Below, piece by piece: positions 1 to 64,000 of a DNA stretch of 64,000 bases (its first letter is position 1; every line of letters begins with the position of its first letter). The notes beneath the pieces were generated by a model. It did no database searches and had not been told where the DNA came from. It saw only the letters and a list, made by a program, of their open reading frames with translations. The translations under genes and the position numbers were made by a program. The DNA is from Phoronis australis (Eukaryota; Animalia; Phoronida): the NCBI GenBank assembly GCA_002633005.1, contig NMRA01000205.1:359273-423272 (forward strand). The letters run 5' to 3'.

Positions 1-2909
1 TCACGAGAAGGTTTATCAGTCAAGTTTATCATGTGACTTGCGGATCACGTGACCAGTGTTCTGCTTACGATCGGAAGGTTTCTCGCAGCTGTGGTCGCAG
101 GCTGTCACGCGCATGTCATTGTTTTTACATCTACATGATAACGATCCTACTAAGTTTTTTGTATACTGATTTGGAAAGAGGAAAGCTAATAATCAAAATA
201 TCCAGCGTCGGTTTTTGTTTACAGTTAACTCTGCGAGTTTGCCGTGATAACCGAAATTGATTTTCCTTTGCGCCGTATGTTTACGTGTTTCGTCCAAGCA
301 GCGAACTCTCAAGAGCCTACACACGACTTCATAGCAATAAAATTGGTCTTGACTGGTTCTTTACTCAGATGAGAACATGGGCGGCGCACTACAGGGCCGG
401 GGTGAGGGCTATAGTCCCCCACCTTTTTCAATGCTGCACCGCCCATAGAGAATGGTTTCCCAACTTGCAAAAAAAAAACAGTCAGGTCCCTTGTTACTAC
501 TGTGAAACACTGATGCGCGACGCACTATATATAGTGACACAGCATGATGACTCAAGCCATTTAACAAGACTCTGGAGAAGCAATTGCAAAACTCAGCCTC
601 AGTGTTCTAAAGCCATGAAACCATCACCTTTGGCCAGAACGGCTTGAGACCAATTTCAAAACAGACATGAACTCAATCAGTAGATGTTCTTGGAATGGAC
701 TTAATTAAGGAAGATTTACAACCGCTGTAATTGTGCTGACAGTTTCAGTAACCTTAGTAGTAATGGACAAACATCAGTTATGCTCTTTCATGCCACTAAA
801 AATCATTCAATTTGAACTGCTACATAGAATTTTGACAACAAATACTTTTCTAAAAACTATAAATTTACGAGAGGACGATTTATGCTCTTTTTGAAAAAAA
901 TGTACTGGAGTTTTTATAACACCTTTTTGGGAATGTCCCGGTCATTGTAAAACATTTTGGAACACACCTTTCTTATTATTTGATGAATTGCAGCTGTCAT
1001 ATGAGGGGGTTTTACTTAAAGTAATAGTTTTTGGCTTTCTCAAGTCTGGAAAAGATTATTTGTTGAATTGTTGGTACTCTTAGCTAAACAAAATATTTAT
1101 AGGACTAATTTTTTACAAAGTTTTCTATGTGTGAAGAAATTCTTATTTAATGTTAAGAACAGCTATCTTTTTGAGAGAGATATCGCTTTCAAAAATCAAA
1201 AATAAATTCCTTTGCAAAATGGAACCCAATCGTTGAGTTTCTTCACCCATAGTGTATTCAAGGTGAGCTTTTTAGTCCTATTTACTTTACATTTGGTGCG
1301 CCTGGAGAGTGAATGACAATATGAATGTTGTGTATTTCTATGATCATTTCTCAATAAAGGTGATAAGAAATCATTCAGATCGTAGCTGCATTTCACCATG
1401 TTTACTACCTAAAATGATAATCGAATTGCATGCGTACACCAGGGGGGGCGAAGTGAGCAAAAAGGTCTGCCTCAGAGAACCAAAAATTCCGAAAAAAGAG
1501 ACAAAAGTCAATTGAAAAGACAGGAACTATTAAAATTCGGCGAATGCCCAATTCATAGCTCTGAGAGCACCTTGTGAATCGTACTGTAAAAGGTCCACAT
1601 TCTCAAAAATTCGAGCCCCCATTTCTTAGGCTTAGTGCGCGCATGAATTGGGTCTTTTACTCTCTGAAAATCGATCTTTTATTAATATTCTGCCTTACTA
1701 CAGAACAGGGATTCTACGATTACCAGCAACAGTTGGCACAGAAACCAGGCGACTCAATAACTCAATGCCTATCAAATAGAGCTAGTGTTTGATCAACTGT
1801 AATGTTACGAATCAGTCGAAAATGGGCTCATATAGGCATTGATTGCCAGTTGCCGGCTCACACCACTACGGTAAAATGCAGTTTCAACTAAAGTCATGGT
1901 TATAGACTGTCATAATGGCTTATAATGGAATATAATTGGAAATTAAATACCATACGCAGGGTGCATCACTTGTAACTGTCAGTGTGAATTTATTATCTTT
2001 AGTCACTGAACTAGAACAAATTTGTCAATAAGATGGACAGACTTATAAAAATTATTTTAGTCTTTCCTGTCAAAATGATCATCCAGTCACTGACCTGCTA
2101 TAGTTTATCTTCTCTAATGAGAGTTAATTTTAAATTTGCAGTGATAGAGAAAGCATCATTCAAGTAGACGGAGTGACGTGAACTATTAAAGCCATTCACT
2201 GTTCGACCGTTGAAGCTCGTTTATCAAATTGTGGATGAGAATTTAATTCAAATTGTGTTGTACCCAGAGATATCATTCGAGTTGCTGCCATATAGTTGTT
2301 GGGCTTTAGTTCTCATAGAGACAGGGTAGATTTCAGTGACACTATAGGACCTCGCTAAAAAGCAATACTTCGTGAGATTACCTGCGATATTGCCGTGTAT
2401 TTTAAATGAGATCATTTGGTCTTTAGCGAGGTCCTAGGCCTCCTAGCGTAGGTCCTAGAGTAGGTCCTAGGTTACTGAACTCCCAGTGTGTCGAACAAGA
2501 CAAATTATTTTGCCATGAAGAACTTCCCATGTTTAATTGTATAATATTTACATCAGCATCTGACAGCAACACAGGTCCGTGGAAAGGTAAGAAATTATTT
2601 GGGGCACAAACGTCATACTCAACGTCGTCCGCCGTAACTCTTCCCGCGGTTGCCACGGCAACCTCCTTCAATCGTCACAAACACTCCAAGTCGCATCTTA
2701 AGATTCCCCTGTCGCTACAATTAATTATTTTGCGCCATACCCGAGTCTGATCCCGCTTTTAGTATGACTCGTGGAAACAAATAAAATTCAACAAGGACTG
2801 CTGAACTGAAAGCAGAACCCCCTCCCCCCCGCCCGCGGCGGCGGCGTATAGTCATGCTTTCATACATCAACAAGGACTGAATTTTCAATAGTGTTGAGTT
2901 TTCAAAGGA

Positions 2910-3120
2910 AAATATGGTGAGCTACATGGTAAATGTAGGCCTGAATCCATGGTGTGACCCGCGTGGTAATTGTAAAACAATATGGCATGAGCCATATGTG
3001 GTAAATGTGAAGCAACATGACGTGAGTCATGTGGTAAAACTTGAAGCAATATGGTGTGAGCCATGAGGTAAAAGTAAAACTGTTAAAACTTTGTGTGAGC
3101 CACATACCTGGTTAATGTAC
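2910..3120 (+). repeat. Degenerate tandem repeat, about 6 copies of a 33-35 bp unit
   Basis: Recurring aatatggtgtgagccatgtggtaaatgt-like unit. Confidence 0.6.
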
Positions 3121-3512
3121 TAGCCAATATTCACAAAGTGCACAGGTCATTTTTACTTTACCTTAAGGAACAAACACTGGCGTAGCCACGGGGGGGGGTG
3201 CTAAATCCTCTCCCCTGTTCATTTCTAGGCAAACAAAATAGTGAATGTATAGCTTCCTACTTTTTCTAATCTTGACAATTTCTTAATGTGACAAACATGT
3301 GAATTCTCCTACGGAAGCCTGCTTCCTATGGTCGATGGTCAAGACGAAGACTATAAACAATTTGAATTAGTTTTGGCGGCTGGATAATTTTGGACGTTGT
3401 TAAAGGACGGATTCAACTGTTTCACTCTACATCGAAGCTTCAGAAATTAGACGAGAAGAGAGTGGAGTTTACGAACGCAGGCGATGATGACGAATGTTGA
3501 GTAACAACTTAC

Positions 3513-3777
3513 CAACTCGAAGAAATAGATTTGTACTGAACTGCGCCAACGCCACCGGACCAAACACTCCTCCTAGGGTCCCTAACAATCGTCTGGGGTC
3601 GTAGTTCTCGTCAATGTTTGTGAGGGAATGCTTGCCGTTTCGGCTTGTATCGTTGAAATTGATAGAGGTGGAGTTTTTAAGGTGATCTTCGTTTAGAATG
3701 GGAGTTCGTTCCCCATCAGACAAATCGCCGGGAATGTTCAGACACACTGCACCCTTCTGGTTCAGGGTCGCCGACAT
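3513..3777 (-). CDS. SLC12A9: First coding exon of a cation-chloride cotransporter, SLC12A9 (CIP1)-like; remaining exons not found in 1-3512, presumably beyond the window start
   Basis: ORF 3469..3777 ends PRRLLGTLGGVFGPVALAQFSTNLFLRVG, matching the SLC12A9-type first TM region (LxTFxGVxxPxxLSMFSxxxFLRxG). Donor G|GTAAGT at 3512-3511. An upstream acceptor (ttttctag, AG at 3809-3808) implies a 5'UTR intron. Confidence 0.8.
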
Positions 3778-4425
3778 TGGTAAGACTTCCGAGGCAGGCG
3801 AATTGAGCTAGAAAAGATTAAACATAACCTTCAAAAATGACTTGTACTACTACTGTTTTATATTTTACGTTGTGTACATGGTGTTTTTAGTAAACAGTAA
3901 ATGTGCAATGTTTATGTTTCATCTGTATGACGTATCAAGAGAAAGCTCTTAGCTGTGGAGGTCAAAGTGTAGGACAACAGCTGAACCCATTTTGTATTGC
4001 GTAACTTCTCGTTATAACCGGACTTGCAGTTTTCGCTTTTGCGATTATTTATCTTTCGAGGTTCATTTTTGTTTTGCGTTTTTGGATACAAATGGCAACG
4101 TTTTTACAGAACAATGGTTCTTAAAATTAAAAATTTAAAGTATGAAATTTCCCCGTTAATTGGTCGTGCATAGTTTAATCGCGTGAAAGAAAATATTTCA
4201 ACGTTGTATATTGCTGAAAAGGGATCAACGTTTGATGTGCTTTCAATAACTTCGAACATTTAAGCTTGCTGGCAACTATATGAAAAGCAATTTAAAGATT
4301 GAATTTTGAGTCATCTTCAACCCGCATACCGACATTCAATATTTCAGTCTTCACAAAAACATTTATCTTAATCTTCTGTAATATTTGTGATCAGGTGCAA
4401 TGAATAATTATGAACTATCTATTAA

Positions 4426-5296
4426 AGGATTTCCGACTGATAGACAAGTGAAGTTACTTTCGTTTTCGTTTTCACACATGCGCGTATGACACGATTAAAC
4501 AACGTTAATATCAATTTATCGGGGGGAGTAGTTTGCAATCTAATTATGTCCACAAGTAGACTTTGGGTTTTACGTCTCATTGAAGGAGATTTTCCAAGGC
4601 CAGTTGTGTGATGAAGTAGGGCGCGGATAATGCGTAGCCCTGTATAGTGCAGTACAATAGGCGGGTTCACTCGGGCGGGGGCCCGTCCCTCGCCCGTTAT
4701 CTGTAAAACGGTGGCGAACTCTCTGTTTTAAGGCCATAATGAATCCCTGCTCTTGAAAAACTGAAATATTCTCGCGATATCCTGGATCCGCCATTTATGA
4801 TACGCATCACTTTTACACCCGTTCGTAAATTTGCACTATACGTCAGTATCCACCTATTAGACTTGCCGAGCGTTCGTACGACGATAACAAAAACAATATT
4901 AACGCTCAGTACTCCATACACTGGTATGATTGTCTTAAAACTGGATTACTCCCCGGGGGAACTCCCCTGCGGTATTGCTCCTAGGACTACATTGCAAACA
5001 TTGTACGGATTATTATAAGAAAGGTCGACGGGCTGGTCAGGCGGCAGAACAAAGTTAATAAGAAATTCGAGGAAGAACGATTGATTGAAAATTGTCAAAT
5101 GACATACCCTCTACTGTATTGCCAAGAATATTGTTCGATCATGTTCCAAACGAATGTGACAATCCTGCCATTACCCAGTATTGTATCTTACAGTTCATGC
5201 GATGCCCTGCCATTGTATTCAAAGAAATAAAAACTGCTTTTCGTCCTGCTCAGCTTGCTAAAAACAAAAAACGAAAACGAAAGTCGAATTAGGCCT
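4426..5296. mobile_element. TTAA-flanked non-autonomous DNA element (Kolobok-like termini)
   Basis: ttaa|AGG...actttcgttttcgtttt at the left; aaaacgaaaacgaaagt...CCT|ttaa at the right (imperfect TIRs). Confidence 0.5.
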
Positions 5297-7058
5297 TTAA
5301 CTCTTATCAAATCGGTCTCATACTATTCATCACTGTCAGTGACAGAATTTTGTTTCCCGGTTACCAGCAACAACATCGACTCAGAGTTTATAAGCGTGGC
5401 TGGCCAATGATTGCGGGTTCACCGAAAATGGTCCGCATCAGTGTACGAATTGTACACGACTTGAGTTGTCTGCTCATTCAGCAACAATTCAAGATTTGAT
5501 GACCGCTGTAAGGCTAATGCTTTTAAACTGCAAAACGCTTCGGTTAAGAATTCAACGTTGACAACTACATAGAGACAAAGTGCAGCTTTAGGTTTGTTTC
5601 TTCACCTCAACTTTGTACATTGTCAGTATGAATCATGAATGTATGAATTGCTTCAATGTTTGTTGATTGGAATACGTTTCAATGGTGAACAATGCGTCCT
5701 TGATGCAGGTAACAGCTGTTCACCAATCTTAACTGTTTTAATTTCAAAATGCTGTAATGCTAGGGGAGTGACTACGTCTCTGTGAACATTCCTTAAGGTT
5801 ATGTGTAATTCTGTTTCACAAAAATGCTATTTTTAAAAATACGGCCTGTGCATTCAGCAAAATGTGTGAGGGATTCAAATAAATTCAATTTCTTGCAAAT
5901 AGCTGTCGTATTCTAGCGAAAAACGCCGCTTTTGTAAAGGCTGTCCCAAACACGGTTTGTTTGCGCACAACATGTCAATCAAATAAATCTCCAGCCACAG
6001 ATTTCCCCAACCCACAGACTCTACTAAGTAAATCACCTGCCTATAGTAGCGTTTCAAACCTCTCAAATTTTTGTTCATTGTTATGCAACGTGAAAATCAG
6101 ACTGTGAAGGAAAATTACCAAAATATGCAAGGTGTAGCTCACGCGGTAAGCCGCCATCAAGGAATTTGGTTGCAGTGAAACAGAGCACCAAAAATAGATT
6201 GACACTAAAGGGCGCCACGGCAGCCAGACCTGCCCTAAAATCATCGTAAGCCAGTCACTTACCACAAAAAAACACATATGCCATTTCTATAATGATCCTT
6301 AGGGTAGTTGGGCTGACGGAGAGGTTGACGCCAAAAACCAGAATGGAAAAATAATTAAAAGGGCCACCAGGTGGCGCACAAAAGGTCAACTCCACCCAAA
6401 AATTACAACCTTTTGACCTTTCTTTAATAGAAAAGTATTAGAAAATTTTCATCCACAAAGAAACTTTGAAGTTACAAAGGAGAACTTAAAAGCTAAAATC
6501 TTCTGCAAAGAACTCAACGTTTGCCGGATTTATGTACTTCCGAAAATTTCCTCATGTATTATGTACAACGTACTTCAGTTTCAGCGAGCGTTAAAATATG
6601 CTAATTACTTCTGTTCACTTTGATAAATTTAGTGATATTTTGAAAAATTAATTTAAGAAGGGAAACTTGAAAACATTTCAATGACTGCCACGACTATAAA
6701 TCGTAGTTTGGAGCATAAATCGGGAACAAAACGTGCTATTCAAACAACATTGTGTTTTTCAGCGACAGCTGTTAGAGTACGACAGCCAACTTCGGAAAAC
6801 GATATCTCTAGCCCACGATTAATTTTCTGACAGAACAACGTCTTTAGAGACATTAAACTGCGAAAACCATGTCATTAAAGCTTTGGTTATTTTTTATGTT
6901 TAATTTAAAATCAAGAGTTGTAATATTCTTAGAAACCTGATAAGCACTGTTCGTATTTTACAATTACAAACATTGGCACAAGTTATGGGAAATCCTAGGA
7001 AAGGTTTTTGAGCATTTTCATCAACATCGTAATAGACCAAGTTTGCTGGGGCTTGACT

Positions 7059-7245
7059 GACACCAGTAACCCGTGTTGTGAACTGCTGAACAGACTGCGT
7101 GTGAAACCGATGACGTCACTGGATAATTTCAACACCTCCATCTGCCGGCAGGTGTCAGGTAACGCAACCATACGTGTCGTCATGGAGTAGAACTACTCGA
7201 TCTAAATCGATACAAATTAGGTTGTTTTTTGGGTGGCATGCTCCT
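7059..7245 (+). mobile_element. Right end of a second copy of the same Kolobok-like family
   Basis: About 190 bp collinear with 32141-32324, ending gggtggcatgctcct|ttaa; left end not located. Confidence 0.7.
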
Positions 7246-8939
7246 TTAAGGATCTTGTTCCTATCAATGTACATTTGGTCAGAAACGCGTGGTCAAGTGT
7301 CCATGAGAATGAGACAGTGGTCTGAAAATGTTGTTACTCAGATATTTCAACAAGTCAACATATTAATTAGGGGTGCACGTAACCTTAATTTTGATACAAA
7401 AGCGAAATCTTCGTATGAAAATGATGACTGTTGATTTTAAACTTGCAAGACAGTCATTTTTAAAAATGATATCACGTGGGTCTAATCGTCTTCCTCGAGA
7501 CTAATTTGGGCATTTTCTACTTTTTGTTCGACCTCAAGATAAGTGTCTATTATTGTATGCTTGATATGCTCGAGTTGATGATGGCTGAAGTGGATAAATG
7601 TCAAGCCTTATCATAGTTTGCACTCGATGTCTCTATCATTAAGAATAAAAACTTGAGTTTTCACTCGAGATCCTACCTCGATTATACTGAGAGGTGATCA
7701 AACGCGAATTTGGCCGACTGGAAACTGGTCCTTAAAACATAGACTAACAGGCAACTTATCTTGAGTTTGCACAAAGGTAGATAATGTCAAATAATAATTT
7801 CGAGTTCCATCTCGAGTACCGTAAAGATTAGACCGCGGTTCTAATCTGATATCAATGTCGCTTTTGGCCAAGTAGTAGCGAAACGTTGGATTTGGATATG
7901 CCAATCTTCACGTGTGTGCGTGTGATCATGTGTAATGACCAACTAGCAATCGGGATCTGAACACTGGCTGAGGCAGAGGCTATTTCGAATATATGAAGTG
8001 AAAGGGGGGGGCATCATTTGCACGTTTTTTTTTTGTAATTATTTTTTGTTGTTCAAAGCAATGAATCCGGTGTAGAAACAGACTGAAAAATTGCAGGAAC
8101 GGCAAAATACGCATAATGATTTGTTCTGCTTTGACGGAAGCCTCGACCGCTAGAATACATGTAGATCTTTGTGACTGGCTGTCTGCGATTGATGTCGTTG
8201 TTATAACTGGAGACAGTAGGTGGAATGCAATCCCACCCGTACACTCGAAAGAGGCTTACACCTCCGTACGCAAATGTACGGTAATTCTCCATTTCTTTCG
8301 CAAAATGCACAGTTGTCAAAATGATCATTTTTACATTTTGCCTTGGCAAATTTTATTTGATGGCACTTACATACTGCAAATTATGCTTGTAATAGGCTAA
8401 AGTATTCTCAATATTTACTTATGTGGAAAAATTTAACAAAAATCAGAATTCCACTTGTCGGCCATATTGAGTACTAAATGAGCAAAGAATCCCCGTATAT
8501 CAACATACCACTGTCAGGCAACAAAACAAGACGATTACTCATGACACACCCGTAAGCAATTTCCATAAGTGTATGCGGGAAAATGGAATATTATACCATA
8601 ATACAGCATTGTAGTCATTTAAAAGTTAGGTTTTAAAGACATCAAACGATTCGTAATCAGAATACATGCTGGGAGATTGAAAATGTTAGGTCAAATGTGC
8701 CTGCATGCGTCTAAGCTCACTTCTCACTGGAGTGCACGACGTGGCACGCGCGGTGATACGATATAATCAAGAATCATTAGTCTTCATATCAACACGCTGA
8801 TTTATATCAGAAAAATTATATACATGTATAATATGCACTCCCAAGTTTGGCAAATATGTCTCCTAATAAGTCTGATTGGATTTCTGACTATTCCGCCGGT
8901 GGTCCGGTTGCTCCGGCCGTCTAGGAAACAGTATGCTAG

Positions 8940-9082
8940 TCCCTAGGTTCAGTGGACTGGAGAGTCGGCACGGTGCGGCAGAAAGTCCTGGGTTCGAGCC
9001 CTCGACGGTACAAATGTTTTTAGACTTAACTATTGGTCCCATGATGTCACCCACGCATAGCGTGCAAGAAGACTATTTAATC
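8940..9082 (+). mobile_element. tRNA-derived SINE-like repeat
   Basis: B-box gggttcgagccc preceded by gaaagtcct; body (tttt.aga.ttaa...cccatgat...gaaga.ta) shared with the minus-strand copy at 58441-58590. Confidence 0.55.
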
Positions 9083-11698
9083 GAGACATGTGGCTATCTT
9101 TTCAGCATTTTAAATATGTCATGGAAAATATATAACACATACAAGAAGTAATGATTTGTTTTTGGTTCACTTTGGCTATGTCAGTACGTGACTTTTAACA
9201 CACTTTCAAAATTCGACATTTAGAATATTAAAATTGTGGCGTCACTTTCAATTTTTCTCAACCATCCTCGAGTCAAATGATTCTTTTCGCCCAGTAAGTC
9301 TCAACTAAATACGGGAACAAGTTTGTGGCTAAAGCAGCGTTTTGACGCTATTAGCAAGCACAACAGCGTAATAAACAAGACCCCAAGTGCGCCGGGAAGT
9401 TCCTAAAACAGGGGTTCTTACGGAAACAGAGTGGTGAAAGTTTCTCGAAACAGCGCCCTCATCGACGATCACGGACTTGAAATACATGTACCAGCTTGGG
9501 TTGAGCTCCTAATTGGAAGTTCAACCACTAAAAGGGAAGTCCGAGGACGTCTTTATTAATAAATGATGATCTCAAAATACTTCAAATTTCTCAACTCAGT
9601 AATTGTCCATATTGTCCCCACGTATGAGCACCGTTACAGGAATGCACGCAAGTGACGATCCCGAAAGAGATTTCGTGAAGGGCTATTCCGAACCTTATTC
9701 CCGAAAAACCATGAACATATGGGAGCTGTTTGTCGGTGGGGACAACTTCGGAGGTCATCAGTAAGCCTCGTGTTCAAGAGAGGAGTCTTGTGTGGCAACT
9801 TTGCATTCATCTTCGATTTATTGGCTTAGTTTTTGCTCTGAAGTAAGATAAGGCGACTTTGCCATGTCAGCTTGTTTATTGTGGCATACAAACTGACGTT
9901 ATCGCAATCGGCGACCCAAAAATGATAATTTATTCTGAGATCAGCCGTGTGCGCGGAATCGAACTCACAACACCCGCAGTGGCAAACCAATGTTTTGCTG
10001 GCGAAACTTATATCCACTCGAAAAATGACCGTAGATAGTGTTAAAGTGTAAAGTCTCCGGCATTGATTTCAACGAACGGCTGGCAGACAGCGACGAGAAT
10101 ATTGTCGAGTTGTAATAGGTTCCTTATTTTACTGCTCTGGTCAAAGCTAATAAGTTCAAAAAGTCTATGAATAATCCCATAAATGCGTTTTTATGGCCAT
10201 AAAATATATTATATCCCTTTAACTTACAAAAACGTGGAACGGATCACAAACAAAAGCTTCGATTTTTTTGCAATAAAATAATCCCCCAGTTAGTGAAACC
10301 GTTACAGAAACGAAAAAGTTACTCATGTCTTAAGTAATAGTCTTTCCCCTTCGTTTTAGCTAAAGTCTTCCCATATTCAAACGAATTTCAAAGTGCCATG
10401 AAGCCGTGAAGCAATCGTCGTTCTAAGAACTGACTAACTGAAATAACAGTTGCACATTAATTTTTATTTCAAATGACAGATTATTAAGCTTGACCAGTGG
10501 TTATTTTGGAGATTCATAACAATGGTGTGCGACATCAAATTTCATAATGACGTCATATCAAGCAATAAGCAAACCCAAGTCCAAACATAAGGCGGTTAGT
10601 TATAATTCAAGCGAGAAGTTTGAATTTACTAAAGAAGAAACTTGTAGCCTGACTGATAACACCAACCAAATTTATTCCAACAACATAACGGAAGCGCCAT
10701 CTAGTGAAATACAGCGAGGTAATCGTAATCTTGAAATTGGCGCACTTTTGAGGATAGTTTGCTCATTCTTATGTGACGTTGCGTGAGTCAAAGTATCTCA
10801 AAAACCAATTCGGTTGCCTTTTATTTTTCTTATTTCATAGAAAGCACGATGGGCATCAATAAAACGTAAAAGAAAATAGCGAAGTAGTTTTTTATGACGA
10901 AGCCAAACGCGAAGATTTGAGGTTCAACAAATGCGTTACTTACGCCGACAGATGGACATGAGTGAGTCGGGAATTTTATTAAAAGTCGTTAAAACATAAA
11001 ACAGATATCGCACAACGCAATTAGTCTATTTTTAAAAGATTTCCAATCATGAATTTAATTAAATGCCGCTTTTCAGTGACCAATGAACATTTCAAATTCT
11101 GTCAGCTGTGACGGGGGAAATTAATTCGGTGACACCCGCTTTTTTCTTTGCAGACTTCGTGTAGACAAAGACCAAAATAAAAAATAAGACTATTAAAAAT
11201 CAACGATCAATCAAAACTCTTAACTTAAACCGATTTAATCAAAATGGTTTACGAAATAATGATCTTTCAGGAAGACATCAATAATCATAACATTTTATTT
11301 GTGGCGTGCGTGCACCAACAAAATGGCCCCCACATTGAATAACAAAGAAATTCTCTTATGACAAAAACACAACACATACGGGAATGTAATCTACGAAATA
11401 TTTATCTTTAATTTTCGATTCAATCAGTGATGAGACTTGTTCTATGTTCATAAATGCGAAAATATGTTAATGGGTATTGTGCACATACATAATTTGAACA
11501 ATAACTTACTATTGATCAACAGATCAGACAACAGTCGAAGTAACCAGCATAATGTATTCGCTTGTACATATGCTGCTGACACGAAACTAAATATACCCTG
11601 GAACCCCATTCTCGACGCTTCTCGATGATTTATTCAGGCAGTTTTGGCTAAGTCAATTCAACTATTGCAAGAATTAGATTTGAGGTTAGTTGAGTATT

Positions 11699-11858
11699 CA
11701 GGGGCGGATCCGGGATTTTTAAAAAGGGGGATTGCATTAACTACTTTTTAAAGAAGGGGGTGCAAGTCAACTATATGAAAATTATAGATTTGATATCAGT
11801 AAAAACAAGGGAAAGGGTGGGGGTTCGGACACCCTTGACCCTCCTGGATCCGCCTTTG
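11699..11858. mobile_element. Short MITE with CAGGGGCGGATCC/GGATCCGCC termini
   Basis: caggggcggatcc...ggatccgcctttg; a looser relative cagtggcgga...tccgcctatg lies at about 43112-43405. Confidence 0.55.
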
Positions 11859-12514
11859 GAATTGCTTTAGATATTTGCGTCAATCTTCATTCACCCAAGG
11901 TGTCTTTCCCATAATTATTTGGTTTAGCCCTGAGAATTTATGAAGTTGTCATAGTATTTGCTTTGCGTTTGTGGGACTTCGCAACTATGGCTATGGTAGG
12001 CGTGGCGTCCCTGTGACTGTCAGAACTGTCCATTGTTTTGGTTTCCGCAATTTAGATCTAATGTCGCACGACGGACGTGTAACAAATACGAGTGCGAATA
12101 TACAAATAACTTTTACGAATGTATAATGATAATGTATGGCCGCCGCTGCTTTGCCAGCCTCGTACGACGTATGTGACAGGGTCTTCCGATATTGGACGTT
12201 GAATATTTCGAACGAAAGTAATTAGCAAAAAATTCCGATATAATGGGATCATTATTCTGATACCCGCGAATACAATGTGTCGATGTAAGCTTAATTAGTC
12301 TGCAGACATCCTACATCTTCCCGACATCAGAAAATAGCGTTTGTGGAGATTTTGCGGAAATGATATCAATATTCACACAATTCACGTCTAATACTCACGT
12401 AATTCCAGGTCCACAAGCAAAGTTTTGTTGCGACCGCTGAAGCCACGAGTTCGAATCCGTTTTGGTGCTCAGGCTGATCTAAAAAACAATTTTCTCGGCG
12501 GCCGTGTCACTTTA

Positions 12515-12664
12515 CATGGGCGGCACACCATAGGGGGCTGGGGGAGACTATAGCCCCCCACCCCACTTTTTCCGTGCTACGCCGCACATGGTCTATAGGC
12601 GGTGCACCACAGGGGGACTGAAGGGGCTTTAGCCCTCACTTTTTTCAGTGCTACGCCGCCCATG
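12515..12664. repeat. Two tandem copies of a ~70-75 bp palindromic mini-element (CATGGGCGG...CCGCCCATG); third copy at 376-447
   Basis: catgggcggcacacc...gctacgccgcacatg, then tataggcggtgcacc...gctacgccgcccatg; 376-447 reads catgggcggcgcac...gctgcaccgcccat. Confidence 0.65.
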
Positions 12665-15600
12665 CTTTAACGCGAAACATCCTATAGGGGGAAAATGACA
12701 TACCTAACAGTAAACTGTCTAATTTTGATGTCTATATTATGATGTGTAATTCTTGCAGTTGTGTTGGTCTAGGCCAGCCTGTCTGGCAAAATTTGACATG
12801 ACTCACCCGTTTTCACGCGATTCCATCGCTCTAGCTAGATTTTATTCAGTTAAGTACGCATATTTCAACCATATGGTGTTAGTGGAATAGAAATGGTAAC
12901 GCCATGAAAAGATATTGCATATCTGTATCAAGACTCGTCTGTTTGAAAATCACACTACATGTGTGTATAGTAAAGAAAATTATCCTTCCTGTACATATTG
13001 AGTTACAGTTGTCAACTAGCCTTCTGTCAAAAACAACTTTTTAGGCCCTACTTAAAGATATCCTGTCCGCTTTATTGCAGTTAAAAACTTCATAAAATGG
13101 ATTTTAGCGCAAGTTATTTCAGTCGAAACTTAAGCTCATGCTCATTTACAACTCCAAATATTTTTAAGCTTGCTGAACTTAATATGGATTTTTGGTTTGA
13201 TTTTCATTTTAAGTGGTGCATCACAACCTAAAATGGCCACTGTAGTGAGTGACAGCTGACTTATGCATTATGGGTACTCATTCAACGGTGCCGCCATATG
13301 CAATGAGGTTTCTGCGGAATCCTCGCCAAAATTCTTAAAAAACTTGAAACAATCAATGGTAAAATAAAGCAAACACAAAAATTACGAAATGCTTATATTT
13401 TAGTGATAGCTTTCGACTGACGAAACGTGTATTCTAAATTGGTAAATATAAATTAGAAAAGAGCACCTTTAAAATGTTATAATTTTTATCTTCTCGAGCT
13501 TCGTCAACAAACTTTTGTATAACCTAAACAAATCTTCCCCTTATCGAGAGAAGGGGTCTTGGTGATTTTTATACAAACACAAATGTAGTGTGATATTGAA
13601 ACAGCTGAATATCAGGCCAGATGTGCTCAGCTGCACGAGGTGGATGTCGATCTGAAGATCTAGCAGCAATGATACCGTAGGTCTGTGCATGGCCTTATTT
13701 AATCTGACAAACACAAACGTAGGGGTAAAACATGCATGTTTGTTCAACAAAAATAAACGTTTTCAAAGTAGGTCATGCACTAAATATTGTGACACTGTTA
13801 GCCTATGCATTAATATGACACGTTAGCTAAACATTCAGGTCACTCCAACCGACTGCACATCAAGTTCCTTGGACAACCATTTGGCAATAATACACCGTGT
13901 CTTTCATAAATTGTTATAATTATTTCATTCTGTTTTGTTACTTCTTTAACTTACTCTACAGTTTCTTTGAATGCAGTCTTAACACGAGGGTTACCTGGCC
14001 ATGATGCCTACAGGGGCTACAATGTAGCTTTATTTAAAAAAAACACGCAATATTTTAATTCAGTCGAACAGAAATGATGCAGGCCTGGGTCGAGTTCAAC
14101 AACGCTACTTCCTCGATAGAAAAGCAAGATTTTGTGAGTATACGCGAGATATTGCCGTTTATTCTCAATGCAGAGCGCGTAATTTCGGCCAAGAGTTTTC
14201 TCATGCTTGCTTGCCGCATGACACCTAATTTACTGCTAGACCACAATGCATTGCATGTTGATCTGAAGTTCACCCAACCACTGACTACAAGTCTTTACTA
14301 CGACATGTCATCGCGAAGAAAAAAGCACCAACCGGGTTGATAATAACGATCAAGTCACGCAGTAGTTGGCTTATCATGACTGGAGGTTTGACAGCATTAG
14401 ATCTGCGCTGCAGCTACACAGTATACATCAGGATGTAGGCTACTTACTGCACAGGTTTTCCAAGACTTCAATGGTTTATATCAACATTAGTCATCCTCAT
14501 GCGATTGACACACAAGGCATCAAGCACAACTGTTATTGTATCAGCTGGCACAGGACGTAGACCTTTACCGCACAGCAACACACGGTCAGCTGAACAACTG
14601 GTTCAAGTCGATTTGATACAGACAGCGACAGAAAATAGATGTTTTGATGATAACCTTATCAAACGTCGTTGAAACTTGTCAAATGCGACATAGGACAGGA
14701 ACTGAACCTGAACCGTGCTGAGGGAATACGCTCGAAAGCAGAAAACAATTCTGTTTGACTTCATTGGTAGGGACAAGAAAATGTTTGCTTGCAGAACAAT
14801 GGATGCATACAGGGTCTTTGTAGATGAAATCAAACGAGCTGTGACAATGCACATTTGTCTCTGCATAACACACAATCACAAAAAAATGTCACGCTCTGCT
14901 AACATTTTTGACTGACTGCCGCAAAGATAGTACTTGCAGTAGCGATTTACAAGGGAGTGGTTCAGTCGGGGTTTAAAACCCGTAAATGACCTTTGTGACG
15001 AAATAAATTTTCTGTCGTTGTTTGGCAATAGCAGATTGAGAAGATGTTCAGGAGGTGGCGCAATACCCCTAAAAAGGTACAGAACCCTCTTACAGTCCGG
15101 CATCCTTTTGAGACAAGAAGTAGATATCCCCGCCGTAACTGTTTTACATTTCACCACCCCGAGCTGCCGGGCTGCTGTTGGTTAATTGTGGGAAGACAAC
15201 CAACTAAGAAACTTAGTAATGCCACGTACTAAAATTGGAGTTATTTGGTTGACATACAACAACCAATAGCTGCATCATTGGTGGTCAAAAACGATAACTT
15301 GCAAGGACAGAAACTCTTTGGGGATGGTTTGTTGTCAACCAATTAAGTCACTTTCTAACAGCTTTACAGTGGTCAAACAGAACAAAGGGTCTTGAAGTTA
15401 AGGCAATTCAGTGGGGGACATGTCTCTCCAAATGAAACCCATTACCGTATCAGGGCTCGATTAACAAATTATGAAATGGTACAGAACGGTTCCAAACTGA
15501 TACTGACGGACATGACACAGTGCTGCACAAGTTCTCAGAAATGCTGTATACTGAATACAAGGCAATGCAATGAAGCTCAGAGGACATGTCTTCCACATAA

Positions 15601-15793
15601 TGCCGACATCAAATGAAAACCCAACCCAACACAATACAATGGGAAACCAGAGAAATCCGAGATTACCATTACACCTCGAAGAAAAAGTTCTCGACTAATT
15701 TGGCTGAACGCAGAGACCCGTACAGTTACTTCTTTCGTACACATCGGAGGTAATACCAAAGATACCACAAAAGCCCGAAAAATACCCCTCCCC

Positions 15794-15798
<5 letters not shown>

Positions 15799-15850
<52 letters not shown>
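15799..15850. repeat. (TA)n microsatellite
   Basis: About 26 perfect TA units. Confidence 0.95.
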
Positions 15851-15853
<3 letters not shown>

Positions 15854-18800
15854 CATTTAAACATCTTAGTTGGGGGCGCGTCCCTGCTATCAACTCCTTC
15901 TACAGTGTATGACAACAGCGGATGTGGCCAAGGAAACCAAACCCTCCTCAGTCTCATCCTCCTGAAATTACATTTAGCCAAGTTGCCGAAAAGGCAATCG
16001 CGAAGATTTAACTTCTCGAAATTTTGGTCGAGATCCCCATCACGGCACCCTAGATCCGCCGGAGAATGGAAGAGCATATAAGTGGATTTAACAACCGGTG
16101 AACTGCACACACTAAGATAAACCTAATGAGTGCTGGCCACATCTTGAAATTAACTCTTTCCCGAAAACACTCGGTAAACCCACAAAAACGGTACTGGTTT
16201 CAAAAAATTTGCTTACTTAATAAGTAAAATAAAAGTTACAACACTTCGAGAAAACCTCTGCCAAGGTATTCAATTTCCCACGCGGTTCGCAATCATATTC
16301 TTGATATCTAAAAAATGTAGTCCTTAGTGTTTTTTAAACAACCATCCAGAAACCTATTCGATTTTTGACCTATCTCACGAAATTTAAGAAAAAAAATTGT
16401 GTTCATTACTTTTTTTGTGCAATGCAGCAATCATATAAATAGACAGACAGCTCTTTATGACGGTAAGTCATAACCTCTCCGCCGGAGGCAACTATGACCC
16501 ACATAGAGTCATTCAATAGAGAATAACGCTTGCAACTGTGGCAACCAACTTTTTAAATAAATCGACATGAGTTTTATGCCATGCAGGCAAGATAGAACAC
16601 TGGGAACATAAAAACGAGCAATATATGGCAATTGTTCCATGTTTAGTTCTACTTGCTGTCAAAACACGCGGTTCGTCACAGCACACACCAGAAAAGTGTC
16701 ACTGCGTGAACATTTTGGCATGATGGCCAATTGCCATTATCTCCCTGATCACCTCATTACAGGAAAATTAGGCGTTATTGTAGTCTGGTGATATTCACAA
16801 TTTTGGACGTGTACTTTGTTCGGGCAATTGATCCTTACAATAGTGCTTGAATTTGTGATCTGTGTCCTGACAAAACTTGATGTTTTTCTTTTGTGACTTT
16901 GGCATTCAGTCTGTTCTTGGCCGAGCAGATTTTGGGTTTCTATCGTTTGGCTTCAAGTTGTAGACAGATTTTAGCCTGAGCTTCAGTGATTTCGTGAAAA
17001 AGGCCGCCGTCCATGGACTGATTTTTAGCTAAAGGACACAGGATAAAAGACTTTTTCGAAAAATAGCCCCTACGAGCCTGTTTCCCAAGACCCACTCGCT
17101 TGAACTGTCATATTAATAAAATCAGATTACGAATGGCTTAGCTTGTTTCACGAAAATCAATCAGAAAACCTGTTCAGTACAACTCGAAGACAAAAGACAG
17201 AAATTCGTAGTCAGCTCGAATATACGGAAGACAAAACCTTTCGTGATATGCAAAAGACAAAAAACTTACTTTTGGCTATAGAAGTCAGATTTCTGATTTT
17301 TGGCTAAAGTCAACAGACTCTTCGAAAAACGTACCCAGGGATTACACATAGAAGAAGAGAATGGTCTTTTTAAAATATTCTTCTGCAAATCTCGTCAATC
17401 CCGTGGCAGTGCTATCATTACTTCTGTGCCTCCTAATTTCAGCCGCCCGGCACTCCATGCAGTTTGACTAACACTCACTCTGAGTGCGCCTTGCTGTGCT
17501 TAAGTCTTTTGACTATAAAAATAATCTGTGTGCCGCTCGTGAAAATTCTCCTCAGCTTTTCGAGCTGACGGACAGAAAGCACACCACGGGGAATCTCCGG
17601 TAGTCAACATAACCCGCTGTGTCACGACCAACCTAGCAAGATCATGCGTTCTCAGGCTTCCCTCTGGCTCCTGCAAGCTCTAAATACTGAAAAATCCCTG
17701 TTTCGGTTTTAATTTCTATGTTCAAAGTAAATCCAAATAATTTAATGCTACGACGTGACCGGAATTCTGTCTCGTGACTTACCTGAGGAACGATGCCACA
17801 ATAACACAAAGTACAGTCGATAAATACCACACAGTTTTATCCTTTTCTATAATAAGAGCCACTATCACTAACTACCTGAACTTTATCCTCCATATTCACT
17901 TAAGTAAACGTGGACCACAGACCTCCCTGTTCCCCCCATAATGGGGACATCTTTGCATGTGTACTATCTGTGTGTTACGGCAACCACCCGGTTACGTCGA
18001 TGACGCTGTTAATAATATGCGTGTGCGCGGATATGTATTTGTACGCTGTAACACGCCAAAGGTCAGTATTAAATCATGATGGTAGGACGCGAACAGCTGT
18101 TATCATTAGTAGTGTGTACATCGTTGAAAGATTCGCCCAGCGATCGATCCCAACTCCCCGTACATTGTATACGCTCCGCCGAGACGCGCCGTGCAAGTGA
18201 CAGTGTGTAAATGACAACCCATTGATGGAAATCACTCTTCCGCGCCTTAAAGGCCCAAGGCATTCATATTTACATGATTGTGCGCCTGCTTGCGGATTTA
18301 GGCTTATGCACCAATAAACAAACCATATATTACTATACGGTTGAGTAATTTGTTTCAGTGGATATTAACTGAAAAACATGAAGGATAGAAAACACTAAAA
18401 CATTCATGCGCCAAAGTGACACTCACCTGCGCTTGAGTGAACCTAATTAAGGCGCATGCACCATATGGTTATCAGTGACAAGCGTCAGAGCGAATACATC
18501 CCCATGGGTTTCATTCTGCGTACATACGGCATTTTAAATTATCATTATTGCATTTGGACACGGTCCGTTCACGGCTTGAGTCTCCTGACCAGCTGTCAAA
18601 AAACTAGGCAAGAAACAAAAAAGGCGGAAACATATTTTAAGCCTGGACTGTGTAATTACATTAGATTGTTCAGGAACCACTATATGTAGTCTCACTGACG
18701 ACAGAAATGGATTGAAAGAAACATTGAAAACAATGAAATTGCGAAATAGCTAATTATAAGTAGCATCCCAGCCTGGTCAATTTTTAAAATGAGCGGCCGC

Positions 18801-21410
18801 AGGTATCACAAACGTCATGGCGATAATTTCTCTAATTACAGCCAGGCAATTCTGCTACATACGACCAAGGGTAATTATGTGGCGGCTACTCACGAGCATC
18901 GACTGTTGTTGCATATATATGATGGTAGACCGATACTGACACTGCAAACATGTCTAAGCTAGCTGTTAATAACGATGATGTGTACATTGGCAATATTTCT
19001 CCAGTATTAGCCTACTTGCTGCATCATCATGTTGTAGAAATGTTGCCCAGTGTATACACAAAAAATCAGACTTCCAACATGTGATCTCCCTGAAGTCATG
19101 CATGTGATGTAGGCTTAGACAAATGGCAGCCTGGATTCTTGTAGCATAGCTTGTCATCGCCTCCTCAAAAGACAATACCCCATTCTCGCCCATCATGTGA
19201 ATGAATGGCATGGGTACAGTTCAGTAACGATAGGACCTGCGCTCTAGTAAGTTTGCGTCTAAGATGTTGTCAACTTAATTGTTGTCCACGTGTTCACGGG
19301 ACATGCTGCTAAGTCGGTTTGGAAAATGAGGAAGTATTGTGAAAATGTTACTACGAGGTGCACCCTAATTTATACACACTTGCCCAAGTCGTCCATATCC
19401 TAATTTCGCCAACAAGGTTGAAGGTTTTTGTACTTATTGGTTCTTTCTACTAATGATATCATAGACACGGAGACTGCTGTGACTACATGCAGTTTGATTA
19501 CTGGTCAATACATCAGCGTCATCTATCGACCAATCTCGCTGATGCACGACATGTTTTTAAAATGCCAAAACTAAAGTCCTAGTCTCCGTTTGCGAATGAA
19601 ACGAGTCGTCTGCTTGTCAAGGGCCTACCCGCGCGATTTCAAGTGGTTTGACTTCGGCTTTATTGCGTCATCCTAAGATACGCGAGACATTATATTCGAG
19701 ATACTGTTTCTGCAACGCCCGTGTCAAATGAAAGACCTGTCGGCTGACTCGAAGCTTATAGGAAACTCTGAAAAGTGAAATTTTGAGCCATCGGTAAGTG
19801 TCGTGAATTACGGTGCGATTACAAAAGTTTTCATAGACAGTCAAGTTTTAGGCCCTGTCTTCATAACTGCGTTTCCTCTTGGAACTAAAACAACTTTTAC
19901 GGCTTTGCGTTTGACAAAAATGTTTTTCGCCCACACATCGTTTTGCATCATTTTCGTGGATGGGCTTCGCTAATAACACGAGCTGAAGAATTTCCTAATG
20001 GCGCGAGCCATATAAGGTTGGACACTAAAATTTTGTCGAGCCTAAGCTCCGAACTTCAATTGTCTCAAATCTGCATGCAACTTCCTCAGACTGGTACTGC
20101 CTAAACCCGTGAAGCGATTCCGGCTTGCACTCATTATTCTCCCTATGAGTGGTGAATTGGCGACGGGTTTTCCAAAACAAAGTTAACGTAAAATTCTAAT
20201 TTCAAGAAGGCTAAATAATTAACAAGGGGGGGTTCCAGTTGGGCTTACGCTTGGTGAAAATAAAACTTCGGGTTTGAGCCAGCAAAGCCTATGGCAAAGA
20301 CAGGAAATTTGTCATCCCATTCAAAATAATAGAGGTTAATAAAACTGAACTTCCACTTACGTGCTGTTTACTTCTTAGTGCTCAATTTATCATTTAATAT
20401 AGAATTTAATGCAAGAATTAGATTATCTTGTGCTTGATCTTGACATTATGTGCTTTTCTTGGTTGAAGCACAACGAACACTCGGCTTTTCCGGTGCCTGA
20501 CAGCGCGTTCATCGCGGAAAGTCACCTCAATATCAGCAACTGTCGGCTTTCGCAATAGGCCTACGTTAGAAGCCAGCAACCCGTGGTTGTTCCGTTACAA
20601 ACAACGTTATTTTACAAAACCAGAGTTTCAGTCAATTGACACCAGATTGTGTGAAGTTCACTCAAATAACATTCGTGGGCTCGAGAAAATAGACTTTATG
20701 AATTGCTTCCGTAGCGTCCGTGAAAAATCCAGATGTGTACGAAGGCCGTCTGCAATCACAAAATAGTCTGCTTGAATTTGTGATTTTGTTGGTTTTTGAC
20801 ATTTTTGTCGTCAAGTCACCACTCAAAGGCAATTTGATGTGATCAAGAGAAACAAGGTATTCAAAGATTGTGCGAGACTGATTTCGTATAGTTATATGCA
20901 CATCTGAGTAGAAAAGTCTGGGCATACTGATTTTTAGTGTCCAACCTATATGTTTTATTACAGTGAGTGACGTCGGTGGTGATCGAGGAACAGATAAACT
21001 CAAGGGCCTGTGGATAATATGATGGGAGGGCGAAAACGAGTAACTTTTTCTTTTGCCAAAGATTTTCATCCACACAATTAAGCCAACATCACCACGACGT
21101 CAACACTTCGAAAACTTGCGTTTTGCCGCCCTTACGAGTACTATATACAGCGAAAACGGCGATTTCAAAAAGTTACGTTTACCGTCATCCACACGAGTAC
21201 AGGATGCCTTTTCGCCTATTCACACGACTATAAAGAATAAAGTGTTTTGAAAATGCATTCTGGTTGGCGTTTTCAAACAATTGCGTTTGCGTTTTGGTAG
21301 TGGTTTTCAGTGTACAGTTTTGCCGGAACGGCGTGTCCCTAAATGGGGTATGGCAACCTGACATTAGTTTTGGGTAACCAGGCACCAGTTGATTTGTTTC
21401 AGAGAATGCA

Positions 21411-21513
21411 ATGTTGGACCAGAAGAAAAACCTTCGAAACCACTGGAAAACCTTGGTTCACCTAGTTTGTTTGACGACATATTTTTACAAGCACGCATAC
21501 TGCTGGGGAGAAG
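21411..21513 (+). CDS. Receptor exon 1: start codon and signal-peptide-like leader
   Basis: MLDQKKNLRNHWKTLVHLVCLTTYFYKHAYCWGE. Preceded by acceptor ttgtttcag (AG 21401-21402), ends AAG|gtacgt in phase 1, matching the next exon. Confidence 0.65.
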
Positions 21514-24500
21514 GTACGTAGGTTTTAGACTTTAACCTTAGTCCCTACATATGGGAATTTCAAAGTAACACTGAAATAAATACTTCTACACTTTGGGTCC
21601 CGCCAGCGCGGAAGTGCAAACATCTAAAATACTTTATAAAAGGATTATTCGTTGAAATGGTACGAAAGATTCACACTTCGGTCGTTTCGTTGGCTCGATA
21701 TTAGCACCATTAAAATTCTGATTATCCGACTTCCCGATTGATTTAAAAGCGGGTATGCACTCGCCTTCCAAAACTGACTTGTGATTTAGACCACAATTAC
21801 CGTCACGAAATTGGCAATTTCAAGGCTCAGAAAGAACTGGCATTTTTTTTTCATGAGACCATGCTCGGTACATTGAATGACACGCCGTGACAAGCCAATT
21901 GGACTCAGTCATTCTGCCGAAGCCCTAAAATCACCTCTAATGTGACTAAGTAAGTTTGAGTCCAATTTCATAACGGTAGTGGTCCAAATCAAAGATTGTT
22001 TTTGTGGTTAGTGGCGCTTCTATTATATATCTGCTTTGAAGTAGACAAAAATGCACAAATGATGCCCAGTTCAAGACATCCAAAAATGATCAAGGGACAG
22101 CCACCTGAGCCCATACGTGTAGGTACACGCGCCTATCATTTACAAACCACTCGAGTCAAATCTTCTTAAGGAAGAAACATATTATTTCAGATATAGGCGC
22201 ATAAATTATGTGTACATTGTCCGGCCACGTTAACACATTGGTGGCGGATTCACATTTTTTATGACTTTGTAGTACCTGACGTAGATTGCCTGCGTGATTT
22301 CGCCGGATCTACTTACAAAGGCACGCGGCATCAGACGAGCAGAAGTCGAAAGCTGAGCAAGTCCAGCGACCGCTGCTGGAGGTGGTCCTACGTAGTTCAT
22401 TTCGCCAACAGTCATTCAAAAGTACAGGAAATACGACCAATGTATGATCAATGGAAAACGAACCAACGCGACGTCGATCCCGGCCTCTGCAGAAATCCCA
22501 ACAACGATCCAAATGGTCCGTGGTGTTTCACATTTGCCTCCATAACGGGTGGGGCCGAGTGGAATTACTGCGCCGATATCGACATTTGCCCGTATGGTAC
22601 AAACTTCTCAATTATACAACTTTTTTCAATGAATTCATGCAGAAGCGCGGAAAGCCAAGTGCCATTTTATTTGCGAATTTGTTGAAACCAGTCCGCACGA
22701 CTTCTAATTTGAAAAAAGTCCAACATTTCGCTTCACCATGTAATCAAGGATAAAAAGTTGTTGACTGCACACAAAATCAGTTCAGCAATGCAAGTAAAAG
22801 TAGGCTCTGTTTAATGAAGAGGGTGAATTTCCAAACAATTTAGCGTTGCTGTACACCTACCGTGTGCTTCGCATGTAGTGCAGATACTATGAGCCGGCTC
22901 ACCTTACAATTACCTCCCAACGGCATGTAAAAACGGCGGGCTAGGTAAGGGGTGAAAACAGACAACTTCGGTTAAGAACCCTGCTATCGCATCAGCTGGG
23001 TATTCGCAGTATCGGCTCTAAAACGGGTGGCGGAGGAAAGATTGTGGGAACCGACTATAAACGTTGCTCAATATGATGAGTTAGTCGGTGGGCCAGATTT
23101 TGTAGGGCCTCTAGAAAATGGTTTTTGTGAGTACTTTAGGGGGGCAATTTTGTTTTGGTGTTTTTTAATTCATTTATTAGAGTGTTTTCAAAATCTAAAA
23201 AGTTCCCACATATAAAGTTGCACATTTTTGAGAAATTTGGGTTTGAAGTTACCTAATAATCACCAAAGAGCTTAGTAAACTTATATTTGTAAAAACAACA
23301 GTTTTGGTGACTTTTTTGTAAAACAAGTAATATGGTCCCATCAGTGCCATTGTATTGAACAATATTACACTCACATTACATGTTTTACTATTGTAAATTA
23401 ATTGTAAACAGTGAAATTTAAAAAACGTAAAGAGACACCTAGTGGCAAAAATACAAACTAAGTCTGAATGTTACTAGGAAGTTATTCTGGCATTGTCAGG
23501 CAACAAAAATAACACAAAACACTTGAGACTGGGCAAAATTTGTGCCTCAATGACTAAAACATTGACTAATGGTGTAAAATACAGCTTGTTTGCATAATAC
23601 ACCAGAAATATGTTATAGTACAAAAACAATATAGTTGAATGATCTCTGTGAATGTGCACAAAGACTGTATTAAAATAGATTATTCTGACAGCGTTTATTA
23701 AGCAGTATGAGACAAATACATGACAATGATCAAAGTATGTACTTTCTATGACTTAATCAACAAATAAAATTAACTTTTTAATACAAAAAAGGAAATAACG
23801 GGGTTGGAGGTCTATTTAGGGTTGGCCTGTCAAAGAACTATCCAATGTTATGCAGTCAGTGTTGCTGATGTTACTACAGTTGTCACAGCTGCACATTTCT
23901 GTACAGTTTGACCCAGCATTGCAGCACAAACTCAGTTTCCCAGCACACATGTTCTTTTTGCACTTGCAGCGTTCATCGTTTAGTACTGTCAATGGAGATG
24001 CGGTCATTGCCATACATATTAACTGCAAAGCTCCACCGCCAAGGAGCCAACTATGGTCGATTAGAGAGGGTACAGCACTGCACACTGGTGATTAGCCCGC
24101 AGGCAATGAAGGGTCAAACACTAAGTCCTTGTTTGGAGGCGGGCACTATTTGGGCAAACGTTTGATTCAAAATATGTTACAATGGGCTGTGTTAATTAGA
24201 GTCAGCAAGTGAATTATTGAACACTAGCCTCAATTCACTTTCGTATCTCTTAGTCAGGCACAAACTACAACAGTGAGTAGCTTCAACAATATTTCTTAAG
24301 ATTGCCTGTCCAAATAACTTCATGCACACCAGCTTTCTGAAGAACAGCTTCAAAGTCTTGCTTTATTTTTGAAAGGCAAATGACATCTCCATGTGCTAGA
24401 AGCTTTGATTCAATGAACTCCAAACAAAACTGTAGAAAAACATCTCTGAAAACTGGGGATTCGTCACTCTCCACAATCTTTGTCTTTCTCTTTTTTACAG

Positions 24501-27500
24501 CATGATGATCTGTGGTACTTGGCTTCTAAGACACAAGGTCTTTATCTTTGAATTTCATTTGCATATTCAGGGCTCTGGACTGAGCTGTTGCTTGCGATAC
24601 AAGTCCAACTGAAAAAAACCCGAACTGTTAACACTAATTTAACATTCAACTATGAGTGAGTTGGCATGCAACTTTTTCAGACGGACGTATCAGGAGCTGA
24701 TCCACCACCAGCCTAACAAATTTACATGCCGTTTGACCTGTAGCCTAATAATGTTGATCGTCTAATAATTAGATCAGTAGATGCAGCTGAAAATAAATCA
24801 GCTGATATACCTGTGCAGTGATTGAAATTTAATTTTTTTAAATCAGATGCTCAAACCATAGTCAATCGATTTACACTTAAGGTAATCGACGTTTGACGAA
24901 ATGGACAGTGGCTTCCATCGTCCTCAAATTTCGACGGCGACGATGGCCACTTAGGCACTTTAATTTAATTATCATTGCAGCTGCTACCTAAGTAATTAAT
25001 GTTTACAAAAAATTGAGACTACGGCAGGGGATGACGGCCACTTGGGCATGTTGTTTGCAACTATCTACTCCATTTAACCTTCTCAAAAATTTTTGACTTA
25101 AAGTGCTTTAAAATCACACCCACAGTATAACGCCATAGGATTATCCCTTAGCGCAAGCAGTGTCGATGTGGCAACTGAATGGAGTGTTCGAAAAACAGGA
25201 TTGCAGGAGTATTTGTTTAAACTGGGAACAAATGAAAACATTAACGACCTCCTCAGAGGCATCTCTCTACGCGGTACTTCTAAACTTATAGGAACATAAT
25301 TTGCCGAAAAGTATCCGGCATATGAAGTACCTATGGTATGATCATCGTCTCTACTGGGTCAGCAGTATTGTCTAAGGCCTAGGCAGCCAAGGGGCTGAAC
25401 AAGTTAAAAAACAACTGGTGATAATACTGAAACACACATGGAAAACACCAAGATGTATTTTTCAAAAACACGTACCTGTTTTTGAAAGCTATACTTCTTT
25501 CTCTTTCTTGAAATGTGGCCCATAATGTACTTTTCCTGCTAACAAATGATGCACTCATGTTTCAGAATGTTCCTATCTTGTTCAGGTTAATTGGGTGTTT
25601 CAGATTTTGGAAGTATAATTGATTTTCTTGGGAAATCTTGGATAACATCTGTATCACTTTCAGCAACTTCAGCTTTAGTACTACTGTTGGTGCCTTGAAA
25701 CGTTGCTATGCCGTTCTATGTCCTTTCAATTTTCTGGTCTGACACTTGGTCTTCTAGTCTACAGCACTCAGCAGTATACTGTGTAGGCTACCAGGACATG
25801 CAGCTGTTTTCTGCACAAACGTTTGTGACACCTCTTCTTCTTTTTGATCTACTGATCTACAGAGTTCCACAGTCAATCAGCTTTCGTCAGGAAGCTTTCC
25901 TAAGCTTCTTTAGGCTCTGACATCACAATTTTGTGCTGTTTGATAAACCTTGAATTATACAGGCATCACACTCCATGGGAGCAGCCATATTGAAGTAACT
26001 AAGCACAACAATACAATCTGGCTCTCTGATTGGTCAATTCAATAGAAAAGCGCCATCAAGTGGCAGGAATGTGCATCAAATTTTGTGCAACAAAAACACC
26101 TTTTTTTAAAAAATGTGCAAGTGTAGACGTGGGAACTTTTTGGAATTTGATTTATTAAATTTAACTTGTTAAATGCATTTATCGTCATTATTTTGACACT
26201 TGTCTCTTTATTTTGAGACCAGTCCTTAGGGTTTATTTTGCATTACTCATCTCTATCTATAGCCTCTAAGGCCTACTTTTGTATTCATACGTTTCTCTAC
26301 GCAACTCCTGATTGGACGCCCATATTTCCTTTGTTCTGTTCAACGTGGTCTCTCATTCAGCCACCCATCTCGTCATCTACAAGACCTACGTTCGTTCTCT
26401 TCATTTTTTTTCCTCCTCTTGTTTTACTCTGCAACATAGCTCGTGGCGTACCCCGGGCAAAATAGATTACGATAAATAGGTATATTATCTAGCCACATAG
26501 AAAAAACTAGGTTGCCCCCCCAAAGTACTCACAAGGATGAACGCTACGAGATCTGGCCCACCGACTAAGTGTAACAACTGCCTGAACGGTACGAGGCATT
26601 CGAGGTTTTGAGCAAATAAGTGGCATGTTTTCGCCCGACGCCATCTATAACACTCGGGTTATTTTCATAGTCTCAAATTATCTGTCGTAGGTGTTTTATA
26701 TCTCCGCATGTTCGAATTACTTCAACCCTAATAGAAAATAATAATGACTGTCACTAACTGGAGATTTCAGTTGCTGGTCAAGTCCCCGGCATATTCCTAT
26801 GAGGCTAAAATGTAAAATATCAGTACACCAGTAATGACATCGTGAAGGATCTTCTAAACGTGATAGGCTGATCACCATAATTATGATAGCTGTTCTGATT
26901 GAATCTTGGGCATGCGCAGATATGAAACACTTCCGAGGAATAATTTGGGCTCTATCCGAGGAGGTCCCGGATGAATCTGGTAGACACACTTAGCGCACAT
27001 GCAAGCGTAGGAGAACTTCTCATCCATATGCATTCGCTGGCAATATATGAATAACGTTGGTCGTTGACAGTTACTTCCGACCATGATCACCCCGTCAAGT
27101 TATTCGTTGGGCGTTTTGAGAGCGGGATGAAGTATGTTGCGATGATTCGTTCGCTTTCGTTTTTTGTTGAATCGCGTTATAACAAAACGGCGAGTTCAGG
27201 CGATATCGGACGTTCTAGAACGAGTATTATGATATATGATACATAAAACTCGATCGTTCCCAGAACGTCCGAGGTGCTTAAAATCGTTAGCTCAAGGTTT
27301 GTCTTGTTTCTTCTTGCAGTCGTGGACATGACTTGCTTAGGAGACGAGCGAGGATTCAACTTTAATGGCAGACGGAGAAAATCCCGAAACGGAAGGGAGT
27401 GTGTTGCGTGGTCATACATGCTGCAGGAGTTTCCGGATCACAAAAATATAAAGAATATCATCAACGTTGTTAGTGGATGGACCACTTACGTCCGAGACTA

Positions 27501-30500
27501 TGGACTATGCAGAAACCCTGACCTCAGACGAGAGGGTCCGTGGTGCTTTGTCGATTACGACAACCCGGATGTCACGGAGAATTGCGGGATACCTTATTGT
27601 CAAGGTAAATTAAAGTCGATGAATTCGCCAAAAAAAAACCGCACAGACTTCTGTTTCGTGACCTTCAATCGGTTTCCAATGTTCAAACGACGGGATTTGA
27701 ATTTTACTACACGCCAATTAAGAACTGAGCGACAAACGAATGATCCTATCTCAGGTTCCGTTTTGTCGGTGAACGCCCAGTTGCACCTCAGTGGTAGAAG
27801 TAAAAGATGCACTCCTTGCATCTCAGCTGTCGCCAATACGTGCCCCTGAGTGACCACCTCTCATGCCGCTATGCTCGCCATTCACGCCAAGTATGAGTCC
27901 ACATTCGTTTTAGCAAGGGTTCAATACACAGTTTTAATTTATTGATGAATTTTTTAATTCAAATTCCTAGTTTGTATTCTGGCCTACTACAAAATTGCAA
28001 ACATGTGAGTGCCACAGTTTCCTAAATAAAGGCGCCTCTGGCAAAAACGTGAAATTTGCATGGATTGATGATAAGTTAGATCTATAGCTATACTATGACC
28101 TTTGAAAACCCCATAATTTCTTTATACGATGTCGGTTTATGCGCTAACGGCTCTAGCTTTATATCCCTACACTGATTTTCTTACGTCGGCGCAAGTAAAC
28201 GTTTTTTGTGCTTTTTTGATTTCGATTGCTTACTTTAGCCTTTATGCTTCTGCGTAAAAGTCACACCGTTCATGCGCGCACCCAGGGGGGTCGGGGGCTC
28301 GAAGGAACACCCCCCCCCTCCATTTGGCGAAGTGGGCAAAAATCCGCCTCCCAGAAACAAAAAGTCCGAGAAAAATGAGACAAAATTCCTCTAAACCGTC
28401 ACAAACGCGCAGTTTACAGTGGTGCGCCCGTTTTTTTTTAGTCCGCCCGTTACCGAAAGGTCCACAACGTCAAGAATTCGAGCCCCCCTATATTGAAGGC
28501 TGGGTGTTTTATTTGTTTCCCACCGTGATAGGGAGTCGCCGACTTCGTTTTTTTGAAGAATGCGCAATCTGGCCTTCTCGAGAATGTGCCAATTTCAAGA
28601 TCACTCAAACACCCCCCTCCCCTCTGACGTGGTGGTCATAAGGCCGGTAATCCTCACCACTTGCCGTGTGACTGATATCCGCTGATGCGTCGATAACATT
28701 CACCTCCCAGGGGACATTTGAATCTACGAAAATACCCAAGGTATCCGCCCGCATAGCCGCTTGAAAAACGATGACCTGTTAAAGTTGCGTTTCTCCGTTT
28801 CACTTTCGAAAATCGAATTTCAAATTTTATTTTTACATTCATAGAATGGTCTCATAATATCCCTCAACGTGATAGGATTGTATTTATGGTGAAATATTGT
28901 TTCCGTTCAACGACTCAAGAACACGCTTCAGATTTTACTGGGGTTGGTAGACCCCAAAAATTGAGAAAATTACGCGTGCACTCATTGCTTGTGACTGGAG
29001 TCAGTGCCGGCTCAATAAAACGAGATTGGGGGACCGTGCTAATGTTTTAAACCCAAAGCGCTTCGTTTAGAATTCATCATTGACCGGTAAACAGGGATGA
29101 AATGTAGCTAATTCCTAAATCTCTGAATGCTTGGTCAAATTAATTAGAAACAAAACATATAGCGACGATGTAAATATGAAGTAGGTTGAAAGTTGCCAAA
29201 TATTTTTAAAAAGTTTTGTGTCAAAAATAATCCGCAGAAAATCAATCAACCGTATCCAGTAAGTATCGTGACGTGGTTTTGGGGAATAACACTGCATGAT
29301 CGGCCGGCTATGTGAATCCCCAAGGTACGTCATCAGTGCAAAGGTCACCTATTTGCAGATTTGTTTGTTTTCACCTTTACAAGTTGTCAATGAATACAAC
29401 TGTACTTTGTTTAGCTCAGATGATGTTCGTTGTTTAGTTCCTGTTACACATTAGCATACGGTTAGGAGCATGTGAATACATCTTTAAGCGATTGGTCGAC
29501 AAGACTGGACTGATCAACCAAGCAGATTTCTCACCGCAGGTGCCTCACGAGTGTCTTGTATTAATGGAACGCAGCCCTGATTTCAATTTCAGTACCAGAT
29601 ATTTCTTGCTTACGTGACGACAGGGGATTTGGCTACAGAGGCTCACATGGGATAGCGGACAACGGTGAGCAATGCACGTCATGGAAAACTTGCATAAACA
29701 AATTGAACGGCCTTCGCCACATACCTAAATCGAACAAGGAAGTGATCAGGAAAGTGTGGACGACGTCATGGCGTGGAAGAGACAGCAAGGCATGTAGAAA
29801 CCCCGACAATGATGTCAGTCCATGGTGTTTCACCACTCGCGAGTGTAAAAAGGAATACTGCAAGAATCGGATCCACTTGTGCGATTTCGGTAACTTTTAA
29901 ATTACAAGGACACCATCTTACCTTAAGAAAACCTCTTAGCCTTGGAAACCAAGGAAAATGAATCCGCATTCCTGTTATTAGTTTCGCTTTAATCCCACCT
30001 GACTGTTATTCTAGTTTCGTGATACTGTTAAGTCAATCACGGCCTTGAAAATTTATCATACGCTCTGGAGATGCTGGTCGACCCACAGCTCAGCGAGTGG
30101 TTTACTCGCTAACCCGCCCTGTGTCACCTGCATGTGCACCAGCCTAATTAATTCATCGTCATAACGAATGTACCAATCTCTTGCGCACATCTAGTCAGAT
30201 GAATATAGTTCCCATACCGCTGACTACTGTTTGTCAGATTTACAAACGTAATTTTCACAGTCTCCTGCCTTCACTGTTGTTACAAAACATAATTGGATGA
30301 GAAAAGCACTATGAGCTGTTAGTCTCGAATTATCGAAATGTGGGGTGACTAGCTAACTCGAACCCATCTAATCTTAAACCTCTCGTTCACAATACACATA
30401 ATCCACTAACTCGAAGTCACCTTAGCGTCATCTTAGCGTAAGGTTACTTTAAGTCCTCGTAACTTAAGGTGGTCTTGAGGTCATCTGAACACCACCTCTA

Positions 30501-33500
30501 CTCTGAAGTGTTGAAAATACCATGCAGTAGCGGTGTGTGATTACTTATAAAGAACGTTCGCTTAATAATTCATTGTTGAATTTGTCATTGTTTGTATGAA
30601 TGCTAATGATATTGTTTTCGAGTTTGTTGTCGTTGTTCTTCTTCGTCTTCTATTGCTTCTTCTTCATATCGCCATGATGACGACGACGACGATGATGATG
30701 ATGATGATGCTGACCACCATCATTATTATTTTCATGTTTTATTGCTATTATTTTTAAAGACTGTTATGTGTAATCGTGTAATTCTAATAACGCTTTACAG
30801 TGATCTTAGAGGAGAATGCCACCCGATTCAATTAGCCTTTTTTCCGTCTTAATCGGTCTATATCCGCATCACCTCGTATACGCGGTCGATTTTACCACGC
30901 CGAGGGGTGTTGGGTTAACCTGTGAGGAAGGTGAGTAAACGACGCAGCGACGTCAGTGGTTCTTCTGCAGAGTGAGTGCCGCTATGGTGTTGAGTATCGT
31001 TCCCGCTTGGGCGAACTGTGAAGCTGCAGGAAAACTGGTATATCGTTTTTTTCTTTTTTCGATTTCCTCCGCGAGAGCCCGAAATGCTTCGGAAGTGGCT
31101 CGCGACAGCGAAGATTGAAAAGTACGCCGTTGATACCAAGTATGAAGCCGTGAAACATCTTTGTGAGTTTGGCCGGCATTTCGTCGACAGTGATTTCACT
31201 AACGAATACCGGCTTACCAAACAGCTCATGCCAGGGCAGAAAAAGAGATGCCATGTTGACATATTGTGCGTTCTGTTTCAAAAAGAATTATTCTCAACCT
31301 AACCAATGCATGCTTACATAAAACTGAACAAAATGTCAAAGTTTGTCTCATTAGATACTACTTGTAATGCTTTGGAGTGTTCGTGAGTGCAAATGTTTTG
31401 AGAACTGAGCCAGCAATGAATAAATCACTGTGTTACGGGCTTCAAATGCAATAAAGCTAATTGACCGGGCATCGAGGCCGTGTGAGCGCATGCTAATTCA
31501 GTGTTTGCTGACAGAATGTTGTTCACAATGAATAATTCGGTTTTATATGCTATGGTCAGATGTTAGGGTAATCTTTATTTACATATACATGTACATTATT
31601 CGAATCATTGTTACTGTACCAATTTTGCCCTGGAAAGGGAAATTCGTGGCCCTCGACGAGTAAGTAGATTTGCATTTTCGCGGCTAGTTCACAAACATGA
31701 TCACGTGCACATTACTTCTGTGTCTCACTGTGTAGTCTTTTCGTGACTGGAAATTTAGTTTACAACTTCGGCTAGTTTATGTTCGTGATGCCTTCAAGAG
31801 TCCGGACGCGACGGGCCTGGTCGTATTCCGACGGAGTCACTGGAGGGGATAACAAGCGAAAAATCGCAAGTCTAACATTACAATACACACCTATGTTCTC
31901 CTGTCTTGTTTTCACGGAAGAATAATTCAAATTTATCACCGAACAGACCACAAACTCCCGCGACCGACCTTGGTCAATTGGCCTACCGAACTGTGTAGGC
32001 TACGGTACGTTCAATTACTATAAATCCGTGACAGCGAAATAAAACAACACGTTTGTTCAAGAACTCGGTGTGTTTCTAAGGGTTTTACGTGGATTTGTGA
32101 TTATTTATTGACGGAAAACGATGAATTCAAGCGATAAGATGACACCAGTAAGCGTGTTGTGAACTGCTGAACAGACTACGTTCGAACCTGTGACGTCATT
32201 GGTTATTTTCAACACCTCCGTCTGCCATTAGGTGTCAGGTAAAAGAACTGTACTTGCTGTTATCGAGTAAAACTAATCGATTTAAATTGATACAAATTAG
32301 GTTGTTTTTGGGTGGCATTCTCCTTTAAGTAACGGATCGCCGTACTTTAGGTTGCTTCAAGTTAGTCACCCCAGCTGCTCAATAACACCCTGATCATTTA
32401 TGCCCCTAAGAGAACACTAGCGTGTACGCGCTAGTTCTGGCTCACGTAGTAAATGCAGACAGATAGTTAGTGACATTTGGGCCTTCCCAGGCCTTAGTTG
32501 GTCCCACGTCGTATGCAATATTCTTTCTATTCAACTGTCCGTTGTCAATCTAACAAGCAAGACATTGGCAAACACAGATCATTCGATGCTCCTCTTCACT
32601 CGGTCCACGTGTTTCACCGCACATTAACGCGTGCTCTTCATTCTTACCATGGCCTTGAAACATTTCAATTGAAACATTTAGAATTGAATTTCCGGAAGTC
32701 GTTTGACGAGCTTATGAGGAATCCTCAAGTTCGATGTCGGCTATGCCTTTTTACAATATCATCAAATAGCCATTGGTCACAAGTGACCGGTGACATCCTA
32801 CCCGACTCTTTCACACCGAGGGCTCATCAGATATAACCAGGGACATTGGGAAGAAGACAGTGCATGAACTACTCTCAACCACTTACCCCATGTTGTGCGT
32901 CTACTACTACTTTGTAGCGTAGAATAGATTATTGTTTTATAAAAAATGTAATTTATAGTTTGTAAGGGGATACTTCAGTCCTTTGGATCAAAAGAGAAGG
33001 TACTTAACTTATCGCCAGCTAGAGGACCGGCAATAGTCCCCGTCGTGCTTCCGCAAAGCTTTCCGCTTTGACATGTTCAGTTACATCTTTTAATTAGCAT
33101 GTGAGTTGAGTAAGGAATTCCATGGCTTAGAGGCTGCACCGCACTTAGGCCCGTCTGTTGAATAGTCATTGGACTCGTTTTTTTCTTCTTAAGGTTCTTC
33201 TGTCGCCCACCGTAAGCCGTCGAGGCAGTCCTCTCAGGGATCGTCTGCTTTGGCCGTAGACGGAAACCCTGACACATGCTCTCAAACCGACGGGACAGCA
33301 AGACAATGGTGGATGGTCAACCTCCTGTATTTTTATTTCATCAATGGACTCAGGATACGCGTGGGTATGACCTTACCAATGATGATGCCAACAATTCTTA
33401 ATTTCCTACTAGGAAATTAGACTTAAAACAGTATCCAAAATCTCTTCTAACCAGGAATTTAAAGACTCTCCTCTACACCACAAACATTTGGTGTATAGAA

Positions 33501-36500
33501 ACTTGATTTACCATCAAGCTTGGGTAAGAGCTCGCGTTATTCGTGACGAACTGGATCATCTCATTTCGCGGGGCACTAAATCATTATATGCGATATCGAG
33601 AGATGAACTAGTGCATGCGGTAAAACTTCCTCATGCCGTAAGGATCTCAGAAATGGGTTTTATAACCGCACACTGAATCAAAGTTGCATTTAGATCATGT
33701 ACAGTGTTCCACAATCTCAAAAATTGTTTTTGAAAGGAAATGGGCATCTGGCCAAGTCATTTGATGTGGTAGTGTCTCGACACGAGAAATATGGCCAACG
33801 CGTCTGCCTCGAGAACGCGATCATGCCTGGCGCGGGAAAACACTTCACAATTCACTGTGGCAAGCGGTACAAGGCACAGTACGTGAAGATTCAAAGCAAT
33901 CTAGGCTCTGGTCGCATCGCTCTCTGTGAGGTGCACGTGATCACGGGTGAGTACGAAAGCTGTAATGGTAATTGCTTAGAAAACGAAATTGCTTTTGTTC
34001 ACAACAGTGAACCTAATGACTATGTCTAGCTAAACGGTGAGGAACCATCGATTACGCCTTAATTCGTATACCATTACGTTACAGACAGTGAGCCGTTCTA
34101 CCCAGTTACTAACGCTAAGCCTGCTGCAACGTCAGACCCGTCAGGAAGAGCTTCGCTGGCACTCGACGGGAACGTTTACACATGCATCGATCTAAACAGT
34201 AGGCAAGACAGGCGGCATTATTGGAAGGTGGAACTGTTGGCCAGCTACAAAGTACTTGGTGTTAAGTTAACTAGCACGCCACAGCAAGGCAGGTACCTAA
34301 TAAACATTCACATTGGTGTGTTGCACTCAGGTTTCACATCATTGAACTTACAAATGCGCATATTAAACAGGCGATTCCAACTGACCGCACTATCGGACAA
34401 TGTCGTGATTGACAACGAAAAATGAAAAACTACCGGAGTGGGACGCAAAATATCATTCGATGTCTTCTACGATCTAAGCTCAGAAACGTTTCAAAAACTA
34501 GATCAGTTATACTGGACGTTTGTTTACCTTCCCAACAGAGGAGAGTAGAATTCGGTTTCTGGTTATTTGTTACAGGTACTAGTAGTAAGCTTAGACTCGT
34601 CGGTAGCAGAAGAGGAAACGAAGGCCTAGTGGAAATTTATCTCAGAAGACGTGGTAGGTGGGGCGCCGTGTGCCAGTACATGTGGGGACCGGAGGACGCC
34701 ATGGTGGCTTGTCATCAACTGGGTTACCAGTAGGTTTTGCCAGTAGGAGCTGCATTAGCATTGCAGCTTTCCCGCGCGTAGTGAATTCAAAGTCCCATGT
34801 TGGCTTTAAGCCTTCTTGGCTGCGCATAACTGTCTAAGCTATTGGTGTCTCATACACTAACAAGTGCAACTCAAAGCGTTGAGGTGCACCGATGACTATC
34901 GTATTGCCGCCGTATATTCAAATGAATGCTTTTTTCGTGGTCCTTTTTAATCAAGTGGTTTGCATATTGGCGTATGAGTAAAATCTCCGCGCATAAGTGG
35001 ACGTAATATACCTTGCAAAGGCACTTGCATTAAGTCGCATATAGGCTCGCCCGTTTGACTACCACAATGCCTTCCAATGTTTTTACGTTTCCTTTTGTAC
35101 CTTTGGGGTTCCTTGGCGTATTTTCGAAAAATATTTAGTAAATAGTTTTGTGGTACCGTATTGCTGCGCCTTTAGGTCTGTGGGCTTATATCCGAAATAA
35201 TATGCCTTTTTTAACCAAGTGGTTCGCATATTGGCGCTCGCGCCAAAGTTTTGCATATAAGCGCAGTTCCACACTTGCTGGTTCCGCCCTGCGTGTCCGA
35301 ATCCGAGCACGAAGGTATCACGCAGTGGCACGCGTTTTATCACTGGTTGATGTCAAACCTCGGTAGTCATTGGCTATCTTTACAACAAATAAAGACAATG
35401 GCGGACTATGAACGGTTTTTAGCCTTGTCAGTTGGCGTGACAGCAACTACTTCATTTGTACAGTAATGCGGTTTAGCCGCGTGCTTGAAGCAACAAGGCA
35501 TGCATGTACAGATCCACACACATCTGGCTGATTAACCGGTGTGATATTCACCTTGTGTGAATACAGGACACCAACGTAAGCAAAAGTCAGCGACAGTAGA
35601 AAAATGCACTACGAAAAGGCACAACACAATTTTCCGATTCACATTTCTTGAACATGAATTAAGCACCGTCACGGCAAACTAGGCCTATATCCACATTTAC
35701 ACTTCCTCCATCAGACATGCCATTTTGTTTACGTAAAGCGGTATAACTGTTGAGAATTCGACCAGCCAATCAGAAACTCCGGTGTAAAAAAATTCCCGAG
35801 GAAATTTAAATGATACCTGCGTATTCACTACCACCAAGCGGGCAGGCACGGAACCACTGCAGCGAGAGTTCCCGGCACACACTGGGGCGGGCGGAAAGGA
35901 AAGGCGCGGCAATACGGTAAACCGCAAACGGCGTGATTCTAGGCCTGTTTTCACTGTTGTAAAATGGTCACTAGGTGGCACAGTGTATGTCGAATCCGAC
36001 AGCAAATGGGAAGGCGTCGTCGCCGATACGATGTCTGAAAGACTATGAGCAATTGTTGAACGAAAGAGAGCTGACGAACCGTCCAATCCTAAATGTCAGA
36101 ATGTACTTAAACAGTAGTGTAAGATATTGGCTTTAGCAGTCATTCGCCCACTGAACTTGTGTCTTCGTCTTACCATCCGTACGTTAGGGAAAACACATGG
36201 TAAATTTCCCAACTAGGATCCTGTTAGTTTTAACATTCCTTAAGAGATAGGGCCGAGGACATAAAAATATCACCACTAGGGTCACCATAATAGCCAAGCC
36301 CGTCCGAAAATCAACGTCACACGTGGCCTTCTCATCAGTAACACATAATAAATATCAATTTTGATAATGAACCTTTTGTTAATTTGGCCGAAAGAGAGAC
36401 GGACACCAACAGAAGACCGAAAACAATACGATTGGTCACTATGCGNGGCACAGTGTATGTCGAATCCGACAGCAAATGGGAAGGCGTCGTCGCCGATACG

Positions 36501-39500
36501 ATGTCTGAAAGATTATGAGCAATTGTTGAACGAAAGAGAGCTGACGAACCGTCCAATCCTAAATGTCAGAATGTACTTAAACAGTAGTGTAAGATATTGG
36601 CTTTAGCAGTCATTCGCCCACTGAACTTGTTTCTTCGTCTTACCATCCGTACGTTAGGGAAAACACATGGTAAATTTCCCAACTAGGATCCTGTTAGTTT
36701 TAACATTCCTTAAGAGATAGGGCCGAGGACATAAAAATATCACCACTAGGGTCACCATAATAGCCAAGCCCGTCCGAAAATCAACGTCACACGTGGCCTT
36801 CTCATCAGTAACACATAATAAATATCAATTTTGATAATGAACCTTTTGTTAATTTGGCCGAAAGAGAGACGGACACCAACAGAAGACCGAAAACAATACG
36901 ATTGGTCACTATGCGTCGCAGAATACGTTGAATCTGTGATAGAAATCACTAGGCACTATTTTCCCTCAGAAACCTGTTCGTTTAATATTTCATGAAAGTC
37001 CCGCGCCAAGACAGATGCAAACGCAAACATTGTCACTAAGGGGCACACCAGTAACCGTATCCCGGGTCCTAAATACCTCATCAACTGGGTTAGTGGGAGG
37101 TTCAGCACCGGACGTGGGACTCCAGACTCCCAGACAGCAATACGCACCCACAAATAAATATGTGCGCGCGCGTGCGTGCATGCGCGTGTTTGTATGGGCG
37201 CATAAAACTCCTGGTGATAAAGAATAGTTAAATTCCCCGTCGTATAATGGTCCTAAAACTGTACACCAGCCAGAATCAACTGGTTTAACTTCGCCGCTGG
37301 CAACGGAGGCTCTTTCTTTAATGGCTCCAGACCAAATACCTCTCATTGTCTTTTAGTGAAGGGGTTGCACAAGTCGTTCGAACGCCGAAGTTTGGAATTT
37401 CAAAACTACCGGATGCGTTCATGACAGCAGTTGAATGCAGGGGCAACGAGTTAAGTTTGGACGACTGCCCGCATGACGATTCGAATAAACACCGTTGCCA
37501 TTACTCTGCATCAGTTATCTGCCAGGGCCTCAAATGTAGGTTTGTACGCATTTAATATTTCACAAACGACGAAGATAATGCCGCCTTTAAAATATTGTTC
37601 GCATCCCCTCCCTCTCCCGACCAAGTTAACTTATTTTTAACATGTCGTGTTTAAGGTGCACTCATTCTGTAGCTCCAGTTTACAAATGTTGTGTATTACT
37701 GAAAACTGCCCGGCATCAAATAACATATTTCGAGTAGCGCACAAATTTTACGACCGGCAACGGGAAGGAAACAAAAAGTTTTGAATTTCCTTCAGTTTAA
37801 GCGACTATCCCGCCGTTCAAGAAGCGAACTTTTAAGTTTGAAGCACTTACCGCTATAACATTGGTCTCAACTTGTTCCTTAAATACTCAGATCAGAAGTG
37901 ACTGGGTTTGCCACCTCATTATTCCTGTAGAGCATAAAATGACACGACCATGACAAGCCAACTTGTAGACTGAGACCAGTTTCGAAACGGTATGCGGTCT
38001 AAATCAAAAGTTGGATTAAAAGATGGAAAGCGGTACAACTAGGTCACTAAAGTCTTTTACACAATGCTCTATTATTCTCATCGACTTTCAAAAGTCTGCC
38101 GGGAACAAGTTTTGAAAGCACCTTTCAAGTTACCAAATTCAATGACTGGGTATAAGCACAAGTAACGCTAATGACTACCTAGGAAGACCGAGCAAACGAA
38201 CCAGAGCATCCATTTTGCGACATCATGTGTGAAAAGGTTCGGATGATTCAGTAGCAAGAGACAGGAATAACTTTGAATATTAACAGCAAAAAAAAGAGTT
38301 CAGTGCCAATACTAAATTGATCAGTTATTCTTTCCAGCCGATTCACTCGACGACGTCGAGGTAAGCGTGCTGACTGAAACCTCTACGATACCTTGCGCCT
38401 CACACGAAGGGCCAAACTCCATAGAGTTGCAATTAACATGCGAAAATCCAACGAAAGGTGAAGCGGTGCGCATATCGCCCACAAAGGCAGACAAGCGCTT
38501 GATCATCTGCGAGGTAGAAGTAAACGTGGGTGAGCCACAAATCTGCATTCATCTTTGACATTGAGTAAATTACAAGCATGTTTAAATCGGCTGTCCTCTT
38601 CAATACGACAAGCACTCGCGTAGTGGTATAGGGAAATAAATTGATACAACTGCTGCTCATGTAAATCGCTCGTGCATATTACGTTTACTGGCACACAGAC
38701 AATAAGGATAAAGGTGAATGCTCGATTACGCTACATGTTTATTTGCAATCAAGATCTGGCTTGTGGACCATCTTCCCCAGTTAACTGGAAAGTGCCAAAT
38801 TCTCCACATGAAGGATGATGTTGCTACCGTCGAACGACTATTACCAAATGCACGAAGAGAGGCATTTTTCTGCTGTAGGAAAACAGGAAATTCCGTGCAT
38901 TGTTTCAGAGTTTCCCGTCGCTTACAGAAAACCAGCACTACAATCGTCAACCCTCAGCGCCAACGTCGCGTCAAGATCCACCGACGGTGTGCATGATGGA
39001 CCCCTTCGCCACTCGTGCTCGCAGACGATGTTCTCCCACCAACCGTGGTGGAGCGTGGATCTGCAAAGCGTCTACTACGTGAGAGGCGTCAAGATTTATT
39101 CAGGTACCATTTTCGGCTGGCTCCAGAAGCTGACAGGTCCACGATTAAAGACAATCTCTCAAAGTCATGTTCTAGTTAACCGATTTGTTGGTCGAATTTA
39201 AGACACGTCCATAAATTCGTATGATGAATAGTTCTTCTGTTAAAAACAAGTGATGACATTCAAACTATTTTTGACCACATTGGATGTATTTAACAATAAA
39301 GTTCATTGACCTAAAAACGCCATTTACAGTGGTGCACCTAAAAGCAGACGGAATTCAAATAGATGTCATAGAAAGCCAATAGTAAACATGAGCCATTTCA
39401 TGAAAATAACCTCTGTAGAAACTGTAGATTTAGAAATGAGAGGGAGAGGTATGTCACAATTCACACGTTCTAGACGTGACCGAAGCTTTAAAGCCGACAT

Positions 39501-42500
39501 GTGACACACAATTCTGTTTCCGCTTTACACGGTTTCTCAGTGGCGGAAGCATTCACTTCCACTGGGCTGATCTAGGCACAGCTGTATTATAATTTCTTGC
39601 AACTCATCTACGAGAAATTGCCTTACGTCATTAAAAAGGGCTTATATAATACCCACTCAGTAATTATCATTTCAGGATTTAAAATGGACAATTTTAAGGT
39701 CAGTGTTTCGGGAAGACGTTGTTTCCGCTACATCGGTACTGAAATTCCTTCCTACTTCTCGAGAGATTGCAACTCTCCAAGAAAAGGGCAACTGGTGACT
39801 ATTCAGATACAAAGTACACGGAAGCACAGTCTTCGCATATGCGAGGTGGACGTCATTACAATCACCGGTTGGTAATCAACAACTTTTCCGGATAAAAGCA
39901 ACGCCTGGGTGACAATTTATACTTCCTTTTCAAGCCAATATTGTCTTGTTCTTTCCCAGAATCTTCTCCACGATATCGTCAGATTCCAGAGATGGAAACG
40001 ATCACCAAATGTCCCCAAAGTCCGAAAGTAATTGTCTTAAGTTGGAGGATGTAAACCTTGACACGCTTCGTCTACTAACAGCAGTCTCCGCTTTTAAATT
40101 AGTAGGAAATACTAAAAAAGAATAGTTTCCATTTCTTTCGCGATATAATGAAGTCTCGCCCTGAGTTTTCCATTCCACAATGATCCGTAGCGTTTTCATC
40201 AGAAGTGATATTTAAAATTCTGAAACGGTTTTCACGTCCACTTTAAATACTTCAGTTGCTGAAGCATTTGCATGAATCACTCTGAAGTTCATTTTCAAAA
40301 AGGCAGCGCAAAAGCAACCATGGAGCCTTTCACACACACCAACTTGGGCAGTGACGCACGAATTACGTGTACAGCAAACGTGAATGATAAGGAAGGTATA
40401 CAAACAGTAAAAATCTCGAAAGATGGCAAAGCCGTAATGGTCCGCGACTCCTCCGGCCACAGGAACATCTTTGGTAACAAGAGGCTGAAGGCGTATGGTA
40501 TCGGATTGACGGAAACCCTTGTGCTGAAGGAGGTCACCAGAATCGACGACGGCACGGAGTATTCGTGCAGAGTTACGTCGACACTCGGCATCGAAGCTTG
40601 GAGCTCCACCATAATTATAGTGAATGGTAAGTGAAGCCGCAAGTCGTAGTGGTTCCTATAACTGTTGTCTTAGAGTGGAGAAACGAACTATGCCAATACA
40701 CTTCTCTTCAAATATTTTGCATCGAAGCACCAAGCCAAGCAATTCTGCCATAACTGAGTTGCCGTCATTCCAAGACTGGACCTTCGTTTATGTTGGTCAC
40801 AATTTTCAGACATGTTCAGGGGTATTAAACGAGAAGTGGCCGAGATGCCTCCCATAACATTCGGCTATTTAGGCGAAGACACGCTGGTCAATTGCACCGT
40901 CAAATTAGAGACCTCACGCAATGAGCGATTGGCACAGATACAGTACAGTCGCGAGGGAAAAACCGTCGTCAACTACAGTGCCGCTGACGTGTTGTTACCG
41001 GGATACGATGACAGATACGACATAAAACACCACGGCACGGTGTATTCCCTTGTTGTTAAGAACACCGCTACCAGCGAACAAGGCGTCAGGTTTTCTTGTC
41101 GGGTAGCTACCAGTATTGGTTATGGAGGAGCAGAAACTACGTTTTCTATCGGTGGTAAGCACAAGTTAATCTTTCTCATCAAACTCAAAACAGGCACGCA
41201 GGAGGTCGTAATCGTTAAGACAAAAAGCACCTGAGATCTATGGAGGAATGTTCAAGCCGGCTACATGGGGCAGATCCCTTCTGTGGGTAAATTGCGCGTT
41301 TGCTATTTTTTTCAGAACTTCCCAAAATGCCAAAACTCAGCATAAACCCAGTAGCACACGTCCGCTATCTTACACTAGGCACGTTGGTTATCGTGGAGTG
41401 CGAAGCCTCCGTAGGTCTACCTCGGAGCCAAAACACGTCCGTGACGATCGTGGTAATGAAATCCTCTGCAGCAGAACAAATTCTTGTTGGTCCTGAACAC
41501 AGCCGCCTCGTGGACGATAAGACGTCGACATTTAACAATACGATCGACTTCAATGTAGATTACAGTTACAACGGCGCCATATTTAGGTAACTTAGAAAAT
41601 TTAAAGTCCGAATCTCAGAATGAACAAAAACACTTTTCCGTGAAAAGCCATATTTGGCTTACTTGCTAAGTGGTTGATATAAACACCTTTATTCGTGTAG
41701 GCCTTCTTCGGTATTTGTTTTAGGTGTATTGCAAGCAACGCTGCATCGCCGCCCAGGGTCACTATCGCAAACACTATTCGTTACGAGATTACAGGTACGC
41801 CTATACAAATCCCACGCTTGCATTTTTAGACTATTACAGTTTAGAGAACACGACAATCGTAACCGATTTATAAATTCATAGTTGCAGCTCAGGTATTTTT
41901 ATGGCCTCAGATATCCTCGGTTAGGACTGAAAAGCACCGAGGAATTCCAAATGATTTTGAAAAAAGTGGTAAACCCAAAATGGTCTCGTTTCAGTGTTGA
42001 AAATAACAGACCCAAGGCGTAAGTAGACACTGGTGTTTCAAAAATAACTATTTAATTAAAAATTACATTTAAATCAATTCGTTTTATTTGATTTGAGCAG
42101 AATAAAAACGGTGAAACTTCCAGTATATTATGAATAAAACATGGCGTATGTCGTTTTAGATTGTTTCAAATCTGCCACCGGGTGCAAAAATGGTGCCTGG
42201 TGCACCATGGAGACAGGTTTGTGCTCGTGCCTCCAAGGTTACCAGGGAAAGTCGTGTACGGAGGACATAGACGAGTGTAAACTGGTGCCATACCCATGCC
42301 ATGTGAACGCCACATGTCATAACGCTATTGGGTCATTCAAATGTCGATGTAAGAAAGGTCAGGTTGGCAACGGACAGTTTTGCAGAGGTAAATAATTTTG
42401 TTTTATAGCGACTTCTTGGTCAATATTTTCTAAAAAAGTTACACTCTTGCCCAGTCATCCAGAGGGGGCGACGTGACAGAGTGTAAGCCTATCAATTTCA

Positions 42501-44265
42501 GTTTATAGGTATTGTAAATGCCATCAGTAATAAAACTTGGAGAAAGGGGAATAAATGTATTAAAAAATCTTCAAGCGATTTTTGATTATATTTACTCCAA
42601 CGGATGAAAAAGAACAGCGCCCGCAATATTTTAATGTCAGAGTTAAGCTCTCAAATAGGGAGAGACAAAAATATCATTTCGCTTTACTAGTAATGCCGCT
42701 GTTTTGTTTTGTTTTTCTCCAGAGGAGAACATCAAGGACAAACTGAAGTGGCTTATTCCTCTCGTGTTACTAAATATCTTCTTCATCCCTTTCATCATCG
42801 GCACCTTCGTCTTCTTGAGAAGGAAAATCAGGTATGCGACTTCCGTCTAAAAGTCCCCCTCCCAGCGTCCTCAGCAATCACGCGTGTGATATTTTCAACC
42901 ATCGCTGAAACGTTGTAACAGTGAACAGCTGTTCACTGCAACACATATTAGTTATAACATCCTCAGCCTCAGAACCCCTGTCATTTGGCGTATTAGCTGG
43001 TGAGTCTGTGCTTCCTGTTGGAGCACCGCCTGGTATGGAGTCTGACTTGAAACCACAACAAACCACACACAAGGGTCTGTTTGTTGTGGTTTTCAGTTGC
43101 AATGATTGAAGCAGTGGCGGAACTAGGATACCATAAGGGGGGGCCCAACATGTTGGCTCGGGGAATTGGGCAAAGCGCGATTGTATGTACAGCTCAGGCA
43201 AGAGCGGGAGCCGAGTATGTGAACCTTCTGTTCGAAGAATCTACCAGTGGACTAAAAAAACGGGATCGCCGCGATCTGGGAGCACCCCTTCTTCCCGTCC
43301 TAGTTGTTTACTCAATATTTCCTCACGCTTCACGCTGTTGCTGTTCCATTTTTGCTTGCGGCAGCCAAGGAGGGGGGGGGGAGCAGGCCTATGAATCCGC
43401 CTATGTGAAGATTGCATATAGCTTGTTTGCAGAATGGGAAAACCAACAAAACCCTTTCAAGTTTCAAGGCTTCTGTCCCACTTTCACTGTTCATAACATT
43501 TAGTGAATATGATAAACTTCCAACAAAGTTCAAAGCCTCTATAAGCTGGCCTTCCGCCACAAAAACAACGGATTTACAGCACTTACCATTACGGTCTCAA
43601 CTTTTCCTTAAAACGAACCCGATTTTGATGATTCAAGCCAATCCTCATTCGGTCTAATGCATCATAGGTGTCAATCTTGATAGATAAAAGCAGGACTAAA
43701 CTAAAAACTCATACTCCCAATGCCACAGATTGGATGTTAAAGTGCTTGCTGGATAGCGGTCCTTCCCTACAGTTGACGATTTTAATCTTGCTTTTTTCTC
43801 ACCTTATTTCTTTTGTATTATGCTAACTTAATGTTTGGAGAGGTATCACAGATAACGTCTGGCATCTGGGCAAGCGAAAGATCCAACTGTTCCCAAGTCT
43901 AGAAAAAAGGGTTTCCCTAATTAGACGTCCTTAGAATTTCAAGACGTAAAAGAGCAGCTGAAGAGCTTCCATCTTGCTATTGCGATTTGTTTTGGGCGCT
44001 TCCTTATTTTACCTAGACTACTAAGTGTTGTCTAACTCACTTTTTATAATCCATTTTCAGAGCAAAAGCGAAGAAAAATACAACTGGAACCAAGACGATA
44101 AACCGAGATTATCGTTATTCAATATTGACAGCATATAGACGCCCTGATCCGAATGCAAAGATTTTGCCAGATGCTGACACATTAGGCAGGTCGGAGGAGT
44201 GTAATAATGAGCAGAACAAAGATAAGGACGATGACGATGACGATTATGATGACGATGATAACTGA
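21411..44265 (+). CDS. Mosaic type-I membrane protein, 19 coding exons, about 1352 aa: SP-Kringle x3-FTLD1-FTLD2(N half)-SRCR-FTLD2(C half)-FTLD3-Ig x3-EGF-cbEGF-TM-cytoplasmic tail
   Basis: Exons 21411-21513, 22273-22596, 27320-27604, 29593-29889, 33194-33364, 33737-33946, 34085-34288, 34576-34729, 37357-37535, 38338-38529, 38909-39103, 39676-39867, 40303-40626, 40810-41154, 41316-41586, 41724-41794, 42160-42387, 42723-42831, 44061-44265. All have AG acceptors and GT donors (one probable GC donor) with compatible phases. The sum is 4059 nt, an uninterrupted frame from ATG to TGA. Confidence 0.85.
21783..21990. mobile_element. MITE with GATTT(A/G)GACCAC TIRs; related copies or ends at about 37930-38005, 48574-48620, 60880-61450 and 63084-63319
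   Basis: Left gatttagaccacaattaccgtcacgaaattgg is the inverse of right ccaatttcataacggtagtggtccaaatc; the same terminal motif recurs at the listed sites. Confidence 0.65.
22273..22596 (+). CDS. Receptor exon: kringle 1
   Basis: CLRDFAGSTYKG...CWRWS...LCRNPNNDPNGPWCFT...WNYCADIDIC; phase 1-1 exon of 324 nt. Confidence 0.92.
23082..26567 (-). mobile_element. Decayed, internally deleted Academ (AcademX-type) DNA transposon in receptor intron 2
   Basis: TIRs TAGTCGGTGGGCCAGAT...ATCTGGCCCACCGACTA with further subterminal inverted similarity (gtgagtacttt.ggggg; gttcccac/gtgggaac). 3-bp TSD AGT at 23079-23081 and 26568-26570. Minus-strand remnants DLVS*EAKYHR (about 24500-24540) and a C-terminal Cys-rich CKCKK..C...CC..G..CTEMCSCDNCSN (23816-24085). 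Confidence 0.75.
27320..27604 (+). CDS. Receptor exon: kringle 2
   Basis: CLGDERGFNFNG...ECVAWS...LCRNPDLRREGPWCFV...ENCGIPYC; ttcttgcag acceptor, G|gtaaat donor. Confidence 0.92.
29593..29889 (+). CDS. Receptor exon: kringle 3
   Basis: CLRDDRGFGYRG...QCTSW...ACRNPDNDVSPWCFT...EYC...LC; phase 1-1. Confidence 0.92.
30674..30709 (+). repeat. (GAC/GAT)n trinucleotide microsatellite, intronic
   Basis: atgatgacgacgacgacgatgatgatgatgatgatg. Confidence 0.8.
30810..32324 (+). mobile_element. Non-autonomous Kolobok-like DNA transposon with a THAP-domain remnant, in receptor intron 4
   Basis: TIRs AGGAGAATGCCACCC...GGGTGGCATTCTCCT flanked by TTAG (30806-30809) and TTAA (32325-32328). ORF 31018..31302 FFRFPPREPEMLRKWL...HLCEFGRHFVDSDF resembles THAP (FP...W...C..HF). 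Confidence 0.7.
33194..33946 (+). CDS. Receptor exons 33194-33364 + 33737-33946: F-type lectin-like domain 1
   Basis: N half VAHRKPSRQSS...ALAVDGNPDTCSQT...WWMVNL; C half ...RVC...IHCG...AQYVKIQ...IALCEVHV. These are fucolectin/FTP signature segments. Confidence 0.85.
34085..34288 (+). CDS. Receptor exon: N-terminal half of F-type lectin-like domain 2
   Basis: VTNAKPAATS...ASLALDGNVYTCIDL...YWKVEL...KVLGVKLTS. Donor is either AAG|gcaggt (34289, phase 1) or CAG|gtacct (34293, phase 2). Confidence 0.8.
34576..37535 (+). CDS. Receptor exons 34576-34729 + 37357-37535: group-A SRCR domain
   Basis: LRLVGS...EGLVEIY...WGAVC...WGPEDAMVACHQLGY | H...VECRGNELSLDDCPH...C..SASVIC; six Cys; the internal phase-2 junction CA|T joins in frame. 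Confidence 0.92.
35977..36915 (+). repeat. 469-bp direct duplication separated by a single N; probable assembly artefact
   Basis: 35977-36445 and 36447-36915 are near-identical (I saw two substitutions); N at 36446. Confidence 0.85.
38338..38529 (+). CDS. Receptor exon: C-terminal half of F-type lectin-like domain 2
   Basis: DSLDDVEVSV...PCA...LTCENPTKGEAVRI...LIICEVEV; phase 1-1. Confidence 0.85.
38909..39867 (+). CDS. Receptor exons 38909-39103 + 39676-39867: F-type lectin-like domain 3
   Basis: VAYRKPALQSST...ASRSTDG...SCSQT...PWWSVDLQSVYYVRGVKIY | ...RC...DCNSPRKGQLVTIQ...LRICEVDV. Confidence 0.88.
40303..41794 (+). CDS. Receptor exons 40303-40626, 40810-41154, 41316-41586, 41724-41794: three Ig-like domains
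   Basis: GSDARITC...LVLKEVTRIDDGTEYSCRV; GEDTLVNC...SLVVKNT...GVRFSCRV; GTLVIVEC...YNGAIFR|CIASN. Each has the B-strand and F-strand Cys pattern. Confidence 0.88.
42160..42387 (+). CDS. Receptor exon: EGF plus calcium-binding EGF
   Basis: C...CKNGAWC...CSCLQGYQGKSC, then EDIDEC...C..NATCHNAIGSFKCRC..G..GNG..C with the C-x-N-x4-F-x-C hydroxylation consensus. Confidence 0.95.
42723..42831 (+). CDS. Receptor exon: transmembrane helix and basic stop-transfer
   Basis: EENIKDKLKWLIPLVLLNIFFIPFIIGTFVFLRRKIR; tttttctccag acceptor, AG|gtatgc donor. Confidence 0.9.
44061..44265 (+). CDS. Receptor last exon: cytoplasmic tail to stop
   Basis: ccattttcag acceptor, phase 2; AKAKKNTTGTKTINRDYRYSILTAYRRPDPNAKILPDADTLGRSEECNNEQNKDKDDDDDDYDDDDN*. 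Confidence 0.75.
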
Positions 44266-45067
44266 GGAACAGCAAAGGGAAGGACGTGGAAGACTCGGAA
44301 TGTGCCGGTGCCCATAACAATCAAAAAATAATTGAACTAAGGGACGTGACACAGTCACTGACTCACCACTGCCCACGAATCCAAGTGTTCATGCAGTAAC
44401 AGGACAAACGTATTTGTATTCTCATACTTTGTGATTTATCAGTGTTCACATTACATATAAGTGAGGGTTTGTGATGATCTTACTATTAATAATAATAATT
44501 AATGTATGATGCTGTACAGATTTATGAACATAAATAATTATGAAATTGTGTAAACAACTTCACTGAGAAAATAAGAGTGTATAGGGAAACATGGGAAATT
44601 ATACACAGGCAAAATTATCTCCAAAGACAATTATGATCAATGTACTTGGCTGACCTCTTCCTCAGTGATGTAATTTTCCCCAGCAGGTGGCGTGGAAAAC
44701 AATGCATTGCACACTAGATTGATGAGAGGTGATGAGGTTGGTCTCCACGTTAGAACAGTACACAATGCATTGTTTTTCAAGCCACCCGCTGAGGAAAATG
44801 TCAGACATGATGTTTTCTGAGCTTGTGTTCAGAATGTTGCCACAAACAACTAATTGACAAATAGTGGGTAATTATATGTAACCTGACAACTCTGCAATAG
44901 TTATTCTTAACACATTTTAGTTGCTTTACTTATATTTTGACATTTTTTCAGTTTACCCAAGAACCAGTCTTGTTTTTAGGGTAAACATTGTTGAACAAAT
45001 GGTCTTGCAAGATCTTTAGACAGGCAATCACTCTGTCCTAGACGAAGACACACCCACCAACTGCCAA

Positions 45068-48000
45068 TCAAATAGTGACACTTAGAAGTTCTTTCTGGAG
45101 TACATGCACATTGCGTCCTCGGGTACTGTTGTATATTTGTCCATCACTAAACTCCTCATGTTCACCACCTGACGATTCACATTCTAATTTTGCTGTAACC
45201 AATAAAACAGAGAATTACTTCTAATCTACAAAAACTAAAATTTTTACTTTTAAATTACTTAACATGATTTGAAGCTACGTGATGAAACGTTATTAAATAA
45301 TTCAAACGACTCTTGAACATTCATCATCAACAAAATGAAAAAAGGACAATACAATGCAATATTCTCAATAATATTACTGTTCAAACTCTGTTAGCTCACA
45401 TGATACTTTTTGCTCATTACAAAAATCAACCTAAGAAATGCCCACGAAGTCAATAACACCATCTTCAATGACACGTGCCAGCAACAGAAAATTGATTTAA
45501 AGACAATGTTCAATAGGTTGTTTAATGTTAGTTTTGCTAAAAACTTTACCTGACGAGCATTTGAACATGTTGACAGCGGGTAGGCGGAGATAACCAGTTA
45601 CCAACGGCAACATGTTGATCGATATTAGACCATTGCCATTGGTGAGAGCAACAACCCCTGAAAAATTAACTGGAATGTGGAAGTCTAGAAAAAGAACCAG
45701 CAGCAACAGAGGTCAGACATTCTAACACCAGATATCCACTTCTTAGAACAGATTTCGGGTCAGTGATACAGCACTGACACATCCTAATTCATCACTAAAA
45801 ACCTTATCAGAAATAACTGTTTATTTCGCAAACTAATCTGACCTTAGATTACCACAATCACAATTTCACTAGAAAAATTTAGTTCCAATTATTGGCACAG
45901 CAGTCAAATCGAGAACCAATTCCTGTTTGGGGAGATTTTGTGAGAACCATTCCTGAGGCTACCCAGAATAGATTATAACAAATAAATGAATATCCTTACC
46001 TGTACGTTTTTCATCGCTAGCAATAGCCCAGCTACTCCTGTCTGGTGACACCTCATAGACCAGCTGGTCATGTGTACAGTTAATGTCCAGACTATCAATC
46101 TCTACTTCAAGTAGACACAAGTCTCCGACGCAACACTCCTCACCCGACTTGGGAGTGACATTACAGCGCACTTCATAGAGGGTCTAAACAAATGAATTAA
46201 GACTGTAGTTTGCACCCAGTTACAATGTTTAGAAGGCATTAGTCCATTGAAGAGAAAACATGACAAGTACAAATTGTGCGTTATTTTTCATACTGGACAA
46301 AATTGCATTCATTACCAATCATCAAGGTAGCCATTATCTGTTTAACCAGTAGGCAACCAGTCTGACAACATTTATTATGATTGTGTAATAATCTGAACAC
46401 AATGGATCAGAAAATGTGGCCAACTCCACCCATAGACTTGCTGCGAATAAGATGGCTACAGGTTTATCACACGCCAATTCATGACTCACAACAGCCAGTG
46501 GGTATTGCAGGGGGTTTGTCACGGAAAAACATAACGTTTTCTGCAACCATGGATCAGTGTAAGCCTATTTCTAAGATTTGGTACAAGCTCCAGCCTTGAG
46601 CAAAATAACTAATTTTCACCGTCCCTGACAGGAGAATTTTACCGTATTGCTAATAACAGAGAGAGGGGGAGAAGAAGAGGGGGGGAGGGAGCGGGAGAAA
46701 GATAATACATTTAACTTAAATTCAATTGGTACAGTACAACAGAAACAAAACAAAATATTCTTTAAATGGAATCTCATGGTTGAACCAGAGCAAATGGAAA
46801 TACATACATTATAGCTAGATAATGAGAAGTCAGTTGTGCATTCCCTAGCCTCTCCAGTGCCAGCTTCTTGATACTCGATACTAAACCAACAGGTCAGGTC
46901 AGGAGTCTCTGGGGTGTTGTTGACTAACTGCCACAGATACACTGCTGTTTGATCGATACTAACACACTGAAACAGGAAATGAGAATTTGAGACTAATTCA
47001 ACATGTCATGTAGTGTTGACCAACTGGTATATAGATTAACCATTGTTACTTCTGTTAGTTCTGGCATGCAAAATAAAATTACGCTATACTACACTATAGA
47101 TCATAGACAACGTAGTCGGAACTAGTAAACATTTTTTAAAAATTCCCAAAGGGGGTGCCACTTACTTTGTGTGCCAACATTGGAAAATTCTGGTACTTTC
47201 GTACAGCTACGCAGAAAACATTTTGGCACCAAAATGTTCTAAACATCTCCCTTCAGTAGGAATCTGAGTGTCTTGAGTATTTTTGGCAATTGTTCAGGAA
47301 GTATGATTGCAAAATTCAAGGTCTAATGACGCAGCAAACAACCATAATGAGCAGATGTATATGACCAACTAAAGTAATGCCCAAACTAGGCGCTGCTAAC
47401 GAATAAGGATGCCGCAATTTGCGTGCAAGATCAAATGTCTTGTGGATTGTAAATATACAGAGATGAGGGTTTACGTTCTATAATCTATAGCTACATTTAG
47501 AACCTTATGGTAAATATGAGTTTATTCTTCCTTAATGAAAATGATCTGCAACTGACTAAAAACATGAAAAACATTCAATTTATGCCATTCCAACAACATT
47601 CGGGTGCACTACCTGTATTCAGTAAAAATGCCACAATTCGGACACTATCAATCAGATAAAGATTCACAGCATATTTGGTCCAGTTTTTGCATTCGGCATC
47701 AAAGATTTGGCTTCTACTGGGTAAAATGTGTCCGCTGGAGCCAACTACTGCAAATTTTAGGAATAAAGATTTCACTGAATACATTCCGAAAAATGCATTG
47801 TTGATCCCTTTACTAAATAAATTGGTCATCAGGAAATCAGTGCTAGATGTCAGTTCAAGTATTTAAGTGAACATGGTTGCTACGGTAGTCTTCAAACAAG
47901 TCGACCATTTTTCTTGTCGAAAATCAACTTCAATTTTTTAAGCAACAAATTTTCGCTCATTTTCAAATGATTACATTGTTATTTTTCATTTGATGTGTTG

Positions 48001-51000
48001 TCGGTTTTGCCATAACTTTGATGAAGCCAGATGAAAGTTGTCGAATAACATTAACATTTTTGAAAACTACTGTTACAGTATCACGATAACACCAAAAACT
48101 GTTTCCTAATAAATAGCTAAATTGCAGAATAAACAGCAAGTCTCTTCAGAACACCTTACCAAAGTTTTGTCCAGTTTATTAAGAGAAACCACATCAATAT
48201 CGGGTGCTTTACTCGTCTCCAGGACGGGTTTTGTGAGCTCAAATGTTGAATTGCTGATGCCCTTCACAACAACTTGCAAGAATTTTCTATAAAATATCAA
48301 AAAACATGCCGGTAAGAATGAAAACATTACACTTCAGAGATGACAATCAGTTCCATCTGCACGCACTACAAGACACAGAAGTGTTTTCAACGTGCCTACC
48401 TGAGGCCCGCAGTATGCAGCTGGTGCCTCACTTGGAATGGCTGCTGCACAGTGACAGTTGGCTGGAAACTACAGCTGCACCAAGAACACATCACAGTGAT
48501 CTGAAATCCAATGTTGATAATGATAAGTTTACTTTAAAATTTACAGCATCCACCATCTGTCAAAATATCTTTTGATTTGGACCACTTGCAGTAATGAAAT
48601 TGGTCTCAAATTGCTCCTTAATCTGATGATTTCTGGGGGTAAAACAACTATAATATACTGTTCATTATTGCTTGAGAGCAGGATCAACAGGAGGGACATT
48701 TACAAGGTGAGTACAGTCAATGACCAAGTGCCAGTTTTTCCTCAAGCTCAACAACCACTACTTTTCTGACTCATAAAAAGCGTTATTGAAGCGCAGGTGG
48801 TTGAAATCAAAAGTTCATTTGATGAAAATCGTTGGGTTTATAACTGCTTTGACAAATGATATTTTACAAAATATATGTTTAATAAAACTGTTAACAAATA
48901 TCACAATCAGAGCCAACTAAACTGTTTTAGTGCAATATTTAGTGCACAGTACATGCCAAAAGTATTCAGAGAAAATGAACTGGAATTTCCTGTCATGACG
49001 GCTGAATGGAAGGTAAATCCATCATCAAACTAGCCTTCCCTCATGACCAAGATTTAAAAGGAATTAACACCTTAGTACTTATTACAAGTCATTGTTGCTG
49101 TTAACAAACAAAATTAGCTATCACCACAATTATGTAAAATGTATTTTATCTGCTTACATTCGTCATGTTTCGTACAAGACAGACAACTTATGCAGCTTGA
49201 GAAGACATAGGATTATTTACCTGGTAGTCGACGAACTGTAGTTCCAATTCAGTGACCTGAGCCAACACCTGGGCAAGAAGGCGCAGGGTCTGATAAGGTT
49301 GATTGCACTCCAGCTGGATCTCGCTGGACTGGGAGTCTGCCCACTTGATGTCAAGCCCCGGGGGTGAAGACAGACTGAGGACAGAGCCAGCGGGGATCTC
49401 GTAGCTTTGGGTGTAGAGTATCACCTCAATTTCTTGACTGATTCCAGCGACAAGGTAGTCTGAAAGTTAAACAGCAATCGTTTCTTAAACTCGTCAGTCA
49501 AATGATATTAAACAAATATCTGCATCAGCTATAAACCCACCTTCATTCAACAAATTGACTTTTGATTTAAACTACTTTCAGTACAAGACCAAAGTAACAA
49601 GATAAAACACCATTCTCCCATCACGATGGCTTATTCTGTTTACAGAAAAAAAATGGTTATAGAATACTACTCTTACAACAGTGGATGAATTCGCTTCCTG
49701 CCAAGCCATCATGACGGGAATTCCATGTTATTTTTTCTGTTAACTTTTCACTTGTACTGCATCGCTACAAAACTGGTGTCAACATAGTCCCTACTGAGGC
49801 TAGAGGTGATTTCTAAGTTTGGGAAGAGCTACAAGACTCGTGCCTGCTTTAGACTTTGGTCAGCAAGTTGGCTTAATTGCATGTCAAATTCTTTATGTGC
49901 GAAGCATAGTGTCAATGAAAAACGAACAGTCAGCCCAGAAACCACCAGAAAAAAATCAGGGCTTGGAATGACCAATGACAAAAAAGAGGAAAATTTTCCA
50001 GGTGTCCAAAAATAAATAGGCTTGTGTGATAGAAATATTTTTGTGTATATTGTAGAATTTAACTGAAATGCATGTTTTAGCGTGTCTGAATAAAGTCAAA
50101 ATAATGATAAACAAAGAGACGAAAAAAGAGGAAGCTGGAAATCAAATAAGAGGAAATCGAAATCAAAAAAGAGGAAAATTTGAAGCCCTGAAAAATTGAG
50201 ATCAGTTTTAAGGCTGTAAATGGTCTAAATATTCAAAAGTTTATTGTTTGAAGGAAGGTGCGTTTAGAGCAGCTTTAAGTGGTAATGGTCGGATACAACG
50301 CGGTGCCCGAAATTTGAGAACCAGTTTTTGTCCACTGAATAACGGACATCAACTGGTTCTCAAAATGTGGGCATGTTATATCCAACTATAGCCACTTTAA
50401 CAAATGACAAATTAAACTATAAATTTTAAAGCACCCACACAAAATTAGTGAATATCAAGTTCTTTTTAAATAAAAGGTTTTCTTGGATTATCATGTTACT
50501 GTAAATGCTCAATTTGCACTTGTGAACTTTATTCAATTGATTTTATCACGTATGGAGGAAAGCATATGAGCAATGGATTGTGGGAAATCAAGCCATTCAG
50601 AAGTGGACAAAACATACTAGTTGTCGTCATCAAGGGGCATGAGGGCTCGATATCCTATAAATCTTCTGAGATGTGTATACATCAGTTACATATATCAATT
50701 CACGTCAAGTCTCAACAGAATTCAGATTTTCAAGATATCAGTTACAACTAACAGTACTTAGTCGCCAAACAGCAAAAAAAATAAATTAAGCTACTTAAGC
50801 TCATAAAATTGATCTCATATTCCTTATCATGGTAAGACTTGCATTAAAACAAGAACATTTTAAAACAATCATTGACTCAAGAAAACACATTGGATTTTGT
50901 CGGGGTTGGCCAACCCTAAAATGTCAAGTTTAAAAATGGCCTTGAACGTATTGCCTGCGACTTGCGTTGCCAGCTCATTCAGTAACAAGTTAAGATTGGA

Positions 51001-54000
51001 TGACCGTGGTAGTGTGTTTGAAGCCCAACACATTCCATTAAGAATTGAACATTGATAGCTAAACAGTGACAAAATGCCCCTTAAACAAAAGGAGGAACTA
51101 AAGTGTAACGTACCTCTGTTGTCATTAAACTTCAACTCTATGCTCGGCTCTACAATATTGACGTCAAAGTTGACACCCTTCGGCAGACGGGTCTGTATAA
51201 AGTCCAGACCACCCAGGGAGACACACAACTGACCGCTGGTGAAACTGCCCTCACTTTCAGCCTGGATGAGGCAAAACATGATCTGAAGTACACTCCATTA
51301 ATTTTTCACATCTTGTAGAACGTTTACAGTTAAAGCTCTAGTACGCACCAGAGGAAATTAGACAACATACCGTTTCCCAGTCATGACTGGTAATGACTAG
51401 TCATGACTGGTCATTACCAGTCACGATGAGTCATTCTTACAACTCTGATTTCGATATCTGCTTTGCTCAGCCTTCATGACTGAAAATAACAGGGTTATTG
51501 TCGTTTGAAGTGGGACAACTACTATGTCACTACTGATCCTATAAGATATCATCTTCAAGCAGAGCTCTGCATCAGAAATTCTTGTTTAAATTGATCATAT
51601 CGTGTTCAAAATATGGCTCAGCGTAGCTAAACATTTAAAATGTCAGAGCATTTCACTGATCATGCATTCAAATGCAGCTTAATGTGGGACTAGATTTAAA
51701 TCTAAATTACACAAGTTTAACCATGAGATACATAATGTTTATAAATGTACCTCCGTATCTAGCCAGCCAGCTAGCTGTATGAAGACTGTCGTCAAAATAC
51801 AGCTAGGTACCACTGTGTGTATTTCTTCCGTAGACCCCGAAATTGTACGCAGCCTGGGTAGTCGTCACCGCGCCGTGAAACTTGTATCAAAATGTAAAGC
51901 TAAAGACCGGATGGATGCATGCAAAATCTGGGAATCAACCGACACTCACCTTGCCTATTACAGCCGTTTAATTGAAAAACAATGCANNNNNNNNNNNNNN
52001 NNNNNNNNNNNNNNNNNNNNNNNNNNNNNNNNNNNNNNNNNNNNNNNNNNNNNNNNNNNNNNNNNNNNNNNNNNNNNNNNNNNNNNNNNNNNNNNNNNNN
52101 NNNNNNNNNNNNNNNNNNNNNNNNNNNNNNNNNNNNNNNNNNNNNNNNNNNNNNNNNNNNNNNNNNNNNNNNNNNNAAATTGATCTCATATTCCTTATCA
52201 TGGTAAGACTTGCATTAAAACAAGAACATTTTAAAACAATCATTGACTCAAGAAAACACATTGGATTTTGTCGGGGTTGGCCAACCCTAAAATGTCAAGT
52301 TTAAAAATGGCCTTGAACGTATTGCCTGTGACTTGCGTTGCCAGCTCATTCAGTAACAAGTTAAGATTGGATGACCGTGGTAGTGTGTTTGAAGCCCAAC
52401 ACATTCCATTAAGAATTGAACATTGATAGCTAAACAGTGACAAAATGCCCCTTAAACAAAAGGAGGAACTAAAGTGTAACGTACCTCTGTTGTCATTAAA
52501 CTTCAACTCTATGCTCGGCTCTACAATATTGACGTCAAAGTTGACACCCTTCGGCAGACGCGTCTGTATAAAGTCCAGACCACCCAGGGAGACACACAAC
52601 TGACCGCTGGTGAAACTGCCCTCACTTTCAGCCTGGATGAGGCAAAACATGATCTGAAGTACACTCCGTTAATTTTTCACATCTCGTAGAACGTTTACAG
52701 TTAAAGCTCTAGTACGCACAAGAGGAAATTAGACAACATACCGTTTCCCAGTCATGACTGGTAATGACTAGTCATGACCGGTCATTACCAGTCACGATGA
52801 GTCATTCTTACAACTCTGATTTCGATACCTGCTTTGCTCAGCCTTCATGACTGAAAATAACAGGGTTATTGTCGTTTGAAGTGGGACAACTACTATGTCA
52901 TTACTCATCCTATAAGATATCATCTTCAAGTAGAGCTCTGCATCAGAAATTCTTGTTTAAATTGATCATATCGTGTTCAAAATATGGCTCAATGTAGCTA
53001 AACATTTAAAATGTCAGAGCATTTCACTGATCATGCATTCAAATGCAGTTTAATGTGGGACTAGATTTAAATCTAAATTACAGAAGTTTAATCATGAGAT
53101 ACATAATGTTCATAAATGTACCTCCGTATATCGCGCCAGCCAGCTAGCTGTATGAAGACTGTCGTCAAAATACAGCTAGGTACCACTGTGTGTATTTCTT
53201 CCGTAGACCCCGAAATTGTACGCAGCCAGGGTAGTCGTCACCGCGCCGTGAAACTTGTATCAAAATGTAAAGCTAAAGACCGGATGGATGCACGCAAAAT
53301 CTGGGAATCAACCGATACTCACCTAGCCAGTTACAGCCGTTTAAGTGAAAAACAATGCAATAAACGTCTTTATCTTGCGTAACTCTCCACCTTTTCTAAC
53401 AATGAAACATATGTCATCGTTTTGAAAACAGTACGCTCGTGTCACGCGCACGTGCCATTTCCTAAATTTTTGAGACAACTTCGGAGAAGCAAAATTTGTT
53501 CTGAAATTTATTTTTTCGGTATCGAAATTCTAAAAACTTGTAATGAAGTTAAACCAGTTCCAATAATTTGTTGTGATGTGTACGCAAGCTTGTGAAAGAA
53601 CAGCAGTTGATGGAAGTATCGGCGAAAAAAGAAACTGGCCGATAGGTGATGCAATATTTCATGGCGCCGAAAGCCGTCGCTAAAGATCGCTCCACAACTT
53701 TAGCAGCAGAATAACGGTAGAACGCCATTTTTTACAACTCTGTTAATTAATTTTGTTTACTCAAGGAAGACTGTAGTTTTTAATTTTGTGTCAGATTTTA
53801 TCTCACCACTTTTTTACCCACATCAGTGCAAAGCTGTATATTTATATACAGCTGTATAAATATACAGCTTTGTACCAAGGCTACTCCGTATCAAGAGACC
53901 CAAGTTTAGACATCAGTCTCAAGTACATACCATAGATTGTTTCGCGTGACATGGAATTAATACAAGGCTTATGTACAGATATCAGTACATATCCCTGATG

Positions 54001-57000
54001 AGTGTAAACAGGCTCAAAACAGTAAACAGCTTCATTGGTAAGGTACAGGATATAACAAAGAATGGTTTTCTTTAACCTCCCAGAATAAATCACCTCAGAT
54101 CTTTGCCCAGTTTCCGGTGAGAAGTTAAAAAGAGCCATTGTTCACTACCAGACATCAATGGACACCATTTACCACCTCACTGCGTACAAATACTGCTCTG
54201 TGTGAAAAGACTCGCATTCAAATATCAAGAGATATCATTGATCACACTAGCCATTATGTTCAATAGTGCTCACTATGACGAGGTTCACATTGAGATATCA
54301 CCTCTAGCACTTACTTTTGTGATAAGCTTCAGATGGTTCATTCCACTATTGAGCGTTACATCCGGTAATCGGAAGCAGTTGTTAGACTCTTCCTTCTTGA
54401 TTTCCCGGTCCACCATGAAAGCCTGACCACTTTCGGCCCGCCTTAGGACGGCGTGCGCATTATTGCACACAAAGGACACACTAGACAGTTGCTTGTCTGT
54501 TGAAAACTGCGTCTTTATCTGTAAGTCTATCTGTGAAATGTCTAACTCGTGTTCGTGCGATTCCACGTAATCCATACTATTGATACTAGATACACTCGAA
54601 TGGCGATCTCTAAATTTTGGTCGCTGTCCGCTATAATCTGTGTTTACGACAAGAGTTACGTCCTCACACTGAATGTTGCCGGGCAGAGAACAGACTAGGT
54701 CGAGGTCTACTTGGATATCTTGACCAAGTATGAAAGGTCCTTTAGTGGCCAAACTGAGACAAGACACGATAAAGGCTGGTTGAAGCTTCACACGAACTGG
54801 GCTATCTGAAATTGTAAGGAAAATGCAATAACTTAAAAACTTATCCTGGCTTTAATTGATTCTGTGAAGTTGATGTACTTTAAGTTGACTGTAAGGTGCT
54901 GCACAGGTATTGTTAACCTTCTGGAATTAAATCCCATCTTTTGAAAACTTATGTCAACTAAATATTCAAGTAAGTTTTCTGAAGTCTAAAAACAGACAGA
55001 TGGCCTGATGCCTTCTGCAGTGCACCAGGCGTGCTTAGGCCACACAATTGGGCCCACTGCACCGATCACCTGATTAAGACTCAAGGGGATTCCTCACCAT
55101 GAGAAGACTAGAATGGAATACAAAGTGTATGGTTGATAATGGTAAGAACATAATTATTAATATAAAGACACAGAATGCATATCTCAGACAATAATATAAA
55201 CACACAGCATGCATATCTCAGACAATGCAATTTTATTCCATATCAGCAACACGACTCACCTTCATTTCTGCTGGCAATAGCCATCATCTCATCACAATAT
55301 AGTTGTCTCTTCTCTACTGGAAGAACCTTACTGGCCGCGATGTAGGTACATGACCGTAGGTAGCGCTGCGTGTTGTTCAGCATTGACTGACATTCAGCCA
55401 GAAGTAACCACGAGTGATCAGCCAATAGCGTCCATCTCTCCTGATGATAGGTCTTAACAGCGTCCAATAAGAACGGTTCAGCTTTATTGGGTTTTCCCAG
55501 AAGCCTTGAGAGAAGAGTGTAAATTAGTCAGATTACTGGGGTTTCACTTAAAGCCCAATAAGTTCACGTTCTTTCAAAGAAACCACATTTCGATAAAGAC
55601 CACTTTCTGACATGTAAATGGACTCAACTTGTTTTTACTCAGATTTTAATTTTTTTTTCTTCATTCAAAGATATTTTTTGTCATTTAGCATTATACTTAC
55701 ATGTAAAATTTGGCCATAGCTTGTCCAATAAGACGAGCTGAACGTATTCGACCAATGTATTTGAATGTGCCCATCGCTAATTCGGCAATTTCCTAAAACA
55801 AAATCAACTGAACATTAACCCAATCCTCTCTCAATACAAAAGTCATTGGAAACCATTTACAGAAGCCTTGACAGTTATCACGTTCACATTGTGCTCTAGT
55901 TCCAACCACAATTAGAGACCGGCACTAATGATCTGCATCAAAGTTATGACGACAAACAGTAAAAGATCAACTTTGTCAATCATTGACTCCACGGTCACAT
56001 CAGCACCACAGACATGGCTAATATTGGAGAACTAATATTCATTAATTTCACCATACCTGCTCCCCCAGCTTCTATTGGAAACCTGACTTGTTATAGAAGC
56101 TTTAAGGAGGACAAAACAGACCAAGTCACTGAGTGAGTGCTTGATACAAGACAGGTTCCTTAGTTGAAAAAGACATGAGCAGTAGCTTCTACAGACGAAT
56201 AAACGAGAATCTGTTTATCTCTGGTTGGGTTCCAACCAATACAACACAATCTTTAAAATAGCAAATGTTTCTAATAGTAGCTGATGCTCACCAAATAATG
56301 TTTTTCAAACATCTGCTTGGAGGACATTGCTTCTCTCAGTTTCACCATGGCCTGTGAGTCACACTTAGATCGTTCCATTCCTGTCAGAAGGGTGACCACG
56401 GTCTGTAGTTCGTGTGAGGATGTGTCTACGCCAGGCATCAGACCACATAAGTTACCAAGGTCATCCAGCTGTGAAGAAAATAAAACTTGTTGGTTCCTCA
56501 ACCAAGGTGTAAAGCAACTGTGTTGAAAAATGAAATTTGAGACTGCTTTAATCTGTAACAAGATGTCACTTGCGCTGAGTCTCTGTATATTTCGGGATCA
56601 ATTTCTATCTCCAGATGAGATGCTTTGTGGAATTAATTCAGTCTTGAAACCTGGGTGGTTCCAGGGTTTTGAAAACCATATAAGCATTTAAGATTTCACA
56701 CTGCTGGAATGCATAGAATTGACTTGACAAAAATGTTGATTTCTTGTAACAGCTATAGTTGGGCATTACAAAATAAAATAAACAATAACAAATTTGACAT
56801 AACACACAATTAGTTGTGGGTAAAATAACTGAATAATTTTCATACTTCTATAATATGCCAGCCATAATAGCGGATAAGATGTTCAATTCCAGACAAAAAT
56901 AACCACCAAAAGTGTCCCCTTTTCATATTCCAAGGTGAATGTCCACAACATTCCCTAACACTGTCTTGTAGCAAAACATGCTATGCAACAAAGTTTGAAC

Positions 57001-60000
57001 ACGCCTAAGGATTACTTTGGTTAAAAAATGAAAGAAACATTTCAATTTTTGCTATAAGTTATGCCCTAAATTCTTGAGATATTACCACACATACCTTTTT
57101 GTGAGCATACTCCCATAAACTGGCTGTGAAGAGAGAGTAGGACTCCACCTGGCCAGAGCTGTATCTCTCACAAGTGTGCATGACCTCAAGGCTACTAACA
57201 AAGGACCAGCAGGCCACAGCGCCCTCTGGCATCTTCACCTGAAAAGTGAATGAAAATGCAATATGGAAATTATTTAATGGCATATGTGGTGCTTGTTTTA
57301 CCAGTGTATATAGTCAGTAGGTAGAAAGATGGTGAAGAATACTTTTTGAAAATTCTTAGTGGGCCACGTCCAAATACTAAACAATTACACTTTGTGTCAA
57401 ATGGAGTCTGCACTGAAATTCAGTACCTCAACGTGAATTTGTCAAGCCTGAACTTGGTTTGACCTACTTATTGCTACACATGGCCTCTACATTTCAAATT
57501 ATACAGCCTGTGACACTTCCACTTTACTTTTTCTCTGGCATTTTATACAAAAGACACATCTTCAGTCATTTTGAACCACTCACATTTGCTTCTAAAAGCT
57601 CCCAAAGAGATGATTTCGCCTAATCTAAGTCTAGTTTGATAAGACCTAATACTAGCTATGCCTTACTTCAAGTATTTGAAGTTCTTGCATGCAGTTATTC
57701 ATGAAGGGTATAGCTCTCTGAGCCACCTCCCAAGGGCGAAACATCAACAACAAGAGAGCACACTGACGCGAGAACAGATAATCCCTCAAGTCCAACAGAG
57801 TAGCCTGATTTTGCTGGATGAGTGACCGCCGTCCATGATCTAAGGAGGTGGACAGACTCAGTCCTTCCCATCTTGTACATGGCTGACTGAATGTGTTAAG
57901 CCACTCAGCAATATCTGCAATTCAAATCAGAAATTCAACTGAAATGCCAGTGACTACATACAACCCTGGCCGTATTACAATGCAACAACCCTTACCTATT
58001 CTTTCTCAGAGAACCATATATTTATCAGAGAAATATCAAGCCATGTTATATTTACCAGACATCAGCATCTGAGAACTATTGACTAATATAAGTATCATGT
58101 GAATTCCAAAAGCAGCTCTGGGCAAGACGACTAAACAGTAAATGCTATCATTTAATGTTTGCCCAACACTTCCAAACAGTGGGATCATGCATTTGTCACC
58201 TCTAAAATTCTAAAATACCCTTTACACCAGAGGGAGCCAGTTCTCACAAAGTAACACATTCACTAACTCACCCCCTGCAGCGTGGTTAAGTATGAACTGA
58301 GTAAAGAGTGCGTCCAGCTCGTCGTACTGCACCAGAGCGTCCTCGTACAGTCCAAGCATCTCAAACACAAAGGCTAGCTCTTCCTGTCAAACAAGTATAC
58401 AGCAGCTATTGTTATACATAAGCACATCAATGTCGTATAACAAGAATTATTATTCTTCATACTCGCCATATGTTGGACAAATCATGGGTCTGACCTATTA
58501 AATCTGAAAAGATCCCCTCTCCGACTGGGGTTCAAACCCAGGACTTTCAGGTCTGTAGTTCACGTAATATGACCAACACACGGCGTGAATGAAGACTAAT
58601 AATTCTTGCTTATGGTGTGTTTGGGTTCAAATGACCAATGAGTATGCGTGTACTTAAGTGAGTAAGCCACCTCTTGCAGTTCCTCAGAACTATGAGTGTC
58701 AACCATTACACAAAATATTCACCAACTTAATTAAGCTTCTATACTTCCCACTTCAGTGTAATCAGCTGTACAGTCAACAAAATTAGCAAATGACGTGCAC
58801 ACACTCAAATAGTTCGATACGGTGACAGCTTCTTGTTAGACTGATAATTTCTTTGCTACCAGTAAAAATGTCAACGAAGAATACTCTGTAGATGAACTCT
58901 GAAATGCTCTGATTGAACAGGACTCGAAATCCAACAACTGTACTTGAACTGTGAACTCTAGGCATGATTCCGAGAATCTTCGATATTGTACAGGACACTA
59001 TAATTATTAATGAATACATGATCCAAAAACTGACAACCTTGATTTTTCCTTGAAATACTTGACCTATGACATATTTCAGCAGATATGTTGGTTTAAACAA
59101 CCTACTTAAAACAGCCAAACTGAGTAATACTGAATTCTACAGGGAATTTTTCTATGTAAAGCAAAGTAAAAGCAATGATTTTATTTTAAATTTTGCGACG
59201 CAGGTAGTATGCACTACTTTAAATTTCTAAATAGACTGAGTATCTGTTTCTACTTTTGGGAGCCAAAAACCGATCAGAAACCGAACAAAAACTCAAATGC
59301 TGTGAACCGTTTCAGCCCTTCAACACACCACTCCTCAAACACACCTAATGCAGTGTTATACACCTAGCCCCACCTGAAGGAGGAAATATTGATTGAAGCT
59401 CCAGCCCGTCTGCGTGCGACGTTCTCGTTCCGCTCTCATCCCGTCTTCGAATTTACTCAGACTTTTGTTGTAGGCCTGTAGCAACAGTTGCCTGATTCTG
59501 CAAAGAACTAGGGCCCAGGACTCGCTGCTCTTGGAATCAGTACGCTGAGGCTCCGTCAGGACTATGCATCTGCAGAGGTATATGCAGTTTACAAGAACAA
59601 GCTTGAGCATACGAGAAACATCAGGTGGAATTAAGAGAAATCGAAAATAATTGGCGGTCTTTGACGACATTGTTTTCACCTTATCATGTTGTGAAAGTGG
59701 TTAATTCTGACTGGTCATCAAGATGACATGAATAGAAAGTACCACGCAGGTTTTGCACATTGTATCATGAATTTTAATTAGATAATTATGTGTGTCAGTT
59801 GGACAGTGGTTCTGGGGCACTCAGTCAAGATCCCCGTCAAAAGCAAGAAATCACATCACAGAGGTAAGATTTAAAGCCTAATGTTATCTAAAAAAAAATA
59901 ATTTATGTTGTACAACAACAAATGACAGAGTATAATTCAGAGCGCCACCTATCACATAGCCTAGAACTTCATCTGTCAAATAAGCCAGACTATGCCCTTA

Positions 60001-62764
60001 GTAAAGCATTGCATAACAAGTAGTACTTCAGTGCTGTGATAAAATATAATTACTTTCATAAATGCCACACCCAAAAATTGAATCAGCTTCATTTTTCTTA
60101 ATGTCGTTTCCAACAAAGTAAAAGACACACCACCAAGCAGATGTTTAATTGACATGACAAATATTGAGTACGAACGACTTGTACAATGGCCAAGCTTGTA
60201 ATATTAAAAAGTTCAGTAACCACAGTCCAGAGACAGGTGACAATTATTTCACCTGGAAATTAATTCTATTTCAGATCAATCACTTCACCCATCAATCATA
60301 TTTTCATGGATTCTGCAACTCATTTTACATTGTGTTTGTTCCATAAATAAAAACGGCAAATCACAGCTTAAAGATAGTATTTGCATGCTCCTAACCATGC
60401 TAATGTATAGCAGGAACAAAACGACAATGCTATTTGAACATCATCTACGCTAAGCAAAGTGCAATTGTATTCAATGATAATTTTTTAAATTTTTTAATAT
60501 GAAAAAAATCTTCAAATAGGTGACTTTTGCACTAATGACGTACCTTGGGAGTTCACAAAGCTTGCATCATGCAGTGCTATTCTCCAAAACCACGTCACGA
60601 TACTTACTGGCCATAGTTCAGTGAATTGCGGTGGATCATTTTCGCCACAAAACTCGTTCTTCAAACCATTTGGAATTTTTCAACCTACTTAGTATTCACA
60701 TTGTTGCTGTTTCTAACTAATTTGGCCAAGCAATCACAGAGATAAGGAATAAGCCTGCATGATGCTAAAAGACACACACAGCATTCTATTTAAAGCGTAT
60801 GTAAACCGGCTTTCTGTCGAGGAAGCAAAATCCTCAAATCAGAAGACATTTTTGGGTTAGCAAAAAACTGACAATGTTATTGCTGGAGACCATGCTCGGT
60901 GTACAAAATGACAAGTCAACTTATAGACCATGCTCGAGTGTACAAAATGACATGTCAACTTATAGACCATGATTGAGTGTACAAAATGACATGTCAACTT
61001 ATAGACCATGCTCGGTGTACAAAATGACACGTCAACTTATAGACCATGCTCGAGTGTACAAAATGACATGCCAACTTATAGACCATGCTCAAGTGTACAA
61101 AATGACATGGCAACTTATACACCATGCTCGGTGTACAAAATGACATGTCAACTTATACACCATGCTCGGTGTACAAAATGACATGCCAACTTATACACCA
61201 TGCTCGGTGTACAAAATGACATGTCAACTTATACACCATGCTCGGTGTACAAAATGACATGTCAACTTATACACCATGCTCGGTGTACAAAATGACATGC
61301 CAACTTATACACCATGCTTAGCACATATAATGACAAGCCAACTTGTAGAGCCTGATCTCAAGCAATATTAAACCGTTGAAGCCCTGAAATGATCTCCAAT
61401 ATGACTAAGGTACAATTTGAGGCCAATTTCATAAGGTAAGTGGTCTAAATAATAAAATCAAGTTATTTTCTGCAATCGAAAACATTTTTTCCTGCAGCTT
61501 TAAAAATTCTAAATTTGTCCTTCAGAATTTCGAGGTTCATAAACCGCTGCTACTGTGTGGCTTTTTTACGGCACCAGCTAAAATTACCAAGAGGCTGCTT
61601 TACAGCAACGTACTACTGAGAGCTCACTCACCGATCTGGAGATTTGCTGCAGAAGTCACTGCGGACCTTGTCAATGACAGATGTACGCAGCAGTTTTGTC
61701 TTGACCTTACTTTCATCGTTGACAACGCTAATGATCATCCAGTCAGATATGTTGTGCTTCTTAAGCGTGGACAGCCACTCTGCAATCTCATCTTTAACAG
61801 TTGTTTTGTACGCATCCAAGTCCTACACAATGAAAAAGGGTTAATCAAACAGACTTTTTGGGAAGACATCAAGTCACTATGGTAACCCAGTATGAGAAAC
61901 AAAGATTTAGTCCTATACCACAATGCTGATGCTGCTGATGTCTATCACAACACTGCGTCAGTAGGAAAATGAACCACAGTTGGTCATGATGACCACTATT
62001 GCACTGTCAGGAAATTATTATGACATTTATCATTCAGTACTTTACTGTTGCACAGTGCTTGCAACGCCCACACTGAAACATAGACAAGCGGAGTGTGGAG
62101 CAATAGTTGTTCTTTCCTCGTTCCTCTTAGCTCAGAAATTAAGTGGCCTAACTTCTGGTCAATTATACAATTTTTTTTCTATCTTTGTGAAAGAGGACAA
62201 ATGAATTAGGGACCTGATTATTTACCAGCGGTTACCACACAAAATTCCCGAGTACTCGTGTTCACGTACTGTGAAAAGATTGGAAAATATTGAAAACGGG
62301 GATTTGTTTTAATGATAAGCTGGGTTAACAAAAAGCTCTTTTTATTGAAAGTTATTGAGTACTCATTTACTGATAGCTGAACAGGGGTCATTAATGGTTT
62401 TGGCCATTGGAGCCATTCACACAAGTTTGGTGAAAAGCAATTTAATAAGTCTGGACAGCAGCAATAATAACCTGTCAGTTGTTTTCAAGTCAAGAGAACA
62501 TTGTTACAGAGTCAAAAAACAGCTAATTCCCAAATTTTAATAATTGAAAAACTAAATGACTCGTACCTGTTTAACTTTCATTAGTCATTGACAATGGGTT
62601 CCTGTCCTCCAAATGCAAACTTGGAAATACTTACACAATCAATCCAGAAAATGTGGAAGAAAGGATGATTAATCATAGAGCGCGAGTCTTTGACCAGCTT
62701 GTCCCCAGCGAATGGCAGGAACTCTGCCACCACGTTGATAACTTTGGGAGCACGTCCGTAAGAT
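45068..62764 (-). CDS. TRAPPC10: Trafficking protein particle complex subunit 10 (TRAPPII, Trs130 homolog); 18 exons visible (about 1070 codons), first exon(s) not found in the window
   Basis: Exons 5'->3': 62635-62764, 61632-61822, 59374-59569, 58272-58383, 57667-57914, 57095-57238, 56292-56468, 55701-55792, 55260-55504, 54315-54805, 52485-52632 (duplicate at 51114-51261), 49221-49459, 48400-48500, 48160-48286, 46808-46966, 46000-46183, 45550-45657, 45068-45192. All GT-AG and phase-compatible. Diagnostic peptides: RSYGRAPK...PFFHIFWIDC, EELAFVFEMLGLYEDALVQYDELDALFTQF, LLDLRDYLFSRQC, LAMGTFKYIGRIRSA, PLVTGYLRLPAV, GQIYNSTRG. Confidence 0.95.
50806..53359 (+). repeat. About 1.18-kb direct duplication flanking a 190-N gap and containing one TRAPPC10 exon; probable haplotype-overlap artefact
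   Basis: 50806-51986 matches 52177-53359 with scattered SNPs; Ns at 51987-52176. Confidence 0.85.
58441..58590 (-). mobile_element. tRNA-derived SINE-like repeat (same family as 8940-9082)
   Basis: Reverse strand reads gaaagtcctgggtttgaacccc...ttttcagatttaa...cccatgat...gaagaataat. Confidence 0.55.
60888..61348 (+). repeat. Minisatellite, about 12 copies of a 38-39 bp unit, in a TRAPPC10 intron
   Basis: Unit (g/c)accatgctcg(a)gtgtacaaaatgacatgtcaacttata starting at 60888, 60926, 60965, 61004, 61042, 61081, 61120, 61158, 61196, 61234, 61272 and 61310. Confidence 0.95.
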
Positions 62765-64000
62765 CTACAGAGAAATTAATGGTCTCATGAACTCGAGATG
62801 AAGAAGTAAAATACATAAACGAAACACATCAAATCTTACATACTGCAATTTTCAAAATTTTCAGTTTCAACACTCCATGTTCGGATATATACCTAACCCC
62901 AGGTCATAGTAATTTAGCTCCTGGAAAGCGGTTTTTTAATTATTTCCAGGTTTACAACTAATATGCTGCACTAATGTTTAAGGAAAAAATCACAAATTAA
63001 CCAATGACATCAAAAGGCCACTTACTAACTTTACATTTAAGAGTCTTAAGTCTGTTATGAACAAAGAAACAGGTACGGCTTATGATTTAAACCACTTCAG
63101 ATGAGAACTAGTTTCTGTGCTTTGAGACAATTGGCAGCTCATTATTGCTTGGGACCATACTTGGCGCACAAAATGTGTTGCTCTTGGCAACCCCATGGCT
63201 GAGCCTGCTTTAAACAAATAATGACCTGCCAAGACCTAAAAAGCTGAGAAATCAACTCCAATTTGCAAAAGGAAGAAGTCGCGATCAATTTCATAAACTG
63301 ACTGCAAGTGGTCTAAATCAAACTTGTTTGTATAGAGCCGTTTTAAGGTTACATTGGATCTTATCGACTGTGTAGTTAGCCATTCACTTACAAAACTATA
63401 GATTTTAACTAATAAGTAAAAGGATATATTTCCTGAAAGCAGAAAGCTTGCAAAATTCGATTCTTAACTTTTTACTAATCGGACATTAACTGGGTCACAT
63501 CACCATGGTGTTTTAGTAAAATTTAGCAGAAAAGGAAGGTACATCAACTGCATAACAACAGTATCAATGACATGACTAAATTTCATTAAATATAAATGTT
63601 CAAGATGAACTCTCAAAAACACTGTTACAGTTTTTCTAAATAATATTCACATTTTTATTTGATATATCTTTTGAGTTTTTTCATGATATCAAAAAAGTCC
63701 AATTTTTTGATAGGCTCCTGTGTAAAGTTGGAATATTTTAAAAACAATATCTAACAGGTTTTGGAGAACAGTTCACAAACAGAGTATCAGGAAGTTTCTT
63801 ATGAATCCAATCAGCAATTTACAAGATGTTACGAATTTGGCCCAATTTTGAGATTATTCTATGGTCCAACATAACCTTTAATAGGATTTTGTAGCTTTAC
63901 AAATTAGCCTTCTAATTTTAACAATGACAAAATTGACCCACAAAGTTCCATGCTACTGTACCTAGGTCTGCCTCCACAAAATTATACACCAGTTTAAAGC

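Follow-up and report, generated by a model that had tools for sequence, protein, structure and literature searches.

How does a complete SRCR domain come to be encoded between the two halves of a single F-type domain? The question is raised by a gene of the phoronid Phoronis australis in a window of 64,000 nucleotides (GenBank assembly GCA_002633005.1, contig NMRA01000205.1, positions 359,273 to 423,272; coordinates below count from the first nucleotide of this stretch), in which two SRCR exons separate the N and C halves of the second of three F-type (FTP) domains. At the DNA level the nesting proposed in the initial annotation was borne out, with exon order and exon content as earlier described. 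On balance we favor the view that a two-exon SRCR cassette occupies the mid-domain intron of FTP2 and that in-frame transcripts would give rise to one barrel from whose CDR4 loop the SRCR sticks out.

Gene structure and the nested SRCR

The host gene is an expressed membrane-protein mosaic of kringle, lectin, Ig and EGF modules in a type-I membrane context, with all exons on the forward strand. Three kringle exons (Pfam Kringle) precede the lectin part, i.e., 22285..22596 (approximate boundaries; E 7e-7), 27320..27604 (AG/GT ends; E 2e-10), which presumably belongs to the gene, and 29593..29889 (E 5e-9), which is connected by an RNA joint (3+13 reads) to the N half of FTP1. FTP1 is encoded by two phase 1-1 exons, the N half at 33194..33364 (Pfam F5_F8_type_C_2, E 5.5e-6; F-type profile positions 12-72) and the C half at 33737..33946 (positions 101-146; 16.1 bits, reached by 0 of 1000 shuffles). 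The N half exon of FTP2 (34085..34288; profile positions 15-74), which contributes the host strands up to CDR4 and is covered by stranded reads, is followed by SRCR exon a (34576..34729, phase 1-2), SRCR exon b (37357..37535, phase 2-1 with donor 37535) and then the C half exon of the host (38338..38529, phase 1-1). FTP3 comprises an N half exon (38909..39103) with PDB matches to FBP32 (E 5e-9) and the eel lectin 1k12 (E 1.5e-4) and a C half exon (39676..39867; profile positions 118-146, 16.0 bits) joined in RNA to the first Ig exon (16+5 reads).

Downstream follow two Ig-like exons with RNA joints (40303-40626 and 40810-41154; Pfam Ig_2, E 1e-4 and 0.024) and a further domain without a Pfam match on two exons (41316-41586 and 41724-41794; RNA joint 8+8 reads), which is probably Ig-like, judging from its Cys pair and strand pattern. 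Two EGF repeats, one of the calcium-binding type (42160..42387; Pfam EGF_3 and EGF_CA; joint 18+16 reads), a transmembrane exon (42723-42831; hydropathy 2.6 over 19 aa; joint 11+5 reads) and a last exon (44061 to 44266), whose 72-residue tail has an acidic run at its end, complete the gene. A TRAPPC10-like gene is its convergent neighbor. On the in-frame path all domain-flanking and mid-FTP introns are in phase 1 and the intra-SRCR intron is in phase 2, and the frame stays open from FTP1 to the natural stop (1015 aa). The mid-domain intron has the same position and phase in FTP1, FTP2 and FTP3.

The SRCR between the FTP2 halves is complete, with 110 aa and six Cys. Its exons cover positions 2-42 (E 1.4e-9) and 39-100 (E 1.6e-8) of the 100 positions of Pfam SRCR and are joined in RNA reads; identity to database SRCRs was 36-44% across 98-113 aligned residues, and exon b matched CD163, neurotrypsin and LOXL2 in PDB. 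Six Cys and two exons are the hallmarks of Group A SRCRs (PMC3100851), e.g., of the MARCO, neurotrypsin and LOXL types, which share both with the window SRCR.

Two halves of one host domain

The F-type lectin profile used here was built from database proteins alone and has 148 positions. After deletion of the SRCR, the joined FTP2 halves matched it in one piece (positions 15-147, 47.7 bits), as the initial annotation had expected, and scored the same as the intact FTP1 (47.7 bits). When the SRCR was left in, the match split into positions 16-76 and 115-147. Taken alone, the halves reached 27.6 bits (N) and 17.5 bits (C), and 0 of 1000 shuffles attained either score. The junction between the halves aligns to the RxDCCxER loop of the profile, i.e., CDR4, and the insert thus occupies the position of the sugar-binding loop, just as had been claimed. 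The N half also aligned to FBP32 (3cqo, E 0.086); Pfam and PDB sequence searches returned no match for the C half alone, and the ESM Atlas linked it to a cluster annotated as F5/8 type C (0.90, 18th of 30 matches).

The four structural Cys of FTP2 stand at the F-type columns (Cys50/Cys146 and Cys108/Cys124) and are divided between both halves, consistent with the host fold closure that had been proposed. Predicted as two chains, the halves co-folded with a score of 0.56 (best control, 0.00), which the tool itself rates as weak support; runs shared at least 91% of contacts, and the pLDDT of the partner was at least 73, compared with 53 without a partner. Scores of up to 0.60 were obtained for 5 of 78 solved complexes and, among 180 mismatches, for each of the 4 that passed; the predictor may also have been echoing F-type structures already solved. 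The supplied alignments did not enter the prediction. The model lends weak support to a single F-type barrel formed from both halves.

Splicing of the SRCR exons

In two of three raw RNA runs, the depth of stranded reads over the SRCR exons was much the same as over the adjoining exons (22 at 37514 in SRCR-b in both runs; 13 and 15 at 38480 in the FTP2 C half), and expression of the exons further downstream was comparable. The runs X3 and X4 barely covered these exons. SRCR-b is connected without an intervening exon to the acceptor of the FTP2 C half by the joint 37539 to 38338 (9+5 = 14 reads), whose donor lies 4 nt beyond the in-frame donor 37535 and shifts the frame to a stop at 38375. Among the 15 of 39 joints listed, 37539 is the sole SRCR-b donor into 38338, and the in-frame joint 37535 to 38338 does not occur. 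Within the SRCR, the in-frame donor 34729 was used by 6+7 reads and the competing internal donor 34653 by 8+5 reads, so that 13 of 26 reads are frameshifted toward a stop at 37422.

No joint from the FTP2 N half to SRCR-a is among the 15 of 39 listed. The N half ends at a GC donor (34288), and the GT donor at 34292 is in frame solely with acceptor 34583 or 34586; an in-frame connection therefore requires either the GC donor or a second acceptor. If the frame is kept by use of acceptor 34576 and donor 37535, both introns flanking the SRCR are in phase 1, whereas the listed exit joint is in phase 2. The frames of the SRCR exons and of both FTP2 halves are open.

Ligand sites of host and insert

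The fucose motif HX24RXDX4(R/K) occurs in 26 of the 48 database repeats compared and in 0 of 3 FTP domains of the window. The suggestion of a working sugar-binding apex did not hold up: the His/Arg/Arg triad is missing from FTP2 and likewise from the uninterrupted FTP1 and FTP3, and a working fucose site was rejected. Since the uninterrupted domains lack the triad as well, the site was probably lost before the insertion, and the insert would sit in an already dead site. Binding of L-fucose by the host is predicted to be negative, and in view of the missing motif the domains are classed as having an F-type-like fold, not as fucose-binding F-type lectins. The cation motif h2DGx is kept in FTP2 as ALDGN, as are the equivalents of Cys146/Glu147 in ICEVE (motif definitions according to PMC5712786). 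FTP2 shares the whole-domain profile, h2DGx, the four structural Cys and the CEV end with known F-type lectins (eel AAA 1k12, striped bass FBP32 3cqo and oyster bindin), but all three window domains lack the triad and the vicinal Cys pair, and FTP2 differs further by a whole 110-residue domain in CDR4 and by its setting in a type-I membrane mosaic.

Unlike the tandem Group A SRCRs, the window SRCR is nested, and the conserved acidic pair after WxxVC is replaced by Q and Y (Asp in 27 and 31 of 38 database repeats, respectively). These residues stand at the spacing of the cation-binding residues D1019/D1020 of SALSA, described in the accessible part of 10.1101/709915, and the usual SRCR ligand site therefore looks eroded too; SALSA numbering was mapped by spacing, and such an acidic cation/ligand site is common among SRCRs, not family-defining.

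Relatives and precedents

Sequence, profile and metagenome searches with single short exons found no orthologue, either carrying or lacking the insert, which is weak evidence because of the short queries. The word-index search returned 0 close sequences among 41 candidates for the FTP2 N exon and 0 among 114 for the second Ig exon; exhaustive HMMER with the FTP2 N half gave 15 matches of 30-40% identity, of which 11 were generic proteins with FTP repeats and none had an SRCR; and the SRCR-a search yielded 8 of 32 candidates, all generic SRCR proteins. Two metagenome scans gave 0 of 595 stretches and 1 of 594 (L001, 44% over 36 aa), respectively. None of the 23 database proteins compared combines SRCR with an F5/8 type C domain. 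As no orthologue was found, we infer the direction and age of the insertion.

An SRCR inside an F-type domain was not found described in the accessible parts of the literature, in which the FTLD survey of Bishnoi et al. 2015 is represented by a review. According to the available section of PMC10855680, the leading partner domains of SRCR include F5/8 type C in the purple sea urchin and the crown-of-thorns starfish and the kringle in another listed species; what is reported there is co-occurrence, and what is seen here is nesting. The statement that nested domains are much rarer than tandem ones was overstated for proteins generally, insertions being present in 20% of multidomain proteins (PMC13114784), though intronic insertion accounts for <10% of animal domain gains (PMC2926785), both as far as the accessible portions of these papers show.

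Alternative explanations

The splice joints raise the prospect, which we regard as rather unlikely, that the cassette is largely non-productive, most cassette mRNA being frameshifted and ending mainly as targets of decay or as a secreted stub made up of the kringles, FTP1, half of FTP2 and the SRCR, with the nested receptor rare or absent. The sole listed exit joint of SRCR-b is out of frame at a depth (14 reads) that compares with six listed constitutive joints (14-34 reads), half of the intra-SRCR joints share this fate, the acidic pair of the SRCR is lost, and conservation was not found in the searches for relatives. However, the listing covers 15 of 39 joints and its main table lacks even the in-frame joint from 34729, with its 13 reads, so an in-frame joint from 37535 may likewise be hidden, and 26 reads into SRCR-b compared with 14 out of it leave room for an in-frame exit. 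Each exon has an open frame and all Cys are kept, downstream exons are similarly deep, and a spacing of 4 nt is the commonest one of tandem donors, as stated in the accessible part of PMC8055015; the sequenced individuals may also carry a compensating indel (12 of 47 indels listed).

It is very unlikely that the SRCR pair is optional, with the gene switching between a plain and an SRCR-bearing receptor: although a skip from 34288 to 38338 would be in frame with the GC donor and would leave an intact FTP2 that scores level with FTP1, no such joint is among the 15 of 39 listed, and the read depth of the SRCR exons is not below that of the FTP2 C half. Highly improbable, too, is the absence of any insertion, be it that two complete FTP domains around the SRCR each lost their inner half or that the assembly is at fault. 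The SRCR's own intron does contain an N at 36446 within a 469-nt duplication, and the event is unpolarized without an outgroup. Yet two exact complementary losses would be required, and the flanking halves named in the initial annotation as the case against nesting were sought without success: a six-frame profile search of the whole window found nothing beyond the six known FTP halves at E<0.01, and read-through of the three introns scored no higher than 2.3 bits, the respective real scores being equalled or exceeded in 2, 8 and 37 of 40 shuffles, and revealed no exon remnants. Hidden extra FTP halves were rejected on these grounds. An assembly artefact was rejected as well, because spliced reads bridge the gap directly and connect SRCR-b with the FTP2 C half; the two introns flanking the SRCR are free of N.

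Origin and implications

The most likely explanation remains lineage-specific insertion of the SRCR by exon shuffling, at an intron of phase 1, combined with leaky splicing. Exon shuffling, as initially suggested, is supported as the simplest origin; the paralogous FTP1 and FTP3 show the same intron in its empty state. In the ancestor, all three FTP domains would have been encoded by two exons with a phase-1 intron at CDR4, a state kept by FTP1 and FTP3, and recombination would have placed a phase 1-2-1 SRCR cassette into the intron of FTP2 with the frame kept. The termini of SRCR domains lie near each other. The insert may have been tolerated because of these close termini, the acceptance of indels by CDR loops and the previous loss of fucose binding; indels of F-type domains are indeed concentrated in CDR loops (PMC5712786). 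A Cys50-Cys146-type bond and the cation site would close the host around the insert, making FTP2 a pedestal and the SRCR an exposed binding surface, possibly of an adhesion or pattern-recognition receptor. Competition of the cassette donors with nearby out-of-frame donors would mean that the nested receptor arises from part of the mRNA, the rest being a decay substrate or encoding a truncated, membrane-less form. More tentatively, and in our view rather improbably, young exon shuffling with immature splice sites may have set the SRCR over a dead fucose pocket, with a membrane-bound nested receptor and a secreted SRCR-tipped decoy as joint output; no match to this layout was found in the literature searched.

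Inserted extracellular domains are familiar from integrin alpha-I in the beta-propeller and fibronectin type II in MMP-2. In both, as here, a module with close termini sits in a surface loop of its host, but those inserts are old, conserved and functionally proven, whereas the window SRCR shows leaky splicing and relatives were not found. A recombining mid-domain intron is reported for the oyster bindin FTLDs in the accessible part of PMC5712786, the likeness being one of presence alone, not of position or phase. The reach of the finding is limited by a mechanism that is known already, a host that is no working fucolectin and a single lineage. With empty (FTP1, FTP3) and filled (FTP2) states in one gene and an in-frame skip, the locus is a compact test case for the splicing accuracy of new cassettes. 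Should the in-frame protein be produced, CDR4 of the F-type barrel would be a natural graft site able to carry a 110-residue domain, and a mid-domain phase-1 intron would let class 1-1 modules nest and not just line up in tandem.

Results

A complete SRCR domain is nested, at the DNA level, within the second of three F-type lectin-like domains (FTP1 to FTP3, each encoded by an N-half and a C-half exon), and the exon order proposed in the initial annotation is correct. The FTP2 halves (N, 34085-34288; C, 38338-38529) are separated by two exons, SRCR-a (34576-34729) and SRCR-b (37357-37535), which together encode an entire 110-residue SRCR containing six Cys. Against an F-type profile made from 11 database proteins (48 excised repeats) and free of window sequence, the N half scored 27.6 bits and the C half 17.5 bits, each unequaled in 1,000 shuffles; the 11 proteins were retrieved with the FTP2 N exon as the query, which may slightly favor that half. 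As anticipated, deletion of the SRCR left the FTP2 halves aligned without a break over profile positions 15-147 of 148 with 47.7 bits, identical to the intact FTP1 (FTP3 reached 61.9), and its retention broke the match into 16-76 and 115-147. FTP2 keeps the four structural Cys, h2DGx, and CEV. Its junction aligns with the RxDCCxER stretch of the profile, confirming the proposed location at CDR4, the fucose-binding loop of true F-type lectins, which carries Arg79 and Arg86 of eel agglutinin (PMC5712786). Spare halves that would form two intact domains around the SRCR were not found: the profile detected no lectin half at an E of <0.01 in the whole window besides the six known ones, and the three introns read through contained no half-exon remnant (best, 2.3 bits; 2, 8, and 37 of 40 shuffles scored at least as high).

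Folded as two separate chains without the SRCR, FTP2 N and C scored 0.56 versus 0.00 for the best control (runs agreeing in at least 91% of contacts; partner pLDDT of at least 73), rated as weak support for a joint fold. Of 78 solved complexes, 51 reach the test mark, as do 2 of 108 mismatched pairs, but passes at 0.60 or under comprise 5 of the 78 solved complexes versus all 4 passing mismatches (of 180). Moreover, halves of an already solved fold can pass because the predictor has learned that fold, and the pairing was already likely before folding, given the profile match.

Stranded reads covered all exons of the examined stretch in two of three raw RNA runs, with SRCR exon depth resembling that of neighboring exons. 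Since the SRCR exons are included, the assembly gap is spliced over, and SRCR-b is joined directly to the FTP2 C acceptor, an artefactual exon order is ruled out. A 469-nt tandem duplication in the SRCR intron (35977-36915; 467/469 identical, single N at the junction) is probably an assembly overlap. The RNA evidence comprises the listed joints (15 of 39) and indels (12 of 47). Among these joints, the SRCR-b exit uses donor 37539 (9+5 reads), 4 nt beyond the in-frame donor 37535, so that reading stops at 38375. Half of the 26 reads across the SRCR intron use donor 34653, with a stop at 37422, and half use the in-frame donor 34729; no joint into SRCR-a is among the 15. Beyond the rows listed, the data may conceal a skip joint, an indel in these individuals that compensates for the frameshift, or an in-frame 37535 joint backed by some 13 reads at most. 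Without compensation, the fully in-frame nested mRNA would roughly amount to between zero and about a quarter, as estimated from small read counts. A second GT lies 4 nt downstream at all three donors around the cassette; in human data, this spacing is the commonest among tandem donors, and the products are mostly decay substrates (PMC8055015). In RNA run X1, two reads connect the FTP3 N acceptor with intronic sequence whose end lies near 38784 (38784-38908), a hint of a cryptic exon, specific to one allele, in the interval separating FTP2 C from FTP3 N.

The window consists of intron-containing animal DNA. Its plus-strand gene is predicted to encode a type I membrane mosaic protein of three kringles, FTP1, the split FTP2, FTP3, two Ig-like domains (a third is probable), and two EGF repeats, completed by a transmembrane helix and a tail of 72 residues; the open in-frame path from FTP1 through the stop spans 1015 residues. 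The cytoplasmic tail (44061-44266) has one Tyr and a terminal acidic Asp run, a possible kinase or adaptor site. The intron that separates kringle 3 from FTP1 is rich in repeats and contains a THAP domain ORF (30994-31302; Pfam E, 8e-5); RNA reads from both strands there suggest a transposon remnant. The convergent minus-strand multiexon neighbor (45959-62000, from about 45900), which from its sequence we take to be a TRAPPC10-like gene, is a usable synteny anchor; a duplication of ~1.37 kb around an N gap (50869-52956; gap, 51987-52176) repeats two of its exon-like ORFs and is likely an assembly artefact. The FTP2 N search also yielded P0001, a database protein of 2865 aa with 37 F5/8-type stretches; the best one spans no more than positions 2-53 of the 91 in the Pfam model, which suggests a tandem array of N halves that lack their C halves.

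Discussion

Both FTP1 and FTP3 are interrupted in CDR4, at this same point, by a phase-1 intron, and the SRCR cassette has phases 1-2-1 along the in-frame path, so the frame survives entry into such an intron; it also survives skipping of the cassette. One SRCR insertion would account for the arrangement, whereas the alternative, a loss of lectin halves around an SRCR, requires a pair of exon losses that complement each other. In oyster bindin, too, the domains contain a mid-domain intron, and it recombines (PMC5712786, section 12). Database and metagenome searches with single-exon queries found no orthologue of the gene, and for this reason we can only infer the direction and age of the insertion. 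The SRCR probably behaves as an exon-shuffled class 1-1 module in the loop of an F-type-like barrel; the initial interpretation as a whole is partly supported.

The statement that nesting is much rarer than tandem arrangement goes too far for proteins at large, since domain insertions occur in 20% of multidomain proteins (PMC13114784), although intronic insertion accounts for <10% of animal domain gains (PMC2926785). SRCR and F5/8-type domains occur together in echinoderm proteins (PMC10855680), and searches of the openly readable literature found no report of either inside the other. The mechanism is already known, and the gene is a single case, with no relatives found and a putative in-frame nested product.

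A working sugar-binding apex was not borne out: the fucose triad is missing in all three window domains but present in 26 of 48 database repeats. Because the uninterrupted FTP1 and FTP3 also lack it, the pocket had probably lost its function by the time the SRCR was inserted, and, judged by its residues, the host FTP2 is predicted not to be a fucose-binding F-type lectin. The insert matches the six-Cys, two-exon pattern of group A SRCRs (PMC3100851). Missing from it is the acidic pair, whose two positions are acidic in 27 and 31, respectively, of 38 database repeats and which by spacing corresponds to the cation site required for ligand binding by SALSA (10.1101/709915). Nine of 15 exonic read-versus-reference letters examined alter a residue (two two-letter cases counted per letter), a hint of a variable gene; the letters come from the 40 of 823 variant rows listed plus one letter of the joint table and permit no estimate of selection. 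With both the fucose triad and the acidic pair missing, sequence argues that the ligand is not fucose and may not be of the classic calcium-bridged SRCR type. As a working reading of the domain set, FTP2 would serve as a pedestal in an adhesion or pattern-recognition receptor.
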